DNA from: an uncultured Alphaproteobacteria bacterium
Lineage (GTDB): Bacteria; Pseudomonadota; Alphaproteobacteria; VGEJ01
Direction: 5' to 3'
DNA: 64,000 nucleotides
Assembly (NCBI GenBank): GCA_913041535.1
Contig: CAJWJK010000002.1
Coordinates: 138,793-202,792, forward strand
In this document: piece after piece, positions 1 to 64,000 of the stretch
Layout of the letters: each line of letters starts with the position of its first letter
Numbering within the stretch: position 1 is the stretch's first letter
Made by a program: the position numbers and the translations under genes
The notes under the pieces: model-generated
What the model saw: the letters and a program-made list of their open reading frames with translations, nothing else
What the model was told of the DNA's origin: nothing
Database searches by the model: none

Positions 1-1537
1 TGACTAACTGCTCGGTTCGTCGTGCTTCGCCACGTACGCCGAGGTAAATACTGCTCTCAATGCTTAGTCGACCCCCTTTAGCCATAAATATCCACCCGGA
101 TCCGTCGGCCAGACGCAATAATGCTGCACTGCCTTCCTGAATCAAGGAAACATTCGTGCTCGGATGCAAATGAAATCGGACTGCAAAAGGTTTTGAGCGG
201 CCGCCGATCAGTCGATCTTCACCTTCTATCCCAGTGCCGTCTGAGGCAACTGCAATTGTGCGAGTATGACGAATATCAAATGTTTTAAGGTATCCATCAT
301 GGTGAATCTCAAGTGCTAGCCCCTCACCTGAATCGTAACGACGAGCTCTTACTGGGACAGCACGGCGGTGAACCCCACCATCAGGGGTTAACCCAACGGT
401 ATTAGTATCGCTGACAATTAACGCGGAATGAGCCGCTGTGGCACGACATGCAGTCCACCAGTCTTGTTGGTGTTTAGGTGCGGCGCCGCAATTTACCACC
501 AGTCTTTCTTGTCCAACACTGACTTCAAAGCTGGCGGCACCAGCGTGGGCATCTTTATCGAAAGGCCCCGGTGGGGGGGCTCCTGCATCTACACACACTA
601 TAAGGCGCTTAGCCTTTAATTGCTGGTAGCCGGTGCTCGCAGACGGAACTTGCAGTCCTTCATCCGTTTTAGAGCTGCGTAGAAGAGTGGCAATTGTTCC
701 GGATGATTCTTCGCTCGCTCCATTAAAAAGGGCTAGTCGGCCATCGCCATGGCGAAGGTATTGCAACATTGGTGCGATGCGATCGAGGGCGTGTGTGATG
801 AAGGATGGCATTTCTTTCTCGACTGAACGATATGCGGCTTGCAAACGAGCAAGTTCAGTGAAGGTATACAATAGTGCTGATGGGTTGCGAGACACATGCC
901 CGCCGTCGCTTAGAACCTGACGTCTCACTTCAGTCTCTATCAATCGGAGTCCGCGTGCATGTGGCCGTTCAGAGCGAGCGAGTGCCAATCCAGACAGAGC
1001 AAGTCCAGTGCCGGCTGCCAATCTTTCCTCTCCATCAGGTCCTCGGTGTGCCGTTTTTTCGAGACGGCGTATTTGAAGAGCTAGACTGGCGAGATAATTA
1101 CTTCGAAATCGCGAATCGGCGTCGCGCATTATGAAACTAGCGTGTGTGAGCCATGATGAGATTCTTCTACCAAGGACATCAGGTCGCCATGCAATTTCGT
1201 TATGTCGAGAATCAAGCCAAGTCTGGCACAACTCGCGTGCCTTATTGGATGCAGCTATGCCGCCATTGGCACTAAAATCCCTAAGCCACTCAAATGAATG
1301 TACTTCCCGCCACCAGACCGGGGAGGCTTCGTTAACCTTCCAAGGAGGATGGCCACGAAATACTCGCTCCTCTCCCAGAAAGCGGTAATGTCCGTGCAGC
1401 AGTTCATCTGCTCGCCGAGATTCGCCTGGAAAAACATCGTCGATGCTGGCAATAAACTGTGCCGACTTGCCGGCTGTACGAGCGCTATGGGTTCGCCATC
1501 GGTCAAGTATCCGGTCAGGCCAAGTGAGATGAGTCAT
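1..1537 (-). CDS. Heparinase II/III-like family protein. The N-terminus is present and the C-terminus lies beyond the window start.
   Basis: My own translation of the minus strand from the ATG at 1537..1535 gives an uninterrupted reading frame of at least 512 codons to position 1. Its N-terminus (HGHYRFLGE...HPPW...W...FEWLRDF) is typical of the Hepar_II_III family. It is absent from the ORF track because no stop codon falls inside the window. Its ATG overlaps the rpe TGA stop (ATGA). Confidence 0.6.
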   Translation of the reverse strand, partial: MTHLTWPDRILDRWRTHSARTAGKSAQFIASIDDVFPGESRRADELLHGHYRFLGEERVFRGHPPWKVNEASPVWWREVHSFEWLRDFSANGGIAASNKARELCQTWLDSRHNEIAWRPDVLGRRISSWLTHASFIMRDADSRFRSNYLASLALQIRRLEKTAHRGPDGEERLAAGTGLALSGLALARSERPHARGLRLIETEVRRQVLSDGGHVSRNPSALLYTFTELARLQAAYRSVEKEMPSFITHALDRIAPMLQYLRHGDGRLALFNGASEESSGTIATLLRSSKTDEGLQVPSASTGYQQLKAKRLIVCVDAGAPPPGPFDKDAHAGAASFEVSVGQERLVVNCGAAPKHQQDWWTACRATAAHSALIVSDTNTVGLTPDGGVHRRAVPVRARRYDSGEGLALEIHHDGYLKTFDIRHTRTIAVASDGTGIEGEDRLIGGRSKPFAVRFHLHPSTNVSLIQEGSAALLRLADGSGWIFMAKGGRLSIESSIYLGVRGEARRTEQLV

Positions 1538-2202
1538 TCAGCGACTAAGCCACGTAATGCAGCGATGTTAGTAGCATAGCAAGTTGGGCCACCAGAAAAT
1601 GAGGCGGTGCCAGCAACTAAAATGTCAGCGCCTGCTGTCACGGCTTGTTGCGCTGTTTGTATAGTTACGCCACCGTCGACCTCTAACAATACGTTCCGAT
1701 CTCCAGCGTCAATCATTTTGCGCAGCGTTTTCAGTTTCTTAAGTTGGCTTGGCATAAACTCCTGTCCACCAAAACCTGGATTGACAGTCATGACAAGCAC
1801 CAGATCAACATAATCCAAAAGGTGATCTATTGCAGATGATGGGGTGGATGGCTTTATAGCAATCCCCGCTTTGATTCCATGTGATCGAATTAGATCGATG
1901 ATGCGGCGTGGGTGAGGATCAGCTTCGACATGGATGGTGATTATATCCGCACCTGATTCGGCAAAGTCGGAAATAAATTGATGTACGGGCGCAATCATGA
2001 GGTGGACGTCTAAGGGAAGACTTGTGTGTGGTCTTACGGCGTGGACCACGTTAGCTCCCATGGTTAGGTTGGGAACAAAGTGTCCGTCCATAACATCTAT
2101 GTGGATGTAATCTGCTCCCGAAGTGTCCAGTTTACGTATTTCTTCCCCTAGTTTGGCGAAATCAGCTGCCAATATAGAGGGTGCAATCTGAACTCGGCGC
2201 AT
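1534..2202 (-). CDS. rpe: Ribulose-phosphate 3-epimerase
   Basis: 222-aa ORF. SILAADFAKLGEE...HIDVMDGHFVPNLT...MTVNPGFGGQ are hallmark motifs of Rpe. Confidence 0.9.
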   Translation of the reverse strand: MRRVQIAPSILAADFAKLGEEIRKLDTSGADYIHIDVMDGHFVPNLTMGANVVHAVRPHTSLPLDVHLMIAPVHQFISDFAESGADIITIHVEADPHPRRIIDLIRSHGIKAGIAIKPSTPSSAIDHLLDYVDLVLVMTVNPGFGGQEFMPSQLKKLKTLRKMIDAGDRNVLLEVDGGVTIQTAQQAVTAGADILVAGTASFSGGPTCYATNIAALRGLVAE

Positions 2203-2330
2203 AGTGTGAGTTACCAGCTTAGCGGCAATCCCGCAAGCGGTGGAATCAACATCCGTAGATTTTTCTAGCGTATTGGCGCAGGATACTAGGATATTCAGTC
2301 ATCTTCGCCGCAACCGTCAGTCTCGGTCGG

Positions 2331-3692
2331 TTATGGGTTAAGTGATCCATCAAACTTTAGCCTTGCTGCATAAAATCCGTCTAGACCACCAATTTGAGAA
2401 ATATCTGACGGAAGGGTGCGAAGATCCCCCAATTCTGTGATGAGGTTAGAGTCGCCACCTACTTCTTTCGGACTTATTGGTAGCCTCCTTAAACTATCGT
2501 GTGATGATAGAAGGCGTTCCACTCTCGGTTCGCATTCTTGGGGTTGCAAAGAACACACGCTGTAGACAAGTATGCCGCCCGGTGTGAGTGCATTAAGCGC
2601 AGATTCCAGAAGCGTGTCTTGAACATTGCAAAGACGTGTAACATCAGTTTCTCGCTTTAGTCGCTGAATGTCCGGATGTCTTCGGATAGTACCGGTAGCG
2701 CTACATGGTGCATCAAGCAAGACTGCTGGGTACTGAATATCTGGGCGCCACAATGCAGCATCTGCTTGTACAATATCAGCGCTAAGTTGAAGTCGGCTCA
2801 GGTTGCTTTTCAAACGAGCAAGTCGGGATGGTGAGTTGTCCAGCGCAGTAACAGAGGCGCCGCGGCTGGCAAGTTGTGCTGTTTTGCCGCCTGGTGCTGC
2901 ACAGAGATCAAGGATACGTACATTTTGTTGTTCAAGGGCGGATAGAAGCAGGTTAGCTGGCAATGCTGCTGCGGCATCCTGAACCCACCAGGCGCCTTCG
3001 GCATACCCCAGCATTTCATTTATCATTCCTTTTGGTTCATCAAGCCTTATGCTTCCCCATGGAAGCGTGCGTGCGTTGAGTTCTTGGGCCCATTTTTCTG
3101 GATCAAATTTTGTGCTCAGATCTAGCGGTGGCTCCTTGAGGTGTATCTCAGCAATTGAACGGGCTATCTGGCCACCATAGGCAGTGCTCCAGGCATCCCA
3201 CAGCCACGCTGGTGTGTTTAAGCGGGCCGCATCTTGGCAAGACAAAGATCCGCCGCCATTGTTTGATATCTTTCGTAGCAACGCATTTACGAGTCCTTTG
3301 AGTGGTCTAACATTATTGCACTGTTCGACAGCACAGGTTACGACTGCATGTGCCGGAGTGTTGAGAAATAGCAACTGCGCCACTCCAAGCCGCAGCACGT
3401 TTTCAATCCAAATGTTCTTTTTCTGAATTGGTTGGTGCAGGTGGGAGTTGATAATTGCGTCTATTTGTCCAAGCCGTCTGAGAACCGTTGCCACTAGGTA
3501 TCGGACGAAAGACCTGTCACGTTTAGACAAATCTATAGAGCTTGATGCTATTGCGGCTTCGAGAGTGCAATGATCGTGAAGAATATTGTCTAACAATAAT
3601 TTCGCGGCGTTACGAGACGCAAGGCCTTTGGTTATGCAGTCGCTCATAACTGGCCATACCACGTTGAAGTCAATAAGGATAGTTATACCCAA
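2331..3692 (-). CDS. rsmB: 16S rRNA (cytosine967-C5)-methyltransferase of the RsmB/Sun family
   Basis: 453 aa with an N-terminal NusB-like region (RNAAKLLLD). The C-terminal Rossmann fold carries LDLCAAPGGKT and the paired Cys motifs (DAPCS...SVCS). An alternative start is Met16 at 3647. Confidence 0.8.
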   Translation of the reverse strand: MGITILIDFNVVWPVMSDCITKGLASRNAAKLLLDNILHDHCTLEAAIASSSIDLSKRDRSFVRYLVATVLRRLGQIDAIINSHLHQPIQKKNIWIENVLRLGVAQLLFLNTPAHAVVTCAVEQCNNVRPLKGLVNALLRKISNNGGGSLSCQDAARLNTPAWLWDAWSTAYGGQIARSIAEIHLKEPPLDLSTKFDPEKWAQELNARTLPWGSIRLDEPKGMINEMLGYAEGAWWVQDAAAALPANLLLSALEQQNVRILDLCAAPGGKTAQLASRGASVTALDNSPSRLARLKSNLSRLQLSADIVQADAALWRPDIQYPAVLLDAPCSATGTIRRHPDIQRLKRETDVTRLCNVQDTLLESALNALTPGGILVYSVCSLQPQECEPRVERLLSSHDSLRRLPISPKEVGGDSNLITELGDLRTLPSDISQIGGLDGFYAARLKFDGSLNP

Positions 3693-3919
3693 GGAGAGGC
3701 CTAAATTAAGCGGTATAGCTTGCGGTTACATAACCAAATAATTTTAAAGCTAAGATTGTTTGTTGCCAGAATGGTTGTGATATGACTCGCGGCTTCAGTC
3801 GACGCCATAAGCATTAGATTCTATGAGCTAGCACATGTATTGTGGTGTTTAACGAATGCCTTCGTGTTAGCTATAAATTTGTTGTGAAGAACGCTATCGT
3901 TTCAAGGGTTTAGAGAAAA

Positions 3920-4408
3920 ATGACTGAATCAAACCTGCCTGAAAATCGATTTAAGGACTTGCCTCTAGTGAGTGATTCAGGTGGGAAATTTTTGACATCT
4001 CGAACTAAAGCGGGAGCAGGCCCTGTTGTACCACGGCGCGACTTCCATGTGGAAAAAGATGGGGTGAAATACGTCGGCGTGCATCTAATAGTTGATCTAA
4101 TTGGAGCTAGTCGAACCGATGATCACGCGTTGATTGAGATGACATTGCGTCAGTGCTCAATAGCTGCGGGTGCATCTCTTCTTGACCTTCAATTACATCG
4201 ATTTACACCAAATGGCGGTATTTCAGGTGTTGCAATACTGGCTGAATCTCACATCAGTTTCCATAGTTGGCCGGAAGATGGGTACGCTGCAGTAGATATT
4301 TTTATGTGCGGACAAACGCAGCCACACAGGGCCGTTGATGTGCTAAAGCGCGCGTTTCGTCCCGATCGGCTGGAACTGTTTGAACATCGGCGGGGTCGCA
4401 TGGAATGA
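3920..4408 (+). CDS. speD: S-adenosylmethionine decarboxylase proenzyme, class 1b (pyruvoyl-dependent)
   Basis: Core HLIVDL...AESHISFHSWPEDGYAAVDIFMCG matches SpeD/SpeH, including the ES|S self-cleavage site. An N-terminal extension of about 50 aa precedes the usual start, so the true start may be an internal GTG. Confidence 0.75.
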   Translation: MTESNLPENRFKDLPLVSDSGGKFLTSRTKAGAGPVVPRRDFHVEKDGVKYVGVHLIVDLIGASRTDDHALIEMTLRQCSIAAGASLLDLQLHRFTPNGGISGVAILAESHISFHSWPEDGYAAVDIFMCGQTQPHRAVDVLKRAFRPDRLELFEHRRGRME

Positions 4409-5253
4409 GCTCCTGGGTAGAAGAGAAACTTCATCAAGATTTTCGCTCTCGTCTTAAAGCAACAAAGATTCTTCATGATAGCCAAAGCGATTTTCACAGG
4501 ATCACAATTTTTGAAAATTCTATCTTTGGCCGCACACTTGCCCTTGATGAAATTATTCAGACTTCAGAGGTGGATGAGTACACATATCATGAAATGTTGG
4601 TGCATGTACCTGTCTTTGCTCATGGCGCAGTTCATTCGGTGCTGATAGTAGGAGGCGGTGATGGTGGCGCTTTGGAGGAGCTATTCAAACATCGAAATAT
4701 TGAGACGGTAACAATGGTTGAGATTGACGGACAAGTTGTGGAGCTAAGTCAGAAATGGCTTGGTGGTATCTGTGGTCAGGCCTTTTCTGACCCAAGACTG
4801 AAGCTAGTAATCGGTAATGGGGTTGATTTTGTGGCTAAGGACGAGGAGTTCTACGACCTTGTCATAATTGACTCTACAGATCCGATCGGACCTGGAGAGG
4901 CATTATTTAGTTCGAAATTTTACAGGAATTGTCGACGTAGGATGGCACCTGGCGGTGTTCTCGTAGCACAGAGTGGGGTGCCGTTCCTTCAAAGCGATGG
5001 GCTTAGGGAAAGTTATAGTTTTCTTCGCGAAAGCTTTGTGAGTGTCTCTTGCTATATAACCCATGTGCCCACCTACGTTGGTGGATTAATGTGTCTAGTT
5101 TGGGCCAGTGATGATGAGACCCTAACTAACGTCTCTGTTTCTACGCTGTCGGCTCGTTACCGCGCAGCTTCAGTCAACACTCGTCAGTATGGACCAGAAG
5201 TGCATAAAGCTGCATTTGTTTTGCCGCCATATATACAAGAGTTACTGGTCTAG
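4405..5253 (+). CDS. speE: Spermidine synthase (aminopropyltransferase)
   Basis: 282 aa with GGGDGGALEE...VEIDGQVVE...DSTDPIGPG motifs. The start overlaps the speD stop (ATGA), which indicates translational coupling. Confidence 0.85.
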   Translation: MSSWVEEKLHQDFRSRLKATKILHDSQSDFHRITIFENSIFGRTLALDEIIQTSEVDEYTYHEMLVHVPVFAHGAVHSVLIVGGGDGGALEELFKHRNIETVTMVEIDGQVVELSQKWLGGICGQAFSDPRLKLVIGNGVDFVAKDEEFYDLVIIDSTDPIGPGEALFSSKFYRNCRRRMAPGGVLVAQSGVPFLQSDGLRESYSFLRESFVSVSCYITHVPTYVGGLMCLVWASDDETLTNVSVSTLSARYRAASVNTRQYGPEVHKAAFVLPPYIQELLV

Positions 5254-5478
5254 TTAAGGATATGGGTAGGTCGGATTGGTAGTCGTGCTCCTTCGTCACA
5301 GGTGCCGTTTAAAAGATGGGATGGCCCACAGGTATAGCTACCGATATTACAAGATATGAATAGTTTTTCGGGAAGTGAAGACGAATAGGTTGGCAATGGC
5401 ATGTAAGAATTAAATTGATGAAATTTTAATCTCAAATGTAAACAGAAACTGCATGGTTAGGGCTGGAGAGCAACACTT

Positions 5479-5898
5479 ATGACTGAAGATGTGCCGCAGG
5501 GTTACCAAAGTTGGCCTTTTGACCGTGGTTTTGAACCTCTTGTGGGACCTTTATACTTACGTTTAGATGGTTCAAATGCGAAAGTTGCCTTTCGGGTTGC
5601 ATCTCATCATCTTAACATCCGCGGGCATCTTCACGGTGGAATGTTAATGACTTTAATTGACGAGGCAATTGCTATAGCAGCAACCCACTCGTTGGGATCT
5701 GACGCAGCCTTTGCCACGATTAGTCTGAATTGCGATTTTGTTGCACCTGGGGAGAAAGATGATTGGGTTGAGGCTGAGGCTGAATTGGTTCGTCACACAC
5801 GTCGCTTATTGTTCGCGCGTGCTCAGGCGGTTGTTGGGCAGAAACTTCTTGTGACTGCAAGCGGAATAAATAGGGTGTTTCATTCTGCTGGTAGCTAG
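5479..5898 (+). CDS. PaaI/YbgC-type hotdog-fold thioesterase
   Basis: 139 aa. HLHGGMLMTLIDEA is typical of PaaI-family thioesterases. Confidence 0.65.
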   Translation: MTEDVPQGYQSWPFDRGFEPLVGPLYLRLDGSNAKVAFRVASHHLNIRGHLHGGMLMTLIDEAIAIAATHSLGSDAAFATISLNCDFVAPGEKDDWVEAEAELVRHTRRLLFARAQAVVGQKLLVTASGINRVFHSAGS

Positions 5899-5908
5899 GA
5901 CCCGTATA

Positions 5909-7696
5909 TCACTCATGGGATGACGACGGTATTTCATCAGGGCTATCCATAATGCCTAAGTGGAGTTTTCCCTCAATCCGAGGAACGTCTTTTGCATCAG
6001 GCTTAAAGTACAGCGCGCGGCGCCACTGAAATTTGGCTTCCACGTGGCGGCCTACGTGCCAATAGGCGTCGCCTAAATGATCATTAATGACAGGGTCGTT
6101 AGGCACCAACGTTGCAGATCGTTCAAGCCAACTCACCGCTTGGTTGTACCTTCCGAGCCGATAATAAGCCCAACCAAGGCTGTCTGTGATGTAGCCATCA
6201 CGGGGGCGAATGCTTGTTGCTTTTCGCAGCATATTGAGCGCACGTTTGAAGTGTTTACCCTGTTCGACCCATGAGTATCCCAGATAATTTAGGACAAATG
6301 GTTGGTTTGGCTTCAATTTAAGTGCGTGTAAAAAATCAATCTCGGCACGGTTCCAGCGCCCGGATCGTTCCAAAGCAATCCCTCGGGTGTACAATAGTGC
6401 CCAATCTTTCTCTGTGGGGGTGGGTATGCGTGTGAAAGCTCTGTCGTATGCAGATATTGCTTCGTCCCAGGATTCACGAAGTCTCATCATGTCACCGAGT
6501 GCGATCAATGCATCGGTCCGACTAGGTTCATCCCGCGCCATAGCCTCAAGCAAGCGACGGGCGGATTCGGCGCGATTAAGCTGATCTAGGCTATTGGCGA
6601 TGCCAAGTTTAGCGTTCCAACTGTGTACAGAGTCTGTCCCAATGCTACGATATACTCCTAGTGCGGGTTCCCATTTCTGAAGTGATTCAAGTATTGAAGC
6701 GAGCACAAGTTTTGCCATATCAAACTCTGGGCGCAAGTGTGTGGCAATTTGGATAAAAATAATTGCATCTTCGGTTTCACCATTGTGTGCAAATTCGTTG
6801 GCTATATTAAGGCAGGCCTCGGCTAATCCCTGATGTGGAGAATTGATAAACAAGGCTACCAACGAGCCGCGATTAGCGGAGGCCAGCTTTGCTTCTACAA
6901 GTGTATTTTCTGGATCGAGTTTGAGGTAGTCCCTATAGATAGTAATTGCTTCATCAGTTCGGTTGTGCCTCTGTAAAAAATTTGCCCATGATTCAACAAC
7001 TCGTAAAGAAGCGTTCTGCGTCAGCTTCATGGATTGTCTGTAGCCGATGTCTGCAATGTCTACCAGACCAAGATAGTCCGCGATTAGTGCGCCATGAAAA
7101 GCTGCAATTTCGCGGGTTTCAGTAATCTTGCTAAGTGCCTTTAGTAGGTCAGACGCTTTACTGCTATTTCTAAGGCCAGCGTTTGCCCAAGCCTCCATAA
7201 GATTAACAAAATGAGAATTCAGACCCTGGACATCAAGGTTGTACACGAGAGTTAAAGCTCCCTTGTAGTCATTAACAGAGAGTTTTTCGATAGCGAGAAC
7301 GATTCTAGAAAGTGCTACGTGCTCTGCGCTGCTGATCAAGTTTCTTGCAATAGCGGATGCATCATTGAAATGACCAGATGCCAGCTTCATTCGCATGAGG
7401 GATTCAGCTAGGTCCACATTGTCTGGATCAGAACGCAACGCAATAAGATAGTACTTTGCAGCTTGGGAAAATTCACCGTCTGCTCGTGCCTTGGTTGCGG
7501 CGAGAAATGCTCCGGCTCGAAATTGGCTTTGGTAGCTACCTTTGATATTCTTCTTCGGAGAATGATCGATAGCCTGGCCAAACGTAGGAATGTCAGTGTC
7601 TATAGTTATATAGCCAGCCATAAGGCCTAGTATCAGAACTATAACGTGAGTTCGTTGCCAGACGGACATCCAACGGTTTTGCACATGTGCACCCAT
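5909..7696 (-). CDS. TPR-repeat protein with an N-terminal membrane anchor or signal
   Basis: 595 aa. A hydrophobic N-terminus (VIVLILGLMAGYI) is followed by many 34-residue TPR-like repeats (W-LG-Y-A-F-P patterns). Function unknown. Confidence 0.55.
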   Translation of the reverse strand: MGAHVQNRWMSVWQRTHVIVLILGLMAGYITIDTDIPTFGQAIDHSPKKNIKGSYQSQFRAGAFLAATKARADGEFSQAAKYYLIALRSDPDNVDLAESLMRMKLASGHFNDASAIARNLISSAEHVALSRIVLAIEKLSVNDYKGALTLVYNLDVQGLNSHFVNLMEAWANAGLRNSSKASDLLKALSKITETREIAAFHGALIADYLGLVDIADIGYRQSMKLTQNASLRVVESWANFLQRHNRTDEAITIYRDYLKLDPENTLVEAKLASANRGSLVALFINSPHQGLAEACLNIANEFAHNGETEDAIIFIQIATHLRPEFDMAKLVLASILESLQKWEPALGVYRSIGTDSVHSWNAKLGIANSLDQLNRAESARRLLEAMARDEPSRTDALIALGDMMRLRESWDEAISAYDRAFTRIPTPTEKDWALLYTRGIALERSGRWNRAEIDFLHALKLKPNQPFVLNYLGYSWVEQGKHFKRALNMLRKATSIRPRDGYITDSLGWAYYRLGRYNQAVSWLERSATLVPNDPVINDHLGDAYWHVGRHVEAKFQWRRALYFKPDAKDVPRIEGKLHLGIMDSPDEIPSSSHE

Positions 7697-7785
7697 GTCT
7701 TTGTAAATGCTAAGCCCCCAATTCAGTAACCGACTTTTGATAGTGGTGATGAGCTAACCATCGCGAAAATCACTTTCAAGCGAAT

Positions 7786-9441
7786 TCACATATTTGGATA
7801 ATTTGGGCCTCCGCCACCTTCAGGTACGGTCCAATTGATATTTTGGGTAGGGTCCTTAATGTCACAGGTTTTACAGTGGACACAGTTCTGGGCATTGATC
7901 TGCAATCGAGGGTCGCCACCCTCTTCTTGAACAATTTCATAAACCCCTGCCGGGCAATAACGCTGTTCGGGTGCGTCGTAGAGTAAGAGGTTGTGATCAA
8001 TTGCAGTGCTTGGCTGGGCTAGGCGGAGATGAACAGGTTGGTTTTCCTCGTGATTAGTATTAGACAGAAACACCGAAGATAGTCGGTCAAAGCTAACTTC
8101 CCCGTCGGGCTTTGGATATTCGATACTTTTACATCGCGCAGCGGGTTGAAGCGATAAGTGATCTGCGTGTTTGTGGCGGAGTGTCCAAGGAAGCTTTCCT
8201 CCAAAAAGTTTCAGATCTATAGCGCCATAAAGCAAGCCAGCAAGAAGACCATAACGAAACGCTGGACGAAAGTTTCTAACCCGATACAGTTCTTTATGGA
8301 TCCAGGAAGATTTGAGCGTTTGAGGGTAATCAGATAACTCGTCGCCGGAGCGGCCTTCCCGTAATGCTTTGAATGTTGCTTCTGCGGCAAGCATACCGCT
8401 TTTCATAGCTGTATGACTTCCCTTGATCTTTGCGACATTAAGAAAGCCAGCTGAGCATCCAATTAATGCACCGCCAGGAAAGATTAGTTGAGGAATTGAT
8501 TGAAATCCGCCTTCATTTATGGCTCTTGCACCATAAGCAATGCGCTTGCCGCCCATAAACGTTGGTCGGATCGTTGGATGTGCTTTAAATCGTTGGAATT
8601 CATCAAATGGACTTAGGTGTGGGTTTTGGTAATCAAGTCCTACAACGAAACCGACAGCAACAAGGTTGTCATTTAGGTGATACAAGAACGAACCTCCATA
8701 GGTCTGGAGATTCATAGGCCATCCCGCCGTGTGCATGACTAGTCCTGGGCGGTGAACTGAGGGGTCAACCTCCCAAAGTTCTTTCAGACCAATACCGTAT
8801 GTTTGTGGGGACTCATCACTGCGGAGGTTGAAGCGGTCTCCTAGAACTTTACTGAGAGAGCCACGACATCCCTCTGCGAACAAAGTGTACTTAGCACGAA
8901 GCTCAATTCCGCGTTCAAAAGAAGGTTTATTCTGTCCGTCTCGGTCAATGCCCATATCTCCAGTTGCAACACCGATTACAGTGCCATGAGTATCGGTTAA
9001 TATTTCTGCTGCTGCAAAACCGGGGTATATTTCCACCCCAAGTTCCTCAGCTTGAGTGGCAAGCCACCTGCATAAGTTTCCGAGGCTTATAATAAAGTTG
9101 CCATGATTACGAAGTTCTTTGGGCAAGCCAAAGTTAGGGATTTTTATGGAATTAGCGGCGGTAAGAATGTGAAATTCCTCATCTTGGACGGGAGTATTGA
9201 TCGGAGCACCAAGCGTCTTCCAATCAGGAATAAGCTCATCAAGTGCGCGTGTTTCAAGTACTGCGCCTGAAAGAATATGAGCCCCAACCTCAGAACCCTT
9301 TTCTATGATGCAAACGCTCAGATCTTGATCGTTCTCTTTAGCAAGTTGACGTAGCCGAATGGCAGCACCGAGCCCGGCTGGCCCTGCACCCACAATTAGT
9401 ACATCATACTCCATTGATTCACGTTCAGGTTGTTCACTCAT
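7786..9441 (-). CDS. Electron-transfer flavoprotein:ubiquinone oxidoreductase (ETF-QO)
   Basis: 551 aa. The N-terminal FAD fold reads [12 protein letters not shown]. The C-terminal 4Fe-4S region reads C..C..C...[15 protein letters not shown], which is characteristic of ETF-QO. Confidence 0.9.
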
Positions 9442-9486
9442 AATAGTCCCTCCACCATTTCATAGCGCACATGTTAAACTAGCGCG

Positions 9487-10341
9487 ATGACTCGTAAAAA
9501 GAGCTACCCAGAAGAAGCCCTCGCAACCATGCGTTGGTACATTGACGCAGGATGCGATGAGGCTGTGATGGAATGCCCTGTCAACGTATACACTGACGTT
9601 AGAAGGATAGCACCACATTCAGTGCCAGAGCGAGTGCTAGCGGAAACTGACTTTAGACAGAAACCAAAAATATTTCTCCCGTCGCAAACTTTCGAGGGGC
9701 CATCTACGCGACTGAAGGGTACGCCATCTAGCAACGAAAAACTTCTTGCTGCCCAATGTGAAAATCTGTCACAACTCCGAGAGGCGATCAGTAACTTTCA
9801 GGGCTGTGCCCTCAAGGAAACAGCAGTTAATCTAGTGTTTGGAGCTGGGAATCCATCAGCTGATTTAATGTTTGTCGGTGAGGCTCCCGGTGCTGATGAG
9901 GATCGGGAAGGTGAGCCATTTGTCGGTGCGAGTGGCCGTTTGCTTGACCAGATGATTAGTGCCATAGGGCTTCGACGTGGTGAAGTCTATATCACAAATA
10001 TTGTGCCATGGCGTCCGCCTGGGAACCGAAAACCCTCATCTGATGAGTGTTTGGCCTGCTTACCGTTCATACAGCGTCAAATTGCTCTAATTAAACCTAG
10101 GGTTCTAGTATTCTTAGGCGGTACTGCGGCCAATGCGCTAGTGGGTACAAGCCAAGGAATTACCCGCTTGCGGGGGCGATGGTTATTGTACCAAGATTCT
10201 GGAGATACATCGGGCAGCCAAGGAATACCTGCAATGCCGACTTTTCATCCAGCCTATCTTCTTCGGCAGGCCTCACTTAAGCGGGAATCTTGGCACGATT
10301 TTCTGAGTGTACGTGAGCGGCTCCGTGCCGAACAGTTATGA
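9487..10341 (+). CDS. Uracil-DNA glycosylase, family 4, with an N-terminal extension
   Basis: The GEAPGADEDREGEPFVGASGRLLD motif and the HPAYLLR C-terminal motif are typical of family-4 UDG. An N-terminal extension of about 90 aa precedes them. Confidence 0.75.
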   Translation: MTRKKSYPEEALATMRWYIDAGCDEAVMECPVNVYTDVRRIAPHSVPERVLAETDFRQKPKIFLPSQTFEGPSTRLKGTPSSNEKLLAAQCENLSQLREAISNFQGCALKETAVNLVFGAGNPSADLMFVGEAPGADEDREGEPFVGASGRLLDQMISAIGLRRGEVYITNIVPWRPPGNRKPSSDECLACLPFIQRQIALIKPRVLVFLGGTAANALVGTSQGITRLRGRWLLYQDSGDTSGSQGIPAMPTFHPAYLLRQASLKRESWHDFLSVRERLRAEQL

Positions 10342-12080
10342 GTGAGCCTAGTCAGCAGTTTTCCATCGGCTATGAGAGTAGAATTCGAGTCTTTAGAAAA
10401 GGTACACCAATTAGGTCTAGTGGTGGAGGCCTGTTCAATCGACACACTATTTTGATTTTTGTTGGGGCGGTTTTATCGTCATTATTGTTAGAAGACGCGA
10501 ATGCATTCTCACGTGACATGCAAAAACCTTATTGGAAGCCGGTCGTTCATGCGATTCAGGCTGGGCCCATTCCCAGGGATCGTCCTGAAAGTCTTATTCG
10601 GAGCCTACCAAAGTATCATGGTCTCCGCGTCCTATCACCAAAAGATGCCGAGCGTTATAGAAAAATCTTTGATCTTCAGAGTAAGGGTAATTGGGAGTTA
10701 GCAGACCGTGAGATCACATGGCTTGACGATAAAGTGCTTGTGGGGCATCTGCAGTTTCAGCGTTATATGCATCCGCGGAAATATTGGTCCCGTTACGGCG
10801 AACTTCGCGATTGGCTCGAGGATTATGGTGATCATCCTGGTGCAAAGCGCGTGTATCGTCTTGCCATTAAACGCAAACCAAGTGGTGTAAGTCCGCCCGC
10901 CTGGTCTAAGCGATCTACCCGTGTAAAAGGGAATTCCGATATTGGTTGGAGCAAGACTAGAACCAAGCGATCACGAAGGGCTATACGGCAAGCCGCTGTT
11001 GACTGGAATAAAGGCCTTCTTTCATGGAAGGGTGGTGATTACGAACAAGCACTACTGCGATTTTCCGCCGTGGCGCATAACGGCCATGCTAGCGCTTGGA
11101 CGGCCGCTGCAGCGAGCTTCTGGGCTGCACGCGCTGCATTATCGTCTGGCAATCACAAAGAGGTCTTGCCGTATATGGAGCTCGCTTCATCATATCCGTT
11201 AACATTTTATGGCATCATTGCCGCAAGGTTATTGGGTCGGCCTCATGCGACAGGATGGGCGCAGAAGCCAGTGGATTGGGTCGTAGCTGAGCGTCTTAAA
11301 GATATTCCAGCTGTGCGACGTGCGGTGGCATTGACAGAGGCGGGACAGCCAGAAATTGCAGGGCGTGAGTTTCGCACTATTCTGCCAACCGTTGAGTTGG
11401 CTTTGCTTGACGACCTCTTAGCTGCAGCTGTCGAGCTAAAACTTGCACCTACCGCAATTTTTCTTAGTAAACTGGCGCCTTCTCCAACGTCTTCTCGTGC
11501 AAGGCGTGCCGCATTTCCTTTCCCATACTGGGAGCCCGATGGGGGTTTTAAACTTGATCGAGCCCTAATTTATGCGTTCATACGTCAAGAATCGGAATTT
11601 CGTATTCGCGCAAAAAGTCGGGCGGGTGCTCGTGGGTTGATGCAACTTATGCCAAGGACAGCGAGTTATGTTGCACGTGATCGTAGTTTACATGGCTCAA
11701 AACGTTACCGTCTATTCGATCCAGAATACAATATGTCTTTGGGCCAGAAGTACCTTGGGCAGCTTATTAGGGACCCTGACGTGGATGGAGATCTAATGCG
11801 GCTCGCGATAGCGTATAACGGAGGTCCAGGAAATCTTCGGAAGTGGTTGCGCCGACTGGACCATGAGGATGATTCGTTGTTATTTATCGAAACATTGCCT
11901 TCGGAGGAAACTCGAAACTTCGTTGAACGAGTTTTGGCCAACCTTTGGATTTACCGTATGCGTTTGGGTCAGGATATCCCATCTCTTGATAATGTTGCGA
12001 TAGGGGTAAAGCCGCGCTATGTAGCTTTGGACAGAAAAGGCTATAAGTTATTGCCGGCTGAACTAACGAGCGATAAATAG
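10338..12080 (+). CDS. Lytic murein transglycosylase (Slt family) with a secretion signal
   Basis: 580 aa with an N-terminal hydrophobic segment. The C-terminal SLT domain reads ESEFRIRAKSRAGARGLMQLMP...YNGGPG. Its ATG overlaps the UDG stop (ATGA). Confidence 0.75.
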   Translation: MSEPSQQFSIGYESRIRVFRKGTPIRSSGGGLFNRHTILIFVGAVLSSLLLEDANAFSRDMQKPYWKPVVHAIQAGPIPRDRPESLIRSLPKYHGLRVLSPKDAERYRKIFDLQSKGNWELADREITWLDDKVLVGHLQFQRYMHPRKYWSRYGELRDWLEDYGDHPGAKRVYRLAIKRKPSGVSPPAWSKRSTRVKGNSDIGWSKTRTKRSRRAIRQAAVDWNKGLLSWKGGDYEQALLRFSAVAHNGHASAWTAAAASFWAARAALSSGNHKEVLPYMELASSYPLTFYGIIAARLLGRPHATGWAQKPVDWVVAERLKDIPAVRRAVALTEAGQPEIAGREFRTILPTVELALLDDLLAAAVELKLAPTAIFLSKLAPSPTSSRARRAAFPFPYWEPDGGFKLDRALIYAFIRQESEFRIRAKSRAGARGLMQLMPRTASYVARDRSLHGSKRYRLFDPEYNMSLGQKYLGQLIRDPDVDGDLMRLAIAYNGGPGNLRKWLRRLDHEDDSLLFIETLPSEETRNFVERVLANLWIYRMRLGQDIPSLDNVAIGVKPRYVALDRKGYKLLPAELTSDK

Positions 12081-12090
12081 ATATGGAGGT

Positions 12091-12633
12091 GTGATGGCAG
12101 GTATTGATGAGAGTCGATCCTTTATTGGGGTGAATATAGCTATCCTTACTGTCTCCGACACGAGAGTTGAGGATGACGATCGGTCAGGCGCTGTGCTTGT
12201 TGGGCGATTGATCGAAGCTGGGCATACTCTCATGCATCGAGCTATTGTTGCTGATGAGGTTGATCTCATCGTATCTAAGTTGAAAGAATGGATTGGTAAT
12301 CCTGACATAGACGTTGTGATTGCCACAGGGGGCACTGGGCTTACCGGTCGCGACGTAACTCCAGAAGCATTCCATGCAGTATACGAAAAAGAGATTGTGG
12401 GCTTCGGTGAGGTTTTTCGGCATTTAAGCTACAACATTATTGGAACCTCAACGTTGCAGTCACGGGCAACGGCAGGTGTCGCAGGTGGAACATATCTTTT
12501 TGCTCTGCCCGGTTCTCCGGGAGCGTGTAAGGATGCTTGGGATCAAATCTTGAGTTACCAGCTGGATTATAGGTATCGACCATGTAATCTGGTCGAGATA
12601 ATGCCAAGACTAGACGAGCACCGCCGCCGCTGA
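12091..12633 (+). CDS. moaB: Molybdenum cofactor biosynthesis protein B (MoaB/MogA fold)
   Basis: 180 aa with ILTVSDTR...GGTG motifs. Confidence 0.8.
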   Translation: MMAGIDESRSFIGVNIAILTVSDTRVEDDDRSGAVLVGRLIEAGHTLMHRAIVADEVDLIVSKLKEWIGNPDIDVVIATGGTGLTGRDVTPEAFHAVYEKEIVGFGEVFRHLSYNIIGTSTLQSRATAGVAGGTYLFALPGSPGACKDAWDQILSYQLDYRYRPCNLVEIMPRLDEHRRR

Positions 12634-12689
12634 CTCGGCGCTTTGTTGATAAAAAGCCAATCCCAACTAATAGTCTGCAATGTTTCACC

Positions 12690-14144
12690 TTAAGTTACAT
12701 CGTTCTCTGTGCCACCTACCGTGAGTGAATCTACACATATTGTTGGAAGGCCAACTCCGACAGGAACGCCTTGGCCATTCTTTCCGCAAGTTCCTACCCC
12801 AGGATCGAGTTGCATGTCTGTTCCTACGGCGGAGACCTTGGTAAGAACGTCAGGTCCGTTACCGATGAGTGTCGCGCCCTTTACTGGTGGTCCTAATTTT
12901 CCATCACTAATGAGGTAGGCCTCTGTACATGAGAAGACAAATTTCCCACTTGTAATATCCACTTGGCCGCCACCAAAATTTACAGCATAGAGGCCACTGC
13001 TCACGTTCGAGATGATTTCATCTGGCGCTTGATCGCCAGCCAGCATGAAGGTGTTGGTCATCCTTGGCATCGGCGCATGTTGATATGATTGACGTCGGCC
13101 ATTACCAGTCGGGCGCATGCCCATTAACCGTGCGTTTAGTCGGTCCTGTAAATAACCAGTGAGAATACCATTTTCGATTAGAATGGTACGTTCAGTCGGT
13201 GTCCCTTCATCATCGATGCTAATAGAACCGCGCCTCCTCGGAAGCGTGCCGTCATCAACTACGGTCACACCCGGATTGGCAACCTTTTCTCCCAATAATC
13301 CAGAGAATGCAGATGTTTTTTTTCGGTTAAAATCGCCCTCTAATCCATGGCCAATAGCCTCATGTAGAAGTATGCCTGGCCATCCTGGCCCCAGAACGAC
13401 AGTGGTTTCTCCAGCTGGCGCGGGAACTGAGTCCAGATTTATCAATGCCTGACGTAACGCTTCATCAGCTTGGCTTTGCCATGCAGTTGGATTAATGAAT
13501 GGTGCATAGCCTTCGCGACTGCCCACCCCGTGTGAGCCACTTTCTAAGCGCTCTCCATCAGATGCCACTACACTAATATTGAGCCGAACGAGCGGCCGTA
13601 CATCATTAATTTCTACCCCGTCAGTGCGAAAAATTTTAACGACCTGCCACTCTCCAAGTAGAGATACTGAAACCTGGCGTACACGAGAATCCTTTGATCG
13701 CGCATAGGCGTCGATCTCTGCAAGCAATTGAATTTTGGCATCGAACTCTGGTGATTCCAGTGGGTTGGTATCATCATATAGTGCCTGGTTGGTGCGACGG
13801 GGTGCCAGGTCTTTTTTCCCTTTGTGCCCTGCTTTAATTGCTTGTACTGCTGCTGCGGCACGTTGGATCGCGTCCATACTTAACTCTGATGAGTGTGCAT
13901 AGCCGGTAGATTGACCTGTGAGTGCTCGCAAGCCAAAGCCTTGGCATGTGTCATAACTAGCACTCTTTAAGTGTCCATCGTCAAAGTTGATTCCTTCGGA
14001 GAGACGGTATTCCATAAACATTTCACCGTCGTCCAAGCCATGTAACGCCTCATCAATAGTTCTATGCAGCTTAGTTTTGTCGAGCTCGTGATTTTCCAAT
14101 AGCAGCTTGTCGACCATTGCAGAGTTAGGCATGCCAGTCCTCAT
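12690..14144 (-). CDS. tldD: Metalloprotease TldD
   Basis: 484 aa. LHEAIGHGLEGDF is the TldD HExxxH variant. The overall length and the glycine-rich C-terminus also fit. Confidence 0.9.
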   Translation of the reverse strand: MRTGMPNSAMVDKLLLENHELDKTKLHRTIDEALHGLDDGEMFMEYRLSEGINFDDGHLKSASYDTCQGFGLRALTGQSTGYAHSSELSMDAIQRAAAAVQAIKAGHKGKKDLAPRRTNQALYDDTNPLESPEFDAKIQLLAEIDAYARSKDSRVRQVSVSLLGEWQVVKIFRTDGVEINDVRPLVRLNISVVASDGERLESGSHGVGSREGYAPFINPTAWQSQADEALRQALINLDSVPAPAGETTVVLGPGWPGILLHEAIGHGLEGDFNRKKTSAFSGLLGEKVANPGVTVVDDGTLPRRRGSISIDDEGTPTERTILIENGILTGYLQDRLNARLMGMRPTGNGRRQSYQHAPMPRMTNTFMLAGDQAPDEIISNVSSGLYAVNFGGGQVDITSGKFVFSCTEAYLISDGKLGPPVKGATLIGNGPDVLTKVSAVGTDMQLDPGVGTCGKNGQGVPVGVGLPTICVDSLTVGGTENDVT

Positions 14145-14395
14145 GCTTCTTTTTCATCTAGGCAAGAATACGCTGGTCCAAACGGAGCGCAAACAGTTAG
14201 ATTATTAGTGTCCAAGTTATATGATCTACATCGGGAAGCATTTCGATTGGAATTTCAAGGTCTGCTGTTGTAGGTTTCTGCTCAAGTGCAGCATCGGTTA
14301 AATAAGTCGGTCGGCATTGTTCTTTTCGGTTCTTTTGTTTCAGAGGCTGTTTGCTTCTGAAACAAGAGATGAACAAATTAGGAAGGGTGATTAAA

Positions 14396-15241
14396 ATGTG
14401 GCGGTGGCGGATTCTTGGAGTTCTGATGATAAGCCAAGTAATGTCGGGACCTGTTCTTGCGGGACAGCCTACTCCATGGCAAATCGGTTTTCAGGATGCG
14501 GCTTCCCCTGTGATGGAGCGTATTGACAGTTTTCACGATATATTGATGTGGGTGATTACGGTAATCACTCTCTTTGTTCTTGTTCTATTGGCAATTGTGG
14601 TTATTCGTTTCAATTCGCGAGCAAATCCTACGCCCACGCGGACAACTCACAACTCGTTACTAGAAGTTATATGGACCGTGGTTCCTGTAGTCATACTGGT
14701 CTTAATTGCGATTCCATCATTCAAGCTGTTGTACTACATGGATCGAACTGACGAGGCCGAAATGACCCTTAAGGCGATTGGCCATCAGTGGTATTGGAGT
14801 TATGAGTATCCAGATCATGGGGAATTTGCGTTTGATTCTATCATGATTGAGGATGAAGACCTTAAGGAAGGGCAGGTGCGCCTTTTAGAAACTGATACGC
14901 GAGTGGTTTTGCCAGTTGACACTAATATTAGGCTTTTAGTTACAGCTGACGACGTGATTCATGCTTGGGCAATTCCAGCGTTTGGCGTCAAGTTGGATGC
15001 TGTCCCGGGTCGGCTCAATGAGACATGGATGAGGGTTGATAAGGAAGGAACATATTATGGACAATGTTCTGAATTGTGTGGAGTAAACCATGGTTTTATG
15101 CCGATTGCGGTCGAGGTCGTTTCGAAGGAGGCTTTTGCATCATGGATAAGGAAGGCAAAACGTGAATTTTCTGGAACTGGCGAAAGATTGTTACCAGATT
15201 CGCCAACGCAGTTAGTTGCAATGGAGATCAGATCTGAGTAA
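14396..15241 (+). CDS. ctaC: Cytochrome c oxidase subunit II
   Basis: It has the CuA-site motifs (H...C.ELCG..H..M) and IGHQWYWSYEYPD. I chose the ATG at 14396 because it is preceded by GGAAGGG. Alternative starts are TTG at 14351 (ORF track) and ATG at 14369. Confidence 0.88.
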   Translation: MWRWRILGVLMISQVMSGPVLAGQPTPWQIGFQDAASPVMERIDSFHDILMWVITVITLFVLVLLAIVVIRFNSRANPTPTRTTHNSLLEVIWTVVPVVILVLIAIPSFKLLYYMDRTDEAEMTLKAIGHQWYWSYEYPDHGEFAFDSIMIEDEDLKEGQVRLLETDTRVVLPVDTNIRLLVTADDVIHAWAIPAFGVKLDAVPGRLNETWMRVDKEGTYYGQCSELCGVNHGFMPIAVEVVSKEAFASWIRKAKREFSGTGERLLPDSPTQLVAMEIRSE

Positions 15242-16885
<1,644 letters not shown>

Positions 16886-16909
16886 CGGATTGCGGGTGGA
16901 GCGGTACTA

Positions 16910-17833
16910 TTGACTGAAATACTGGCAGGTTTAGACCACGGCCGCGTTGTGCGCCAAGACGTTACAGCAGTGGGCGATTATATCGCGTTGTTAAAACCCA
17001 GGGTAATGTCACTGGTGGTATTCACTGGATTAGTTGGGATGATATTAGCTCCTACTAGCCTGCATCCAGTGATTGGCCTTGCAGCAATACTGTGTATTGC
17101 TATCGGTGCCGGAGCCTCTGGAGCAATCAACATGTGGTTCGACGCTGATATTGACGCAGGTATGGTTCGTACGAAAGAGAGACCTGTACCTGCTGGGCGT
17201 ATTGCGCCGGGAGAGGCGTTGGCATTTGGTGCAACGCTTGCTGTTGGTTCTGTTCTCATGATGGGCCTTTTGGTCAATATAGCGTCGGCTTTTCTTTTAG
17301 CCATTACTATAAGTTTCTATATCTTTGTGTATACCATGTGGCTTAAGCGCAGGACGCCACAGAACATAGTGATTGGTGGTGCTGCTGGCGCTCTTCCTCC
17401 AGTCATCGGTTGGGTTTCAGCGGGAGGAGGGATCGATCTCTTTCCGTTATTACTTTTCGCTATTGTTTTCCTCTGGACCCCAGCACATTTCTGGGCTTTG
17501 GCTTTGTATAGTAGGACGGATTACGAAAGAGTCGGTGTGCCAATGCTCCCGGTGGTAGCAGGAGAAGCTACGACGCGTCGTCAGATAGTTGTTTATTCTG
17601 TGATCTACGCCATTGCTACGATTTTACCGTGGGCACTGGGCATGGCTGGGCCCTTGTATGGTGGAGTTGCACTCGTTCTAGGCTTTGTGTTTGTGATGGG
17701 CGCTATGCTTTTGTGGCTAAGGCCATCAATTCGAACTGCTCGGCATTTGTTTAGCCTTTCAATTGTCAGCTTGTCTCTAATTTTTCTGGCACTGTTAGTC
17801 GATCGATATCTACAGCCTGCCACCATTTTGTAA
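16910..17833 (+). CDS. ctaB: Protoheme IX farnesyltransferase (heme O synthase)
   Basis: 307 aa UbiA-family polytopic protein with YIALLKPRV...[12 protein letters not shown] motifs. Confidence 0.9.
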
Positions 17834-17853
17834 TTGGGTCTTATGAGAAGCAA

Positions 17854-17982
17854 ATGAGCGACCAGAATATAGATGAGAATGCGCGTCGGAGACGCGTTCG
17901 CAACTACGTACTTGCGGGTGTTTTGTGTGCAATTGTTGTACTGTTGTTTATTGTAACGCTAGCAAAGCTTCAGGGACCTTGA
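17854..17982 (+). CDS. Small single-pass membrane protein (43 aa), CoxF-like
   Basis: The ORF is MSDQNIDENARRRRVRNYVLAGVLCAIVVLLFIVTLAKLQGP. It is not in the ORF track because it is under 60 aa. Its TGA overlaps the ctaG ATG (TGATG). Its position between ctaB and ctaG matches the small coxF gene of rhizobial cox clusters. Confidence 0.45.
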   Translation: MSDQNIDENARRRRVRNYVLAGVLCAIVVLLFIVTLAKLQGP

Positions 17983-18578
17983 TGAATAACGGTGCTTCAG
18001 TTAGTCGGCGTAATCAGCTAACAGCTTTGTTGCTGCTATTGGTGGCTTCTAGCATGGTAGGGATGGCATTTGCATCTGTTCCTCTCTATAGACTTTTTTG
18101 TCAGGTCACTGGCTACGGTGGAACAACGCAGATAGCGGATACGGCGCCATCTATGTCTCTTGATCGCGCAATTACGGTGCGCTTTAACGCTGATGTGGGG
18201 AGAGATCTGCCATGGACTTTGCGCCCCGCCCAAGGAGCTCTGGAAGCTCGGGTAGGAGAGGCCATGATAGCGTTCTATCGAGCCACAAATGAGACTAATA
18301 AAACTATAACAGGGCACGCGGTGTTCAATGTTACGCCACTAAAGGCGGGTCGATATTTTAGTAAGATCGATTGTTTTTGCTTTGAGGAGCAAGTCTTGGG
18401 CCCAGGCCAGAGTGTAGATTTGCCGGTAAGCTTTTTTATAGATCCAGAGATTGCTAACGACCCACATTTCCACGATGTTGGCACGATTACGCTATCGTAT
18501 ACTTTTTTTCGTAGCACTGAAGAGGGCTTGACCATTGAGGAAAGCCGCAATTCAGTCGCTCTAGTAGCTGGGAGTTAA
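17982..18578 (+). CDS. ctaG: Cytochrome c oxidase assembly protein CtaG/Cox11 (CuB insertion)
   Basis: An N-terminal transmembrane helix is followed by the Cox11 domain (LYRLFCQVTGYGGT...CFCFEEQ). The start is taken at the ATG at 17982 (MNNGAS...) rather than the upstream TTG of the ORF track. Confidence 0.88.
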   Translation: MNNGASVSRRNQLTALLLLLVASSMVGMAFASVPLYRLFCQVTGYGGTTQIADTAPSMSLDRAITVRFNADVGRDLPWTLRPAQGALEARVGEAMIAFYRATNETNKTITGHAVFNVTPLKAGRYFSKIDCFCFEEQVLGPGQSVDLPVSFFIDPEIANDPHFHDVGTITLSYTFFRSTEEGLTIEESRNSVALVAGS

Positions 18579-18581
18579 GTC

Positions 18582-19394
18582 ATGGCTGAGGCGCATACTA
18601 AAGATCACGAATATCACATGGTAGAGCCAAGCGCTTGGCCAGCTTTAGGCGCTTTATCTGCCGGCGTTACAGCTGTGGGTGCCATCTTGTTTATGCAAGA
18701 TGTGACCGTCTGGGTTATGCTAGTGGGTCTAATATTAGTATTTTACACCATGTTTGTCTGGTGGCGCGATGTGGTGCGTGAAGCTGAGATCAGCGGTGAC
18801 CACACTCCAGTAGTGCAGCTTGGTTTGCGCTATGGAATGGTTCTTTTTATTGCATCGGAGGTGATGTTCTTCGTTGCATGGTTTTGGGCATACTTTAATG
18901 CCAGTCTGTTCCCAACGTTGGAAATGGGAGGTATTTGGCCTCCGGAGGGCATTGTTACCTTTGACGCTTGGGATCTACCTTTTCTGAACACTCTTATTTT
19001 GTTGGCCTCGGGAACAACGGTTACTTGGGCACATCATGCACTACGCGAGGGTAACAGACGTGGTCTCATTCTTGGGCTATGGTTTACTATTATTCTTGGA
19101 GTGTGTTTTACATGTGTACAAGCCTACGAATATGCTCATGCTGTCTTCTCGTTTACGGGTGGTATTTACGGCTCGACTTTCTACATGGCGACTGGATTTC
19201 ACGGATTTCATGTTTTAGTGGGCACCATTTTTCTGATTGTATGCCTGGTAAGAGCTTATGCTGGGCACTTTAAGCCGGATCAGCATTTTGGTTTTGAAGC
19301 AGCTGCCTGGTATTGGCACTTTGTTGATGTCGTGTGGATATTTCTGTTCTGCTCAATCTACTGGTGGGGTTCTGGTGTGCCTATGGCTCACTAG
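18582..19394 (+). CDS. ctaE: Cytochrome c oxidase subunit III
   Basis: 270 aa with seven transmembrane helices and typical COX3 motifs ([12 protein letters not shown].....[16 protein letters not shown]). Confidence 0.95.
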
Positions 19395-19414
19395 AGCAAC
19401 GCATTGAATATTAG

Positions 19415-19777
19415 GAAGGCTCCGGAAAACACACCATTTTTTCTGGTTTAAAGTGTCTCTGTCCACGCTGTGGCAGAGGCGGTCTTTTCGCCAGGTTTCT
19501 AGCGATTGCTCGGCAATATAGTAACTGTAATCCTGGCTTTCGTGATGCCGGGAGTGGCGATGGTCTTACCGTATTTGTAGCTCTTAGTTTAGGAATCATT
19601 ATTGTGGGTAGCGCTTTATTGTTGGAAGTGCACGTTGGGCTCTCTTTGTGGGCGCATTTACTCATGTGGGCTCCGTCGGCACTAGTGGGGGCTTTGCTTC
19701 TATTAAGTCCATGCAATGGACTGCTGATTGCGTTGCAGTACCGTTACCGAGACGGATTGGACAGGGATGTCGATTGA
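19415..19777 (+). CDS. DUF983-family small membrane protein with an unresolved start codon
   Basis: The open frame encodes ...GLKCLCPRCGRGGLFARFL...GDGLTVFVALSLGIIIVG..., the CPRCG zinc-ribbon-like N-terminus plus two transmembrane segments. DUF983 proteins sit between ctaE and surf1 in alphaproteobacteria. No ATG, GTG or TTG lies in this frame upstream of the motif. See the finding on the T6 homopolymer. Confidence 0.5.
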   Translation, partial: EGSGKHTIFSGLKCLCPRCGRGGLFARFLAIARQYSNCNPGFRDAGSGDGLTVFVALSLGIIIVGSALLLEVHVGLSLWAHLLMWAPSALVGALLLLSPCNGLLIALQYRYRDGLDRDVD

Positions 19778-20495
19778 AATATCAAGTGGGCGTAGCCCAT
19801 TTCATACAATTTCTAAAGTTTTAGTGTTTGGTGCTTTTTTAGTGCTCGTTAGCTTAGGCACTTGGCAGTTGCATAGATTATCATGGAAGGAAGACTTGAT
19901 TGATAAGATGGAAAAGAACCTTGAGTTACCATCTGTTCAATTACCGGTCGATTTGAAAACGCTCACTGAATTTGACTTCCGAAATGTTTATGCTCGAGGG
20001 GTCTTTGATCACGAGCAAGAGCTATATCTTGTACCGCGTATGTTGGGGGGGGAGACCGGCGTGCACGTGTTAACACCGTATGCTTTAGATGGCGGTCTGC
20101 ATGTTTTAGTTAATCGAGGGTGGGTTCCTAGTTCTCTGGTGCAGCCGGAAAGTCGCAGCAACGGATTGGTGGGAGGAAGACTCTATCTGGAAGGCATCGT
20201 GAGGATACCTAAACCGGCCACCCGGTTTACTCCGGATAACGAGCCATCGAACAATGCTTGGTATTGGATTGACCTTCCCGAAATGTCCAAGGCAATAAAT
20301 ATCCCTCTTTTACCTATTGTTATTGAAGCAGGGAATCAGCCGAATCCTGGGGGATGGCCTGTTGGCGGGCAGACTCGACTGACCGTACCCAATCATCACT
20401 TCGGTTATGCATTAACTTGGTATGCCCTTGCCTTTGCATTGGTTGTGATTGTTGTGGTGTATCGCTTACGCAGAAACAGGTCTGTTAATGACTAG
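19767..20495 (+). CDS. surf1: SURF1 family cytochrome oxidase assembly protein
   Basis: It has an N-terminal transmembrane helix (VLVFGAFLVLVSLGTWQLHRLSWK), the conserved GxWQxxR motif and a C-terminal transmembrane helix. I chose the ATG at 19767 (MSIEISSG...). The ORF-track start at 19728 would extend the overlap with DUF983. Confidence 0.8.
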   Translation: MSIEISSGRSPFHTISKVLVFGAFLVLVSLGTWQLHRLSWKEDLIDKMEKNLELPSVQLPVDLKTLTEFDFRNVYARGVFDHEQELYLVPRMLGGETGVHVLTPYALDGGLHVLVNRGWVPSSLVQPESRSNGLVGGRLYLEGIVRIPKPATRFTPDNEPSNNAWYWIDLPEMSKAINIPLLPIVIEAGNQPNPGGWPVGGQTRLTVPNHHFGYALTWYALAFALVVIVVVYRLRRNRSVND

Positions 20496-21978
20496 CGATG
20501 CCTACAATGAGTTAGAAAAACACTTTCAGCGCATTGCAAATTTGGAATCTGCAAAGGCAATACTACATTGGGATAGTGCAACCAAGATGCCAGTTGGTGG
20601 AGCCATGGCTAGAATCGAGCAGCTTGCTACGCTCGATGGTGTAATTCACAGTTTGATAACGGATCCAGATATCGGAGAGTTGATTGATAAGGCAAAAGGT
20701 AAAGATATAGATTCATGGAGCACTCGGAATCTTGAATTGATGGAACAACGCTGGCAACGTGCAAGTGCTGTTCCAGCAGGACTTGTTGAGGCATATACAC
20801 GCGCGTGCGTTTCTTGTGAGGCCTGCTGGCGGTATGCGCGTGATCGAAATGATTATTCTGTTTTGGTACCGTTGTTGACTGAGGTGGTTACTCTCACTCG
20901 TGAAAGAGCTTGTGCGCTGTCCGATGCACTTGATCTCATGCCGTATGATGCTCTTCTAGACGAGCATGACCCTGGCTGTCGCGTGAAAGAGTTAGACAAG
21001 CTATTTTCCGAGTTGCAAAATTTTCTGCCATCTCTGACTAACGAGGCGATGTCTAGGCAAGAGAAACAGGAAAAGCCCCGTCATGAGCGCGCTCGCTTTC
21101 CGGTGAAATATCAACAGCGTGTGGCCAAACTCCTGATGTTGCAATTGGGGCTTGAGGATAATCACAGTCGACTTGATGTTAGTCACCATCCTTTCTCCGG
21201 AGGCGTTCCCGATGACGTCCGTATTACGACGCGTTATAACGAAGACAATATGGCACAAGGGTTACTGGGTGTCTTGCATGAAACAGGACATGCTCTCTAC
21301 GAGAGAGGTCTGCCGAAGGATTGGCGTGGGCAGCCTGTCGGCGAGGCTCACGGAATGGCAGTTCACGAAAGTCAGTCGCTCTTGATTGAAATGCAAGTAT
21401 CACGTAGCCAGCCGTTTCTAACCTTTTTGACCACCAAACTTCAAAGTCTTTTTGGCGATGCTGATTTTTTGCAAGGAGTTCAAGATTTATCGTGTCTATG
21501 GACGTGGGTAGAGCCTGGCCTTATTCGTGTTGATGCGGATGAGGTTACATACCCATCGCATATTATTCTGCGATATGAGCTTGAGAGACAACTGATTGAC
21601 GGACATCTTGACCCGATTGACCTTCCTGAGGCTTGGTCAGTGGGTATGGGTAAGTATCTCGGCATAGTGCCTTTAGATGATAGGGATGGATGCATGCAGG
21701 ACATTCACTGGTATACCGGGGAGTTTGGCTATTTTCCATCTTATACAGTTGGTGCCGTAGCCGCGGCTCAATTCTTTGCAGCAGCAACAGGCCAAATGCC
21801 GCAGATGGACGAGAATATTGAATGCGGGGATTTTAGTCTTTTGCTCTCGTGGCTGCGGTGTAACATCCATAGTTGCGGATCGCGATATAGCCGAGATCAG
21901 TTGTTGCGTCGTGCCACGGGCCGGGAGCTGGAGACTTTTGACTTTGAACGACATCTACGAAAGCGATATCTTGATTAG
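20488..21978 (+). CDS. M32 carboxypeptidase (carboxypeptidase Taq family)
   Basis: HETGHALYE (HExxH), HESQS and the DxRxT/IRVxADE motifs match family M32. The ATG at 20488 overlaps the surf1 stop. Confidence 0.85.
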   Translation: MTSDAYNELEKHFQRIANLESAKAILHWDSATKMPVGGAMARIEQLATLDGVIHSLITDPDIGELIDKAKGKDIDSWSTRNLELMEQRWQRASAVPAGLVEAYTRACVSCEACWRYARDRNDYSVLVPLLTEVVTLTRERACALSDALDLMPYDALLDEHDPGCRVKELDKLFSELQNFLPSLTNEAMSRQEKQEKPRHERARFPVKYQQRVAKLLMLQLGLEDNHSRLDVSHHPFSGGVPDDVRITTRYNEDNMAQGLLGVLHETGHALYERGLPKDWRGQPVGEAHGMAVHESQSLLIEMQVSRSQPFLTFLTTKLQSLFGDADFLQGVQDLSCLWTWVEPGLIRVDADEVTYPSHIILRYELERQLIDGHLDPIDLPEAWSVGMGKYLGIVPLDDRDGCMQDIHWYTGEFGYFPSYTVGAVAAAQFFAAATGQMPQMDENIECGDFSLLLSWLRCNIHSCGSRYSRDQLLRRATGRELETFDFERHLRKRYLD

Positions 21979-21999
21979 CGAACTGATTGAAATACATGG

Positions 22000-23271
22000 T
22001 TGGCAATGGCGGTACAGATAGAGAGATTACCGAGCGGGCTTTGCGTTGTGAGCGACAGTATGCCCCATCTAGAAACGGCAAGTATCGGATGTTGGGTTAA
22101 TGCTGGTGCACGTTATGAATCAATACAGGATAATGGTATTTCTCATGTGCTTGAGCATATGGCTTTTAAAGGCACGGAGCTTCGTTCTTCGCGGGCGATA
22201 GCTGAAGAAGTTGAGGCAGTGGGGGGGTATTTAAACGCCTACACTTCAGCTGAACATACTGCATACTTTGCACGCGTTCTACGGAATGATATTTCTTTGG
22301 CGGTTGATCTATTGGCAGATATTCTTCAGTTCTCAACGTTTAACGAAGGAGAGCTTGCTCGTGAACGGCAAGTCATCTTGCAAGAAATTGCACAGACACG
22401 AGACACACCTGACGATATCATATTTGATCATTTTCAGAGCACCGCGTATCCCAACCAAGCTTTGGGAAGGTCAATACTTGGAACCGTAGAGAATGTACAG
22501 GGGTTTTGCTCTGGTCAGTTGAGGAGCTACATGGAGAAATATTATCACGGTGACCGCATGGTCTTGTGTGGCGCTGGGGCCGTCGATCATGATGTTTTCG
22601 TTCGACTTGTAGACGATGCTTTCCACCGAATTCCTGGGTGCGTTGATGAGACGCCAGAACCGGCTCTCTACCATGGTGGTGCCTATCGGGAGCATAGAGA
22701 TCTGGAACAGTTACATTTATTGATTGGCTTTGAAGGTGTTGGGTACCATGATCCAGATTATTACGCAGCTCAGGTTTACTCGACCATTCTTGGCGGAGGA
22801 ATGTCATCACGTCTTTTCCAGGAGGTTCGGGAAAAGCGGGGTCTTGCATATTCAGTTTATACGTTTGGCAACTCATATACCGATAGTGGCGTTTTTGGCA
22901 TATATGCTGCGACCGATCCTAATGAAGTTTCCACATTAGTTCCAGTTGTTTGCGAGGAAATTTGCAAGCTTTCGGATCTAGTGAGAGAAGAAGAAGTATT
23001 GCGAGCTCATAATCAGCTTAAGGCTGGGCTTATGATGTCTTTGGAGAGTTCAATGTCGCGCTGTGAGCAGCTGGGCCGACAGCTGCTAATTTATGGCCGT
23101 GTTCTGGATACCGAAGAGCTTCTGAAAAACATTGATAGTGTTGATTGTACTTCAGTGATTCGGGTCGGAAATAAGATAACATCTGCTTCTCCGGTACTGG
23201 CTGCTTTGGGGCCGATTGAAAAACTTGAGACTTACGATCAAGTTCAGGAAAGATTACCCGTAGAACTATAA
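22000..23271 (+). CDS. M16 family zinc peptidase (insulinase/pitrilysin-like)
   Basis: 423 aa. GISHVLEHMAFKGT is the inverted HxxEH zinc motif. Downstream E...E residues are present. Confidence 0.8.
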   Translation: MAMAVQIERLPSGLCVVSDSMPHLETASIGCWVNAGARYESIQDNGISHVLEHMAFKGTELRSSRAIAEEVEAVGGYLNAYTSAEHTAYFARVLRNDISLAVDLLADILQFSTFNEGELARERQVILQEIAQTRDTPDDIIFDHFQSTAYPNQALGRSILGTVENVQGFCSGQLRSYMEKYYHGDRMVLCGAGAVDHDVFVRLVDDAFHRIPGCVDETPEPALYHGGAYREHRDLEQLHLLIGFEGVGYHDPDYYAAQVYSTILGGGMSSRLFQEVREKRGLAYSVYTFGNSYTDSGVFGIYAATDPNEVSTLVPVVCEEICKLSDLVREEEVLRAHNQLKAGLMMSLESSMSRCEQLGRQLLIYGRVLDTEELLKNIDSVDCTSVIRVGNKITSASPVLAALGPIEKLETYDQVQERLPVEL

Positions 23272-23274
23272 GGC

Positions 23275-23883
23275 ATGATCTCTTTTATTCGTAGTAAGTC
23301 ACCAATGTGGACAAATTATCCCCTTGATGGGGAGACAACATTGGTACGCCCACCGCGAGACGAAGACTGGTCATCGTGGGCTAAGTTGCGAACTGAATCT
23401 CGAGAATTTTTAGTTCCTTGGGAGCCAACTTGGTCACCCGATTCCTTGAGTCGAGCAGCCTTTCGACGACGGATACGTCGATATTGCAACGATGCCCGTG
23501 ATGGTAAAGGCTATGCATTTTTCATTTTCTCAAAAAAAGAAAAATCCATAGTTGGGGGAATTACATTAAGCAATATTCGGGTTGGGGTGGCCCTATCATG
23601 CGCATTAGGGTACTGGATGGGCGAGCCATATGCGCGAAAAGGCTACATGACTGATGCAATCCGTACAATTTTACCATTTGTTTTCGATGATTTAAAACTT
23701 CATAGGATTGAGGCGGCCTGTATACCCAATAATCTTGCTAGCAAACGGTTGCTTCAACGTTGCGGATTCACCGAGGAAGGCCTGGTTCGACAATATTTGC
23801 GCATCAACGGTATTTGGCATGATCACTTGCTATTTTCTCTTCTTGACTCAGATGAGCGGTCGTTCACTACAGCAGCACCTTAA
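23275..23883 (+). CDS. GNAT family N-acetyltransferase (RimJ/RimL-like)
   Basis: 202 aa. GYWMGEPYARKGYMTDAIRTIL is the GNAT motif A (R/Q-x-x-G-x-G/A). Confidence 0.7.
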   Translation: MISFIRSKSPMWTNYPLDGETTLVRPPRDEDWSSWAKLRTESREFLVPWEPTWSPDSLSRAAFRRRIRRYCNDARDGKGYAFFIFSKKEKSIVGGITLSNIRVGVALSCALGYWMGEPYARKGYMTDAIRTILPFVFDDLKLHRIEAACIPNNLASKRLLQRCGFTEEGLVRQYLRINGIWHDHLLFSLLDSDERSFTTAAP

Positions 23884-23922
23884 GGTTCTCTTCCCCTTCT
23901 GAGCTCAATCAAAAACATTAGC

Positions 23923-24492
23923 TCACGCGTTACCAGCTTCGACAGAAAGCATAGACACATCAAACCCAATCTTTGACAGCGCTCGGTCCCATTTTGAATC
24001 AAGGTGATGGTCGAATAGTAGTTGGTCGTCGGCGGGCACGTGAAGCCATCCGTTAGATCTAATCTCTTGTTCCAATTGGCCAGGCCCCCAGCCGGCATAC
24101 CCCAGTGCTAGAAGACCATTTTGAGGGCCGGATCCAGTGGCTAGTTTGCGCAAGATATCTAAAGAGGCAGTCAGAGCAACATTCTCGCTAACCATGATTG
24201 TCGCTTCTTGAGTGTAATCAGCTGAGTGGAGTACCAGTCCACGACTTGTTTCGACTGGACCTCCTACGTGTACCCGAATGGAGGCTCCGTCGTCACTTGT
24301 TTCAATGCCCAACTGATTGAGGAGTTCCACAAAGCTTACATTGTCTGCTAATCGATTGATTACAACGCCCATCGCACCCGATGTGGTATGGACACATATA
24401 TATATAACTGCGCGCTCAAATCGTGGGTCTTTCATAGACGGCATTGCAATTAATAGTTGTCCCTCGAGGCAACTTTCACCATTCATGACCAT
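23923..24492 (-). CDS. YqgE/AlgH family protein (UPF0301)
   Basis: 189 aa. LLIAMPSMKDPRFERAVIYICVHTTSGAMGVVINR is diagnostic of YqgE/AlgH. Confidence 0.8.
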   Translation of the reverse strand: MVMNGESCLEGQLLIAMPSMKDPRFERAVIYICVHTTSGAMGVVINRLADNVSFVELLNQLGIETSDDGASIRVHVGGPVETSRGLVLHSADYTQEATIMVSENVALTASLDILRKLATGSGPQNGLLALGYAGWGPGQLEQEIRSNGWLHVPADDQLLFDHHLDSKWDRALSKIGFDVSMLSVEAGNA

Positions 24493-24655
24493 GCTAATTC
24501 AGACTCCTCTAATCGGGCACATAAGAGTTTACTTGTAGAGTAACACCTCTTCCTAGCAGGTGTTTAGGTCCTATGTTTGAGACATTTCGCATGTTCATGT
24601 TTATATGGCTTTCATGACTCAAAAAATTTTCGTGTCACTAATGGATCTTGCATCC

Positions 24656-25030
24656 CTATTTGCAGCGTAGGTCAAGAGATGCAATTGATCCTCCCGTATC
24701 ATCCATCTCTTGATTCTTCAGAACATACCCCAAAGATGCTTTTAGCCCTGGTTCATCAAATATTTCCAACCAGTCGACACTTGGGCCCGCGCTTATGCTG
24801 TTAATTCGGTCGGTCCAGGATTCGCCACCCACATCTTCAAGATTGTGAAGTTTAGAGAAATCACATATGCGATCATGATCTCCACCGAAGGAGGTTTCGC
24901 TGAAGATATCTATGTAACATCCTTCGCGCTCAGAAACACAAGTGTCCCCAGAATCATGATTGGCCAATGCCAAAGATGCACAGAGGGAAAGAATGAAGGC
25001 GTTGGCCAAAGTTTGCAGGCTATGTTTCAT
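24656..25030 (-). CDS. Secreted beta/gamma-crystallin-like single-domain protein
   Basis: It has a signal peptide (LSLCASLALA). Greek-key signatures are FSETSFGG (Y/F-x4-Y/F-x-G) followed by TDRINSI (the NDxxSS-like Ser motif). Confidence 0.4.
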   Translation of the reverse strand: MKHSLQTLANAFILSLCASLALANHDSGDTCVSEREGCYIDIFSETSFGGDHDRICDFSKLHNLEDVGGESWTDRINSISAGPSVDWLEIFDEPGLKASLGYVLKNQEMDDTGGSIASLDLRCK

Positions 25031-25199
25031 GTTGCTATCACTCCGTTAGTGTTTGGTATGCTTAACCCAACTTTAGCATGCTGTTCGCCAAGTCCAAGGG
25101 CCCTATCAGATTGATTGCCTCATTTTCTTTTAAAAAGCTTATTTGACTTGGCGGGAGTCGTCAGTATGATCCGACCATCGGGCGGCATCGTCTGCTCGA

Positions 25200-25412
25200 C
25201 CATACAGATGAACCTTGTGGAAGAGACTGTGGCGCAGCAGCGGCTACAGCGCCGAAGGAGCAACCGCCTCGGAAACTCTCAGGCTAAAGGACCGCAAGGG
25301 GATGAAACTCTGGAAAGCAGGGGTATCTCGGTACTCCTCACCGACGGGGTAAACCGGGCAAGGCTTGCGTGGCCTTTACGGCGACTCTCTCAGGTTGTTA
25401 GGACAGAGGGGG
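25200..25412 (+). promoter_or_regulatory. Tandem glycine riboswitch (two aptamers) in the gcvTHP leader
   Basis: Aptamer 1 reads GGAAGAG...CGCCGAAGGAGCAA...CTCTCAGGCtAAAGGAC. Aptamer 2 reads CTCTGGAAAG...CACCGACGGGGtAAA...CTCTCTCAGG...AGGACAGAG. Both match the conserved glycine-riboswitch cores ACCGAAGG(A/G)GCAA and CUCUCAGGCAAAAGGACAG. Confidence 0.75.
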
Positions 25413-25447
25413 CGACTGCCTTTTTTTATTGGCAGTTTGTTTGTCCC
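25413..25447 (+). terminator. Expression-platform hairpin with a U-rich tail (likely an intrinsic terminator controlled by the riboswitch)
   Basis: GGCGACTGCC-tttttttatt-GGCAGT is followed by TTGTTTGT, directly 3' of aptamer 2. Confidence 0.4.
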
Positions 25448-25466
25448 TTTGTGCCATGGAGGCAGC

Positions 25467-26582
25467 TTGAGTTTGTCAATAGGCGAAGATAGCAAAAAAA
25501 CCCCTCTATATGATTTGCACGTCGAACTCGGTGCTAAAATGGTGCCATTTGGCGGGTATCATATGCCATTAAACTATCCACTCGGTGTACTTGGGGAACA
25601 TAAGCACACTCGTGTTGAGGCAGGTCTGTTTGATGTTTCGCACATGGGGCAAGTTCGGATATCAGGAGAAGATGCTGATTCAGCACTAGAGATGCTGGTT
25701 CCTGCAGATATTAAAGGACTCCGTCTTAACAATCTTCGTTACACCGTATTTACTAACGTTTCTGGCGGTGTTTTGGATGACTTGATAGTAACTCGGCGGG
25801 AGAAGCATCTAGATTTGGTAGTTAACGCTTCACGGCAGGAAGTGGACCTATGCCATTTAAAGGAACAGTTGAGTCCGTCCTGTACAGTAAAGAGAATGTG
25901 TGACCATGCTCTAATTGCTCTGCAAGGGCCCTCTGCAGCCACGGTTCTAGCTCGTCATATTCCTAAGGTGGAAAAATTACGGTTCATGAGTTCAATCACG
26001 CTAGATAGTGGTGCCATGTCAGGAATTAGTGTCTCAAGGTCAGGATACACGGGAGAGGATGGGTTTGAAATTTCGCTGCCGTCTGTCAACGCCGAGGCGA
26101 TGTGGACGGCTCTCCTCAGTGAGCCAGAGGTTACAGCTGTTGGGTTGGCTGCTCGAGACTCTCTTCGGCTTGAGGCGGGATTGTGTCTCTATGGACATGA
26201 ACTGAACGAGGGCACTACACCCGTTGAGGCAAATCTATCGTGGACTATGGGTAAAAGGAGGCGGATAGAGGGTGGATTTATTGGGGACACCACCATTCTT
26301 GCACAGTTAAAAGAAGGGCCCGGGCGGGTACTAGTCGGAATTCGACCTCTGGACCGTGCTCCGGCACGTGAGGGCGCAGAGATTCATGACGACAACGGAG
26401 ATCCAATAGGGTTGGTGACTAGTGGCGGTTATGGCCCGTCAGTCGGAGGGCCAATCGCTATGGGTTATGTCGAAACAAAAAATAGCGCGGTGCAGACATC
26501 GTTTGCCCTTAAGGTGCGAGAGCGGTGGTTGGCAGCAAAAGTTGTTGAGCTGCCGTTTGTGCCGCATCGATATTGTAAGTGA
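25467..26582 (+). CDS. gcvT: Glycine cleavage system T protein (aminomethyltransferase)
   Basis: Conserved KKTPLYDLH...GGYHMPLNY...FDVSHMGQ motifs. The ORF-track start (TTG at 25365) lies inside the riboswitch aptamer. A TTG at 25467 or 25473, downstream of GGAGG, is more plausible. Confidence 0.88.
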   Translation: MSLSIGEDSKKTPLYDLHVELGAKMVPFGGYHMPLNYPLGVLGEHKHTRVEAGLFDVSHMGQVRISGEDADSALEMLVPADIKGLRLNNLRYTVFTNVSGGVLDDLIVTRREKHLDLVVNASRQEVDLCHLKEQLSPSCTVKRMCDHALIALQGPSAATVLARHIPKVEKLRFMSSITLDSGAMSGISVSRSGYTGEDGFEISLPSVNAEAMWTALLSEPEVTAVGLAARDSLRLEAGLCLYGHELNEGTTPVEANLSWTMGKRRRIEGGFIGDTTILAQLKEGPGRVLVGIRPLDRAPAREGAEIHDDNGDPIGLVTSGGYGPSVGGPIAMGYVETKNSAVQTSFALKVRERWLAAKVVELPFVPHRYCK

Positions 26583-26603
26583 TCCATGTAGCGGGAGTAG
26601 GTT

Positions 26604-26981
26604 ATGAGCCAAATTAAGCATACCAAAGAGCACGAATGGATTGATGTTGATGACGACATCGGTACTGTTGGGATTACTGACTATGCTCAAGAGCAATTAG
26701 GAGACGTGGTCTACGTCGAGTTGCCAGAGGTTGGAGCAATAATCGAACAAGGTGCGGTGGCTGCGGTTGTGGAATCCGTAAAAGCAGCTAGTGAAGTTTA
26801 CGCACCGGTAAGTGGTGAGGTTGTTGAAGTTAATAGTGGGTTAGAAGATAACCCAGCTCTCGTAAATGAAAGTGCAATGAATGATGGGTGGTTCATCAAA
26901 GTCAGGGTTATTGAAGCGACCCAACTTGACGGACTCTTAGACTCAGTTGCGTACCAAAAACTAGTTGATGATGCGGACTGA
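26604..26981 (+). CDS. gcvH: Glycine cleavage system H protein (lipoyl carrier)
   Basis: 125 aa. ESVKAASEVYAPVSGEVVEVN contains the lipoyl-lysine motif. Confidence 0.92.
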   Translation: MSQIKHTKEHEWIDVDDDIGTVGITDYAQEQLGDVVYVELPEVGAIIEQGAVAAVVESVKAASEVYAPVSGEVVEVNSGLEDNPALVNESAMNDGWFIKVRVIEATQLDGLLDSVAYQKLVDDAD

Positions 26982-27010
26982 AGAATCGGGTTTTGTTTAA
27001 CGGTGGATAA

Positions 27011-29914
27011 ATGCATATGAGCACGACTACATCTGATCTTAGTACACTAGACCAGGCTGACGATTTTTCGACTCGCCATATTGGGCCGACAGAAACTGAA
27101 ATTATGGAGATGCTTGAAGTGCTTGGCCTAAGTTCTCTTGATGCGATGGTTGATAGAGCAATCCCGGATTCTATTCGAACGAGAGAGCCGCTTGGATTGG
27201 ACAGTGGCCGCTCAGAATCCGAGGTGCTTGGAGCACTTTCGGAAATTGCATCAGAGAATAAGCTTATGCGATCTTTGATAGGGCTTGGGTACTATGGCTG
27301 TATAACTCCCAGCGTGGTGTTGCGCAACGTCATGGAGAATCCTGGTTGGTATACAGCTTATACCCCATACCAACCTGAAATCTCTCAAGGTCGCCTCGAG
27401 GCGTTGCTAAACTTTCAAACCATGGTTACTGACCTCACAGCTATGGAGATAGCAAATTCCTCTCTGTTGGATGAAGCAACTGCGGCAGCAGAGGCGATGA
27501 GTATGTGTTACCAGGTGAGTCGCAATAAGAGTAAGTCCTTCTTCGTTTCGGAAGATTGTTTTCCACAGACTATTGAGGTTTTAAGGACGAGGGCACGCCC
27601 TCTTGGTATTGATGTTATAGTTGGAAATATCCAAAATGATCTTGGCGCTCAGCCATTATTTGGTGGGCTCCTCCAGTATCCAACGAGAACAGGTGATATT
27701 GGGGCGCCAGCAGTTGACATTGAATTAATTCATGCGAATGGTGGGTTGGCCGTAGTAGCAAGCGACCTTCTAGCTCTTACATTAGTCACGCCCCCTGGAG
27801 AAATTGGTGCTGATGTGGCTGTGGGCTCAACGCAGCGGTTTGGTGTCCCGCTAGGTTTTGGCGGCCCTCATGCTGCTTTCTTTGCTACGTTGGAAAAATT
27901 CAAGAGGACTATGCCAGGTCGTATAGTCGGCCAGTCCATTGACAGGCGCGGCCGCACATCGTGTCGTTTAGCACTTCAGACTCGCGAGCAGCATATACGA
28001 CGCGAAAAGGCTACGAGCAATATTTGCACGGCGCAGGTTTTGCTTGCTGTGATGGCTGGTATGTACGCAGTTTACCATGGCCCTAAGCGTTTAAGTACTA
28101 TTGCACAACGTGTTCACCGCCTTACCTGTATTTTTGCTGAGGGTCTACGTCGCCAGGGGGGGGACGTCATCAATAAGACGTTCTTTGATACAGTGACAGT
28201 TAATGTTCTAGGGAAAGCTGAGATTGTGTGTCAGCGGGCCCGTGAGGCCGGCTTTAACTTGCGCCAAGATGAAGGGGATACGGTTGGGGTGTCTTTTGAT
28301 GAGACTGTGCGCCCAAAGGATCTAGTAAGTCTTTGGAGGGTATTTTCGGAACATTCTGTTGAGCTTCCATCGGTTTCGGAACTGGATACACTAAGGCTGG
28401 ATGGGTTTCCGAAAACAATGCAGAGAAAGACTTCGTTTCTTTCACATCCCATTTTTAACAGCTACCACTCAGAAACGGAGATGATGCGTTACCTGAGGAG
28501 GTTACAAGAGAAAGATATTGCACTTGATAGATCAATGATTCCTCTGGGGTCATGCACGATGAAGCTAAACGCGGCAACTGAGATGATTCCAATTACCTGG
28601 CCACAGTTTTCGTTAGTGCATCCGTTCTCGCCAAGGGATCAGGTTAAAGGGTATCAGAGGTTGGCTGATAGTCTTGAAAATATGCTCAAACGTATTACGG
28701 GGTTTGATGCAGTGAGCTTACAGCCAAACGCTGGCTCTCAGGGAGAGTATGCGGGCTTATTGGCAATAAGGGCTTATCATGAGAGTCGTGGAGAATCCCA
28801 ACGTAGGGTATGTTTAATACCCAGTTCAGCACACGGTACGAATCCCGCAAGTGCTGTGATGGCCGGTTGTACTGTTTCTGTGGTGAAATGTGACGACCAG
28901 GGCAATATTGATGTTGATGATCTTAGGTCACAAGCTGAGAGACACCAAAATGAGCTTGCAGCATTGATGGTGACCTATCCCTCAACTCATGGAGTATTTG
29001 AGGAAACAATAGGTGATGTTTGCAGTATTGTTCACAAGCATGGGGGGCAGGTCTACATGGATGGAGCTAATCTCAATGCGCTCGTGGGAGTATGTTTGCC
29101 TGCGGCTTTTGGCCCTGATGTGATGCATATCAATTTGCATAAGACATTCTGTATACCACATGGAGGTGGGGGGCCAGGAGTAGGACCAATAGGCGTCAAA
29201 GGACACCTAATACCATTCTTGCCAGGCCATCCCCTATGTGACAAGGGTCGCGAAGAAGGTGGTGTGGGGCCGATTGCTGCTGCGCCTTTGGGTAGCGCTG
29301 GGATATTACCAATTTCATGGGCATATATTTCTCTTATGGGCGAAGTAGGTGTGCGCCGAGCAACCGAGGTTGCTATTCTTAGCGCAAACTACATTGCTCA
29401 GCGTCTTTCTGAGCATTATCCCGTGCTATACACAGGGCCAAACGGACTTGTAGCGCACGAATGTATTATTGATGTTCGGCCGTTGCAGGAAGTGGCTGGG
29501 ATAACTGTTGAAGACATTGCTAAGAGACTCATGGATTATGGTTTTCATGCCCCCACTATGTCATGGCCTGTCGCTGGAACTTTGATGATTGAACCGACAG
29601 AAAGTGAATCAAAGAGAGAATTAGATAGATTCTGTGATGCAATGACTTCTATACGTATTGAAGTCGGGAGGATTGAGAAAGGCGAGTGGGATAAAGAGGA
29701 TAATCCACTCAAAAATGCGCCGCATAGCATTGATGATGTTTTAGACAGTGTATGGGCGCATTGTTATACCCGTGAAGATGCGGCATTTCCACTAGATCAC
29801 CTAAGGAAGGAGAAGTATTGGCCACCAGTGAGTCGCATTGACCAGGCCCATGGTGATCGGCACCTTGTCTGTGTATGCCCACCCTTAGATTCGTATCAAG
29901 ACGCAGCTGAATAA
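27011..29914 (+). CDS. gcvP: Glycine dehydrogenase (decarboxylating), single-chain P protein
   Basis: 967 aa covering both alpha and beta halves. The PLP-Lys region reads [22 protein letters not shown]. Confidence 0.95.
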
Positions 29915-30055
29915 ACTCAATCTGTGCGGATAAGCTGAGGAATAGGAAATCCTTTCGGTTTGGCTGGAGCATTGAGACATCACGTACTCTGACTCGACCC
30001 CTTCCGCTGGTTTAGCCTATCATTGCGGACTAATTAATTTTGAGGGAGTCCTGAA

Positions 30056-30397
30056 ATGTCGGGAAACGTTGGCAGTGGAACGAATCCAGTATCTGAGATA
30101 TTTGTAGATGGGGTTGGTGGTATCGTGTTTACGAAAGGCACAGTGCGTTTAGAGCTTGTGTGCGCCTCACCTTTTGATTCTCCAACTCCGGAGAAGGGTG
30201 AGCCACCTATGGTTCCCCGACAGAGACTTGTCTTGCCTTTAGAGGGTTTTCTGCGTTCATTTGGTGTGATGCAAAATCTGGTAAATAAACTTGCGCAAGA
30301 AGGTATTGTTAAGCGAACTGATAGAGGGGCTTCCGAACTGAGCTCCGTGGTAACGCCAACTTCAGCTATACCAGGGGAATCATCAAACGAACAGTAG
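30056..30397 (+). CDS. Hypothetical protein
   Basis: 113-aa ORF immediately upstream of ispE with no recognisable motif. It is called only on ORF length and its compact spacing. Confidence 0.3.
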   Translation: MSGNVGSGTNPVSEIFVDGVGGIVFTKGTVRLELVCASPFDSPTPEKGEPPMVPRQRLVLPLEGFLRSFGVMQNLVNKLAQEGIVKRTDRGASELSSVVTPTSAIPGESSNEQ

Positions 30398-30405
30398 TTA
30401 TGTGA

Positions 30406-31284
30406 ATGCCACGTTTGATGTTGACTTTACATAAATTTGCGGCGGCCAAGCTCAACTTGTACTTGCACGTGGTTGGTCGAAACCACGATGGCTACCATGA
30501 AATTGACAGTTTGGTGGTCTGGCTAGATGTGGGCGATAAACTTACTTTTTCGCTCGCAGATGATCTAAAGCTAGAGGTTAGCGGACCGTTTGCAAACGAA
30601 GTAGGCCCCAAAGAAGATAATCTAGTAGTACAGGCTGCAGAATACCTTCGTAAGTCCTGTTCAATAAGATTAGGAGCAAAGATTCATCTTGATAAGCAAT
30701 TGCCCGTAGGTGCAGGTATGGGTGGGGGCTCTTCCGATGCAGCAGCTGCGCTTCGGGCTCTCATGGAGCTATGGAAATGCGATCCAGGGGAGTTAAACAT
30801 GGATGCTCTTGTACGCTCGCTCGGTGCCGATGTGCCAGCTTGTATGATTGGTGCTCCGGCGCTAGTGAGTGGTGTGGGAGAAAGAGTCGTCCGATTACCA
30901 GAGTTGCCTATAATGCATGTTGTATTAGTTTGGCCAGGTGTCAAACTGGCAACATCGAGGGTGTTTGCTGCGCACCAAGTTAAGGACTCAAATAAACCAC
31001 TACGAATCAGTGACCTAGAGAGACGTGACAATTATCTAAAAGCACTATTGGATCGCAGCAATAATCTGCAAATTACTGCTCAGGGGCTATGTTCCGAAAT
31101 TGGCAAGGCATTGCAACTTCTAGCTTCTACAAAAGGTTGTGTTTTATCACGCATGAGCGGGAGCGGCTCAGCCTGTTTTGGTCTTTTTGAAACCAAGGAA
31201 GAGGCTCAAGGTGCAGCACTTTATATTTTGAAAAAGCGTCCTAGTTGGTGGGTAAGGGCTACACGACTTCGGAGTGAGACTTGA
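30406..31284 (+). CDS. ispE: 4-diphosphocytidyl-2-C-methyl-D-erythritol kinase
   Basis: AKLNLYLHVVGRNHDGYHEI is the N-terminal motif. PVGAGMGGGSSDAAAAL is the GHMP kinase ATP-binding motif. Confidence 0.9.
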   Translation: MPRLMLTLHKFAAAKLNLYLHVVGRNHDGYHEIDSLVVWLDVGDKLTFSLADDLKLEVSGPFANEVGPKEDNLVVQAAEYLRKSCSIRLGAKIHLDKQLPVGAGMGGGSSDAAAALRALMELWKCDPGELNMDALVRSLGADVPACMIGAPALVSGVGERVVRLPELPIMHVVLVWPGVKLATSRVFAAHQVKDSNKPLRISDLERRDNYLKALLDRSNNLQITAQGLCSEIGKALQLLASTKGCVLSRMSGSGSACFGLFETKEEAQGAALYILKKRPSWWVRATRLRSET

Positions 31285-32114
31285 TGGTGATTAAGGCACT
31301 CAGTACCGTACAATCGGTTAAATCGTTGCAAACAGTATCAGTGGTTCTTGGGCTGTTCCTATGTCTCTCTACACTATTGGGCTGTGGGCTGTCTGGAGAA
31401 CGTGGCGCGGATCTTGAACGTACGTTTGACCATGCAGTTATTGCCATACCAGCCACACGTTACACCGGTGTTGTGGTTGGAACTATCAAAGATTTTTCTG
31501 CTCTCAATGCAGAGGCACGTAAGTACCCTATAGTACTCTACATTCACGGTTGTACCGGAATCGGCAACTACACGTTCATTAGGGCCCTTGCTAGGAACGG
31601 ATATGTGGTGATTGCTCCGAATAGCATGGCGCGTCGTTTTCGTCCGTTACAGTGTAATCCTCGGACCAATACTGGTGGCCATAATCTCTTTGTGTATGAC
31701 TTTCGTCGTGCAGAAATCACATATGCTCTACACAGAATGCGTCAGTATGACTGGGTGAATTGGCAGGAATTGTTTTTGGTAGGTACCAGTGAAGGAGGCG
31801 TGGCGGCTGCCTTATATCGTGGAGATGAATTTCGTGCGCGAGTGATTACTCAATGGACGTGTGTCGGAGCTCCTCTCGTGCGGGGTATTGGCGCTCCGCC
31901 GGAGACACCAATGCTTGCAATCGTTCAAGGAGAAGACCCATGGTATGACCCCGCCCGTACTACAGGACAACGAGGGGATTGCGGACTATTTATGGCTGGG
32001 CGTCCGGGGTCAAGGTCGATCATACTAAATGATGGCTCAGGTCATGATGTGTTTAAAAGCCCCGATGTTGTGCAGGAAATTCTGAGGTTTCTAGAGATAA
32101 ATCGGATGGGCTAG
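31281..32114 (+). CDS. Lipoprotein with an alpha/beta-hydrolase (dienelactone hydrolase-like) fold
   Basis: It has a signal peptide with a lipobox (LLGCG). GTSEGG is a nucleophile-elbow GxSxG motif. LYIHGCTG follows an oxyanion-like region. Its ATGA overlaps the ispE stop. Confidence 0.5.
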   Translation: MMVIKALSTVQSVKSLQTVSVVLGLFLCLSTLLGCGLSGERGADLERTFDHAVIAIPATRYTGVVVGTIKDFSALNAEARKYPIVLYIHGCTGIGNYTFIRALARNGYVVIAPNSMARRFRPLQCNPRTNTGGHNLFVYDFRRAEITYALHRMRQYDWVNWQELFLVGTSEGGVAAALYRGDEFRARVITQWTCVGAPLVRGIGAPPETPMLAIVQGEDPWYDPARTTGQRGDCGLFMAGRPGSRSIILNDGSGHDVFKSPDVVQEILRFLEINRMG

Positions 32115-32132
32115 GCTTTGTTCTCTCAAAGG

Positions 32133-32930
32133 TTAGTGTTCATTAACCACTGCACTTTTAAGATCAATCCTGATGGGTGCAATTATTGCAATCGCCTTTA
32201 ATTGGACAGGAATTAGTGGGGAGTTATTGAGGATTGATGCAAACCAAACTGAAACTGTTTCAGGGTCCTCTGTGCGGGGCAGCCAGGGCTTTGATGAAAA
32301 GCCAGCGATCCGCTCCAACGTAATGTCAATTCTTGTCGCGGGACCGTGATAAGCGGGGGTGTTCACATTTTCAATACCAATACTGTTAATCTGCAGATTG
32401 TAACGCCGCCGTCCATCGAACACTTTGAGTTCTCTCTCTAAACCAGCTGGGAGAATTGTGGTGGTAATATCGAGAGCAGCACTAAGGGGATCGATCGTCA
32501 TCCCGACGAGTTTGGGGGGCACTGAATCCCTTCCATCTTTAGCCGCGGTTGGGATTGCTGTGACTAACGGATATTGCCAATCGGAGTAATTTATTCTGAC
32601 TTTTCGGTAGGCCCCCAACCAATAATTATCGGCGCGGTGTTTCAGTGGCCTAAATTCCCTGTTCTCTACAATGCCTTCTGTGACTGCCTTAGAGGTAAAG
32701 CCAATCATGAAATCAAATAGTCCGACAGTTTTAGAATGGCTGGTTAATTTGTACCTGTCGTTAACAATGTCGGCAGTTAGAGCGAACTCATTAGCATGTA
32801 TTCCGCCAAGAAATAGGTGATAGGTCAAAAAGAATTCTTTTGCGGATGACGGTGATACGAACAGGAACAAAAAAAGGACCGTGAGACATTTTCTCGAAAA
32901 CAGACAGAAAAGAGCATTGTGATGAACCAT
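32133..32930 (-). CDS. Exported hypothetical protein
   Basis: A signal-peptide-like N-terminus (MVHHNALFCLFSRKCLTVLFLFLFVSPSSA) begins at the internal Met at 32930. The ORF-track start at 33050 adds 40 aa with no signal character. Confidence 0.4.
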   Translation of the reverse strand: MVHHNALFCLFSRKCLTVLFLFLFVSPSSAKEFFLTYHLFLGGIHANEFALTADIVNDRYKLTSHSKTVGLFDFMIGFTSKAVTEGIVENREFRPLKHRADNYWLGAYRKVRINYSDWQYPLVTAIPTAAKDGRDSVPPKLVGMTIDPLSAALDITTTILPAGLERELKVFDGRRRYNLQINSIGIENVNTPAYHGPATRIDITLERIAGFSSKPWLPRTEDPETVSVWFASILNNSPLIPVQLKAIAIIAPIRIDLKSAVVNEH

Positions 32931-33233
32931 AGCTATGCTTGGTCTATGCTGTGTGAACCCAAAGGTATTGGCGACGTGTCTTAAGAATCTACTGCGTGAT
33001 GACATAAGGCAAGGTGTTGCATAATTAACACAGAAACATTTTCCTGCCAAATATTGGTAGCAAGACGTTGCTAAACTCGACGAACAGGCTTATTAAACTT
33101 GGCAGATGTTTTGGTTTCCATGATATTTTTAGGGTTCTAGGGCATTAAATTTTTGAATTCCTGCCGAACCGCCTTGCGGTTTTTGGCAAAGGTGTTTAAT
33201 GTATCGTTGTGTTTTTGCGGGAGGTGCGCGGAG

Positions 33234-33500
33234 ATGTTGGCGAGAAAACAAATTAAGGCGCTAGCGTTAGGAGCTGCGTTAGTGATAGCACCAGCGGTCG
33301 GTTATGCACAGTCGCAGTCTGAACAGACTGGGCTGGGTAGTGCTGCGGGTCAGGAAGAAGTTGGGTTGCTGGGGGGTCTTTCGTCAGGAACTATAGCTAC
33401 TGCAGCAGTGGCGGCCGCGGTGGCCGTTGCGGTGGCAGCAGCGTTGGCTGATGACTCGGCGACTACGACGGGCGTCACGACTGGACCTCCTACGAACTAA
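33234..33500 (+). CDS. Small secreted Ala/Gly/Thr-rich protein, YjbE/GfcA-like
   Basis: The ATG at 33234 is preceded by GGGAGG. It has a signal peptide (ALALGAALVIAPAVGYA|Q) and then low-complexity A/S/T/G-rich sequence. That resembles the E. coli YjbE and GfcA threonine-rich exoproteins that head yjb and gfc operons. Confidence 0.45.
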   Translation: MLARKQIKALALGAALVIAPAVGYAQSQSEQTGLGSAAGQEEVGLLGGLSSGTIATAAVAAAVAVAVAAALADDSATTTGVTTGPPTN

Positions 33501-33560
33501 TACGGATTGCGGGTAGGGGCTAGCTAGTAGCAGCTCCGCCGTAGTGTTGGTTATGTTGAC

Positions 33561-33590
33561 AAACGGCCCTTTTGGGCCGTTTGTTTATGC
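33561..33590. terminator. Intrinsic-terminator-like GC hairpin between convergent genes
   Basis: AAACGGCCC-tttt-GGGCCGTTT is followed by GTTTAT on the plus strand. It sits between the 33234..33500 gene and the stop of the minus-strand 33585..34322 gene. Confidence 0.5.
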
Positions 33591-34322
33591 GGCAGGCTTT
33601 AACACCTCAATATCAATTGGTGGATATTCTTTGACGATGTGTTGTCGGCTTTTCCAGATAAAGCCATCATATGCATCTGCCCAGTAATAGTTGTCGAAAT
33701 GCCAGCGCATGGTTTGGGCGCTGTTGCGCTCTCGGACTAGTACTGTATCGAATTTGAGTTCGAGGATGGTTATAGTGACTTTTTTTACGGTCTCAAATAC
33801 AGAGGTGATTGGCACCCCGTAACGGTTCTCAGCATCAATATCTATTGTCCGTGTGAATCGTGTGTTAGGAGATAGTTCATGTAGCTGTCCGGAGACTGGG
33901 TCGCGCACATTCATGTAAGTATTTTTGATATTGCGGGGCAATCCAGCTGTTTTGACGAGTCGGCCCTGACGTGTAACAACTGCAACACGGTCCGCTGATA
34001 CGTAATGGAGGTCTTGCCCATCGTACCGGCTGAGGACTAAAAGTGAACGCTCGCCTTTACCAATCTTTGCCAGGACAGTTGCGTATGGTAGCTTTGTTAT
34101 GTCGTCTCGATGTATAGGGATATCGGGTTTGCCAAATACAGCGTACTGCATAGCGTCGGGCAGGTTGGCTAGGACGGGGATTTTGAAAGAGTCTCCGCAT
34201 CCTGCAGCTAGCATACCTACGCCTGACAGTAAGGCCATGCGTCTCGTTAGATTAAAGTGTGAGGGGAGATAATTATGCACCGAAAATCCAAACAATGGTT
34301 GAAAGGCATTGACAAAAGCCAT
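33585..34322 (-). CDS. YjbF/GfcB-family lipoprotein (group-4-capsule-type polysaccharide lipoprotein)
   Basis: The lipobox reads MLAAGC. The conserved core ...LPYATVLAKIGKGERSLLVLSRYDGQDLHYVSADRVAVVTRQGRLVKTAGL... resembles YjbF/GfcB. The start is ambiguous between Met1 at 34322 (an RR n-region, which would overlap the divergent gene) and Met29 at 34238. Confidence 0.55.
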   Translation of the reverse strand: MAFVNAFQPLFGFSVHNYLPSHFNLTRRMALLSGVGMLAAGCGDSFKIPVLANLPDAMQYAVFGKPDIPIHRDDITKLPYATVLAKIGKGERSLLVLSRYDGQDLHYVSADRVAVVTRQGRLVKTAGLPRNIKNTYMNVRDPVSGQLHELSPNTRFTRTIDIDAENRYGVPITSVFETVKKVTITILELKFDTVLVRERNSAQTMRWHFDNYYWADAYDGFIWKSRQHIVKEYPPIDIEVLKPAA

Positions 34323-37163
34323 ATTAGCCGATGTTTGGCCGTTATGGTGATCATAATGACATTTAGTTTGGTTACCAGTTTTGGCCTAGAGGCTCAGGAA
34401 GAGTCGGGCACACTTGAAGAATTTCTAGATAAACTGGAGGATTTGCAGAAAGATAGCATCGGAATGCCTTCACTTGAGGGCGGTTCTCCTTTGGATAAAA
34501 GTAGAGAAAAGTCAATTGATAGGAGTTTGGATCGCAATTCCATTGTAGGACGTCAGCGCAATATTGAGCGAGAACAAACTCTCGGTGGCTTCACAATGCG
34601 TGAGCAGTTTCTCATCCAGAAATTCTGTGATGGCACAATTAAGGATGAAGACGTACAGGTTGTGAGATTCTTTTCGCGCTTTTCACGGCTTGAGCAGGAC
34701 TATTGTCAACGTGTAGATCACTCACTATTCCAGTTTGGCTATAACCTATTTACTCTGGAGACTGACACCTCTGATGTGTTGCAGATCGGCGCGATTGGGG
34801 ATGATTACGTAGTAGGCATTGGTGATGAGTTTATAATAAGTTTTCAAGGTCCGAATTCCCAAACAATTACTAGACGTGTTGATCGTGAAGGTAGGTTGAT
34901 ACTTCAGGACCTTGGCGCAATACCCACCGTCGGGCGAGCTTTTAGCGAAGTCCGTAAGGACATTGAGGACAGGACCGAGAGTGTTCTTCTTGGAACGACC
35001 GTAATGGTATCCATCGGGGCAGTGCGTGAGCTCTCAGTTACTGTTGCAGGGGAAGTTGTAGTGCCAGGTACGTATACGCTTTCGAGCCTGTCAACGATGA
35101 TGGATGCATTAAGCAGTGCTGGAGGAATTCGTAAAACTGGTAGTTTGAGGACAATACAGGTAAAGCGTGGTGATTTAGTATTTTGGGTAGACGTTTATGA
35201 CCTGCACTTCGGCGCCTCAATGTCCAGCGATGTTCCATTGTATGACGGTGATTATATTACTGTACCCTTGATTGGGGCTACTGTTGCTGTTTCAGGTAAT
35301 GTTATGAGACCCGGTATATATGAATTGCCAGAAGGATCCAGCACGCTGCAAATAAAAGATTTATTGGATCTATCTGGCGGTACCTTGAGGCCTCGAGGAT
35401 ACCGACTTTCTCGTATCACCTTCGATGCAATAGGTCGCCAACTGATAGTTGAACAGACCGATGATGGCGCTGATCTAACGGACGGGGATATTTTGGTTGT
35501 TAATAGGCGTGAGGATGTTCAGTTAGGCGCAGTTGAGCTGATTGGGCATGTGAAAGTCCCTGGCTGGCGTGCTCTATCCAGTGCGCAAACCGCACGGGCT
35601 TTGATTCGTGATAATAATAGCCTGGAGGACAATCCTTATTTGTTATTCGCAGTAATTGAGACTTCTGACCCTGTCACTCAGGCAAGACGCATGTTCCCAA
35701 TAAGCCTTCTTTCAATCCTTGCGTCGCGAAGGGATTTTAAATTGAGAGATGGAGATAAACTTATTGTATTGAGCAACGAAGATATTCGCTATTTGTCGTC
35801 TCGAGATGTACAAGGAATCATTAGTGTAACACATACGGGAGAGAGAATTGGTTTAGATGGCTTGGCGAAGAGAACGTCGCCACTAAGCCTAGATCGAAGA
35901 AGGCTAGCGGAGACGTTGGTTGCAAATGCCCAGAAAAAACAGGATGTAAATCGTGAATCTACCTCAGACTCAGATGGTAATAGTGACAAGATAGGCGGTG
36001 ATGAGTGTGAAGGCCGTAAAAGGCTTGCGGCACTGGTTGCCCAATCACGACCCGGGCGCTTTGCAAGTGCGGTTCGTGCGGTGGGTTCTAGTCCTAATCA
36101 AAAAGACTTTGTTGATATGGAATGTCCTGCGATATTTCATAACTACCCCGACCTTCTTCCTCTCGCACTTGAACACGTCGCCTCAGTTAATGGAGAAGTG
36201 CGAATTCCAGGGCCTTATCCGGTACTACCAGAAACATCTCTTTCCCATATTCTGTCCGTAGTTGGTGGTACAACGAGAGCTGCGGATCTGGCAAGAGTAG
36301 AAATTCAACGGGGCTCTGGTTCAGGACGGTCAACAAGAGACGTAATAGATTTAGCTAGAGTTGAAACACGTAATGTCTCTTTGGGGCCTGGCGATTCTAT
36401 TAGATTTAGCCAAGTATTCACCGATCGTGATAATGGTCCAGTAGAAATCACCGGAGAAGTTGCGAAGCCAGGTTTCTACCATATTCGTCGCGGGGAAAGG
36501 CTTTCAGAACTTGTTGCAAGGGCTGGTGGCATGACACCGCAAGCCTACCCCTTAGGGGCTATATTCACCCGCGATCGTGTTCGGCAGGCACAACAAATTG
36601 GCTATGAGAGAGCTGCTCGAGAGCTAAACGCCTCTTTGGCTATAGCGGCGGCTCAAGAGGAGGTGAACCCTGTTGCGCTATCACAGGTCTTTGAAATGTT
36701 GTCTGAGCTAAATACGGTTCAGGCACTTGGTCGGGTGGTAATTGAAGCTGATCCAACTGTTCTCCAAGTAAGACCTGAATTAGATAGTGTTTTAGAGCCC
36801 GGGGATAAACTTTTTGTTCCTAAACGCCCCAGTTCCGTCCTTGTCATTGGTGATGTATTAAGTCCAGGAGCACTCCAGTTTATTTCAGGGACGAAGGTAG
36901 ACCAGTATATTAGACAAGCGGGAGGTTTCCAGAGGTCAGCTGATGAGGATCGGGTTTTTTTAGTTTATCCAAACGGGGAGGCGCAACCGGTTGCAGTTAG
37001 TGTCTGGAACTACACACCAGTTCAGGTTCCGCCTGGCAGCACGATCGTTGTGCCGAAGGATCCGGCTCCACTCAACATATTCCAAATAACTAAGGAATTT
37101 GCGCAAGTTGTAAGTCAGCTAGCCATAACTGCCGCGTCCCTAGCGGTGATTGGTAACAATTAA
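34275..37163 (+). CDS. Giant outer-membrane polysaccharide export (OPX) protein, Wza/GfcE-like, with a Poly_export domain and multiple SLBB domains
   Basis: 962 aa. The start is supported by GAGGGGAG. It has a signal sequence and a Poly_export-like segment (IGDEFIISFQGPNSQTITRRVDREGRLILQDLGAIPTVG). Four or five beta-grasp SLBB-like repeats follow (G-V-PG-Y-L...L..AGG). The C-terminal amphipathic helix LNIFQITKEFAQVVSQLAITAASLAVIG resembles the Wza outer-membrane helix. Confidence 0.7.
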   Translation: MHRKSKQWLKGIDKSHISRCLAVMVIIMTFSLVTSFGLEAQEESGTLEEFLDKLEDLQKDSIGMPSLEGGSPLDKSREKSIDRSLDRNSIVGRQRNIEREQTLGGFTMREQFLIQKFCDGTIKDEDVQVVRFFSRFSRLEQDYCQRVDHSLFQFGYNLFTLETDTSDVLQIGAIGDDYVVGIGDEFIISFQGPNSQTITRRVDREGRLILQDLGAIPTVGRAFSEVRKDIEDRTESVLLGTTVMVSIGAVRELSVTVAGEVVVPGTYTLSSLSTMMDALSSAGGIRKTGSLRTIQVKRGDLVFWVDVYDLHFGASMSSDVPLYDGDYITVPLIGATVAVSGNVMRPGIYELPEGSSTLQIKDLLDLSGGTLRPRGYRLSRITFDAIGRQLIVEQTDDGADLTDGDILVVNRREDVQLGAVELIGHVKVPGWRALSSAQTARALIRDNNSLEDNPYLLFAVIETSDPVTQARRMFPISLLSILASRRDFKLRDGDKLIVLSNEDIRYLSSRDVQGIISVTHTGERIGLDGLAKRTSPLSLDRRRLAETLVANAQKKQDVNRESTSDSDGNSDKIGGDECEGRKRLAALVAQSRPGRFASAVRAVGSSPNQKDFVDMECPAIFHNYPDLLPLALEHVASVNGEVRIPGPYPVLPETSLSHILSVVGGTTRAADLARVEIQRGSGSGRSTRDVIDLARVETRNVSLGPGDSIRFSQVFTDRDNGPVEITGEVAKPGFYHIRRGERLSELVARAGGMTPQAYPLGAIFTRDRVRQAQQIGYERAARELNASLAIAAAQEEVNPVALSQVFEMLSELNTVQALGRVVIEADPTVLQVRPELDSVLEPGDKLFVPKRPSSVLVIGDVLSPGALQFISGTKVDQYIRQAGGFQRSADEDRVFLVYPNGEAQPVAVSVWNYTPVQVPPGSTIVVPKDPAPLNIFQITKEFAQVVSQLAITAASLAVIGNN

Positions 37164-40128
37164 TCCGCATAACGACGGCAAGAGAGCTAGAAGAATGTGC
37201 GTGATTGTAAAACACGCTTTTCAAGTATTCCTGATAGTAGTTCTAGGAATTGGCGTGCTCAGGCTAACTTCTGTGGCGTCAGCGGAAGAGTTCTATATTC
37301 CATCGGTCAACAATTTTGGCGGTGTTGGCCTTATGATGACGAGGACTGCGCGTTTTGGAGCTGATGGAGAATTTGCAATCGGGTTCTCGGAGATAGATCC
37401 GTATCGGCGATATTTTATCACAGTTCAAGCTCTGCCATGGCTTGAGGCCACATTTCGCTACTCTGATCTAACAAAGATCCCCTTGGGAGGAGATACTTTT
37501 AAGGATCGGGGTGCGGACCTCAAATTTAAGTTATTGAACGAACAGAAGTACATACCAGCAGTAGCATTAGGCCTACAGGATGGTATTGGCACGGGCTTGT
37601 TTGATGGAGAATATATTGTCGCAAGTAAGAGGTATATGGATTTAGATTTCTCTCTAGGTATTGGATGGGGCTATCTGGGTACTCGCGGTGATATCAAGAA
37701 CCCATTGAGTCTTGTAACAACTTATTTTGATAACAGAGATGCAAATTCTGGTCGTGGCGGTAAATTTAATCCCGCTAATTACTTCTCTGGCAAGAGAGCG
37801 TCTCTTTTTGGGGGAGTGGAGTATTTCACACCTATTGATGGGTTGACCCTCAAAGTAGAGTACGAAGGCAATGATTATTCTGATGAGCCCCGTACAGAGT
37901 TTGGCAACAAAGTAGCTGTTGCAACATCGCCAATAAACTTTGGCATAAATTATAGACCGTTCTCGTGGCTTGATATCGCTGCTGGCCGTGAGCGGGGTTA
38001 TGAAGGTGTGGTCCGTATGGCTATGAGAGCAAACTTCCACACATCTAAAACACCGAAGTTTGATCTACCTCCCGTGCCTTTAAAATCTCGTATGGCAGTC
38101 AAACAGAAAGCAGCGCATGATTCTCTACCAGCCATCGAGGATGTTACGTCAACGCTGAATGATGACTTTGCGATAATAGGACTTAACGTAGATTCTGTTG
38201 AGTTTACCAATCAGAAGGTATTTGTGCGTGTATCGGATGTTATAGACCGTGTGTCGGATTCGGAATTGATACGGGCAGCGCATAGCGCATCGAACGCTTT
38301 TAGCGATGCCGTATCGTCCGTAACTATAATAGGGTCTGATTCGCTTGATGGTATAGAAACGGTTTCATATACAGCATCGGAGCTAACGCAGTTTCAAATT
38401 GTCGATTACTTATTTGATGATCTGGATAAATATGGAGTAGAGGCAGTTGAGTTATCTCACACTGAAGCACAGGTATATCTTAACTCTAGCCTCTCTCGAG
38501 TAGAACAGGAGAAGGCGGCGCTGGCAGTTGTCACAGTCGCCCCTACGCCCTTAGAAAAGGTCACATTTGTCAATATTTCGGACGATCAGGTGTTTAATCG
38601 TTTAACTATATCACGAAAGGAGATCACCAGATCATCACTTGTGAATCAGATGTTTGATGGACTTGAGGAGATGGGATTCTCTGTTGAGGCCGTAGACGTT
38701 TCAGAGGGCGCGGCTACCGTGACTGTTATGTCTAAAACAAATGTTAGCGCGGAGGTGTATCGTCGCGCAGCATGGATTGTTGCTGATTCGGTTGTCTCTT
38801 CAGTCGAAGAGGTAACACTTGTCGGACTGGAAAATGGCCGTGAGATAGAACGTATAACTGTGTTAGCGAGCAGTGACAGCTATGTTGGAGTTAATTCAGG
38901 TAGTAGCGTCATAGACGTATCTAGCATTGAATCTGCGGATGATATCTTTGACGAACTAGCCCAACAGGGTGCACAGGTTGATGCGTTACACTTTACACCT
39001 ACTCGCGCTACGGTATTTGTCACTCCGACCCGTTTTCGGGAGGCAGCACGAAATATTGGGCGGCCGGCTAGGGTTATAGCAAACAGCGCTCCTGCTACGG
39101 TTGAGCAAATATCAATCGTTACTATGGCCGATGGTATGCCCATTAACCATGTAACATTAATGCGCCGTGATCTTGAACGGGCTGTTTCTCGTGAGGGCAG
39201 TGTTGAAGAGTTATGGAAGCAGGCGGAAATGAATGGTGGAGCTGAAGTTCCACAAACTTCCGTGGTCCCGGCGCAAAGATACCCATCATTTAATTGGAGT
39301 TTAACGCCGAATACTCGACAGTACATACATGATGAGGCTCAATTCCTACTGTATCAGTTATTTGCAAGGCTAAATGGAACTCTTGAATATAGTAGGGGGT
39401 TGAGTTTCGAGGGCACCTTATTTGCTAATCTCTATAATAACTTTGAAAAGGCCAGCACAGATTCAAATAGTCTGTTACCAAGGGTACGTAGTGAAATTGT
39501 TAAGTATCTTCAAGGTACGGATAACAAGATCCTTCGGCTTACTGCAAACTATCGTTTTTCGCCAAAGACTGATGTTTATGCACGTGTCTCAGGTGGCATT
39601 TACGAAGAAATGTTTGGGGGCATTGGCGCGGAGGTGCTTTATAGGCCCTTCGGATCACGTTGGGCTATTGGAGCTGATGTTAACCGAGTAAAACAGCGTG
39701 ATTTCCAAGGGGGGTTTGGGTTCTTCGATTATGAAGTAACGACCGGACATGCAAATATCCACTATCAGTTGCCCGTTTATGACATGTCTGCTGCGGTGTA
39801 TCTTGGCCAGTACTTAGCAGGTGATAGAGGCGCTTCATATTTTGTTTGGCGAAATTTTGAAAATGGTATGTCCGTTGGGGGATGGGTGACGCTAACTAAT
39901 GTTCCAGCGAATGTCTTCGGGGAAGGAAGTTTTGATAAGGGGTTTTTCATTCGGATACCGTTCGACGTATTTCTTATGAAATCAACACGAAAGTCCGGTG
40001 TCTTTTCTTTCCAGCCCTTATCGCGGGACGGGGGTCAAATATTGTTAGGCAGCAAACAGCTCTACGAGCTTACTCGAAGTGGAAGTCTTGGTGAACTTTC
40101 TCGAGATTGGGGCTTGGTATTACACTAG
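37150..40128 (+). CDS. YjbH/GfcD-family outer-membrane protein with an internal insertion of four tandem modules
   Basis: 992 aa. The N-terminus (...FYIPSVNNFGGVGLMMTRTARFGADGEFAIGFSEIDPYRRYFITVQALPWLEATFRYSDL...KDRGADLKFKLL...PAVALGLQDGIGTGLFDGEYIVASKRY...GIGWGYLG) matches the YjbH family. The C-terminus is rich in aromatic and Gly residues, consistent with a beta-barrel. The middle region holds four modules of about 87 aa. Confidence 0.7.
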   Translation: MVTINPHNDGKRARRMCVIVKHAFQVFLIVVLGIGVLRLTSVASAEEFYIPSVNNFGGVGLMMTRTARFGADGEFAIGFSEIDPYRRYFITVQALPWLEATFRYSDLTKIPLGGDTFKDRGADLKFKLLNEQKYIPAVALGLQDGIGTGLFDGEYIVASKRYMDLDFSLGIGWGYLGTRGDIKNPLSLVTTYFDNRDANSGRGGKFNPANYFSGKRASLFGGVEYFTPIDGLTLKVEYEGNDYSDEPRTEFGNKVAVATSPINFGINYRPFSWLDIAAGRERGYEGVVRMAMRANFHTSKTPKFDLPPVPLKSRMAVKQKAAHDSLPAIEDVTSTLNDDFAIIGLNVDSVEFTNQKVFVRVSDVIDRVSDSELIRAAHSASNAFSDAVSSVTIIGSDSLDGIETVSYTASELTQFQIVDYLFDDLDKYGVEAVELSHTEAQVYLNSSLSRVEQEKAALAVVTVAPTPLEKVTFVNISDDQVFNRLTISRKEITRSSLVNQMFDGLEEMGFSVEAVDVSEGAATVTVMSKTNVSAEVYRRAAWIVADSVVSSVEEVTLVGLENGREIERITVLASSDSYVGVNSGSSVIDVSSIESADDIFDELAQQGAQVDALHFTPTRATVFVTPTRFREAARNIGRPARVIANSAPATVEQISIVTMADGMPINHVTLMRRDLERAVSREGSVEELWKQAEMNGGAEVPQTSVVPAQRYPSFNWSLTPNTRQYIHDEAQFLLYQLFARLNGTLEYSRGLSFEGTLFANLYNNFEKASTDSNSLLPRVRSEIVKYLQGTDNKILRLTANYRFSPKTDVYARVSGGIYEEMFGGIGAEVLYRPFGSRWAIGADVNRVKQRDFQGGFGFFDYEVTTGHANIHYQLPVYDMSAAVYLGQYLAGDRGASYFVWRNFENGMSVGGWVTLTNVPANVFGEGSFDKGFFIRIPFDVFLMKSTRKSGVFSFQPLSRDGGQILLGSKQLYELTRSGSLGELSRDWGLVLH

Positions 40129-40130
40129 TT

Positions 40131-41282
40131 TTAAGAAGGACGAGACAAACTCTCGTAGACTTTCTGATACATTTCGACAACGTTATTAATAGAGTAGTGT
40201 TCGGTGGCCCGTTGTCGCGCTAATCTTCCCAGGTGGTTCTGATTTTTGCGGATTTTCTCAAGTAGTTTTAGGCAGGCGTTTGCCATGAGTTTAGGGTCCC
40301 TGGGGGGGACTGAAAACCCAGTTGTATCCACGATTTGTCGAGAATCGCCAACGTCAGTAGTAACGCAAGGTACCCCAGATGCCATTGCTTCAACTAGTAC
40401 ATTTGGAAAGGCCTCTCCGTGCGAGGATGCGACAGCAACGATGTCCAATGCAGACATTATCTTGGGCATATCATTTCGGATGCCAAGTAGGGAGACTCGA
40501 TCTTCAAGGTGGTATTTATATACCCAATCCTTCAGTTGTTGGTTTTTAAAAGAGATGTTTTCCCCACAAAAGAGATAACGCACGCTATCGTGCTGTCGGG
40601 ACATAATTTCTGCTGAGCTAAGAAAACCTTCGTGATCTTTCTGTGAGTGAAAACGCCCAATTAATCCTATCAGTGGCTGTTCAGGCCCTATGCCAAGTTG
40701 AAGGCGCATACGTTCTCTAGAAGCTAGGTCAGGTTTAAACTTCTCTATATCTACACCGTTAGGAATTATTTTAAACTTGTTAGACGGGTAACCAAGTTCT
40801 ACATGAATGTCTCGCGCAGTTTCTGAATTACATATGATCTTTTGTGGTACCCAACGGGATAGTAATGCACAAGTCCGTGCAGTGAGTATGGTGCTGCGCT
40901 TATCAGTCTTGGGGTTTAAATCAGCATGTCGGATATTCCAAACTATATTGTTCTGGCGTGCTAAGCGGCCAGCTATACCCCCAACGAGATCCGCGTGATA
41001 TAGCCATGTTTGTACCACATCGGGTTTTTGTTTTCTGATGTGGTTTACTAGTTTACTTACGCTTAATGCGGCGGCGGGACCGTGGCTCATATTTAAGGCA
41101 TTCACTGACATTCCTAGTTCTTGAAACCTTCTTCCTAATGTATTGAGGTCGTTTAAAGAGGTAACGCTCTGCTGGTATTTGAAAGGATCAAGGCGCTCGA
41201 GAAGATGAGAGAGCATCGTTTGGGCGCCGCCAATTGGGAGGCCGGTAATGACGTGATGAATTTTTTGGGGCCTTAAGCGCAT
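40131..41282 (-). CDS. Glycosyltransferase family 4 (GT-B)
   Basis: 383 aa. The C-terminal EAFPNVLVEAMASGVPCVTTDVG is an E-x7-E-like GT4 motif. Confidence 0.8.
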   Translation of the reverse strand: MRLRPQKIHHVITGLPIGGAQTMLSHLLERLDPFKYQQSVTSLNDLNTLGRRFQELGMSVNALNMSHGPAAALSVSKLVNHIRKQKPDVVQTWLYHADLVGGIAGRLARQNNIVWNIRHADLNPKTDKRSTILTARTCALLSRWVPQKIICNSETARDIHVELGYPSNKFKIIPNGVDIEKFKPDLASRERMRLQLGIGPEQPLIGLIGRFHSQKDHEGFLSSAEIMSRQHDSVRYLFCGENISFKNQQLKDWVYKYHLEDRVSLLGIRNDMPKIMSALDIVAVASSHGEAFPNVLVEAMASGVPCVTTDVGDSRQIVDTTGFSVPPRDPKLMANACLKLLEKIRKNQNHLGRLARQRATEHYSINNVVEMYQKVYESLSRPS

Positions 41283-41384
41283 TGGCGAACCGTTTGTATG
41301 TTTGTCTGGTTGAGTAATTTAACTATATTGGCACTCTGTAGATTGTTTGTTAATGCATACTTTGGAGGTTACTACCGTTATACC

Positions 41385-42347
41385 ATGCAGCGCTCAAATC
41401 CCAACCTAGGAAGTCAGCCGGTTGAACAGGTCGTTCGTGCTGACGATGTAATAGACCTAAGGTACCTGTTCAGAAGCTGGTGGAGGGGAAGCTGGTTTAT
41501 TATTTTAGCTGCGTTGGCAGGCTTGGCGGTCGGTCTATGGGAGATGACGAAATTTCAACCTATGTATACTGCAGTTATGTTGGTATCTCCGGCTGGTGGA
41601 ACTGACGGAGGTGGTCCCGATTTAAGCGGATTAAAAAGTTTTGCGGCGGTTTTTGGAGTTGGCGGTAGCAGCGGGACCGAAGGTGGTACGGGTAGCTCGT
41701 TCGATCGTTTCGAAGTCCTTCTTGGATCTGTAATTTTGGCTGAACGGCTGCAAGAACGGTATGGTTTGCTCCAGACTGTGTACCGAGGTGCGTGGGATCC
41801 TGATGCACAGGACTGGATCCGGCCGTCGGGCACGCGGTTTGAGCGGAATGAGGCGTTGAGAGAATTCTTCAAGCTTCGAACGTGGAAGGCGCCCAGTATC
41901 TCGTCTCTTGCCCGGTTTATAGGATCAACTGTAAGAGTTGTCACACTTCAGGCAAATGGATTCCGTCAAGTCTCTGTTGTGCATGAGGATCCTCAGTTTG
42001 CAGAGTATTTATTGAGAACTGTCTATTATGAAGCAGATGAGCTTTTACGTGAGCTAGACCAAGAGAGTACGAGGACCCAGAAGCAATACCTTGAGAATAA
42101 AATAGCGACTAGCAAGATCGTTGAGATTCGTACCGGCCTAGTAGGCCTACTGATGCAACAAGAGAATAAGGCAATGCTTTTGCAAAGTGATGCGCCATAC
42201 GCCGCATACATCATTCAGCCGATTAGCGTAGGTAACAGGCCAACGGCGCCAAGCCCGCGGATGTATGCAGGAGCAGGTGTTGCGGTCGGGGCATTTATAG
42301 GACTTTTAGTTGTTTCATTCATATCGATGTTTCGTCGCGAGACTTAA
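41385..42347 (+). CDS. Wzz-like polysaccharide co-polymerase / chain-length determinant (PCP without a kinase domain)
   Basis: The N-terminus IDLRYLFRSWWRGSWFIILAALAGLAVGLW is the Wzz motif plus TM1. A coiled periplasmic region follows. The C-terminus is Pro-rich and carries TM2 (PISVGNRPTAPSP...GVAVGAFIGLLVVSFI). An alternative start is the TTG at 41298. Confidence 0.55.
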   Translation: MQRSNPNLGSQPVEQVVRADDVIDLRYLFRSWWRGSWFIILAALAGLAVGLWEMTKFQPMYTAVMLVSPAGGTDGGGPDLSGLKSFAAVFGVGGSSGTEGGTGSSFDRFEVLLGSVILAERLQERYGLLQTVYRGAWDPDAQDWIRPSGTRFERNEALREFFKLRTWKAPSISSLARFIGSTVRVVTLQANGFRQVSVVHEDPQFAEYLLRTVYYEADELLRELDQESTRTQKQYLENKIATSKIVEIRTGLVGLLMQQENKAMLLQSDAPYAAYIIQPISVGNRPTAPSPRMYAGAGVAVGAFIGLLVVSFISMFRRET

Positions 42348-42371
42348 GGTGACGGTCTACTGGTCCACCCC

Positions 42372-43484
42372 ATGACCTTTAGTTGGAGTATCTTCTTTGT
42401 TTTTCTTTTTCTGTATCGCTGCTTTGTATCCATCATTGCACAATCATCAGTGCAAGAGCTCGGTGATGCTAGTCTGTATCAGCGTGGCGGACGAACTGTG
42501 GGATCAGGGTTTTCGGCCTTGCTTTACGAGGGTCAATCCTTCAATGTGTCAGCCTTTCGGCACATAGGAACGCATGTTACTGAATCGATAGGTACTTTAT
42601 TAAGTATAGCCGGTGGTGGTAATGCGTACCTCACCAATTTGGGTTTTCAAACAATAGCGTTTGTGGGCTTGGTTAAACTGTTGATGTCAGTCGAGCCAAG
42701 CATTCGTCGTTGGTTAGCTCTCGTTTTGATTCTGCCGTCATTTAACTTCTGGACATCAATAGCTTCGAAAGAGGCATTGGTGACGCTCTGCATTTGCATG
42801 ATACTCGCGAACTATGTTCGTATGCAAAAACTTCAGAAGGTTAGAATTATTTCATTAGCAATATTCTCTATCCTTCTCGCTCTTTTGAAACCTCACTATT
42901 TTATTGCCGTAGCTTATCTTTTCGGCGCGACAGTCTTAGCACAAAGGTTTCGGCAGCGTGGAGTTGTGGCTTTATCTGCTGCAGTGATGTCTTTAGCCAT
43001 GTTATACCCAATTGCTACGTTTTTAGATAAGCAAGCTCGCGTAATTGCTACCCACTTCAGAGTTAGTGATAATACTCTTACTAGAGAAATCTATTTTGTA
43101 CATGAGCTGGATATCCTTTTTAAGGCGCCATACGGAATGTTTCAAAGTTTCTTTGGTCCAACAGTGTCCGAGGCTGTTTCAGGTACTCTCGCGATGATGT
43201 CTTTCATCGAAAGCTTATTTCTTGTGGGACTTCTGTTGATGATGATATTGCATCGATTTTGGGATATTCGAGCATTTGAAGCAATTATTGGCTCCGTTAC
43301 GTTGTTTTGGATTTTATTTGTCACTTATCCATTTGGGATTATGAATCCTGGTTCAGCGGTGAGGTACCGGTCGGGGTATCTAGTGCTAGTAGTGTTTGTG
43401 GTTATTTTTGTCTTTGTCCGAGGATTCAATGAGCGTGAAAAGACCACGAGGAGTAGCATGAAAACACCTGCTCTTGCTGAGTGA
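42372..43484 (+). CDS. Polytopic membrane protein, candidate polysaccharide polymerase (Wzy/EpsG-like)
   Basis: 370 aa with about 9 or 10 predicted transmembrane segments. It has no nucleotide-binding motif. It lies between the Wzz-like gene and the glycosyltransferases. The assignment is by context only. Confidence 0.35.
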   Translation: MTFSWSIFFVFLFLYRCFVSIIAQSSVQELGDASLYQRGGRTVGSGFSALLYEGQSFNVSAFRHIGTHVTESIGTLLSIAGGGNAYLTNLGFQTIAFVGLVKLLMSVEPSIRRWLALVLILPSFNFWTSIASKEALVTLCICMILANYVRMQKLQKVRIISLAIFSILLALLKPHYFIAVAYLFGATVLAQRFRQRGVVALSAAVMSLAMLYPIATFLDKQARVIATHFRVSDNTLTREIYFVHELDILFKAPYGMFQSFFGPTVSEAVSGTLAMMSFIESLFLVGLLLMMILHRFWDIRAFEAIIGSVTLFWILFVTYPFGIMNPGSAVRYRSGYLVLVVFVVIFVFVRGFNEREKTTRSSMKTPALAE

Positions 43485-43525
43485 TAGATGACGTGTAACT
43501 CCTAGTCTGTGGGCATTGGTGCATT

Positions 43526-44284
43526 GTGTCAGTAGAAAGTATTTTAAAAAACGCTTTTCGTCCTGGTTATTTTCCAGTGTTAACGACGAAGATATGGACG
43601 CGGATTGTAGAGGTTCGTCTGCATCATGACAGAGTTAGGGCGAAGACGTGGTGCCATGAAAATGCAGTGGACGTTACAACATTTACAACCATAAAGGATC
43701 CTAATCTTTGGAAGGAGAGTCTTGAGTATGCATCTGTCCTAGGCAGTGAAGCGGAAATAAAGCTGCGACACCTTGATGTTGAACTTGGCGGTGGGGGGTT
43801 TGTAGAACTTGTATACTTTCTTACGCGTCTTTTGCGTCCAACAATCATAGTTGAGACGGGAGTCGCAGCCGGATTCACTACCCAAGTGATACTCGAGGCT
43901 CTATCCCGTAACGGTAGTGGCTATCTATATAGTAGCGATTTTCCTTATTTTCGACTAAGAGATCCAGAAAAGTATATTGGGGTATTAGTGGATGACTCAT
44001 TAAAGAGTCGATGGGAATTGCTTACAAGGGGAGATAGGGAGAATTTGAAAAATATCACTGAACATATCGATCATATTGATATATTTCACTATGATTCCGA
44101 TAAGTCTTATCGCGGTAGAGCTATTGCCCTTGACATAGTCAAAAACTATCTGAAACCAGGAAGTGTACTAATCATGGATGATATTGATGACAATCTCTAT
44201 TTTCGTGATTTCGTTTACCATCTAAAGTGTAAGTACTACGTTTTTCCATGCAAACAGAAGTACGTAGGACTGGCGTTTATCTAG
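43526..44284 (+). CDS. Class I SAM-dependent O-methyltransferase (TylF/Methyltransf_24-like)
   Basis: IVETGVAAGFTT is motif I. FHYDSDKSYRG...GSVLIMDDI resembles the FIDADHSY...DD pattern of sugar O-methyltransferases. Confidence 0.5.
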   Translation: MSVESILKNAFRPGYFPVLTTKIWTRIVEVRLHHDRVRAKTWCHENAVDVTTFTTIKDPNLWKESLEYASVLGSEAEIKLRHLDVELGGGGFVELVYFLTRLLRPTIIVETGVAAGFTTQVILEALSRNGSGYLYSSDFPYFRLRDPEKYIGVLVDDSLKSRWELLTRGDRENLKNITEHIDHIDIFHYDSDKSYRGRAIALDIVKNYLKPGSVLIMDDIDDNLYFRDFVYHLKCKYYVFPCKQKYVGLAFI

Positions 44285-44317
44285 AATGCGGTGTGAACAT
44301 CCTGCCGTGCATATTAG

Positions 44318-45397
44318 ATGAGGATTCGGGTGGTTTTCATACTTCCGTCGTATGCAGGAGGCGGAGCACAAAGGGTGTTGCTAACGCTTCTATCTGGTCT
44401 AGATAGAGACATATTTGAGCCTGTTCTGATAGTATTAAAAGACGAAGGTCCCTTGGTCGACCTGTGTCCTGCTGAGGTGACTACTGTGGTGATTGGTCGT
44501 CATCGTGCGCGTACGGCCGCGGTTGCACTTCTTGGAGTGCTAAGGCGTTTAAAACCAGCAGTCGTATTTTCAACCTTTAGTCATATAAATGTATTGATTC
44601 TCCTGATGCGACCAGCATTATTTGGATGCCCACGAATTGTTGTTCGAGAGCCTAACACTCCGTCGGAGAGTCTGCCACGTCAGGCTTACGGCAGACTTCT
44701 GAGTCTAGGGTACAGAGTACTCTATCGTCATGCAGATCGCGTAATTTGTCCTTCAGACCGTATCGCTAAAGAGATAGAGGAGGTGTTTAGTGTGCCTAGC
44801 AGGCGGGTTGTTCGACTATGCAATCCTGTCGATATTATTACGGTTCGTAGCCGAATCGCTGGGCCCATCGAAACATCTAATAACGGTTACACCTTTGTTG
44901 GGGCTGGCCAATTAATTCCGCAGAAGGGCTTTGAACGTTTGATATCTCTATTTGCTCAAATGCCGGAGAATACTACGTTGATAATATTGGGTGAGGGGCC
45001 CATGGATAGAGAGTTAAAACGGTTAATTGAAGGTTTACGGTTAAATAGCCGTGTGCAACTACTCGGTTTTCAATCGTGTCCCTGGCCTTTTTATGCCAGA
45101 GCAGACGCATTTCTTTTGCCTTCTCGTTGGGAAGGAATGCCAAATGTGGCATTGGAGGCTCTAGCATGTGGAACACCGGTTATTGCAACCCCCGAATCGG
45201 GCGGAATAGAGGAATTGAAAGATAAAGCTGTTAAAGGTGCAGTCAGTATCGCAAGTTTTGAACAGGATTTTCTTCATGCTATGATTGAATGTACGGCGAG
45301 GCCGCGTATGGCACTTCCACGCCCATCCTTGTTGCCAAATGAATATTGCATGTCACACGTTTTGAATAGGTTTTCCGATATCCTTACGATACCGTAA
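44318..45397 (+). CDS. Glycosyltransferase family 4
   Basis: PSRWEGMPNVALEALACGTPVIAT is the GT4 E-x7-E region. The N-terminus is Gly-rich (GGGAQRV). Confidence 0.8.
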   Translation: MRIRVVFILPSYAGGGAQRVLLTLLSGLDRDIFEPVLIVLKDEGPLVDLCPAEVTTVVIGRHRARTAAVALLGVLRRLKPAVVFSTFSHINVLILLMRPALFGCPRIVVREPNTPSESLPRQAYGRLLSLGYRVLYRHADRVICPSDRIAKEIEEVFSVPSRRVVRLCNPVDIITVRSRIAGPIETSNNGYTFVGAGQLIPQKGFERLISLFAQMPENTTLIILGEGPMDRELKRLIEGLRLNSRVQLLGFQSCPWPFYARADAFLLPSRWEGMPNVALEALACGTPVIATPESGGIEELKDKAVKGAVSIASFEQDFLHAMIECTARPRMALPRPSLLPNEYCMSHVLNRFSDILTIP

Positions 45398-45422
45398 GCG
45401 TGACAGCGAGTTTGGATTCTTT

Positions 45423-46169
45423 ATGATAATTTCTCATAAACATAAGTTCATTTTCATTAAAACCCGAAAGACTGCGGGGACCTCTCTGGAGGTAGCGTTA
45501 TGCAAATATCTTGGTAAGAGTGATATTATTACGCCAATCAGTCCAGAAGATGAAAATACACGTCGTGCCATGGGCTTTATAGCAAGGCAAAACTACAAGA
45601 AATCAATATCAGAGTTCAGAGTAAATGATTTAGTTTATGTGGCGCGTCGTATGCGCAATAGGATGATAGGAAAGCATGGGACATCTTCTGGTGTATGGCC
45701 TTCGCAGTTTTACAATCATATGCCATCGCATCTTGTCCGCGACCAAATAGGCATAGCCATATGGAATCGCTATTACAAATTCTCTATAGAGAGAAACCCT
45801 TGGGATGCAGCAGTATCCCGATACTTTTGGCACTACGGCAATAAGAAGATTTCGCACACAAAGGATAGATTCCGGAATTTCATCCAGAGCGAAATTGGTA
45901 GTCATGTACCAAACTACGATCTTTATAGCATTAATGGAGTGCCAGCGATGGACCTAGTCGTACGGTATGAGGCCCTCTTTTCTGGATTGGAGAAAGTATC
46001 TAGGGTTATTGGATTGTCCGAAAATATTCACGAAGTGATGAAGGAAATAAGGGCAAAAGCACAATTTCGTAGAAACGTTGATTATCGGGAAATGTATGAT
46101 GAGGATAGCAGAATGTTGATTGCCAAACACTTTGCCCGAGAAATATCGTTATTTGGTTATGTATTTTAA
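45423..46169 (+). CDS. Sulfotransferase-family protein (PAPS-dependent, carbohydrate sulfotransferase-like)
   Basis: KFIFIKTRKTAGTSLE is a 5'-PSB-like P-loop. ERNPWDAAVSRYF is a 3'-PB-like R-x-P...S motif. Confidence 0.55.
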   Translation: MIISHKHKFIFIKTRKTAGTSLEVALCKYLGKSDIITPISPEDENTRRAMGFIARQNYKKSISEFRVNDLVYVARRMRNRMIGKHGTSSGVWPSQFYNHMPSHLVRDQIGIAIWNRYYKFSIERNPWDAAVSRYFWHYGNKKISHTKDRFRNFIQSEIGSHVPNYDLYSINGVPAMDLVVRYEALFSGLEKVSRVIGLSENIHEVMKEIRAKAQFRRNVDYREMYDEDSRMLIAKHFAREISLFGYVF

Positions 46170-46174
46170 CGGCC

Positions 46175-47311
46175 TTAACGTTGGATCAGTGTGTCATAGA
46201 TCGCCTCAATACATTTAACGTGATTTTCTGATGAGTGTTGCTGCTCTAGTAGAGCTCGTTCTTCCTCTGGTACACGAGATTCGCGATTAAGAAGAACCTG
46301 AGTTGCGGTAGCAAATGCGTCAGCATCATCGGGGGCGGCAAGATATCCACGATCATTATTAGTGACGATCTCTTGGTGACCACCAGAGTTCGAGGCGACT
46401 ACAGGTGTTCCACATAACAATGCTTCAATTACGGCGCGCCCATAACCCTCCAACACTGCTGGAGCGAGCAAAACATCAAAGGCTGATAGCCAAGGCTCGA
46501 TAGGATATTTATGGCCAATACAAAATACATTTCTTTCGATACGGAGGCGTTTGGCAAGTAATTGAGCATCAGATAGCTTGCCCCCACGATCATCACCGAC
46601 CATAACGAAAATTATCTTGCTTTGATTCTGTGCTAAAAGGTGTGCCGCCTTGACAAACATCAATGGGCGTTTCTGGTGTGTCATGTTGCCTACGAAACCA
46701 ATTACGGATGCAGGGGGGGCAATGCCAAGGTTATGCAGTAGCTGTGCTTTAGCTTCCTCATGGGGTAGGGATTGATACTTTGCAAAAGGATCAGGCACTA
46801 TAGTTGCACGTCCGTGTCCAGAAGCTGGCAGCGTCTCTCTAACTGTATGAGAGATTGACACAATATGGTTGCTCGCAGAACAAAGGATTTTCCATAAAGG
46901 AGAACCAGATACTACAAGGCGTTGGTGCCAGACAAAACGAGCCGTTGCCAAACGCGTCGGGAACGGCCACGTTAAGTTCATCCTAAGGTCGTTGCTGTGG
47001 ACAATATCAATTTTATTGTCCCGCAAAAACCCGTACAAGGTCGGGGTGGTCCGTGCAATTGATGCAGCAATGTCGACTATTTTGGGTGTTGTTCCTGCAA
47101 AGCACGGAATATTCAGAAATCTATGATTTATGGATTCCTTTGTCAAAAAGTGTCGGAGAGGTCCATCTTTGTGAAGGATAACTATCGGTTCAAATCGTTG
47201 GCGGTCAATATTTTGGATGAGTAGAGCAGCGGAGATATGGCTGCCACCCACTGAATCTCCAACAAAGGGAAAACATATTCTGGTTTTAGGTGGATGACGA
47301 TACTGAGTCAC
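46175..47311 (-). CDS. Glycosyltransferase family 4
   Basis: APAVLEGYGRAVIEALLCGTPVVASNSGG is the GT4 motif. Confidence 0.8.
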   Translation of the reverse strand: MTQYRHPPKTRICFPFVGDSVGGSHISAALLIQNIDRQRFEPIVILHKDGPLRHFLTKESINHRFLNIPCFAGTTPKIVDIAASIARTTPTLYGFLRDNKIDIVHSNDLRMNLTWPFPTRLATARFVWHQRLVVSGSPLWKILCSASNHIVSISHTVRETLPASGHGRATIVPDPFAKYQSLPHEEAKAQLLHNLGIAPPASVIGFVGNMTHQKRPLMFVKAAHLLAQNQSKIIFVMVGDDRGGKLSDAQLLAKRLRIERNVFCIGHKYPIEPWLSAFDVLLAPAVLEGYGRAVIEALLCGTPVVASNSGGHQEIVTNNDRGYLAAPDDADAFATATQVLLNRESRVPEEERALLEQQHSSENHVKCIEAIYDTLIQR

Positions 47312-47364
47312 GGTCTTCTAGCTCAAATGTTATTGGCTGTTCGGTTGCTATACGGAACTAGTGC

Positions 47365-48054
47365 TTAGGGATGCCGCCGCCAAGCGGAAACTAGGAAGAG
47401 AGGCAAGCGCCACGGTCCTTGTGTAGCATAAACACAGGCCAAGTGTTTATGTGCCAAGGTGCTGATTCTGTAAATATCCGTCGTATGATAGTCACCATGA
47501 AAGCCCGAAACATAGCGACCAAGCTTATAAAGATGATTTTCGGTGGGACCAGATAAAATAAGTATCCCCCCAGGTTTTAGTGATTGGCATAAGCATTCAA
47601 TAATAGTCTCTGGGTCCTCGTTGTGTTCTAAGCAGTCGAGAGCGAATACGATATCATAGCAGTCCTTTTTGGCACCAATATTCTTGACTAAATTGGCGTC
47701 AGGCACTAACTCGCAAAGAGCTTTTGCTATTTCGTTATCTTCTTCTGCAGCATGGTAATACGAGTTTTCCGGCAACAAATGGCGCAGTTCACCGCAACCA
47801 GCGCCAAAATCAAGTATCTTTACCGGATTACCAAAACGGGTGGCTAGTCTAACTGCTGCAAACAAACGCCACCAAGCAGCATATGCGGCAAGCCAGTTAC
47901 CATGACAGTATGATGGAACGCAAGTTTCTTCGAGAGCAGAAAATTGTACTTTTAGATTGAAGTGACTCTTTAACAGCTTTCGCCTTTGCAGAATGTGATG
48001 AATCTGAGTTGGGGTACTAAACAACTGGTTGTGGGTAGTGTGAGCCTGAGACAT
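47365..48054 (-). CDS. Class I SAM-dependent methyltransferase
   Basis: ILDFGAGCGEL is motif I. A downstream acidic motif II is present (VFALDCLEH). Confidence 0.65.
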   Translation of the reverse strand: MSQAHTTHNQLFSTPTQIHHILQRRKLLKSHFNLKVQFSALEETCVPSYCHGNWLAAYAAWWRLFAAVRLATRFGNPVKILDFGAGCGELRHLLPENSYYHAAEEDNEIAKALCELVPDANLVKNIGAKKDCYDIVFALDCLEHNEDPETIIECLCQSLKPGGILILSGPTENHLYKLGRYVSGFHGDYHTTDIYRISTLAHKHLACVYATQGPWRLPLFLVSAWRRHP

Positions 48055-48096
48055 TATCGTGGAAGGAATATCTGTTTTGGAACGGTTGATTGTGTA

Positions 48097-50013
48097 ATGC
48101 AGAAAATCTTTACGGCTGCAATGGGGCGAACCGGGACCAATAACTTGGCTGTATTATTTAACAAGTTCGGCCAGGGGTGCATAGCAGAACATGAGCCTCC
48201 GGCTCTACTACTCCAACAACTCCAGGAGCAACCGTTCTTTGATCGATATCCAAGTCTTCGTCCTAAGGAGAGATTGGCACAAGTGGGGCGAGATCTGCAA
48301 CGGCGTTACATTGTCACTGACGAGATGCTTGGGCGCGGGCGGGCACTAAACTGGTATGATTCTGGCGACACGGATAAACTGCTTAAATTGGTGAATTGGA
48401 GGCTTCGACGGATCGACCGCTTTTCAAAACGTGGTTACAAACACTACGTTGAGTCGAGTCAGTTCTTTTTGCGTACGTACTGTTATCAAGTGCACAATGT
48501 TATACCTCACGTCGGTGTAATTAAGTTAGTACGGGATCCGCTTGAAACGGCTCGAAGTTCAGCAAATCGTAAGAAAGCCTTGTTTCAGAATAACTTACCG
48601 CCGGATTGTAGAAGTAATCATTTTCGCATCAAAGAATGGCAGGATCTAACGCCATTTCAACATTATGTTCATACATGGATAGAGACTGAGGTACGGTGGG
48701 AGGAATTTGTTAAATCGACAGACCTTAAGAGATTTTTCGTCATTGAAACACGGGATCTTAGCAATAGTGAGCGGATAACCGAAATGTTCAAATTTTTTGG
48801 CATTGAACATAGGCCCGTTAAAGATCTCCGTCCGACTAACACAAATACTGAGATATCTCTTCCGGGCACACAGGTTTCTATACGTGACCATGAGGAATTT
48901 ATGAGAGTGGTGGATAAACTTCCTCAGACACTTCGGGACCGGATACCGCAACTGGAACGTTATGTTTCAGATCGAGACGAATCGGCCAGCAGTTTTTCCT
49001 TGCGTCTTGGAGAGGCCCGCAAGAGTCGGCCGGTAATGGGCTCTCCACAACTCGGGCGTCTTATTGCTGATTTTCCAATGACCGCGGTCGATATTGGAGC
49101 ACGTGGTGGCGTAATTCAGGACCTGCTGCCAATTGCTCAGGTGGTTGATGCAGTGGGGTTCGAGCCGGATGAAGAAGAATGTGTCCGTCTTAGCGCAGCG
49201 GCAGCCCTAAAAGAGGGGCCGTGGCGTAGTGAACAGTATCTTCCTGCGGCGCTTTCTGGCAACAGTGGGCCGCGAACACTGTATCTCACGCGTCATCGTG
49301 GGACATCTTCAATGATGAAGCCTATCCCGGGCTTTGGGGAAAGTTACTCTCGACCTGATTACTATTTTATCGAGGGGAAAGTTGAGGTTGATACAATTAC
49401 GCTTGATCAGGCTGTAATAGAACACGAACTAGGTAAACCGGTATATTTAAAACTCGATATTGAGGGGATGGAAAAAGAGGTTATTGAGGCTGCACCATTG
49501 ACCATGAATCATCTTCTTGCAGTCCGCACAGAGGCTGTATTTCTACAGCCAAGAAAAGGTCAGCCGTCGTTTCACGAACTCGATGGTTGTCTACGGAGCT
49601 TTGGTTTTATTCCGATGGGATTTGAGGAAATACACCATTGGCGGCGGTTAAGTCAGGTTAAACCGCCAGAGACTATTCCTGGTCCGGTACCCTACTCGCG
49701 AGGCCAACTTGCGCACTGCGATATGCTTTATCTTAAGGACTTTCAGTTGATGTCTGAAGAGACAGAGGTGGAAATCACGCGCTTAATTCAAATGGCGTTT
49801 ATTGCGCTTTGTTATGACTATGTGGATCACGCCCTAGCAATCTTCTCACTCCCCGCAGTCGAGTCGCTTTTAGTGGGGACTTATGGTATTGATATTAAAA
49901 GAGAAATTAGTATTGTGTCCCATGAGCTACTTGCACGTCACCGTCGGACAAGGAGGCGCAAGTCATGGCTTGGCTTCAGGGGGACAACATCTCGTAGGTT
50001 GCGTCCAACATAG
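48097..50013 (+). CDS. Bifunctional sulfotransferase-domain / FkbM-family methyltransferase fusion protein
   Basis: The N-terminal half has sulfotransferase motifs (MQKIFTAAMGRTGTNNL 5'-PSB, KLVRDPLETARS 3'-PB). The C-terminal half is an FkbM domain (MTAVDIGARGGV...LKLDIEGMEKEVIEAAP). The ATG at 48097 avoids the overlap with the upstream convergent gene that the ORF-track start (47986) creates. Confidence 0.6.
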   Translation: MQKIFTAAMGRTGTNNLAVLFNKFGQGCIAEHEPPALLLQQLQEQPFFDRYPSLRPKERLAQVGRDLQRRYIVTDEMLGRGRALNWYDSGDTDKLLKLVNWRLRRIDRFSKRGYKHYVESSQFFLRTYCYQVHNVIPHVGVIKLVRDPLETARSSANRKKALFQNNLPPDCRSNHFRIKEWQDLTPFQHYVHTWIETEVRWEEFVKSTDLKRFFVIETRDLSNSERITEMFKFFGIEHRPVKDLRPTNTNTEISLPGTQVSIRDHEEFMRVVDKLPQTLRDRIPQLERYVSDRDESASSFSLRLGEARKSRPVMGSPQLGRLIADFPMTAVDIGARGGVIQDLLPIAQVVDAVGFEPDEEECVRLSAAAALKEGPWRSEQYLPAALSGNSGPRTLYLTRHRGTSSMMKPIPGFGESYSRPDYYFIEGKVEVDTITLDQAVIEHELGKPVYLKLDIEGMEKEVIEAAPLTMNHLLAVRTEAVFLQPRKGQPSFHELDGCLRSFGFIPMGFEEIHHWRRLSQVKPPETIPGPVPYSRGQLAHCDMLYLKDFQLMSEETEVEITRLIQMAFIALCYDYVDHALAIFSLPAVESLLVGTYGIDIKREISIVSHELLARHRRTRRRKSWLGFRGTTSRRLRPT

Positions 50014-50122
50014 CTATAGTAATACCGCGCGTTTCTAATAGGTTGGGCATGGGTGGCGATCTGCACATAGCAATCTATGCTGCTGTTGAGGAAACAGTGA
50101 TTCACCCAAAACGCGTCTCTCT

Positions 50123-51022
50123 CTAAAGACAATACCCGTATTCTTTCAGTGGCAAGCCGGTTTTCTCCACTAGTGTGAGATTGCTTTGGCGGTATCGTTC
50201 GCGCAATAGTTTCTGCCATCGGTGGGGAATTTCCAAACGGTGTTTCTGGCCTCGCTTTAGGGAATCAAGAAAATACCTACGCAACAGATTGGGAACATAC
50301 TTTTTTAAGCTGAGGTTTGGGAGAATTACTCTCCGAAGGTGGTTATAGCGCACCTCGTTCAGTGTTCGAGCCACATTTTCACGATCATTACCAATTAATT
50401 GTATTCCTTCCTCAGGCGGTATGCCGAGAGTACAACAGAGTTTACCAATAAACGTCACCGGATCATCTCTGAGCTGTTCGTATAGAAACACGTGAACGCT
50501 ATCAGCTCCAAAAAGTTGTTGGTAACACGAGACTAACTTATCGTATTCCAGGTGGTGTAGCGTTCCATTAACACGATTGTTCCAAGATGCCTCTATCCAA
50601 TTATCAAATGAGGATGGGGTATAGTGTTTGCCTAGCTGCTGCCTATAAAAAGAAGGTAAATAGTCGAGCTGTTCTCGGATACAGACAATGATTGTTGCTT
50701 CTTTTGAGATTTCCTTAAGCCTATTTGCAATTAATCCACGGTCCGCATGTTGGGGGAGACAGAATAGTTCTACAGATACGACAACAATATCACTTTTATT
50801 GAGGTGCTGACCCACGTGTTCGTCATAACCACGTTGGGCTAGTTTGGAGTCGTATTCAAGGGAGTCGCATCCGTAAATTAGAGTTGCCCATTCCTCTACT
50901 TTTCGGGAGCTCCAGGGTTTTCCCACTAGCCTTATCTGGTGGTGACGCGCAAACAGCAGATTCTGTAACGTGGTGGTAGCAGTTTTTGGGTACCCAATAT
51001 GTAAGATCGGCGTTGATGTCAT
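50123..51022 (-). CDS. Sulfotransferase-family protein
   Basis: ILHIGYPKTATTTLQ (5'-PSB) and IREQLDYLPSFY (3'-PB-like). The start is taken at the internal Met (MTSTPIL) at 51022. The ORF-track start is 51061. Confidence 0.6.
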   Translation of the reverse strand: MTSTPILHIGYPKTATTTLQNLLFARHHQIRLVGKPWSSRKVEEWATLIYGCDSLEYDSKLAQRGYDEHVGQHLNKSDIVVVSVELFCLPQHADRGLIANRLKEISKEATIIVCIREQLDYLPSFYRQQLGKHYTPSSFDNWIEASWNNRVNGTLHHLEYDKLVSCYQQLFGADSVHVFLYEQLRDDPVTFIGKLCCTLGIPPEEGIQLIGNDRENVARTLNEVRYNHLRRVILPNLSLKKYVPNLLRRYFLDSLKRGQKHRLEIPHRWQKLLRERYRQSNLTLVEKTGLPLKEYGYCL

Positions 51023-51182
51023 GCGTCTAAAGAAAAGTTGTGAGTGAATCGTGGCAACCACATTCTGACTGACCAGATATTAAGGGACTAGCCAACGAAA
51101 ACCAATCAGTATGGAGATATTAACTGTGTCTACTATACTAAAACGAAAACTTGATGTGCTCACAAATCTGGATGATCGGTAG

Positions 51183-52973
51183 CTAAGGGAGCTTACCAGC
51201 CATCGCTTTAAATGACTCACTATTGCTGACAAGGTACTCGTAACTACCAGTTGCAACTATGCGACCACCTTCAATGATGTGAATAGCATCACTAAATTGA
51301 ACGGTATGAAGACGGTGTGCGATAGTAACGGTTGTTATTGTACCGGCTAAATCTCTAATAGTTTCAGTGACGATACTTTCAGTCACATTGTCCAGTGAAC
51401 TCGTAGCTTCATCCAGAACTAGAAGCTGCGGTCGGCGGTAGAGTGCACGGGCAATGGCTAGGCGTTGCAATTGTCCGCCACTGAAACGAACACCGCTCTC
51501 ACCGAGTCGTGTGTCATAACCATCTGGTAGGTCCCCAACAATAAAATCATGGATATGCGCTTTCTTTGCTGCTTCAATAACTGAACTGGTATCAATCTCA
51601 TCATAGGAGACAGCAAAAGCAATGTTCTGTGTGATACTATCGTCGAGGTAATGTACGTGCTGGGGCACATAAGCTACTTGTTGCTGCCATGCCCGAAGAT
51701 TTTCGTGTGTGAGAATCACATCATCTATAAGGACCTTTCCATTTGTGGGTACCAATAACCCCATTATGGTTTCGACCAGCGTAGATTTCCCTGCGCCCGT
51801 CGCTCCCACAAAGGCTATGCTGCTGCCTTTTTCGACAACTAAACTAATGTTATCGATAACATCTGTGTCTTCGCTGGGATAGTGGTATGACACTTGGTCA
51901 AGGGTAATCTCTTTAAAGAAAGGCAGGGGTGGAGGAGGTTGCTGATCGGTAGTAACGGGCGCTGTAGCTGCGCTACTAAATTCTTCCACCAAACTTTTTG
52001 CCACGGCATAAGATGTCCGCATTTGACTAATCGATTGGAATAGTTGGGAGAGAAGTGGGATTAGCCTATACCCAGCCATCGCGAATAAGGCAATAATTGC
52101 AATGCTATCTGACGAGCGGCCCTCTGAATCTAAGGTCGATAGCACCACCGCTAGCAGCCCTACAAACACGACTGTTTCGATCAGGTAGCGAGGTAGCTGC
52201 GCAATCAAGACTTTGCCAATTCCGATACGCGACAATCGTTTAGCAGCCATCCAAAAAAGGTTGGAGAAGTAATTTTCCCCGCCTTGAAGTTTAAGTTCCT
52301 TAATACCTCTAAATGCCTCATCTGTAGTCCGAAATGCTTGCTCCGTGGCAATGCGACCCTGATGACCTAACCAGGTTGAACGATAGCGAATCAATAAATA
52401 GATACAGACGTAGATGCTTCCTAAGCTTAGTACTGCAAGTCCTGTTACCATGGGTTCTTGCCATAGGAGAAACGCCAATATTGCAATTACGGTCAAGGCG
52501 TTTGAGAACACCATGATACCAGCAACCAAGTAACCAGATGTGAGCTGGGCTACCTCCACTAGGAGATTCTTGCGAAGTTCCCCTGTGTTGAGGGTAAGAA
52601 ACGCCTCATAACGTTGTTCTAGATAATGGCGCATACGTCGGTACGACAGGCGGTGTATCATCGTCTGTGCAAAATAGGTGCGAAAAAACAATGATGCTGC
52701 ACCTACAATATTTCGGAAAATGATCACAAAAATTAGTCCCAACCCGCTGTATGTTAGAAAATCTGTGTCACTCGAACTCCCCAAAGTTTCGCGGGCCTGC
52801 GATAATATTTGCGAACTACTTATTAGTGATGGATCTGCAACAATGCGGACGTAGGCGACAATTGAGCCGATGCCTGCCACTTCAGCAGCCGATAAGACAA
52901 TTGCCAAAAATAGAACCCATATAGCTAGCCAACGGTCCTGTCTTGATAATATTTTAAGGAGTTTTACTAACAA
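51183..52973 (-). CDS. ABC exporter with a fused permease and ATPase (MsbA/PglK/NdvA-like type I exporter)
   Basis: 596 aa with a six-helix N-terminal transmembrane domain. The nucleotide-binding domain carries Walker A GATGAGKST, signature FSGGQLQR and Walker B LLVLDEATS. Confidence 0.85.
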   Translation of the reverse strand: MLVKLLKILSRQDRWLAIWVLFLAIVLSAAEVAGIGSIVAYVRIVADPSLISSSQILSQARETLGSSSDTDFLTYSGLGLIFVIIFRNIVGAASLFFRTYFAQTMIHRLSYRRMRHYLEQRYEAFLTLNTGELRKNLLVEVAQLTSGYLVAGIMVFSNALTVIAILAFLLWQEPMVTGLAVLSLGSIYVCIYLLIRYRSTWLGHQGRIATEQAFRTTDEAFRGIKELKLQGGENYFSNLFWMAAKRLSRIGIGKVLIAQLPRYLIETVVFVGLLAVVLSTLDSEGRSSDSIAIIALFAMAGYRLIPLLSQLFQSISQMRTSYAVAKSLVEEFSSAATAPVTTDQQPPPPLPFFKEITLDQVSYHYPSEDTDVIDNISLVVEKGSSIAFVGATGAGKSTLVETIMGLLVPTNGKVLIDDVILTHENLRAWQQQVAYVPQHVHYLDDSITQNIAFAVSYDEIDTSSVIEAAKKAHIHDFIVGDLPDGYDTRLGESGVRFSGGQLQRLAIARALYRRPQLLVLDEATSSLDNVTESIVTETIRDLAGTITTVTIAHRLHTVQFSDAIHIIEGGRIVATGSYEYLVSNSESFKAMAGKLP

Positions 52974-52994
52974 AGCCGGGTATTTATTTCATTT

Positions 52995-54098
52995 TCAGTA
53001 AAGTGATTGCCAAGCTTGCGGAGGTGGTTGTTTGGGTGTTATGAGCTCCAGTCCTTCAGTGCACATAAACTTTCCCAGCATCAACATCTTGTTTTGTAGA
53101 CTCGGCAAAGAGAGGATAGCGCTCAACGCCACATGTCGTGACACTGTGCGCAGTTCATAGCCGAATCTCTCTGCCGTATTACCAGAGATTGAGCTAATGA
53201 TTGATAGTTCTCGTTCGTCCAGCTGATCGCTCCAGCGCGTCATGGGAACCTTGCTAATTCCTCCATAGCTCTCGTCTCTGCTATTTGTAGCACCTCCACT
53301 AATGGTTTGAAGTAGCGCTTCCAATTGATCGTTTCTAAGACCATCCCCTACCATGAATGTGTACAGACGATTTAGTTCTGCACAGGGGTCCTGTACAAAG
53401 TCTTCATAACGAACCCAGGTCACAGATCCAGGATTCTGAGATGTGAACCGAAGCATCATAAGTGTTGTAAAGCGCCAATAGAGACTCATTTGTATGATAT
53501 CGGTAAGGGTATTTTCAGTTGTATCGGATCGCTGTTTCCGTCGAGCGTTGCGTCGTGCATTGGACAAGATCACCGATCGGGGGTCGCGAACGACAAATAC
53601 AAAGCGCGCCATGGGCAGAGAACGTCGTATTGTAAGTAAACCACGCCAATTATTGGCCTTATCGATCCAACACTCTAACGAAGGCAACTCTTTATCAAAG
53701 TTGTTACTGAGGGAGTAGAAGAGTGGGTAAAGCTTATACAGTTCAGAAAAGCTTTTTCGCTTTAAGGCTCCTGCATAGCGACGACCAAGAGAGTTTGGTT
53801 CAAATTCATCCTTGCCTCTTATTAGATCCCGTGGGGGAAAGTAACGTGGGGCACACAAAAGGGTTCGCCACGTTCGTTCGTCTACGCGGTTTCTATATTT
53901 CCAGACACGATTTACAAAGTATGTTTCTCCTGGAAGGCTCATAGCCCGAGGATGGAGGCCAAGAGAGCGAAAAATCACAGAAGTTCCGCTACGCGTTGGA
54001 CCCATCAGATATACTAGGCGAGAAAGCATTTCGTCGCTCGGTTCTACGAGCGAGGCTGAATTAGTTTGTATCGTGGTTTGGGTGGTATCTTTAATCAT
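52995..54098 (-). CDS. Sulfotransferase-family protein
   Basis: LMGPTRSGTSVIF (5'-PSB PxxSGTT-like) and FVFVVRDPRSVILS (3'-PB RDP...S). Confidence 0.65.
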   Translation of the reverse strand: MIKDTTQTTIQTNSASLVEPSDEMLSRLVYLMGPTRSGTSVIFRSLGLHPRAMSLPGETYFVNRVWKYRNRVDERTWRTLLCAPRYFPPRDLIRGKDEFEPNSLGRRYAGALKRKSFSELYKLYPLFYSLSNNFDKELPSLECWIDKANNWRGLLTIRRSLPMARFVFVVRDPRSVILSNARRNARRKQRSDTTENTLTDIIQMSLYWRFTTLMMLRFTSQNPGSVTWVRYEDFVQDPCAELNRLYTFMVGDGLRNDQLEALLQTISGGATNSRDESYGGISKVPMTRWSDQLDERELSIISSISGNTAERFGYELRTVSRHVALSAILSLPSLQNKMLMLGKFMCTEGLELITPKQPPPQAWQSLY

Positions 54099-54106
54099 AG
54101 AGAGAC

Positions 54107-54799
54107 CTACGACTCAATCTCCCGAATGACAGAAAAGGCTTCAGCTGCTTCGAGACCAACGCTGGCGCCTCGCAGGTGGGCAAGAGCTGTAACTGCTTGG
54201 ATTGAGCGGGCGTGTGGAAAGGGTGCAATTTCTTCAGCGTAGCAGTTCAAGGCTCTAATTTTCTGGTCGAGTTGTGGTGTGACGTCTACAAATCGGTTGG
54301 GGGAAAAGGGAATGGCAGTTGATGCTGGTCTCCACTCAGTACTCGACAGGGTTTCAAATGCGTATAAACCACGGATTATGCTTTTTGGAATTGGTCGACA
54401 GGCCGTCACTACTGCTTCGTGGGTAATTCTGTGGTCAATGTTTAAATCTCCGCCATGGTGGGTATAGACGCGAGTCGGTTTAAATTTATCGATAATAGGC
54501 TCAATATGTCTGATTATATCGAGAAGGGGTAAAGTATCGAGCTTATTGTCAGGCAGGTGCGCGTGATGTGGGGGCAAATATCCTAATATATTTGCTGCTT
54601 TCTTTGCTGCATCGACGAGTAGTGGCACACTAGATCTGTGAACATTGCCTCCTACACCCGTGTCTCTGGAGGTAGCACCTTCACCAAGTATTATGACGTT
54701 AACGGGAATTTGTGCGCTGGCGTATCGTGCCAGTGTACCTCCAACTCCTAGTACTTCATCGTCAGGATGCGCGACTACGGCCAAGATGCGTTCGGTCAT
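54107..54799 (-). CDS. PIG-L/LmbE-family de-N-acetylase
   Basis: ILAVVAHPDDEVLGVGGT is the signature motif, with a downstream HxxH. The start is taken at Met (MTERIL) at 54799. The ORF-track start at 54862 would overlap the upstream gene. Confidence 0.8.
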   Translation of the reverse strand: MTERILAVVAHPDDEVLGVGGTLARYASAQIPVNVIILGEGATSRDTGVGGNVHRSSVPLLVDAAKKAANILGYLPPHHAHLPDNKLDTLPLLDIIRHIEPIIDKFKPTRVYTHHGGDLNIDHRITHEAVVTACRPIPKSIIRGLYAFETLSSTEWRPASTAIPFSPNRFVDVTPQLDQKIRALNCYAEEIAPFPHARSIQAVTALAHLRGASVGLEAAEAFSVIREIES

Positions 54800-54807
54800 C
54801 GTACAGT

Positions 54808-56103
54808 CTAACTCTTTGGACGCACTTGGAAGACTGGCTGAATGAGTTCTCCACGCATCCAATCAGCTGGGTTACTGGACGAAAGGGCTTTGGAAACACT
54901 GTACATAGCCTGTTTCCATGCTGACTTTGTGTTCGCGAACACCTGATCATCGTCGTGGGCCAGGCATAGGTTGAAGGCACTTCCCATAAATATACCATTT
55001 TCAATTAGTTCTTGACGGAGCAGGCTTGTGGCGAGGATAGGGTTTTTGTCTCTGCTAGTCACAACTGGTCGCCAGTCAGGCCCCCCCACGTTGAATCGTG
55101 TGGTCAGATTTAAACTGTTAAGGACTTCCCTCGCCATTGACTTAAGTCTAGCACCAAGAGTGCTCATCCGTTTAGTGGCATCGGTTGCTTTCAGCTTATC
55201 AATCGTGGCTATAGCGGCCGCTAAAGATAAAGCTTCGCCACCGAAAGTAGTAGAAAAAAATATTTTCTCCAAGTGGGTCATAATCTCCGCTCGGCCTACC
55301 AGTGCAGCAATAGGCATGCCATTAGCCATAGCCTTTCCAAAGCATGCGAGGTCTGGGGTAACGCCGTAAAATTTCTGGGCTCCCCCAAGGTCGATCCGAA
55401 ATCCCGTAATAATTTCATCAAATATCAACACGCTGCCGTAGAAGTTCGCGAGCTCTCTGACTTCCTTAAGGAATCCACTACGAGGATCTTCCATGCCCGC
55501 CGGCTCTAGAATAATTGCAGCGAACCCGTCAGGATCGTTGGAAAGTAAGCTTTCTATCGAATTCACATCGTTATACTTAAATTGAGATGATAAAGACTGT
55601 ACCGCCTCTGGCACGCCTAAATTGCGCGTGGTTGTTCCTATATACCAATCGTGCCAGCCGTGATAGCCGCACACGGCGACACGATCACGTCCTGTATGCG
55701 CGCGGGCCAGTCGGATCGCTGCGGCGGTGACGTCGGAACCGTTCTTTCCGAATCGCACCATATCTGCACACGGAATCAATTCAAGAAGGCGTTCAGCGAG
55801 CTCCAGCTCCAACTCAGTCGCAAGAGAAAAAATTATTCCCTTGTCTAGCTGTGTACGGATCGCCTTATCGACATCAGGGTCCTGATAGCCCAGAACGATA
55901 GGAAGCAACCCGAGCACATAATCTACATAACGGTTATCATCAACATCCCAGACAATTGCTCCCGCGCCGCGATTGAAAAAGTTTGGTGATACCCCTTTTG
56001 GAAAGTTCAGAGCTGACTTTGAATGTGTCTGCGTAGCTAATGGGATCGACTGAAGAGTTTTTCTGTACAGATCATCTGATAATGAGAAGTCTCTATATGC
56101 CAT
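54808..56103 (-). CDS. Class-III PLP-dependent aminotransferase (glutamate-1-semialdehyde aminomutase-like)
   Basis: 431 aa. DEIITGFRIDLGGAQKFYGVTPDLACFGKAMANGMP contains the PLP Lys region. The N-terminus is GSA-AT-like (GAIVWDVDDNRYVDY). Confidence 0.8.
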   Translation of the reverse strand: MAYRDFSLSDDLYRKTLQSIPLATQTHSKSALNFPKGVSPNFFNRGAGAIVWDVDDNRYVDYVLGLLPIVLGYQDPDVDKAIRTQLDKGIIFSLATELELELAERLLELIPCADMVRFGKNGSDVTAAAIRLARAHTGRDRVAVCGYHGWHDWYIGTTTRNLGVPEAVQSLSSQFKYNDVNSIESLLSNDPDGFAAIILEPAGMEDPRSGFLKEVRELANFYGSVLIFDEIITGFRIDLGGAQKFYGVTPDLACFGKAMANGMPIAALVGRAEIMTHLEKIFFSTTFGGEALSLAAAIATIDKLKATDATKRMSTLGARLKSMAREVLNSLNLTTRFNVGGPDWRPVVTSRDKNPILATSLLRQELIENGIFMGSAFNLCLAHDDDQVFANTKSAWKQAMYSVSKALSSSNPADWMRGELIQPVFQVRPKS

Positions 56104-56402
56104 GATTTTTCGGGTGTTTAGGAGAAGGGATATACAGTATACGAGGGAATGGAACTACATCTATTTCCATGCTCCAAAGAAGTCCGTATCCAATACGGCA
56201 TTAGAGATCTCATTGTTTATTAACTTCTGGTTGGAGCAGGACTCATGCTAGCCATTGCGAGGACAAGAGCGAGCCGTGTGGTTGCGGAATGATGTTTCAT
56301 CGATAAGATGTTTATTTAATATAGGCTTGATCGTAAAGTACTGTTTCAATCATACTTTCGCTGTAGGTCTGTTTCATCGATTTAATCTAATATTTCGGTG
56401 CC

Positions 56403-56984
56403 ATGGTGATTCCAATGGATGTTTTGCTCCTTTCGCCGTATCCGGAAACGCTAATACCAATATTGCGCAAGGGTTCAGATGTCCGAGTGACCACAACCGA
56501 TGCGGAGATATCTAGTTGTCCTGATACAGAGTTTATCGTGGTATATGGTTATAAACACATCCTCCGCGACCCTATTCTTAGTAAGTTTTCTGGACGAGTT
56601 ATCAACCTCCATGTTTCTTTGTTGCCGTGGAATCGGGGTTATGATCCAAACTTCTGGTCATGGCTTGAGAATACGCCGAAGGGCATTAGTATTCATCAAG
56701 TTGACTCTGGCATCGACACGGGGCCGATTCTTGTGCAGGAATCCGCTGTTTTGGGCGGAGATGATGAAACGTTAAAGACCTCGTATTGGAAGCTTCGCCG
56801 TCAGATTGAGAGCCTATTTGCTCGCAAATGGCCCTACATCTGTAATGGCGATATTGAGCCACAGGAGCAACAAGGTTTAGGTTCATTCCACTTGGCCAAG
56901 GATCGCTTGCCTTACTTTACAGAAATGCCGTTGGGTTGGGATACTCCCGTAAGAATACTGGAGGAGTGGAGCAGTAAGCGCTAG
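56403..56984 (+). CDS. Formyltransferase-domain protein (N10-formyl-THF-dependent, likely sugar N-formyltransferase)
   Basis: 193 aa. INLHVSLLPWNRG contains the catalytic HxSLLPxxRG, and an SIH..D region follows. The protein is the Formyl_trans_N domain only. Confidence 0.7.
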   Translation: MVIPMDVLLLSPYPETLIPILRKGSDVRVTTTDAEISSCPDTEFIVVYGYKHILRDPILSKFSGRVINLHVSLLPWNRGYDPNFWSWLENTPKGISIHQVDSGIDTGPILVQESAVLGGDDETLKTSYWKLRRQIESLFARKWPYICNGDIEPQEQQGLGSFHLAKDRLPYFTEMPLGWDTPVRILEEWSSKR

Positions 56985-57039
56985 GAGGCTCGAATCATAG
57001 CCTCTAAAGTGATGGGGTGGCGACTATAATGCATCAGGA

Positions 57040-57753
57040 TCATATGGTTCTGTTTTGCGTGCGAACGCAGTTGTTCTCTATTACGTATTGAAGGATATCA
57101 CTCATAGTAAAGTCTGGGTTTTGGGGGTAAAGGGCTCCATAAATGTTACGGATAAATGCCAAATCGTCTGGATAATCCACGGTCCAACGGTGGTGAGACA
57201 GATCTGGGCACCCTGTCAAATGACCAGTATGGAACTCTCCGGATCTCAGGTATGGAGTTACGTGTTCCCGGTCTATATCAGTTTTAGCCTCGCGCCAAGC
57301 TCTTCTCAGTGCGCTAAGCCTACAGATTTCTACGTCGAGTCCGTCTGGAAATGAGCGAGTCTCTATATTCGAGGTATAGTCGAATTCTCCAGAGAAATGT
57401 TGTGATACAGTTGCATCGATAATGGTCGGGTCAATCAATGGGCAATCGGCTGTTAGTCGCACTATATGGTCAGGCTTGTATAGGAGGGCTGCTTGGTAGA
57501 ATCGGTCCAAAACATCATCCAATGAACCTCTAAAGGATTTGGTTGAAGACCGCTCGCAAAGTTCCACTATGACGTCGTCACTCGATTGGTCACTGGTTGC
57601 GACCACTAGTTCGTCAATCTCCTGTGCTCTGCGAATGCGGCGAATCTGATGCAACATCATCGGCTCACCAAGAACTGGTGCCAGGACTTTCCCGGGGCAT
57701 CTGCGAGATGACATGCGAGCTTGCAGTATACAGAGTATCATTATTGCGGCCAT
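57040..57753 (-). CDS. Cytidylyltransferase of the acylneuraminate/SpsF/PseF family (CMP-sugar synthetase)
   Basis: ILQARMSSRRCPGKVL matches the IQARxGSxRLPGK motif of CMP-NeuAc/CMP-Pse/SpsF cytidylyltransferases. Confidence 0.75.
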   Translation of the reverse strand: MAAIMILCILQARMSSRRCPGKVLAPVLGEPMMLHQIRRIRRAQEIDELVVATSDQSSDDVIVELCERSSTKSFRGSLDDVLDRFYQAALLYKPDHIVRLTADCPLIDPTIIDATVSQHFSGEFDYTSNIETRSFPDGLDVEICRLSALRRAWREAKTDIDREHVTPYLRSGEFHTGHLTGCPDLSHHRWTVDYPDDLAFIRNIYGALYPQNPDFTMSDILQYVIENNCVRTQNRTI

Positions 57754-58661
57754 TTGCGCGGATCAATCACACTCAATTTGTGAACGGCAAATGGTTCAAA
57801 CCCCTTAATGTCTGTTTTGGGCAAGCGATAAGCATCTAATATATCTTTCAGCTGTTTTACGGAGCACACACCGACAACTATGGCGTGCACTGAAGGTTGG
57901 CGTTTAATGAAATCAATAGCTGCTTGCATTGGTGTTATTCCAAGGCGAATGAGTGTATTCCTGTAGTTGAGAAGTGTGCCCATGACACATTCAAAATGTG
58001 GCGGGAGTTGATCCGGAGACATTAACAGCGCGCCCTGTAGAAATGCCGATCGAGCGTGCACCTCTATGCTTGAGTCTTTGAGCTGAGAGAGAATGCCTGA
58101 TGAAAAAAACCTCTGATCCAGTACGTTAAGCGGAAGCTGTATTAGATCAATTCTATAACGATCAAGAATTTTTTCTGTCTGTAGGGGTTCATATACTGAC
58201 ACCCCCACCTTAGCTACTTTCCCTAACTCTTTAAGTCGCATGGCTCTTTCTATAAGTCTTTCCCCACCCTCTGTTAGAAGATCATCGCCGCTATGAATCA
58301 AAAGCCCATATAACATCTCGAGCCGCATGTATTTGAGAGATGTATTCAACGAATTTTCGAGTATATTGGCATGGTCGTTGCTGATGTGCTGGCATCCAAA
58401 CGCTGGAGATTTAGTCACAATCTTAAATTTGTGTTCCGGGCGGATGATACCGCCTATGATTCTTTCTGCATCTCCGTATACGGCTGCAGTATCAAGAATG
58501 GTGACCCCTTCTTCGGCCGCATAGTCGAGAATCTCCCGAACTTCGGATATGGCGGGTCGGATTCCTCTATTAGCAATTCCATAGGGTAATCCAAATTGGA
58601 CGGTACCCAGCCCAATTTGCAATCGGTTAGTTAATATAGGTCCGACGGTGCTGGAGATCAT
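57741..58661 (-). CDS. Aldo/keto reductase
   Basis: LGTVQFGLPYGIANRG...ILDTAAVYGDAE is the AKR N-terminus. Its end overlaps the cytidylyltransferase by 13 nt. Confidence 0.8.
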   Translation of the reverse strand: MISSTVGPILTNRLQIGLGTVQFGLPYGIANRGIRPAISEVREILDYAAEEGVTILDTAAVYGDAERIIGGIIRPEHKFKIVTKSPAFGCQHISNDHANILENSLNTSLKYMRLEMLYGLLIHSGDDLLTEGGERLIERAMRLKELGKVAKVGVSVYEPLQTEKILDRYRIDLIQLPLNVLDQRFFSSGILSQLKDSSIEVHARSAFLQGALLMSPDQLPPHFECVMGTLLNYRNTLIRLGITPMQAAIDFIKRQPSVHAIVVGVCSVKQLKDILDAYRLPKTDIKGFEPFAVHKLSVIDPRKWPQ

Positions 58662-59935
58662 ATTTGAAGGTAGCTCATCAGAATGTGAAGTTCTGGGTCA
58701 AATAAGTTTGGCTTGCGAAAAAACGACATGTGCTGTGTTTTTACATTCGAGTAGTTGAAATGTCGGGTGAGCAATCCAACTAAGAGGCTGTATGGAATGC
58801 GAAAGATTTCATAGCGTTCGTCGTCAATATTGTTCTCTTTTACGCGAGTCACTTTGGTATTGGCTAGGCTAAGCCTGTATAGCTCGCTTTCTCCTACGTC
58901 GATGAAATAGGTGGCTTGGGATTTTGTGTCTGTACGATCCTGCCATTTCTTCTGATTCAATCTTGCCGTTGTAAGCATTCTTGTGAGATCAATCCTCTCT
59001 GATGGGGCAATATAGAAATTTCCTCCCTCATCAAATGGGCCAGATATGCGTGATATAGATTCTACATAACCCCTTTCACTACTGAACCCGCGTTCATTAA
59101 ACTCCCCAAACCGTTGGCCCGTATGAAGGTCAAATTGGCATCCCTCAGATAGCAATACAGGAGTAAAATCATAGATAGATTGCGCGTAGTCAATGGCGTC
59201 CTGAGCCTGCCCAGTGCCATAATATGGATAAAGTAACGCCTTGTCTCCGCCGTACAAAGCTTCTGCAGCAAACAGGAACACATACTCTGGTGTTAGAACG
59301 CGTATAAAATTTGCGAGCGTTTCATAGTTCCGTTCCGTTTTTCTCTGAGCCTCTCTGGTTTTTTCTTCCGGAGTCAGGTTTTCATAAAACGCTGGATACG
59401 GGCCTAGATAATTAAATGGAACACAAGCTAGATCAATTGGCCCATAAAGGTTCTTTAAAAGGGTGAGTTGTTCTTCATGAAACGGGTTATCGTTGGCGTT
59501 TAGAATTCGCTTCCCATCAATGCAAAATATTCCTAAGGAGTCTACCTCTGAGTAAACCTCCGAAGGATGCAGCCAACATCGGTCTTGGCCATTAAGCAAT
59601 AGCCCTGTTTTAGGATCAGAGACACGAACATCGGTGAAACCAAGTCGACGGACAGCGCGCTCTGTGAAGTTGTGCTCGTAGTAGGAGACGATCACAGGGG
59701 TGGAGAGATTAAATAATGAAAGTGTGTCTGGGTCAAAGTGGTCGGCATGGGTATGGGTTATGTAGATAAAGTCAGGATTTAATGCAGATACATCATTCCG
59801 AGAAAGTGTCGTTTCGGGAAAATTATACAACCCTGACCGAGAGGTCCGTTCGAAAGTAACCCATGGATCACAGAGAACCCGGGTATTCTCCCCCTCAAGA
59901 AGCATCATAGCGTTTACGAAATAGGTGATCTTCAT
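58658..59935 (-). CDS. MBL-fold metallo-hydrolase domain protein with a C-terminal extension of about 220 aa and unknown function
   Basis: FIYITHTHADHFD is the HxHxDH zinc motif. The C-terminal half has no recognisable motif. A 4-nt overlap links it to the AKR gene. Confidence 0.55.
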   Translation of the reverse strand: MKITYFVNAMMLLEGENTRVLCDPWVTFERTSRSGLYNFPETTLSRNDVSALNPDFIYITHTHADHFDPDTLSLFNLSTPVIVSYYEHNFTERAVRRLGFTDVRVSDPKTGLLLNGQDRCWLHPSEVYSEVDSLGIFCIDGKRILNANDNPFHEEQLTLLKNLYGPIDLACVPFNYLGPYPAFYENLTPEEKTREAQRKTERNYETLANFIRVLTPEYVFLFAAEALYGGDKALLYPYYGTGQAQDAIDYAQSIYDFTPVLLSEGCQFDLHTGQRFGEFNERGFSSERGYVESISRISGPFDEGGNFYIAPSERIDLTRMLTTARLNQKKWQDRTDTKSQATYFIDVGESELYRLSLANTKVTRVKENNIDDERYEIFRIPYSLLVGLLTRHFNYSNVKTQHMSFFRKPNLFDPELHILMSYLQI

Positions 59936-60029
59936 CGGCGATCCTACGCGACCGTTTGGTGGTCTATTAATCTAGAGAGACGCTGGTTTGTGAAGAGATT
60001 GCCATAACAATGGTTAAAAGTAAGTTGCA

Positions 60030-60761
60030 CTAGCCTTCTTTGTCCTTGACGATATATCCGGATGGTTGGCGGGTCCACGAAAATGATTGGATTCTAGCGT
60101 TGGGGAGTGTTTCACGTATTGCAATAGCTTCCCCGGGGGACGTCTCCCAGTTGAATTCGTCCAGAACGAGAATTCCACCCGTGTTAAGGCGTGGCCAAAA
60201 GTGAGTCACAGCCGCCTTTACAACTTCGTATACCCCTGCATCGATGAATACAAGCTTGAAGTGAGCTGAGGGAAAAGTTGTAAAGAATTTATCCAAGTCC
60301 TTTGTAATATCCAATTTATGCAGCCGAGCAATGTGTCCTAGATCTTGAATGTCGATGAGGTTTCGCAGCGTATCGTAGTCTGCGCCGCACTTTCCTGGCT
60401 GAACTGTACCGTCCATCTTGCCGGGGTCCATGCCTTGGAACCAATCCAAACCATGAACTAAGGTGTTACTGTTGGGTTCAAAAATATCGACGAGTTTTGC
60501 CCAATATAAAAATGATGCTCCCTTCCATACGCCGATTTCAGCTACGTGTCCGGCAAGATGAGATGTCATCTTGTATAACTCGTAAAGTGATAATTGCCTG
60601 GCGATATTTGCGGATCCATTGAACGCGCCGTTATGATGGATGTAATCAAGTATCGGATGGTTACATGCTAAAATTCTGTCAACGGATTGGTGATAGCTAG
60701 CGTCATTTTTGAATTTGCTAACTTCAAAGTTCTTAACGTCCAAAATGACATCATCAGTCAT
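60030..60761 (-). CDS. TylF/MycF-like class I SAM-dependent O-methyltransferase
   Basis: GHVAEIGVWKGASFLYW is motif I. FIDAGVYEVVKAAVTHFWPRLNTGGILVLDEF matches the TylF family LDxDxYEST...GG.ixxDDY pattern. Confidence 0.55.
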   Translation of the reverse strand: MTDDVILDVKNFEVSKFKNDASYHQSVDRILACNHPILDYIHHNGAFNGSANIARQLSLYELYKMTSHLAGHVAEIGVWKGASFLYWAKLVDIFEPNSNTLVHGLDWFQGMDPGKMDGTVQPGKCGADYDTLRNLIDIQDLGHIARLHKLDITKDLDKFFTTFPSAHFKLVFIDAGVYEVVKAAVTHFWPRLNTGGILVLDEFNWETSPGEAIAIRETLPNARIQSFSWTRQPSGYIVKDKEG

Positions 60762-60822
60762 CGCAGAATACTCCTACTGTATAAATCTAGAGGCTCAGGA
60801 TAAGCACGTATTTTTAGCGTTG

Positions 60823-62022
60823 TTAGAGCAAATCGTCTTGGTTATCGGGTGGAATTGGCGCCATAGTAAGGAATGGTCGGATAACTACTCCGTCGCGGAT
60901 TTGCAGCGGTTCTGTGGGTAGACCTAATAGAGTGCGCACTAACTGAGCTGGAAAGTTTCCACCAGCCGCAAATGAACCGCCAACTGACCCGCTAAATCTA
61001 GATCCAGCATCAAATAAAAGAGGCTGCTGTCCGTTTGCCAACACGATATCAAAATCACCAGCGCCGTCGACCTGAAAGGCTGAACACAACTTTTTTGCAT
61101 AGTCTAATACAGTGGGATCCATTGTTACCCGATGGCCCGTGCTGGTAGGCCAGAAAGGGTTTCTTAGTTGACGCAGGCGTGCCGCAATGTCGGAGAGTTT
61201 TCCGGCCGTCGCTATGCAATCAACATCAAATACTGGTCCTTCATAATAGGGAACGCAAATCAGCCGTTCGAAAGTCATGTGTTCTTGTTCCATGGCGATG
61301 CAAAGGTCTTCAAAACTACCGGTGCCGCAAAAGCGTTCGGGTAGCAGCGGGTGGAAACTATCTTTCTTTGCATCGGCGATGAGCACCCCTCGAGAACCAC
61401 GACCCTCGCGTGGTTTGATGACAACGCGATGATCAGGATATCCCATGGTGTACACGGCATCTTTTGCCTCATAGAGCGTGTTGACGCCAATGAATGGTCC
61501 GGTATCGATCTCTAGGTCTTTAAGCTTTTGAAGCATCAATAATTTGTCTGTCATAACACGGACTGTATCTATGCTACTAACGGACGGTTTGATGCCTTTA
61601 CTTAATAATACTTCGCGGTGTTTTGCAGCGAGCCGGGACTCTGCTTCGGACAATGGTATATATACATCCAAGCTGATCTGTTGGTGCAGGGAAAGCAAGG
61701 AATCAAGATACCGTTCCTCATCATTCTCTGCCATTGGAAGGACATCAAAACGGTCACATAAAAGGCGTCCAGCTGCGTTCGGGTCAGCATCAATGCCGAC
61801 TATTCGTGCATGAAAATCAGTCGCGGCACGTAATGCTCGAATAAAATCATAGATCAAGCGTCCACCGACGCACGTAACGCACACGGTCACTGTAGGAACG
61901 GACGCGTGAGACCCTTTGATGGCCACTCGACTAGTAATAGGACAAGAGGCTTGACCCTGTCCTATGAAAGGAACCGTCCACAGAAATGTCGAGACGAGCG
62001 TTACTGATCTGGTGGGGGCCAT
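60823..62022 (-). CDS. ATP-grasp domain enzyme
   Basis: VVIKPREGRGSRGVLIAD is the ATP-grasp central-domain motif. The N-terminus VTCVGGRLIYDFIRALR resembles a pre-ATP-grasp Rossmann fold. The ORF-track start overlaps the upstream PhyH gene by 92 nt. GTG at 61890 is an alternative start. Confidence 0.55.
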   Translation of the reverse strand: MAPTRSVTLVSTFLWTVPFIGQGQASCPITSRVAIKGSHASVPTVTVCVTCVGGRLIYDFIRALRAATDFHARIVGIDADPNAAGRLLCDRFDVLPMAENDEERYLDSLLSLHQQISLDVYIPLSEAESRLAAKHREVLLSKGIKPSVSSIDTVRVMTDKLLMLQKLKDLEIDTGPFIGVNTLYEAKDAVYTMGYPDHRVVIKPREGRGSRGVLIADAKKDSFHPLLPERFCGTGSFEDLCIAMEQEHMTFERLICVPYYEGPVFDVDCIATAGKLSDIAARLRQLRNPFWPTSTGHRVTMDPTVLDYAKKLCSAFQVDGAGDFDIVLANGQQPLLFDAGSRFSGSVGGSFAAGGNFPAQLVRTLLGLPTEPLQIRDGVVIRPFLTMAPIPPDNQDDLL

Positions 62023-62884
62023 ATACCTGACGGTTCGCTCTGTCTAAAAGAGAGTCTGTTCCAGAATTAGGTGATTTGCTTAGAAGATATCTCAATGAGA
62101 TACGCGGAGCCGCGCTGTTATTCGGGCCTGTCCCATGCAATGTTAAACAGTGAAAACTAAACACAGTCCCTGGCTGGCCTACTACCGTTTCTTCGGTACA
62201 CGTTTCATGGTTTCCATTGAAGTCTGAATAGTACCATAGACTTGTGTTAAGGTGGGATCGGCGTAGAAGGTGAGGGTAGTGTGTCATTCCAAGTTTATGG
62301 CTGCCAGATAAAATATGTAGCGCTGAGTCGCTTTCGTCAACTTCGTCAAGATAGATATATACCGTAACAAAATTTGAATTGGGACGAGTCTTATCCTGAT
62401 GGAAGTCAGTTGATAGAAAATACTGAATATCCTGAAACTCGTCTTTAATAAATGGATTTAGGTTTGGCCGTCCAACTTCGCTAAGATAGCCAGTCATCCA
62501 GTCTGGAATAACGCTATGTGGCACTGACCGGATTACTGATTTCTTCATAATGGAGTAGTCTTTTCCAACCAATTCTGTTGCAAAACACTTAAACTCATAA
62601 TTATTCTCAATAAATGCTAAGTCGACTTCCGGGCTGATTAAGAGATTGTGATCAGCTCTCCCAGGAGCATAATTACTCCACCGCCCTTTTTCATTGAAGG
62701 CATCTTCGCTGTGATAGAATATGGTGCTATCAATTGGTCTGCGGTCATCGATCCATTGCCGTAACGAGTGGCAAGGTTTTGGATCAAGAATTGTTCCACC
62801 GGTTGCCCACCCCTTCTCGGAGAATTCGGAGATGGTAAAGTGCGTCTTGGAGGTATGGGGTTTCGATAATTTAGGATCTGTCAT
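61931..62884 (-). CDS. PhyH-family Fe(II)/2-oxoglutarate-dependent dioxygenase
   Basis: FHQD is an HxD facial-triad motif. HCLTLHGTGPN...RISLRY supplies the distal His and the Arg for 2OG binding. Confidence 0.7.
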   Translation of the reverse strand: MTDPKLSKPHTSKTHFTISEFSEKGWATGGTILDPKPCHSLRQWIDDRRPIDSTIFYHSEDAFNEKGRWSNYAPGRADHNLLISPEVDLAFIENNYEFKCFATELVGKDYSIMKKSVIRSVPHSVIPDWMTGYLSEVGRPNLNPFIKDEFQDIQYFLSTDFHQDKTRPNSNFVTVYIYLDEVDESDSALHILSGSHKLGMTHYPHLLRRSHLNTSLWYYSDFNGNHETCTEETVVGQPGTVFSFHCLTLHGTGPNNSAAPRISLRYLLSKSPNSGTDSLLDRANRQVYGPHQISNARLDISVDGSFHRTGSSLLSYY

Positions 62885-62944
62885 TTTACTACCGGCAGCA
62901 ACATTGTTCTGTGCGGCGTTGATTCAATATGCTCGATTTGGTTT

Positions 62945-64000
62945 TCATGATGCGGAAGAATCTCGGGAAGATCCACCGTCATTATTGGACGAACTGGTGT
63001 CATCATAGCGCCGTTGATTGAGAGCGTGCACATACGCACGAGCACAGGCCATATTTGGATCGGCGCCCGAACCCTCGCCTATAAGATCTCTTGTACCATT
63101 ACCTAGTTGTACAGTGACCTTAGTTTGTGTGTTGTCATTCATAGAAAGGCCGTTGAGGCGAACAAAAGCCAACTCATCGTCGTGAGGCACCAACTGCTTT
63201 ATTGCGCTTATAATAGCGGAGAATGAACTTTCACCGGTTGCATTTGCAGTCATTGTTTCTGGCCTGCCTCCCACAGAAAGGGTGACATTTGCCTCTGCTG
63301 TTGCGTCGGCCATAGTCGTAATGTTTAGTGACGTCACTCCAATGTGCTCTTTCTTCTTGAAAGTGGCATCTTTAACGGTATCAATTATTTCTTCGGCGAG
63401 CGATCCAATATCTTCATCAGAGATTTCCTTCTTGCTGTCAGCTAGAGCTTTGAAGCGTTCAAATGCTTCAGCTAAGGCATTTTCGCCAAGAGTGTAACCC
63501 AATTCAGATAGCTTAACGCGAAGAGCGTGGCGACCCGAGTGTTTTCCCATAACAAGCTGTGTCCCGCTGGCACCAACAGCTTTTGGGTTGATTATCTCAT
63601 ATGTTCCTCGATGACTAATGACACCATGCTGATGAATTCCCGATTCATGTGCAAATGCATTGCTGCCAACAATGGCCTTATTTGGCGGAACCACGAATCC
63701 TGTTATGTTTGACACGAGTCGTGACGCTTCTGTGAGAAACTCCGTATCTATGCCAGTGTGGTACGGCATCGCGTCATACCGGGTCTTCAGTCCCATGACG
63801 ATCTCTTCGAGAGATGCGTTGCCAGCTCTCTCTCCAAGGCCATTAATCGTACATTCGACCTGAAGAGCACCTGCTTGAACAGCCGACAGAGAGTTTGCTG
63901 TCGCAAGTCCGAGATCATCGTGACAATGTACAGATATTCGCACTTTATCAATTCCAGGAACCCTTCGCAGGAGATCTTTGATGAGCGATGAGAACTCGTG
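62945..64000 (-). CDS. leuA: 2-isopropylmalate synthase-like (LeuA/DRE-TIM family) protein. The C-terminal part is present and the N-terminus lies beyond the window end.
   Basis: HCHDDLGLATANSLSAVQAGALQVECTINGLGERAGNASLEE is the LeuA catalytic TIM-barrel motif. The C-terminal LeuA_dimer regulatory domain is present. The frame remains open to position 64000. Confidence 0.8.
   Translation of the reverse strand, partial: HEFSSLIKDLLRRVPGIDKVRISVHCHDDLGLATANSLSAVQAGALQVECTINGLGERAGNASLEEIVMGLKTRYDAMPYHTGIDTEFLTEASRLVSNITGFVVPPNKAIVGSNAFAHESGIHQHGVISHRGTYEIINPKAVGASGTQLVMGKHSGRHALRVKLSELGYTLGENALAEAFERFKALADSKKEISDEDIGSLAEEIIDTVKDATFKKKEHIGVTSLNITTMADATAEANVTLSVGGRPETMTANATGESSFSAIISAIKQLVPHDDELAFVRLNGLSMNDNTQTKVTVQLGNGTRDLIGEGSGADPNMACARAYVHALNQRRYDDTSSSNNDGGSSRDSSAS

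Follow-up and report, generated by a model that had tools for sequence, protein, structure and literature searches.

A Yjb/Gfc-type outer-membrane polysaccharide export gene set built around a Class 2 OPX protein in an uncultured marine alphaproteobacterium

Four adjacent open reading frames (ORFs), confirmed at positions 33234-40128 of the 64-kb stretch of DNA analysed here (the window) from an uncultured marine alphaproteobacterium, are a genuine gene set for Yjb/Gfc-type polysaccharide export at the outer membrane. They probably represent the outer-membrane end of an export pathway for a capsule or exopolysaccharide, made of known parts arranged in a layout typical of a large alphaproteobacterial clade. 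A previous interpretation of this DNA (the sequence-only reading) had considered the architecture unusual and undescribed; it is unusual only when set against Escherichia coli, and the fused and inverted layout is a normal, already catalogued form found in hundreds of related species, and not a one-off. The features of the export module are as follows:

33234-33500, forward strand: YjbE/GfcA-like small secreted or membrane protein, 88 aa (architecture and synteny, composition)
33558-33585, no strand: hairpin (12-bp stem) within the 84 nt that separate the convergent small gene and yjbF
33585-34322, reverse strand: YjbF/GfcB-family lipoprotein, divergent from the OPX gene (PF11102, BLASTP, synteny)
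34275-37163, forward strand: Class 2 OPX (outer-membrane polysaccharide export) protein, 962 aa (Pfam, AlphaFold2, Foldseek)
34800-35024, forward strand: Poly_export (PES, Wza D1) domain, OPX residues 176-250 (PF02563, profile, hhalign)
35034-35858, forward strand: SLBB modules 1-3, OPX residues 254-528 (custom SLBB profile: 254-334, 336-418 and 419-528)
36177-37064, forward strand: SLBB modules 4-6, OPX residues 635-930 (SLBB profile: 635-720, 722-852 and 854-957)
37077-37154, forward strand: hydrophobic C-terminal helix, OPX residues 935-960 (DSSP on the model; low pLDDT in the monomer)
37150-40128, forward strand: YjbH/GfcD-family double-barrel outer-membrane protein, 992 aa (PF06082, model)
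37369-38034, forward strand: N-terminal 12-strand barrel, YjbH residues 74-295 (twelve strands in the model)
38125-39162, forward strand: four tandem periplasmic middle-domain modules, YjbH residues 326-671 (model and module profile)
39286-40011, forward strand: C-terminal 13-strand barrel, YjbH residues 713-954 (thirteen strands in the model)

The 962-aa protein, whose ATG is preceded by GAGGGGAG, is a Class 2 OPX protein that combines a Wza-type Poly_export domain, six SLBB modules, a GfcC-like unit and a hydrophobic helix. Its N-terminus carries a Sec signal peptide without a lipobox, and it matches PF10531 SLBB (139.4 bits), PF22461 SLBB_2 (110 bits), PF02563 Poly_export (32.9 bits for a cut-off of 28, residues 176-247) and PF06251 GfcC_C (41.5 bits for a cut-off of 20, residues 864-929). 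The sequence-only reading had proposed that Wza-like and GfcC-like parts are merged in this protein, and this is what was found: BLASTP aligns residues 177-331 to GfcE (E=2e-13) and residues 761-934 to residues 62-235 of GfcC (E=1e-10) and to YjbG (E=2e-12), and the fold predicted by AlphaFold2 (monomer model, mean pLDDT 83.7) retrieves Wza (E=7e-15) and GfcC (3p42, E=1.2e-11) with Foldseek. The family profile matches Wza 2j58 (E=1.2e-24) as well as 3p42 (E=2.9e-12 over residues 787-931), and hhalign of the Poly_export domain against GfcE gives a probability of 98.7%, with an alignment that ends at the SLBB region. The six SLBB modules are defined by a custom profile and the AlphaFold2 model, in which beta-grasp secondary structure is visible over modules 1-3, and the GfcC-like unit consists of the last two modules plus a helical hairpin (767-814). 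Since Wza D1 contacts Wzc in the structures cited in PMC12819527, the Poly_export domain is expected, by analogy, to touch an inner-membrane polysaccharide co-polymerase (PCP). The term secretin, previously applied to Wza, is a misnomer, as Wza is not a secretin.

Structure prediction had been suggested as a way of finding GfcC-like beta-grasp domains and a Wza-like C-terminal helix barrel; it recovered the GfcC-like beta-grasp modules, whereas the C-terminal helix is predicted with low pLDDT, and Wza_C is recognised in it neither by Pfam nor by hhalign. This helix has a mean hydrophobicity of 0.45 (GfcC helix, -0.11; GfcE helix, 0.08), and its SQLAITAASLAVI is nearly invariant across 83 sequences. 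Its length of 26 residues, strong hydrophobicity and near-invariance suggest membrane insertion, and helix 935-960 of the model is a candidate outer-membrane-inserted helix. Most of the best 120 among 599 OPX homologues are 850-1050 aa long, and nearly all share the Pfam domain set of the window protein.

The homology to yjbEFGH/gfcABCD claimed from the sequence is borne out by these OPX matches and by the two neighbouring genes, and the proposed profile searches gave matches well above chance level for YjbF, YjbH, Poly_export, SLBB and GfcC_C. The YjbF-like putative lipoprotein matches PF11102 over its full length (157.6 bits, E=3.8e-46, profile positions 2-189 of 189) and GfcB by BLASTP (E=3e-24), and contains an LAAGC lipobox motif; its start is ambiguous among 34322, 34238 and 34214, the true one being probably ATG 34238, or 34214 (209 aa) as in public gene calls. 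The YjbH-like protein matches PF06082 with 687.9 bits (E=2.5e-206, in two stretches jointly covering the profile) and E. coli YjbH by BLASTP in two halves (E=5e-61 and 6e-55), residues 28-393 being aligned to residues 6-365. Public callers start this gene at ATG 37195 (977 aa) and, depending on the start considered, the OPX and yjbH genes are separated by 31 nt or share 14 nt.

The predicted YjbH model (pLDDT 84.2) shows the plan of the YjbH/GfcD family: middle domains lie between a 12-strand barrel and a 13-strand barrel, and short C-terminal helices come after the latter. Its fold matches the FapF, KdgM, PelB, PgaA and BcsC barrels. The GfcD-C barrel, which is laterally open, has the same strand count of 13 (PMC11494523). 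The enlarged size of YjbH noted previously is real, and results from four tandem middle-domain copies between the two barrels: the module profile finds four of them in the window protein versus one each in E. coli YjbH and GfcD. Each module spans about 80 aa with a helix-strand-strand-helix-strand-strand order in the model, pairwise identity between modules is 18-33%, and module 4 aligns to positions 275-347 of the Pfam YjbH profile (E=1e-8). The YjbH proteins of relatives contain one to four copies.

To what extent is this organization shared? Relatives are encoded in at least 473 species-level genomes (homologue counts of 599 for OPX, and 522), and 80 related loci, nearly all alphaproteobacterial, were fetched. 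In the ORF list, the yjbF-like gene does lie on the strand opposite to its three neighbours, as the sequence-only reading had it, and in 46 of 46 related loci it adjoins the OPX gene and diverges from it; split orientation and an enlarged YjbH, previously seen as anomalies, are the norm in this clade. YjbH follows the OPX gene in the same orientation in 54 of 61 related loci, and the other seven OPX genes have no YjbH in the downstream DNA fetched (up to 10 kb), indicating that the two are not strictly obligate partners. Co-occurrence is nested (YjbH and YjbF in 38 loci, YjbH only in 14, neither in seven, YjbF alone in none), which fits YjbF acting through YjbH.

Compared with E. coli gfcABCDE-etp-etk (group 4 capsule) and the paralogous yjbEFGH, whose yjbEFGH and gfcABCDE genes are co-directional and where GfcE is a separate 379-aa protein, equivalents of A/E, B/F, C/G, D/H and GfcE/Wza are all present. 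However, the C/G and GfcE/Wza equivalents are here domains, with C at the Wza-like C-terminus, the Wza-like protein has six SLBB modules as against two, B (YjbF) is divergent, and YjbH shares the barrel plan with four middle domains in place of one. In contrast to the E. coli group 4 capsule, no Etk/Etp kinase-phosphatase pair was found in the window, and the PCP has no kinase domain. With the Wza-like part fused to GfcC, and no kinase or phosphatase match in the window ORFs scanned, the locus does not fit an E. coli-type group 4 system.

Wza-GfcC fusions are published Class 2 OPX proteins, typified by KpsD of E. coli group 2 capsules, and YjbH/GfcD homologues adjoining Class 2 OPX genes have already been tabulated (PMC9603273). 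The window protein shares with them the order of Poly_export, SLBB(n), GfcC and a predicted C-terminal helix, the Sec signal peptide, the lack of a lipobox, and a number of SLBB modules within the published range of 1-6 (PMC9603273). Its 962 aa exceed the median of 824 aa published for Class 2B, a subclass that accounts for about 11% of OPX proteins (PMC9603273), and its helix has no Wza_C match. In contrast to KpsD systems, the ABC-2 transporter KpsMT, KpsE and the beta-Kdo transferases KpsC and KpsS were not found in the window, and the OPX protein is paired with YjbF and YjbH; a group 2 (Kps) system was likewise set aside, with no KpsMT or Capsule_synth match in the window ORFs scanned and a PCP profile nearer to Wzc than to KpsE. 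Differently oriented wza genes and fusions of Gfc proteins have precedents cited in PMC8592465, namely Vibrio anguillarum, where the direction of wza differs from that of orf1-wbfDCB, and OtnG of Burkholderia thailandensis, a 995-aa GfcC-GfcD fusion according to the description in that paper, whereas the partner of GfcC here is the Wza-like OPX and not the barrel. The Class 3 OPX genes of Myxococcus xanthus are similarly paired with a PgaA/BcsC-like outer-membrane beta-barrel (PMC9601211, PMC12819527), but these OPX proteins, with a median length of about 256 aa, are short and contain neither GfcC nor a C-terminal helix, and their barrels are single, without a YjbF or YjbE partner.

Downstream of the export module, the window contains the following features:

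40131-41282, reverse strand: GT4 glycosyltransferase, convergent with yjbH (Pfam; homologues in 18 of 80 related loci)
41298-42347, forward strand: kinase-less polysaccharide co-polymerase (PCP), 349 aa (Pfam Wzz, family profile, transmembrane segments)
42372-43484, forward strand: polytopic membrane protein of 370 aa from an unannotated family (about seven hydrophobic segments)
43526-62884, no strand: organism-specific glycan cassette, ending at leuA (Pfam and NCBIfam matches)

The GT4 gene is semi-conserved with the export module. The PCP, 1.2 kb downstream of the module, has two transmembrane segments (64-86 and 321-347) around a periplasmic domain, and homology to Wzz by family: Pfam Wzz gives the window protein 24.9 bits, just under the cut-off of 25.5, Wzz is matched by 12 of 18 family members (GNVR by three of 18), and the family profile retrieves Wzc (E=1.3e-9), Wzz (1e-4) and KpsE (7e-4). 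Homologues of this PCP occur in 17 of the 80 loci, and it probably serves the OPX protein as its partner in the inner membrane. The 370-aa protein has 97 homologues, all without a Pfam domain, and no Pfam or PDB relative was found for it, even with the family profile; its homologues occur in 11 of the 80 loci, nine of which also hold the PCP, and we infer it to be a candidate polymerase.

The cassette comprises GT4 transferases, methyltransferases, sulfotransferases, amino- and acid-sugar modification genes, and a fused PglK/MsbA/HepA-like ABC exporter, the sole ABC protein in the window. The sulfotransferase-rich glycan locus reported previously stands on two firm sulfotransferases (50123-51061 and 52995-54098), and a third is borderline (45423-46169, 21.0 bits for a cut-off of 22). 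No homologue of the sulfotransferases, of four methyltransferase-type genes, of PIG-L or of the aminotransferase was seen in any of the 80 related loci; the ABC exporter has homologues in two of these loci, and two GT4 genes in nine and 11. This sulfotransferase-rich cassette is specific to this organism, and is linked to the exporter by adjacency only, as most of its genes that were tested have no counterpart in relatives. The suggestion of a "complete secretion system" is unsupported, because no Wzx-type flippase, initiating phosphoglycosyl transferase, tyrosine kinase/phosphatase or KpsMT was found in the window ORFs scanned (those of at least 150 aa across the 64 kb, together with nine ORFs first scanned); the same ORFs gave no PAPS-synthesis gene and no Capsule_synth (KpsC/KpsS) match.

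How could these components work together? A mechanism can be proposed from E. coli work on Wza-Wzc and on GfcB-GfcC-GfcD, where a GfcB-GfcC heterodimer (KD about 100 nM) binds GfcD (PMC8592465). OPX oligomers would form a periplasm-spanning channel, whose Poly_export ring would dock onto the PCP, while the variable cassette (glycosyltransferases, methyl- and sulfotransferases, ABC exporter or flippase, possible polymerase) would make the polymer, which would then travel up the SLBB stack and exit via the C-terminal helices inserted in the outer membrane. The GfcC unit would bind the YjbF lipoprotein, and the pair would dock on the YjbH middle domains, thus coupling the channel to the double barrel; the laterally open C-terminal barrel would insert lipid-anchored chains into the outer leaflet, or otherwise hold the polymer at the surface. 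How the work is divided between OPX and YjbH in this scheme is put forward tentatively, as a possibility that falls somewhat short of probable, and the literature searched yielded no experiment on any member of this clade.

A rather doubtful alternative is a composite translocon, where the OPX helix only anchors or docks and the polymer exits through the C-terminal barrel of YjbH, as in Myxococcus Class 3 systems. Such a possibility, raised for Class 2 OPX proteins (PMC9603273), would be consistent with the adjacency and co-orientation of OPX and YjbH genes, with the resemblance of the YjbH model to the exopolysaccharide porins PelB, PgaA and BcsC, and with the missing Wza_C signal, but the features of the helix suggest its insertion, seven related OPX genes have no adjacent YjbH, and in the published model the GfcD-C barrel acts as a lateral gate for lipid anchors and not as a wide polymer pore (PMC11494523).

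Is the adjacent cassette the source of the exported polymer? That the module exports another polymer, encoded elsewhere, and lies beside the cassette incidentally is unlikely: its position is kept (ispE is nearby in 36 of the 80 loci) with the sulfotransferase, methyltransferase-type, PIG-L and aminotransferase genes absent from all related loci, and downstream genes differ in the related locus L001, but capsule and O-antigen loci usually combine a conserved export block with variable biosynthesis genes beside it, both blocks are bridged here by the PCP and the polytopic protein, and no second polysaccharide locus was seen in the 64 kb. It is quite improbable that two machines coexist, with OPX and PCP exporting a free polymer, YjbE, YjbF and YjbH forming an independent LptD-analogous inserter of lipid- or protein-linked glycan, and only regulation and location in common. 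E. coli yjbEFGH does occur without a neighbouring Wza gene, the lateral-gate model of GfcD agrees with an inserter (PMC11494523), and PMC8592465 suggests that GfcA, which is rich in Ser/Thr, may be glycosylated cargo itself; against this, the counterpart of GfcC, a protein that binds GfcB and GfcD in E. coli, is here covalently built into the OPX protein, YjbF is never beside OPX without YjbH, and the OPX and yjbH genes are nearly contiguous or overlapping. Finally, an undescribed architecture specific to this kind of organism is very improbable: every listed difference from E. coli is real, and the literature searched yielded no paper on this clade's module and no description of an amplified or four-fold YjbH middle domain, but the association of Class 2 OPX and YjbH is published (PMC9603273), as are the OtnG fusion and the V. 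anguillarum wza direction (cited in PMC8592465), and the same layout recurs in dozens of fetched loci.

The small gene, whose ATG follows a GGGAGG Shine-Dalgarno sequence, encodes a protein with a signal peptide and a TGLGSAAGQ motif, together with a hydrophobic Ala/Val segment, an acidic patch and a tail rich in Thr, with A+G+T+S+V making up 65% of the composition. The window protein has no Pfam match of its own, PF11106 YjbE included, whereas the syntenic orthologue in locus L012, linked to it by phmmer, passes that model (28.2 bits for a cut-off of 27.9), both sequences being of low complexity. It can be called YjbE/GfcA-like by architecture and synteny, given its composition, an architecture and position shared with 33 of 44 related loci, and this orthologue. 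The hairpin beyond it is absent from the list of a consensus terminator scan; the fold of 33495-33600 reaches -48.1 kcal/mol (z = -4.0), and the hairpin is probably a bidirectional terminator.

The export module of the window is of an ordinary and widespread type, and therefore leaves knowledge of capsule export unchanged; its comparative value rests on a fixed fusion of the outer-membrane polysaccharide export (OPX) protein with GfcC, kept beside YjbF and YjbH. The sequence-only reading had proposed four open reading frames here, all of which were found where it had placed them:

33234–33500, + strand: small gene, with a good Shine-Dalgarno sequence read before the ATG at 33234
33558–33585, no strand: hairpin with a perfect 12-bp stem and a UUUU loop, within the 84 nt that separate the small gene from yjbF, the two being convergent
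33585–34322, − strand: yjbF ORF, 245 aa (209 aa in public gene calls on identical DNA)
34275–37163, + strand: OPX gene, 962 aa, the same in public gene calls, with a good Shine-Dalgarno sequence before the ATG at 34275
37150–40128, + strand: yjbH ORF, 992 aa (977 aa from the ATG at 37195 in public gene calls)

A yjbF start at 34322 creates a 48-nt opposite-strand overlap with the start of the OPX gene, so that the gene more probably starts at 34238 or 34214, leaving a divergent gap of only about 36–60 nt. The hairpin is probably a bidirectional terminator; it was absent from the output of a consensus terminator scan, and promoter and terminator counts across 32900–41400 were no higher than the shuffled expectation.

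The proposed homology to the Yjb/Gfc families was correct, on the strength of Pfam matches, comparisons with E. coli, and the architecture and an orthologue of the small protein. Three of the four calls have strong statistics: YjbF matches its whole profile (E=3.8e-46), YjbH matches in two stretches (E=2.5e-206), and the OPX protein matches SLBB (E=3e-41), SLBB_2 (6e-32), GfcC_C (1.4e-10) and Poly_export (7.7e-8), each above its curated cut-off. In direct comparison with the fetched K-12 reference loci, YjbF aligns with E. coli GfcB (E=3e-24), and YjbH corresponds to one half of its E. coli namesake over residues 28–393 and to the other over residues 621–980. The suggestion that GfcC and Wza parts are merged in the 962-aa protein is likewise borne out, as separate segments match GfcE, a Wza paralogue (residues 177–331, E=2e-13), and GfcC or YjbG (residues 761–934, E=1e-10 and 2e-12, respectively). 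Support for the small protein, which has no Pfam match, is indirect: 65% of its residues are A, G, T, S or V, as in GfcA/YjbE, and it consists of a signal peptide, a KTGxGAAAGQ-type motif, a hydrophobic Ala/Val segment, an acidic patch and a Thr/Ser-rich tail, an architecture that 33 of 44 related loci also have at this position. A syntenic orthologue in one relative (L012) scores above the threshold of the YjbE model.

The AlphaFold2 model of the OPX protein (mean pLDDT 83.7) begins with a signal peptide and a helical region, followed by the Poly_export domain (176–250), SLBB modules 1–3 (254–528), a disordered acidic linker (about 524–574), SLBB modules 4–6 (635–930), the fifth of which carries a long helical hairpin as in GfcC, and a final helix (935–960). 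Foldseek relates the model to Wza (E=7e-15) and GfcC (E=1e-11). In hydrophobicity, the C-terminal helix far exceeds those that end GfcC and GfcE; its core, SQLAITAASLAVI, hardly varies across 83 homologues. Structure prediction shows the expected GfcC-like beta-grasp fold and a terminal helix; the latter was not recognised as Wza_C by Pfam or hhalign, whose alignment to GfcE covers the Poly_export and SLBB part only.

This organization is common in the lineage. Homologues were detected for OPX (599) and YjbH (522), and at least 473 species proved to have a relative when one genome was scanned for each. Among the best 120 OPX homologues, most measure 850–1050 aa and nearly all have the same Pfam domain set. 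The 80 best related loci (L005–L084) are nearly all alphaproteobacterial and mostly from metagenome-assembled genomes, with Inquilinus, Niveispirillum, Telmatospirillum, Emcibacter, Iodidimonas and Pedomonas as cultured members. YjbF, detected in 46 of the 72 loci with enough upstream DNA, is adjacent to and divergent from the OPX gene in all 46 (one was flagged by the script, for the same ORF overlap as in the window), and 54 of 61 loci have YjbH downstream of the OPX gene and co-oriented with it. The layout had been regarded as unusual, with YjbF inverted relative to its neighbours: the inversion is present, but it is no anomaly in loci of this kind. Where both flanks were available (59 loci), 38 have YjbH and YjbF, 14 have YjbH only, seven have neither, and none has YjbF alone. 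The export block has a conserved chromosomal position near ispE (30406–31284 in the window), which neighbours the module in 36 of the 80 related loci; the genes flanking the module are shared by a 61%-identical relative, and the module therefore looks vertically inherited and chromosomal.

Some relatives of the six-SLBB OPX lack YjbH and YjbF nearby, within up to 10 kb of DNA on each side: L041, L047 and L049–L052 (Inquilinus), of which L049 and L052 have too short a downstream stretch to judge, and L033, L071 and L077. In such loci, OPX may therefore work without these partners, or they may be encoded elsewhere.

The sequence-only reading had also noted an expanded YjbH, and its size is accounted for by four tandem copies of the middle domain. 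The model (pLDDT 84.2, pTM 0.73) shows a 12-strand barrel, four modules of helix-strand-strand-helix-strand-strand order and a 13-strand barrel. This plan is the one published for GfcD (PMC11494523; PMC8346858), with the middle domain fourfold here, and agreement was also found with PMC9603273; no solved structure related to YjbH by sequence was found. When the four modules were combined into a profile, it detected four copies each in the window protein and in P0123, the 49–50% identical YjbH of a further related locus (L001), and one copy each in E. coli YjbH and GfcD. Across 124 proteins (120 relatives, the window YjbH, the L001 orthologue and the two E. coli proteins), copies range from one to four and protein length follows their number. 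Module 4 is the counterpart of the E. coli middle domain (Pfam YjbH positions 275–347, E=1e-8), and modules 1–3 are diverged duplicates. Searched exhaustively with the profile, 1.84 billion representative proteins yielded only 220 matches to the middle domain, and in none of these do the true copies exceed four; the matches listed are at most about as long as YjbH, and the short ones inspected are fragments or spurious. The domain, labelled "peptidoglycan-binding" in PMC8346858, has no significant sequence relative in the PDB and no Pfam family besides YjbH, so that association gives no pointer to its function. Middle-domain number does not track OPX length or SLBB number, as matching periplasmic reach would have it: in all but one of 57 complete pairs (56) the OPX protein carries six SLBB modules, at every YjbH copy number from one to four, and a weak correlation of OPX ORF length with copy number (rho 0.30) was discounted because the starts are imprecise. 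The amplification is a modestly new, clade-wide feature, and no description of the alphaproteobacterial module or of a four-fold middle-domain array was found in the open-access literature.

The components have published precedents. Class 2B OPX proteins have a median length of 824 aa and make up about 11% of all OPX proteins; YjbH homologues lie near five Class 2A and 19 Class 2B genes, and the integrated GfcC module has been suggested to bind a partner barrel (PMC9603273). A tight heterodimer of GfcB and GfcC has been shown to bind GfcD, in work that also cites OtnG, in which GfcC is fused to GfcD, and an operon of Vibrio with wza in another direction (PMC8592465). The module parts, their order and their conservation are observed here; by analogy with the E. 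coli literature, OPX would be an oligomeric periplasmic channel whose Poly_export ring docks on the polysaccharide co-polymerase (PCP) and whose hydrophobic C-terminal helices reach the outer membrane, while its GfcC unit would recruit YjbF and dock on the YjbH middle domains. YjbH would then aid in placing or retaining the polymer on the surface, possibly via lateral release of a lipid anchor. Two less likely rivals are that YjbH provides the real exit pore, or that YjbE, YjbF and YjbH constitute a machine separate from OPX. In hundreds of alphaproteobacterial species, a GfcC unit is fused to a Wza-like channel, with the fusion gene adjoining YjbH and mostly also YjbF. This fixed fusion beside YjbH and YjbF constitutes natural genetic evidence for the proposed physical coupling of OPX channels to the GfcB-GfcC-GfcD complex. 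A stronger version of the coupled arrangement, which we consider improbable, is an obligate composite translocon of six-SLBB GfcC-fused OPX, YjbF and a YjbH with up to four middle domains, in which the middle-domain array would serve as a periplasmic rail for several GfcC-YjbF units of OPX or for the cell wall, and the laterally open YjbH barrel would insert lipid-anchored (here sulfated) chains while OPX conducts the polymer. If true, this would be a separate way of exporting polysaccharide across the outer membrane, and the GfcABCD proteins, long without an assigned role, would gain a function. The one-to-four copy range offers a simple handle on the role of the middle domain, and possible experimental systems exist among cultured relatives: Niveispirillum and Telmatospirillum have the OPX-YjbH pair with YjbF, and Iodidimonas has the pair, with YjbF not seen near the locus.

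Downstream of the module, the following features lead into a glycan cassette:

directly 3' of the module: GT4 transferase, with homologues in 18 of the 80 related loci
41298–42347, + strand: PCP without a kinase, two transmembrane segments, with homologues in 17 of the 80 loci
42372–43484, + strand: polytopic protein, 370 aa, about seven hydrophobic segments
43526–62884: cassette, limited by leuA, with methyltransferases, two firm and one borderline sulfotransferase, deacetylase, aminotransferase, formyltransferase, CMP-sugar cytidylyltransferase, ATP-grasp enzyme, dioxygenase and ABC exporter
47986–50013, + strand: 675-aa protein (638 aa in public gene calls), FkbM methyltransferase domain at residues 386–542 only
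51183–52973, − strand: fused ABC exporter, among the sulfotransferases
54107–62884, mostly − strand: PIG-L deacetylase, class-III aminotransferase, formyltransferase, aldo/keto reductase, MBL-fold protein, TylF-like methyltransferase, ATP-grasp enzyme, PhyH dioxygenase

The PCP family profile matches Wzc (E=1.3e-9), and 12 of 18 family members match Pfam Wzz. The 370-aa protein has 97 homologues, all annotated as hypothetical, and occurs in 11 of the 80 loci, nine of which also have the PCP. It is not recognisable as Wzy: neither the protein nor a 49-sequence profile finds a relative in Pfam, NCBIfam or the PDB. It may be an unrecognised Wzy-type polymerase. The ABC exporter has its best matches far under the curated cut-offs: PglK (E=4e-94), MsbA and HepA, the exporter of heterocyst polysaccharide. 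It could be a lipid-linked glycan flippase in place of Wzx. The first ~385 residues of the 47986–50013 protein have no family match. Gene content from 54107 to 62884, including a Kdo-type CMP-sugar cytidylyltransferase scoring under cut-offs, suggests an unusual decorated acidic or amino sugar. When cassette genes lying before 56.4 kb were compared with the 80 loci, two GT4 genes had homologues in 9 and 11 of them and the ABC exporter in two; the sulfotransferases, four methyltransferase-type genes, PIG-L and the aminotransferase had none.

The neighbouring locus is sulfotransferase-rich, as had been noted, and the organism-specific cassette suggests that this uncultured marine bacterium has a surface glycan carrying sulfate and methyl groups. 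It had further been described as part of a complete secretion system, but among the window ORFs of at least 150 aa and the small gene there is no Wzx, initiating transferase, tyrosine kinase or phosphatase, KpsMT or KpsC/S; the homology in the original interpretation stands, while novelty and completeness were overstated. On the upstream side, the window carries housekeeping genes (a cytochrome oxidase operon, glycine cleavage genes and ispE). Tandem glycine riboswitch aptamers at 25208–25408 on the + strand (67.2 and 34.9 bits) precede the glycine cleavage genes, including gcvP (27011–29914), which is an ordinary arrangement.

Follow-up and report, generated by a model that had tools for sequence, protein, structure and literature searches.

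A KpsD-like Class 2 OPX protein with a built-in GfcC-like module in an alphaproteobacterial polysaccharide locus

Is a 962-residue OPX protein with a long series of β-grasp repeats a departure from the known exporters, and could it span the periplasm without a co-polymerase partner? The question is raised by a 64,000-nucleotide stretch of DNA from an uncultured Alphaproteobacteria bacterium, referred to here as the window, in which a sequence-only reading had placed such a protein at 34275..37163 (+ strand) and set it apart from the canonical exporter Wza. We find that the reading frame is real and codes for 962 aa, and that its product is an ordinary member of an already described exporter class, the KpsD-like Class 2. 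Its architecture is not new: what had been taken for an oddity is the published Class 2 (KpsD-type) layout (PMC9603273). Homologues of 850–1000 aa are common in Alphaproteobacteria, with at least 599 homologous clusters carrying the same Pfam set.

The domain content of the protein, its homology to KpsD, Wza and GfcC, and its conserved synteny frame an explanation to which we give a probability of about 0.72, namely that it would be an expanded KpsD-type conduit, with a KpsE-like polysaccharide co-polymerase (PCP) at its base and with docking to YjbF and YjbH.

Domain layout of the OPX protein

The OPX gene is preceded by a Shine-Dalgarno-like GAGGGGAG lying 8–15 nt 5' of the ATG, and is identified by its open reading frame, its Pfam Poly_export and SLBB matches and its hhalign match to Escherichia coli KpsD. 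Scanned whole, the protein matches Pfam SLBB (3e-41, in five stretches), SLBB_2 (6e-32), Poly_export (aa 176–247, 7.7e-8) and Caps_syn_GfcC_C (aa 864–929, 1e-10). Conservation was read from 80 homologues (alignment A1), and an AlphaFold2 model of the monomer reached a pTM of 0.50.

Residues 1–41 (34275..34397) read, from hydropathy and sequence, as a Sec-type signal peptide with a basic n-region, a hydrophobic core at aa 15–41 and a probable cleavage site, placed by eye, after LEA. No L-x-x-C lipobox follows the core in the protein sequence; the sole N-terminal cysteine, Cys20, precedes the core and is kept in 1 of the 80 homologues. A helical region follows (aa 44–174, 34404..34796), modelled by AlphaFold2 with helices at 47–60, 72–102, 108–119, 124–131 and 138–147; a Pfam scan of this region gave no family match, and its Cys118/Cys144 pair is retained in 60/80 homologues.

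The Poly_export segment proposed earlier is present at aa 175–250 (34797..35024) and is equivalent to Wza D1, matching PF02563 on the segment with 5.8e-9 (36.5 bits against a 28-bit cut-off). Two SLBB modules come next (aa 251–333 and 334–415, 35025..35519; Pfam SLBB/SLBB_2), which phmmer aligns with Wza D2–D3, and then a divergent third β-grasp module (aa 416–523, 35520..35843), which has no match in a Pfam scan, aligns with the first SLBB module in hhalign (96.9%, E 1.3e-10) and is modelled with pLDDT above 90. Beyond the linker region lie a fourth module (aa 634–718, 36174..36428; SLBB 1.3e-6) and a GfcC/YjbG-like module (36429..37064) identified by Pfam, hhalign and a phmmer match to GfcC (PDB 3P42). 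This last consists of a fifth β-grasp domain (aa 719–852) with an inserted helical hairpin and a sixth (aa 853–930), both of which match SLBB segment-wise and also, respectively, Caps_syn_GfcC_N (PF20616, 1.4e-4) and Caps_syn_GfcC_C (PF06251, 5.8e-12).

The β-grasp repeats had thus been recognized correctly, although their number is six rather than four or five, because five pass Pfam and the divergent module is found by hhalign. The motif G-x-V-x-x-PG-x-Y, by which they had been recognized, is strict at aa 259, 341, 640 and 727 and loose at 859. Foldseek searches of the PDB returned Wza, GfcC, a Class 3 OPX and poly-ubiquitin-like repeats, confirming that the modules have the β-grasp fold.

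Between the third and fourth modules (35844..36173), a low-complexity linker (aa ~523–575) and a small helical segment (579–633) are delimited by pLDDT below 50 (at 523–539 and 554–574) and by the homologue alignment. The acidic Ser/Asp-rich stretch noted earlier, STSDSDGNSDKIGGDECEG, occupies aa 561–579 in the region that AlphaFold2 leaves disordered. Across the 80 homologues the linker is as short as 4 and as long as 111 residues, and Cys578 and Cys617, which bracket the helical segment, occur in all 80.

Class assignment and the C-terminal helix

By sequence and by fold, the best PDB matches of the protein are Wza (2J58) and GfcC (3P42), the two comparators already suggested by the sequence-only reading. 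The 80-homologue profile matches Wza residues 64–266 (E 1e-24), and phmmer places the 2J58 match at aa 199–357 and the 3P42 match at aa 777–924, the GfcC-like C-terminal region being separate from the Wza-like one, as in Class 2. The archetype of that class, E. coli KpsD, aligns in hhalign with 99.4% probability (E 4.7e-21) over 475 columns that include the terminal helix, pairing OPX residues 150–956 with KpsD 65–555 of 558. Four β-grasp modules (three by Pfam, one by hhalign) stand between Poly_export and the GfcC module, within the 1–6 SLBB domains of Class 2B proteins, whose median length is 824 aa (Saidi et al. 2022, PMC9603273). SPI signal peptides without lipidation are typical of Class 2B (83% of members; PMC9603273), as is read here from hydropathy. 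Class 1 (Wza-type) membership was considered and rejected: the protein has no L-x-x-C for acylation, it carries a GfcC module, no Wza_C similarity was found in it, and no kinase or phosphatase domain turned up in a scan of 49 of the 51 window ORFs of at least 150 aa.

The helix at the C terminus (aa 936–960, 37080..37154) is modelled by AlphaFold2 over 25 residues with pLDDT 51–57. Its first half is moderately amphipathic (hydrophobic moment 0.4–0.47) and its last 14 residues are hydrophobic; the final 13, SQLAITAASLAVI, are nearly invariant across homologues that are 38–64% identical overall. Aligned to GfcC, it runs 12 residues past the GfcC end. An amphipathic helix of Wza type had been proposed here, of which the helix and its amphipathic first half stand and the likeness to Wza does not: a Pfam scan for Wza_C (PF18412) found no match, and profile comparison of the helix with Wza and GfcE yielded neither similarity nor alignment. 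The last 113 aa, in turn, match the KpsD terminus (hhalign 96.7%), with the helix by itself giving a weak match (E 0.03). On these profile comparisons, the helix is KpsD/GfcC-like rather than Wza_C-like.

Saidi et al. separate Class 2B from 2A by a helix beyond GfcC D4 with Wza_C homology over at least 10 of 34 residues in HHpred. As no Wza_C similarity was detected in the helix described here, that definition does not formally place the protein in 2B; within Class 2, 2B is nevertheless the most likely assignment.

Hydropathy of the helix would also fit a stop-transfer anchor that tethers the protein to the inner membrane, with the β-grasp array in the periplasm, as 19-residue windows from aa 941–942 have a Kyte-Doolittle mean of 1.5–1.65, the usual transmembrane threshold. 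We regard this as very improbable, given that the helix is homologous to the surface-exposed KpsD terminus, that its N-terminal half is amphipathic and charged, and that the flanking genes encode outer-membrane proteins.

Neighbouring genes and the route of the polymer

Upstream of and divergent from the OPX gene lies a YjbF/GfcB-family lipoprotein gene (33585..34238, − strand; PF11102, 3.8e-46), with a probable start at Met29 and a lipobox LAAG-C. The gene directly downstream (37150..40128, + strand), which had been read as Wzz-like, matches PF06082 with 2.5e-206, and its Wzz identity was rejected: it encodes a YjbH/GfcD-family double β-barrel outer-membrane protein that aligns with E. coli YjbH and GfcD over the full length (hhalign, E ~1e-117), with a probable start at Met16 (nt 37195) and a middle module repeated fourfold. 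In related loci, yjbF is directly upstream of the OPX gene in 37 of 75 and yjbH directly downstream in 61 of 73; nearby yjbH is missing in some, for example in Inquilinus and in loci L003 and L040–L043. Neither the window nor 83 related loci yielded a free-standing yjbG/GfcC gene, the module being confined in them to the OPX C terminus. OPX residues 717–950, within the last ~245, align with the whole of mature GfcC (hhalign 96.6%) and with YjbG (98.0%). The conserved unit is yjbF, an OPX gene with the GfcC module built in, and yjbH. A small secreted ORF at 33234..33500 (+ strand), described from composition and signal peptide only, has an Ala/Gly/Thr-rich tail like that of YjbE/GfcA; a family search gave no match, and it is possibly, on weak grounds, their counterpart.

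YjbF and YjbH are most likely the working partners of the OPX protein. A GfcB–GfcC heterodimer (KD near 100 nM) binds GfcD (PMC8592465). This homology of the GfcC module, together with the very tight OPX–yjbH synteny, lends itself to a composite translocon, modelled on Class 3 OPX proteins that use a separate β-barrel, in which the OPX ring would stop below the outer membrane and the polymer would leave via the C-terminal barrel of YjbH, with the OPX helix packed on the last β-grasp domain (compare the GfcC D4 helix) or plugging YjbH. GfcD/YjbH is similar to the PgaA porin in its C-terminal half, and a possible pairing of Class 2 OPX proteins with barrels of this sort was put forward by Saidi et al. 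(PMC9603273); a specific protein contact is suggested by the small-residue face of the helix, which is nearly invariant, and the failure to detect Wza_C similarity points the same way. Against this, KpsD, with a homologous helix, works without a barrel gene in its cluster and has a surface-exposed C terminus, as a tag there is detectable on the cell surface (PMC11041684). Furthermore, a helix of 25 residues with a 14-residue hydrophobic end is long enough for the outer-membrane core (estimated at ~1.5 Å per residue), the modelled role of the GfcD C-terminal barrel is that of a lateral gate for lipid-anchored chains and not of an open pore, and yjbH is missing from the neighbourhood in some family members. 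We hold barrel exit to be possible but less likely, and lean towards the route proposed for KpsD, a pore formed by the C-terminal helices, in which case YjbF/YjbH would be an accessory complex for anchoring.

The Wzz-domain gene lies two genes downstream of the OPX gene (41298..42347, + strand) and encodes a kinase-less polysaccharide co-polymerase of 349 aa. Its Pfam Wzz match (2.6e-5, 24.9 bits) falls just below the 25.5-bit cut-off; two transmembrane helices (aa 64–86 and 321–347) are predicted, with no cytoplasmic domain. In hhalign it matches KpsE, modestly, at 82.7% (E 9e-6), against 34% for Wzc and 24% for WzzB, and is best matched to the KpsE type (PCP-3). In 14 of 83 related loci, a homologue is found no more than 10 kb from the OPX gene.

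A PCP partner for the OPX protein therefore exists in the cluster, which speaks against the earlier proposal that a long β-grasp stack spans the periplasm alone. In favour of that model is size, as Poly_export and six β-grasp modules would, if linearly stacked, reach roughly twice the height of Wza with its three periplasmic rings (an estimate from the Wza structure), and also that no tyrosine-kinase domain was found in the ORFs scanned. Yet the two halves are joined by a disordered linker and need not form a rigid linear stack, and KpsE is required in KpsD-type systems (PMC11041684). PCP-1 and PCP-3 proteins ordinarily lack a kinase, and the KpsE class is not known to have one; the missing kinase accordingly gives no support to PCP-free spanning. 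With the adjacent gene now identified as yjbH, we consider this model improbable, if less so than the stop-transfer anchor.

Next to the co-polymerase gene, 42372..43484 (+ strand) encodes a polytopic membrane protein, recognized by its many hydrophobic segments, without a match in Pfam or NCBIfam and without detected similarity to the WbbH or WcaD polymerases; in 10 related loci its gene accompanies that of the PCP. Only one candidate for an inner-membrane exporter was found in the cluster, a fused TMD-NBD ABC exporter (51183..52973, − strand; ABC_membrane and ABC_tran), PglK/HepA/MsbA-like by NCBIfam (PglK 3.8e-94, MsbA, HepA; all below curated cut-offs). It is of a different fold class from KpsM/KpsT, and as no transporter of that type lies in the window, the KpsE/KpsD analogy is incomplete on the inner-membrane side.

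In the preferred reading, an expanded KpsD-type conduit, the OPX protein would be exported by Sec, its signal peptide cleaved, and would remain unlipidated. By analogy with Wza and with KpsD, for which AlphaFold2 predicts an octamer (PMC11041684), protomers would form a ring, probably an octamer, whose Poly_export and six β-grasp rings would enclose a periplasmic conduit, with the protein probably located at the outer membrane. At its base, the conduit would take the polymer, which the cluster suggests to be sulfated and methylated, from the kinase-less co-polymerase, itself probably cooperating with the ABC exporter and the polytopic protein. The built-in GfcC/YjbG module with its conserved terminal helix would form the top, replacing the free-standing YjbG/GfcC of enterobacteria, and is most likely where the conduit docks with the lipoprotein YjbF and the double β-barrel YjbH.

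Comparison with known systems

Compared with Wza and GfcE, the protein described here matches Wza D1–D3 through Poly_export and SLBB modules 1 and 2 (profile E 1e-24; Foldseek E 2e-14), whereas it adds four further β-grasp modules, has neither lipobox nor Wza_C match, and is encoded in a window without a Wzc-type kinase co-polymerase or a Wzb phosphatase. Class 3 systems (Myxococcus xanthus WzaB/WzpB) share the pairing of an OPX gene with an outer-membrane β-barrel gene (PMC12819527, PMC9601211) and may offer a parallel for the passage of the polymer across the outer membrane. Class 3 OPX proteins are, however, short, with a median of 256 aa; they are often lipidated and devoid of both GfcC module and terminal helix, and their barrels are PgaA-like single barrels, unlike the YjbH double barrel.

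A similar gene set surrounds WbfF (annotated kpsD) in the K-antigen loci of Vibrio parahaemolyticus and V. cholerae O139, where homologues of YjbF and YjbH and a Wzz-type gene without a kinase accompany a KpsD-like OPX in one capsule locus and deletion of wbfF changes K-antigen processing (PMC2987987, PMC7829505). The likeness drawn here to WbfF is one of gene content, and those loci retain a separate yjbG, which the loci of the present family do not. As yjbG does in E. coli, the OPX gene sits between yjbF and yjbH homologues, and its C-terminal part has the two β-grasp domains, helical hairpin and terminal helix of GfcC/YjbG, except that the module is part of a larger protein and not a free periplasmic protein of 250 aa, and that its longer helix ends in a hydrophobic, nearly invariant stretch.

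The closest parallel is KpsD. At 558 aa it is shorter by ~400 residues, which correspond to the third and fourth β-grasp modules, the disordered linker and the disulfide-bracketed helical segment; the OPX protein also has an additional 130-aa helical N-terminal extension. On either side of the OPX gene stand yjbF and yjbH, genes absent from kps clusters, and a PglK/HepA-like ABC exporter gene is present in its cluster in place of KpsMT, KpsC and KpsS genes. Both proteins nevertheless combine Poly_export, SLBB modules, a GfcC-like module and a C-terminal helix with a Q-L-A core, both have a Sec/SPI signal without a lipid anchor, and both are encoded near a KpsE-like co-polymerase gene.

The OPX gene and its domain layout

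The open reading frame (ORF) at 34275-37163 (+) translates into 962 residues, as proposed by the sequence-only reading, which took the product for a giant Wza-like polysaccharide export (OPX) protein. A Shine–Dalgarno sequence (GAGGGGAG) lies 8-15 nt 5' of its ATG, and the N-terminus carries a basic n-region and a hydrophobic core. We chose Met1 as the start because it alone provides the basic n-region together with the Shine–Dalgarno sequence, and rejected Met28, the start in the Tara gene call (935 aa). Sequence and hydropathy revealed no lipobox at the N-terminus, and the single early cysteine is not conserved in the homologue alignment, so the protein is exported but not acylated, whereas Wza is acylated. 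The gene is genuine and well supported. An identical gene is known from Tara Oceans, and homologues make up at least 599 protein clusters; almost all of the best 120 are 850-1000 aa long with an identical Pfam set. A gene fusion or assembly artefact was rejected, as the full-length architecture recurs in hundreds of independent clusters and on long contigs.

Searched as a whole, the protein matches the Pfam families SLBB (3e-41, five stretches), SLBB_2 (6e-32), Poly_export (aa 176-247), Caps_syn_GfcC_C (aa 864-929) and, more weakly, Caps_syn_GfcC_N. An AlphaFold2 monomer model built with 80 homologues as input (mean pLDDT 83.7, pTM 0.50) divides the chain into a signal peptide (aa 1-41), a helical N-terminal region (47-170), Poly_export (175-250), three β-rich modules (251-333, 334-415 and 416-523), a disordered stretch (about 523-575), a small helical segment (579-633), three further β-rich modules (634-718, 719-852 and 853-930), the middle one of which includes a helical hairpin (767-814), and a terminal helix (936-960). 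A segment-by-segment Pfam scan confirmed Poly_export and five SLBB modules, and placed GfcC_N on 719-852 and GfcC_C on 853-930. Module 416-523 had no match in that scan and matches SLBB1 in profile–profile comparison (96.9%, E 1e-10), which brings the β-grasp modules to six. The expected count of four or five falls one short of the whole. Foldseek searches of the model against the PDB returned Wza, GfcC and Class-3 OPX proteins, followed by poly-ubiquitin and USP7 UBL arrays, which is the signature of β-grasp repeats; together with Pfam, they bear out the predicted Poly_export segment followed by repeated β-grasp modules. The anticipated G-x-V-x-x-PG-x-Y motif occurs four times in strict and once in loose form, and the disordered region likewise contains the acidic Ser/Asp stretch (aa 561-579).

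Neither the N-terminal helical region nor the linker segment showed similarity in hhalign comparisons to the rest of the protein, GfcE, GfcC or YjbG, and weak PDB profile matches to Skp/OmpH (E about 0.5) were taken as chance. Cys118 and Cys144 in the N-terminal helical region are kept in 60 of 80 homologues. Cys578 and Cys617 (window 36006-36125) are invariant in 80/80 and bracket the helical segment that follows the linker, so a disulfide between them is likely.

A conserved unit with yjbF and yjbH

The next gene downstream, which had been expected to encode a Wzz-like protein, belongs instead to the YjbH/GfcD family of double β-barrels (37150-40128 (+); PF06082, 2.5e-206) and its product is homologous to E. 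coli YjbH and GfcD over the full length; the ORF extends 14 nt into the OPX gene, and its likely start lies 31 nt past the OPX stop. Upstream and divergent lies a YjbF/GfcB lipoprotein gene (33585-34238 (-); PF11102, 3.8e-46; lipobox LAAG-C), and beyond it a small secreted Ala/Gly/Thr-rich ORF that resembles YjbE/GfcA by composition only.

A scan of species-representative genomes yielded 80 loci, to which three fetched separately were added; those named belong to Rhodospirillales, Sphingomonadales, Acetobacterales, Emcibacter, Kiloniellales, Iodidimonas and other Alphaproteobacteria. Where the flank sufficed, yjbH lies directly 3' of the OPX gene in 61 of 73 loci and yjbF directly 5' in 37 of 75. 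E. coli YjbG and GfcC queries match 82-83 of the large OPX ORFs in the 83 loci, and the same queries found no free-standing yjbG or gfcC gene in these loci or in the window. On these counts, the conserved unit runs from yjbF through an OPX gene that incorporates the GfcC module to yjbH. In this alphaproteobacterial subfamily, a single polypeptide combines OPX channel and GfcC/YjbG adaptor, with yjbF and yjbH alongside; the family is large and mostly uncultured, and all three components occur together in most loci. Among the cultured relatives, Telmatospirillum sp. J64-1 carries yjbF, the OPX gene and yjbH, and in Iodidimonas muriae and Roseococcus thiosulfatophilus the OPX gene is accompanied by yjbH only. 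One related locus (L005, 10001-14566) has an interrupted OPX homologue, whose match extends over 4.5 kb and whose C-terminal 162 aa lie on a separate ORF; this could reflect an insertion or a frameshift.

In E. coli, YjbH/GfcD has a single middle globular module, a predicted peptidoglycan-binding domain (PMC8346858). The homologue here is longer (992 aa vs 698), and its middle module (aa about 325-672) comprises four tandem repeats of about 80 aa each, all pairs of which match at 98% in hhalign. Among the related loci, YjbH lengths cluster at about 670-690, 780-830, 860-880 and 940-1030 aa, a stepwise pattern suggesting that the copy number of the module varies. A correlation between OPX and YjbH lengths (Spearman rho 0.29, p 0.03, 56 loci, no phylogenetic correction) was set aside as too weak to rely on, given that the length of the OPX core hardly varies.

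The probable divergent start codons of yjbF and the OPX gene are 36 bp apart (window 34238-34275; 61 bp in L001, a 61%-identical relative), so both promoters must overlap neighbouring coding sequence. Upstream of yjbF (30406-33050) lie GHMP-kinase, alpha/beta-hydrolase-like and DUF3108 genes, an order kept in L001 (6080-8614). Seven related loci have DUF3108 upstream of their OPX gene, so it may be part of the conserved unit. Upstream of 30 kb, the window holds housekeeping genes.

The co-polymerase and the polysaccharide cluster

The Wzz-domain gene lies two genes downstream of the OPX gene (41298-42347 (+)) and encodes a co-polymerase (PCP) of 349 aa with two TM helices, whose profile matches KpsE best (82.7%, E 9e-6), compared with 34% for Wzc and 24% for WzzB. 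Lack of a kinase is normal for the class of PCP that works with KpsD-type exporters. The sequence-only reading had further suggested that so long a periplasmic stack could make a co-polymerase needless; this is not supported, given the PCP gene in the cluster and a linker of variable length. Between the OPX halves, the disordered linker varies from 4 to 111 residues among homologues, and a rigid double-height stack is thus not implied. Of the 83 related loci, 14 have a PCP homologue no more than 10 kb from the OPX gene. Directly 3' of the KpsE-like gene is a 370-aa polytopic membrane ORF (42372-43484 (+)), and the two occur as a pair in 10 related loci. The ORF has no family match and no similarity to WbbH (O-antigen) or WcaD (colanic acid), and we rejected its assignment as a Wzy polymerase and gave it no other.

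The cluster at 40-56 kb encodes GT4 glycosyltransferases, sulfotransferases, methyltransferases and an ABC exporter; profile scans found neither KpsMT nor Wzx in it. The exporter, a fused TMD-NBD protein (51183-52973 (-)) that is PglK/HepA/MsbA-like with all matches below curated cut-offs, is the sole one found, and its pairing with a KpsD/KpsE-like outer part is unusual. Three sulfotransferase genes are clear (45423-46169, 50123-51061 and 52995-54098). The interval 40131-56103 also holds several methyltransferases, one of them a 675-aa FkbM-type protein, as well as three GT4 glycosyltransferases, a PIG-L deacetylase and an aminotransferase. Judged by gene content, the sulfotransferases, methyltransferases, deacetylase and aminotransferase point to a sulfated, methylated polymer containing amino sugars in this marine alphaproteobacterium. 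The enzymes encoded at 54107-58661, namely PIG-L deacetylase, class III aminotransferase, formyltransferase, CMP-sugar-type cytidylyltransferase (CTP_transf_3) and aldo-keto reductase, suggest that an unusual amino sugar, CMP-activated or N-formylated, is made.

The terminal helix, export and relation to known exporters

The C-terminal helix foreseen from the sequence is present as 25 residues, amphipathic first and then hydrophobic, but its supposed likeness to Wza was not detected: Pfam gave no Wza_C match on the 40-aa tail, and hhalign found no similarity between the helix profile and the E. coli Wza and GfcE helices. The last 13 helix residues are near-invariant among homologues that are otherwise 38-64% identical, and the chain almost always ends 2-3 residues beyond them, a pattern that fits a specific packing role. 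The main rival reading makes this helix a plug in, or a contact on, the neighbouring YjbH. By analogy with KpsD, to which the similarity extends through the terminal helix (FQITKEFAQVVSQLAITAASL in the OPX family, IEVTRGISTILYQLAVGAKVI in KpsD), we prefer a pore formed by the OPX helices.

In the Wza octamer, stacked rings form a periplasmic conduit and the D1 ring docks on the apex of Wzc (PMC9603273); KpsD is required for surface display, is predicted to be an octamer and has a surface-exposed C-terminus (PMC11041684); and a tight GfcB–GfcC heterodimer binds GfcD (PMC8592465). By homology, the OPX protein would form a ring conduit that would meet the KpsE-like co-polymerase at its base and, through the GfcC module at its top, bind YjbF and YjbH at the outer membrane. 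We tentatively put forward, at a probability of about 0.3, that this 'Rosetta stone' OPX-GfcC fusion reflects Class 2 OPX export through a composite translocon of helix and β-barrel. On this reading, the enigmatic GfcBCD/YjbFGH proteins would be a docking and exit station physically attached to the top of the OPX ring, and the four-fold, predicted peptidoglycan-binding middle module of YjbH would anchor the complex to the cell wall. Such natural single-chain OPX-GfcC constructs could serve structural work on how KpsD-type systems cross the outer membrane and on Gfc/Yjb function.

The comparison with Wza (2J58) and GfcC (3P42) advised at the outset gave matches to both, at OPX 199-357 and 777-924, respectively. 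In profile comparisons with reference genes from E. coli K-12 and CFT073, residues 717-950 span the whole of mature GfcC (96.6%) and YjbG (98.0%), terminal helix included, although the OPX helix runs 12 residues further. The family aligns with KpsD end to end (query 150-956 to KpsD 65-555 of 558; 99.4%, E 4.7e-21), and the last 113 residues alone match it at 96.7%. Compared with KpsD, the chain is enlarged by about 400 inserted residues (two β-grasp modules, the linker and the helical segment) and by a helical N-terminal extension.

Saidi et al. 2022 divide OPX proteins into three classes, of which Class 2B, typified by KpsD, has a median length of 824 aa, Sec/SPI signal peptides in most members and a share of about 11% of all OPX proteins (PMC9603273). 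The protein agrees with their definition of Class 2 in every feature checked, so its architecture is already known, and 962 aa is long but inside the described range. It is a KpsD-type, Class 2 OPX protein, probably of subclass 2B, and annotation is barely affected beyond using this name in place of a giant Wza. The mark of subclass 2B is homology to Wza_C, for which the tail gave no match. GfcD/YjbH barrels were reported near 18-19 Class 2B genes, with the suggestion that the integrated GfcC module may bind them (PMC9603273). The linkage of yjbF, the OPX gene and yjbH without a free yjbG lends that idea independent genomic support, in keeping with, and not exceeding, the published hypothesis of coupling between GfcC module and barrel.

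Follow-up and report, generated by a model that had tools for sequence, protein, structure and literature searches.

A probable surface-glycan locus with four sulfotransferase-like domains, one of them fused to an FkbM-family methyltransferase

Introduction

Surface-glycan loci with several sulfotransferase genes have been described in marine bacteria. In marine Vibrio sp. KMM 8419, the CPS/O-antigen locus encodes three sulfotransferases together with yjbFGH (PMC11641403), the CPS locus of Cobetia marina KMM 1449 is a further example (PMC11766843), and co-occurrence of PAPS genes with sulfotransferase genes is described as the hallmark of such clusters (PMC11641403). In Synechocystis PCC 6803, the xss cluster for synechan encodes two sulfotransferases, and its sulfated product has been verified experimentally (PMC8205485). 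An initial sequence-only reading of the locus described here had called multi-sulfotransferase glycan clusters rare, which these reports show to be an overstatement, since two or three sulfotransferases per cluster have been reported before in marine bacteria.

The present locus resembles the Vibrio and Cobetia loci in that several sulfotransferase genes of a marine heterotroph lie within a large surface-glycan locus with ABC-transporter export, and it has yjbFGH in common with the Vibrio locus; marine sulfated capsule loci likewise bring together yjbFGH, more than one sulfotransferase and export by an ABC transporter (PMC11641403). However, the Vibrio and Cobetia loci use KpsMT/KpsDE (ABC-2 type) export, whereas this one encodes a PglK/MsbA-type half-transporter. 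PAPS genes (cysNDC/cysQ) are also present in those loci, and the chemistry of their products has been solved; here, no cysD, cysN, cysC or cysQ was found within the 64-kb stretch of DNA analyzed (the window). What sets this locus apart is its four sulfotransferase domains, its three or four methyltransferases and its sulfotransferase-methyltransferase fusion. It shares with xss the make-up of an EPS-type cluster, in which sulfotransferases of different subfamilies accompany glycosyltransferases (many in xss), a PCP and an OPX protein. In contrast, xss is Wzx/Wzy-dependent, lies on a cyanobacterial megaplasmid, includes the XssS/R/Q regulators and has no methyltransferases; in place of Wzx and Wzy, this locus encodes a GT-C enzyme and an exporter of the ABC type.

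Two further systems bear on the fusion. NodH is a rhizobial Nod-factor sulfotransferase and NoeI an FkbM-family 2-O-methyltransferase, and in rhizobia a sulfotransferase and an FkbM-type methyltransferase decorate one sugar to give 2-O-methyl-3-O-sulfo-fucose. A comparable pairing of a PAPS-dependent sulfotransferase with an FkbM-type methyltransferase, known from these alphaproteobacteria, is predicted for this locus. NoeE is cited as a rhizobial Nod-factor sulfotransferase (PMC4659905, citing Hanin 1997), and the RxG PAPS loop of NodH resembles those of ST367 and the ST-like domain described below (PMC11625862). In the Nod-factor case, however, the products of separate genes act on a lipochitooligosaccharide, and the likeness to the fusion is one of functional logic only. 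The second system is WbdD, a kinase-methyltransferase that terminates chains in E. coli O9a. Like the fusion, it is bifunctional, with a group-transfer domain of P-loop-related type and a SAM methyltransferase in one protein, and its gene lies beside that of an ABC-pathway exporter, but WbdD has a kinase domain, a coiled-coil ruler and a Wzm/Wzt partner whereas the fusion has a sulfotransferase domain, and the likeness is of architecture only.

Results

The sequence-only reading had proposed a polysaccharide locus that combines GT4 glycosyltransferases and a PglK/MsbA-like exporter with four sulfotransferase domains and several methyltransferases, and our analysis supports this core. As shown in Table 1, three GT4 genes and three methyltransferase genes (Methyltransf_24, class I and FkbM) were confirmed at their assigned positions; the Methyltransf_24 and FkbM assignments held in the HMM check, the latter exceeding both the PF05050 and TIGR01444 cutoffs. 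The claim that a same-strand sulfotransferase flanks the ABC exporter on each side was borne out by Sulfotransfer_1/3 and Sulfotransfer_3 matches. We consider this to be very probably a chromosomal surface-glycan locus (capsule, EPS or O-antigen-like) of an uncultured marine planktonic bacterium, itself probably an alphaproteobacterium, and from the encoded families its product is likely a sulfated and methylated (O or N) surface glycan.

Table 1. Features of the locus and its flanks, with positions in the window
Feature	Position	Strand	Evidence
Small Ala/Gly/Thr-rich secreted protein, possibly YjbE-like	33153..33500	+	ORF and composition
YjbF/GfcB-like lipoprotein	33585..34322	-	PF11102 157.6 bits
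Outer-membrane polysaccharide export protein	34275..37163	+	PF10531, PF22461, PF02563, PF06251
YjbH/GfcD-like outer-membrane protein	37150..40128	+	PF06082 687.9 bits
GT4 glycosyltransferase a (GT4a)	40131..41282	-	Glycos_transf_1 93.5 bits, Glyco_transf_4 63.9 bits
PCP (Wzz/KpsE)-like protein	41298..42347	+	PF02706 24.9 bits (cutoff 25.5)
Polytopic membrane protein, GT-C fold	42372..43484	+	Previously read as 'Wzy-like'
Methyltransf_24 (TylF-superfamily) SAM methyltransferase	43526..44284	+	PF13578 48.2 bits
GT4 glycosyltransferase b (GT4b)	44318..45397	+	Glycos_transf_1 100.5 bits
Sulfotransferase 1 (ST248), Sulfotransfer_2-type, soluble	45423..46169	+	PF03567 21.0 bits, E 4e-4
GT4 glycosyltransferase c (GT4c)	46175..47311	-	Glycos_transf_1 99.8 bits
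Class I SAM methyltransferase	47365..48054	-	Methyltransf_23 39.3 bits, Methyltransf_11 28.6 bits
Sulfotransferase 2, ST-like N-terminal domain of 638-aa fusion	48097..48966	+	Sulfotransfer_3 17.2 bits (cutoff 27)
FkbM-family SAM methyltransferase domain, C-terminal half of fusion	49030..50013	+	PF05050 45.9 bits, TIGR01444 47.8 bits
Sulfotransferase 3 (ST312), Sulfotransfer_1/3-type	50123..51061	-	PF00685 41.3 bits, PF13469 34.9 bits
ABC half-transporter (TMD+NBD), PglK/MsbA/HepA-like	51183..52973	-	ABC_membrane 58.6 bits, ABC_tran 103.8 bits
Sulfotransferase 4 (ST367), Sulfotransfer_3-type	52995..54098	-	PF13469 74.6 bits
PIG-L family de-N-acetylase	54107..54862	-	PF02585 80.5 bits; BshB-like
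Class III aminotransferase, glutamate-1-semialdehyde (GSA) aminomutase-like	54808..56103	-	PF00202 168 bits
Sugar-tailoring and CMP-sugar module	56403..63943	.	Profile matches

Profile matches place YjbF, a Wza/SLBB/GfcC fusion (one Poly_export domain of Wza type and five of SLBB type, with GfcC at the C-terminus) and YjbH on the 5' side. The 3' neighbors are the PIG-L protein, the class III aminotransferase (NF004856 395.6 bits, under the cutoff of 486) and the CMP-sugar module, which contains a formyltransferase, a CTP_transf_3 cytidylyltransferase, an aldo-keto reductase, a metallo-beta-lactamase-fold protein, a second Methyltransf_24/TylF methyltransferase, an ATP-grasp ligase, a PhyH dioxygenase and leuA, and extends beyond the end of the window, where NeuB and a soluble 629-aa protein are encoded. 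The small secreted protein at the left border of the glycan island had no match in a Pfam search and is possibly YjbE-like, because its position adjoins yjbF.

Neither an initiating phosphoglycosyltransferase nor Wzx, Wzy, WaaL or a polyprenyl-phosphate sugar synthase was found within the window, and therefore the assembly route as seen is incomplete and a Wzy-dependent route lacks support. The gene previously called 'Wzy-like' was rejected as such: its product has a GT-C glycosyltransferase fold, not the Wzy fold. Its closest counterparts are the GT-C glycosyltransferases (ALG12, Pmt, AftB, ArnT, PimE), but it has neither a family match at the sequence level nor a large periplasmic domain, and Foldseek gave no confirmation of the GT-C match. 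It is probably a periplasmic glycosyltransferase with a lipid-linked sugar donor. The 'Wzz-like' assignment of its neighbor proved marginal, with a PF02706 score just under the cutoff and two transmembrane segments (64-86 and 321-347) around a periplasmic domain; no kinase domain is present, and the gene is also kept in the related loci L026 and L035.

The ABC protein (596 aa, TMD and NBD only) has the half-transporter architecture of PglK (C. jejuni), Wzk (H. pylori), MsbA and HepA. PglK (5c73) is its best PDB half-transporter, aligning end to end (1-572 versus 1-560, E 1.8e-72), and PglK also leads in NCBIfam (316 bits), closely followed by MsbA (280 bits) and HepA (274 bits), each under its equivalog cutoff (1000 bits for PglK). 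It is presumed to be a flippase or exporter of lipid-linked glycan. Such a flippase, the GT4 enzymes and the GT-C protein might instead produce a short lipid-linked oligosaccharide for protein glycosylation or for lipooligosaccharide/glycolipid decoration, not capsule or EPS. The nearest named relatives (PglK for the ABC protein, PglJ/PglH for GT4b) point in this direction, as do the failure to find a polymerase in the window and the inclusion of oligosaccharyltransferases and lipid A or protein modifiers in the GT-C class. We regard this as quite unlikely: the block abuts YjbF, the Wza/GfcC fusion and YjbH and holds a PCP-like gene, all polysaccharide-export components; L035 keeps YjbH and the PCP-like gene in matching positions; the GT-C protein, at only 370 aa, has no counterpart of the large domain that PglB/AglB-type oligosaccharyltransferases carry in the periplasm; and the PglJ, PglH and PglK scores are all far under the equivalog cutoffs (PglJ, the best named relative of GT4b, NF050063 106.7 bits against 500).

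PSB- and PB-like motifs had been claimed for four sulfotransferase domains. The motifs are present in all four, but only ST312 and ST367 reach the Pfam gathering score; ST248 falls below its cutoff of 22 bits and the ST-like domain well below its own. The motifs, PSB first and PB second, are KTRKTAGTS (13-21) and ERNPWDAAVS (123-132) in ST248, PKTATTT (25-31) and IREQLDYLPS (128-137) in ST312, and TRSGTS (35-40) and VRDPRSVILS (170-179) in ST367, which has a weak likeness to TPST. ST248 has 2595 homologs, most of the 120 listed carrying PF03567, with K16, G19, T20, R124 and S132 invariant and a dN/dS of 0.15. The PAPS-loop Lys/Arg and the PB serine, which define the family in a review of polysaccharide sulfotransferases (PMC11625862), are kept in every domain (4/4), and none of the four has a transmembrane segment, so that all are soluble. 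From these residues, all four domains look functional.

ST367 adjoins PIG-L, and it is conceivable that PIG-L removes an N-acetyl group and ST367 then N-sulfates the freed amine, giving an N-sulfated amino sugar. In animal heparan-sulfate NDST, the two halves carry out just such de-N-acetylation and N-sulfation. PIG-L adjoins the ST367 ortholog in the window, L026, L035 and L025, and enzymes of the PIG-L family, among which BshB and MshB are the closest named matches in this case, de-N-acetylate GlcNAc derivatives. However, L038 has no PIG-L homolog beside its ST367 ortholog, the nearby formyltransferase and ATP-grasp ligase represent ordinary uses of a freed amine (re-acylation), and ST367 resembles TPST/Sulfotransfer_3 enzymes, not NDST specifically. 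We judge this reading very unlikely.

The fusion starts in public gene calls at the ATG at 48097, giving exactly the 638-aa product. Its ST-like half belongs to a small family that has no Pfam model, in which R11/G13 and R146/P148/S154 are invariant among 31 members. An AEHEPP motif ~20 residues past the PAPS loop is also invariant, at what we take to be the position of the catalytic Glu in TPST. Profile-profile comparison with the other two sulfotransferase families tested gave no significant similarity, the short PB and PSB motifs alone aligning. Some sulfotransferase-fold proteins, for example this ST-like one, could, like the sulfotransferase domains of CurM/OLS, install sulfate as a transient leaving group, or could bind a nucleotide without transfer, and the family does lack a characterized member as well as a Pfam model. 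Against this, the PAPS-loop Arg/Gly, the PB Arg/Ser and AEHEPP are all invariant and the genomic context is glycan genes each time and PKS genes never, which makes it highly improbable that such proteins are not glycan sulfotransferases.

The ST-like and FkbM domains are fused in the window, L026, L025 (protein P0003) and P0002 (known as a protein only). FkbM is a separate gene directly 3' of the ST-like gene in L035, where its start overlaps the ST-like stop, and in L038, P0132 and P0133; in these four, a gene for an ABC exporter with identical domain architecture is at most three genes away from the ST-like gene. The P0139 locus has the ST-like gene beside a non-homologous class I methyltransferase and another sulfotransferase. 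Given fusion here and adjacency elsewhere, we read ST-like/FkbM as a pair that may share a residue or substrate at the membrane.

Alternatively, the glycan would be polymerized in the cytoplasm (Wzk-/ABC-transporter-dependent style) and ST-like/FkbM, as a WbdD analogue, would cap its non-reducing end with sulfate and methyl, fixing chain length and licensing export via the adjacent ABC transporter. This would fit a window without Wzx or Wzy in which the supposed Wzy is GT-C-like, the retention of the ST-like/methyltransferase pairing in divergent loci, usually no more than three genes from a PglK-like ABC gene, the two-domain layout parallel to WbdD (P-loop-related fold plus SAM methyltransferase), and the conserved basic C-terminal tail of the FkbM half, expected of a membrane-associated enzyme. 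We nevertheless consider it unlikely. The ABC protein lacks an extra Wzt-type carbohydrate-binding domain for reading a cap, the PCP-like protein and the periplasmic GT-C enzyme suggest post-export processing, and three other sulfotransferases and two other methyltransferases point to decoration of repeat units, not a single cap; we know of no precedent for a sulfate-plus-methyl cap.

The whole block is syntenic in L026 (72-95% amino acid identity) and L035 (52-70%); GT4a shows 95% identity to L026, over the portion present there, and 53% to L035. A cassette of GT4c, ST-like, FkbM, ST312, ABC and ST367 recurs at 43-57% identity in L038, which is more distant than L026 and L035 and whose contig carries a protein that NCBI names as from an Alphaproteobacteria MAG. 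ST312 is found in L026 and L038 and is missing from L035. GT4c homologs adjoin an ST-like gene in L038 (43%), L042 and L044, and an FkbM gene in L001 (38%), which has no ST-like gene. All 11 genes compared are under purifying selection (dN/dS 0.08-0.28). Horizontal acquisition had been suggested from low GC. A modest dip does exist at 42400-46200 (43.2% versus 47.8% upstream), but there is none at 48000-51000 (46.6%), and the suggestion is weak, as locus and housekeeping genes overlap in GC3 and the locus is conserved in relatives. By these comparisons, the locus is conserved across a lineage and is not an obvious recent island.

Discussion

Taken together, we favor, as reasonably probable, the following account, each step of which is drawn from family membership. 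Three cytoplasmic GT4 enzymes would assemble a glycan on undecaprenyl diphosphate, and this glycan probably contains a tailored nonulosonic acid supplied by the adjacent CMP-sugar module. While it faces the cytoplasm, up to four soluble PAPS-dependent sulfotransferases would add sulfate and three SAM methyltransferases would add methyl groups, the fused ST-like/FkbM pair acting on one residue or substrate at the membrane. The PglK/MsbA/HepA-like half-transporter would carry the lipid-linked product over the inner membrane, and on the periplasmic side the GT-C-fold enzyme may extend the glycan or link units from a lipid-linked donor. Passage through the outer membrane would be via the PCP-like protein, the Wza/GfcC fusion and YjbF/YjbH. 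Points that weigh against this account are the lack of cysD, cysN, cysC and cysQ in the window, the incomplete assembly route seen there, the two sulfotransferase domains under the Pfam gathering score, the lack of significant profile similarity between the ST-like family and the two others compared, and the low score of the ABC protein relative to the PglK cutoff. Beyond the published clusters, the ST-like domain would represent an unannotated sulfotransferase family, here fused to a methyltransferase.

Gene organization of the locus

An ORF map combined with Pfam and NCBIfam scans reproduced almost exactly the gene list compiled in the sequence-only reading, whose observation is largely right and whose interpretation is partly supported. 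Judged from gene content, it is reasonably probable that the locus makes a sulfated and methylated surface glycan by a route that would combine cytoplasmic assembly, an ABC exporter, a GT-C enzyme and PCP-OPX-Yjb export.

Features of the glycan locus and its surroundings (positions in the window)
Feature	Position	Strand	Basis or remark
Tandem glycine riboswitch	25208-25408		two RF00504 aptamers
Outer-membrane export protein	34275-37163		Wza/SLBB/GfcC fusion
YjbH	37150-40128		PF06082
GT4 glycosyltransferase	40131-41282	-	ORF map, Pfam/NCBIfam
Putative Wzz-like protein	41298-42347		topology
Probable GT-C-fold enzyme	42372-43484		predicted model
Methyltransf_24 enzyme	43526-44284		Pfam/NCBIfam scan
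GT4 glycosyltransferase	44318-45397	+	ORF map, Pfam/NCBIfam
ST248, predicted sulfotransferase	45423-46169		family membership, motifs
GT4 glycosyltransferase	46175-47311	-	ORF map, Pfam/NCBIfam
Class I methyltransferase	47365-48054		Pfam/NCBIfam scan
638-aa fusion protein, ST-like plus FkbM	48097-50013		start ATG 48097; C-terminal half FkbM methyltransferase
ST312, Sulfotransfer_1/3 protein	50123-51061	-	Pfam
ABC_membrane plus ABC_tran half-transporter	51183-52973	-	Pfam
ST367, Sulfotransfer_3 protein	52995-54098	-	74.6 bits
LeuA-type gene	62945-63943		part of a gene cut by the window end

On the 5' side the glycan genes are preceded by a possible YjbE-like ORF, YjbF, a 962-aa Wza/SLBB/GfcC fusion and YjbH; YjbF, the GfcC/YjbG domain, YjbH and the OPX component of a Yjb/Gfc (group 4 capsule-type) export module are thus all there (PF11102, PF06251/PF02563/SLBB and PF06082). 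The outer-membrane export protein carries Wza-like Poly_export and SLBB domains, with GfcC/YjbG at its C-terminus. YjbH, at 992 aa, is longer than usual, and the Pfam model matches two stretches of it; yjbF is encoded on the strand opposite to wza, with a 48-nt overlap at the wza start. The 3' side holds genes for a PIG-L protein, an aminotransferase of class III, a formyltransferase and a cytidylyltransferase of the CTP_transf_3 family, together with other tailoring genes. Housekeeping genes, among them the cox operon and gcvT/gcvP, lie farther 5' and place the locus on the chromosome. Upstream of gcvT we also noted a tandem glycine riboswitch (67.2 and 34.9 bits), an ordinary feature; because its second aptamer overlaps the TTG at which the gcvT ORF is listed to begin (25365), the true gcvT start is probably further downstream.

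A promoter and terminator scan of 39900-56500 gave a signal no richer than that in shuffled sequences. Horizontal acquisition had been proposed from low GC, and we rejected this argument as weak: GC content is 43.2% at 42400-46200 and 46.6% at 48000-51000 against 47.8% upstream, and GC3 overlaps that of the housekeeping genes.

Four predicted sulfotransferase domains

The four sulfotransferase domains recognized from the sequence were retained, on evidence that differs from one to the next. HMM matches identified two of them. ST367 scored 74.6 bits with PF13469 (cutoff 27) and contains the PAPS-binding motifs TRSGTS (PSB, residues 35-40) and VRDPRSVILS (PB, 170-179); ST312 scored 41.3 bits with PF00685 (cutoff 22) and 34.9 bits with PF13469 (cutoff 27), with PKTATTT (PSB, 25-31) and IREQLDYLPS (PB, 128-137). 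The 248-aa ST248 reached 21.0 bits with Sulfotransfer_2 (E 4e-4) against a gathering cutoff of 22, and its assignment relies on family membership and motifs. A search returned 2595 homologs; PF03567 is present in most of the 120 listed, several of which are named "sulfotransferase family 2" by NCBI. Across 37 aligned sequences, K16, G19 and T20 of the PAPS loop and R124 and S132 of the 3'-phosphate motif are invariant.

The fourth, the ST-like domain, takes up the first 290 residues of the fusion protein and scored 17.2 bits with PF13469/Sulfotransfer_3, under the cutoff of 27. Searches of PDB sequences gave nothing significant for ST248, the ST-like domain or the ST-like family profile. When the ST-like family was compared by hhalign with ST367 and the ST248 family, the results were not significant (E 0.14 and 0.31, respectively) and alignment was confined to the PB and PSB motifs; sequence-level homology to either is therefore unproven, and the assignment stands on fold and motifs. 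An AlphaFold model built on 31 family members (mean pLDDT 88.3) predicts a sulfotransferase alpha/beta fold with its PSB Arg and PB Ser. About 20 residues past the PAPS loop the family has an invariant AEHEPP motif, at what we take to be the position of the catalytic glutamate of TPST. Also invariant are R11 and G13 of an RxG PAPS loop, of the kind found in NodH and Stf0 (PMC11625862), and R146, P148 and S154 of an RDPxxxAxS PB motif. A search with the family profile yielded 33 clusters, nearly all of them stand-alone proteins of ~295 aa that lack Pfam matches and are unnamed or called "hypothetical protein". TM segments were found in none of the four domains, all of which we predict to be PAPS-dependent sulfotransferases.

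Association of the ST-like domain with FkbM

The C-terminal half of the fusion protein scored past both cutoffs for an FkbM methyltransferase (PF05050, 45.9 versus 22.7 bits; TIGR01444, 47.8 versus 37.7 bits), and its conserved Arg-rich C-terminal tail would fit a membrane-located enzyme. ST-like and FkbM are fused in the window, in its relative L026, in locus L025 (protein P0003) and in P0002, a family member known as a protein only. They are separate genes in L035, another relative, with the ST-like stop and the FkbM start codon overlapping, and separate but neighbouring in the more distant locus L038 and in the loci of the family members P0132 and P0133. At the locus of a further member, P0139, the ST-like gene has as neighbours a second sulfotransferase gene and a class I methyltransferase of a different kind. 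We read the fusion here of two genes that lie side by side elsewhere as a sulfotransferase and a methyltransferase that would act on the same substrate.

In function, the closest parallel to this pair is rhizobial NoeE and NoeI, of which NoeI methylates the same fucose residue that NoeE sulfates; WbdD, whose cap is phosphate-methyl, is a more speculative analogy for the fusion. NoeE is a rhizobial sulfotransferase of a fucose residue (PMC4659905). In L035, L038 and the P0132 and P0133 loci, the ST-like gene has, at most three genes away, an ABC exporter that shares the domain architecture of the one in the window. It is conceivable, and in our estimate unlikely, that the fusion is a bifunctional chain terminator, which would place a sulfate-plus-methyl cap at the non-reducing end of a glycan polymerised in the cytoplasm. 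If so, the cap would determine how long the chain grows and clear it for export via the adjoining PglK-type ABC transporter, as a sulfate-based counterpart of the WbdD cap in a pathway without Wzx/Wzy or Wzm/Wzt.

When GTDB genomes were scanned with the fusion protein, FkbM-domain relatives only were returned, the best (42%) in a Pelagibius MAG. A 320-aa ORF that separates ABC from FkbM in a Pelagibius locus was considered as an ST-like relative and dropped, the comparison not being significant. In the P0132 and P0133 loci and in L025 (11938-13305), the FkbM gene or domain that follows ST-like is itself followed by a ~440-aa DUF7033 protein, and Asn-synthase-like or carbamoyltransferase genes lie just 5' of the ST-like gene; the window itself lacks DUF7033.

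Conservation and divergence of the locus

Proteins identical to ones encoded in the window occur on a 256,604-bp contig and in assemblies of Tara Oceans and further marine metagenomes. These marine matches, the layout of the cox operon and the presence of relatives in alphaproteobacterial MAGs suggest that the source is probably an alphaproteobacterium. In L026 (GCA_964527465.1) gene order is unchanged from the first GT4 gene to PIG-L, with protein identities of 72-95%, and dN/dS between the window and L026 was 0.08-0.28 in all 11 genes compared. In L035 the order is likewise kept between YjbH and the metallo-beta-lactamase gene (52-70% identity); ST312 is missing there, and an extra Polysacc_deac_1 gene is present. 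L038, whose ST-like protein is assigned by its NCBI name to an Alphaproteobacteria MAG, contains the third GT4, ST-like, FkbM, ST312, ABC and ST367 at 43-57% identity. L025 contains the aminotransferase, PIG-L, an ST367-like gene and the fusion (44-60% identity) beside NeuB and an ATP-grasp gene. That PIG-L and ST367 together perform N-sulfation is, in our judgement, very unlikely.

Synonymous divergence from L026 is uneven. Between Wzz and the fusion (41298-50013) most genes had a dS of 0.29-0.54, with 0.91 for the Methyltransf_24 gene, and for ST312, ABC and ST367 (50123-54098) it was 1.0-1.3; the unevenness suggests recombination or replacement of this right-hand cassette within the locus.

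Membrane proteins and a possible assembly route

The protein encoded at 42372-43484 had been called Wzy-like. We found no Wzy or O-antigen-ligase-type family or fold match for it, nor any match in Pfam or NCBIfam. A full HMMER search gave at least 283 homologs as representatives at the 50% identity level, and the 52 members scanned have no Pfam family in common. In a predicted model built on these homologs (pLDDT 92), the invariant Asp D32 lies in the loop following the first helix, as in GT-C enzymes; R238, G262, P263, E280, N325, G327, R331 and Y332 are likewise invariant. Foldseek against the PDB gave nothing significant (top match WaaL, E 0.15, TM 0.26), which makes a GT-C fold probable rather than certain. 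These proteins may merit a family definition of their own.

For the neighbouring protein described as Wzz-like, the topology agreed, with two TM segments (64-86 and 321-347) around a periplasmic domain, and the HMM match was marginal (PF02706, 24.9 versus 25.5 bits). The top PDB half-transporter for the ABC protein was PglK (5c73), aligned end to end (1-572 versus 1-560, E 1.8e-72). NCBIfam scores were 316 bits for PglK (NF050066), 280 for MsbA and 274 for HepA, all far under the equivalog cutoffs (1000 for PglK); the protein thus resembles an ABCB-type lipid or LLO exporter short of the PglK equivalog level.

No Wzx, Wzy or initiating transferase was found in the window. That the product is not a polymer at all seems to us quite unlikely. 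The most economical route to a glycan, each step of which we infer from family membership, has four parts. Because PAPS and SAM are cytoplasmic and all tailoring enzymes are soluble, the glycan would be assembled and decorated in the cytoplasm on undecaprenyl diphosphate. The ABC protein would then drive translocation over the inner membrane, the GT-C enzyme would act in the periplasm, and export would proceed via the PCP/OPX/Yjb proteins.

Sugar-tailoring genes on the right flank

The locus runs on past the right end of the window with leuA, NeuB, a 629-aa soluble protein without a Pfam match and a GT28-like fragment, and from these genes the glycan probably includes a tailored nonulosonic acid. 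The first 3633 nt of the adjoining stretch L033, past position 64000, hold three genes, among them a NeuB/PseI-like nonulosonic acid synthase. The 629-aa protein, which has no TM segment, is possibly a nonulosonic-acid transferase, and the GT28/PseG-like fragment hints at a pseudaminic-acid-type sugar.

The gene cut by the window end is complete at L033 3687-5288. Listed as HMGL/homocitrate-synthase-like, it scored above the NCBIfam equivalog cutoffs for LeuA, 2-isopropylmalate synthase (679 versus 532 and 641 versus 599 bits). It is placed between NeuB and a PhyH dioxygenase, inside the sugar-tailoring block, and is either a housekeeping leuA in a glycan island or a recruited paralog making an unusual acyl group.

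Comparison with known sulfated-glycan loci

Multiple sulfotransferases in one bacterial glycan cluster had been thought rare; in the light of the literature, such loci are a known kind. The synechan cluster has two sulfotransferases, and its authors held such clusters unknown outside cyanobacteria (PMC8205485). A marine Vibrio locus contains three, along with yjbFGH, a cysNDC set of its own and ABC export of the Kps type, and its sulfated polymer has been solved (PMC11641403); a Cobetia locus was likewise described, later than synechan (PMC11766843). Sulfated polysaccharides have been reported from six bacterial genera, and bacterial polysaccharide sulfotransferases are under-detected by Pfam models (PMC11625862).

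A sulfated-polysaccharide cluster has been defined as one holding both sulfotransferase genes and the PAPS-synthesis genes cysD/N/C (PMC11641403). No cysD, cysN, cysC or cysQ was found among the window ORFs scanned, and the 64-kb window falls outside that definition.

Four features set the present locus apart from the known ones. It has four sulfotransferase domains, each of its own sequence type; these occur together with three or four methyltransferases; one of the domains represents a sulfotransferase family that lacks annotation and is either paired with FkbM or fused to it; and a predicted ABCB-type exporter and GT-C enzyme take the place of Wzx/Wzy or KpsMT.

On Sinorhizobium meliloti pSymB (CP140955.1, 1132420-1153106), a full-length ST248 homolog (27-28% identity), annotated "sulfotransferase family 2", lies directly 3' of an ABC exporter gene, with GT39 (GT-C), KpsF, a pyruvyl transferase and GT4 nearby: a similar ingredient list in a cultured, genetically tractable alphaproteobacterium. 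We did not retain this pair as the same system, similarity in the ABC protein being confined to the nucleotide-binding domain. The characterised msbA2 operon sits elsewhere on pSymB (PMC3687685).

Significance

Bacterial sulfated polysaccharides are wanted as animal-free heparin-like and anticancer materials, and hardly any of the enzymes responsible for their sulfation have been characterised (PMC11625862). Here, a single compact and conserved cassette supplies four different candidates for polysaccharide sulfotransferases, including a family missed entirely by current annotation, whose constant pairing with a methyltransferase gives a testable hypothesis of coupled sulfation and methylation. 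For specialists in glycan assembly, a smaller point is the unusual set that an ABCB-type exporter and a GT-C enzyme would form where Wzx/Wzy might be expected. The locus comes from open-ocean plankton metagenomes and so bears on marine dissolved organic matter, to which abundant marine bacteria might add sulfated, methylated and hence degradation-resistant glycans.
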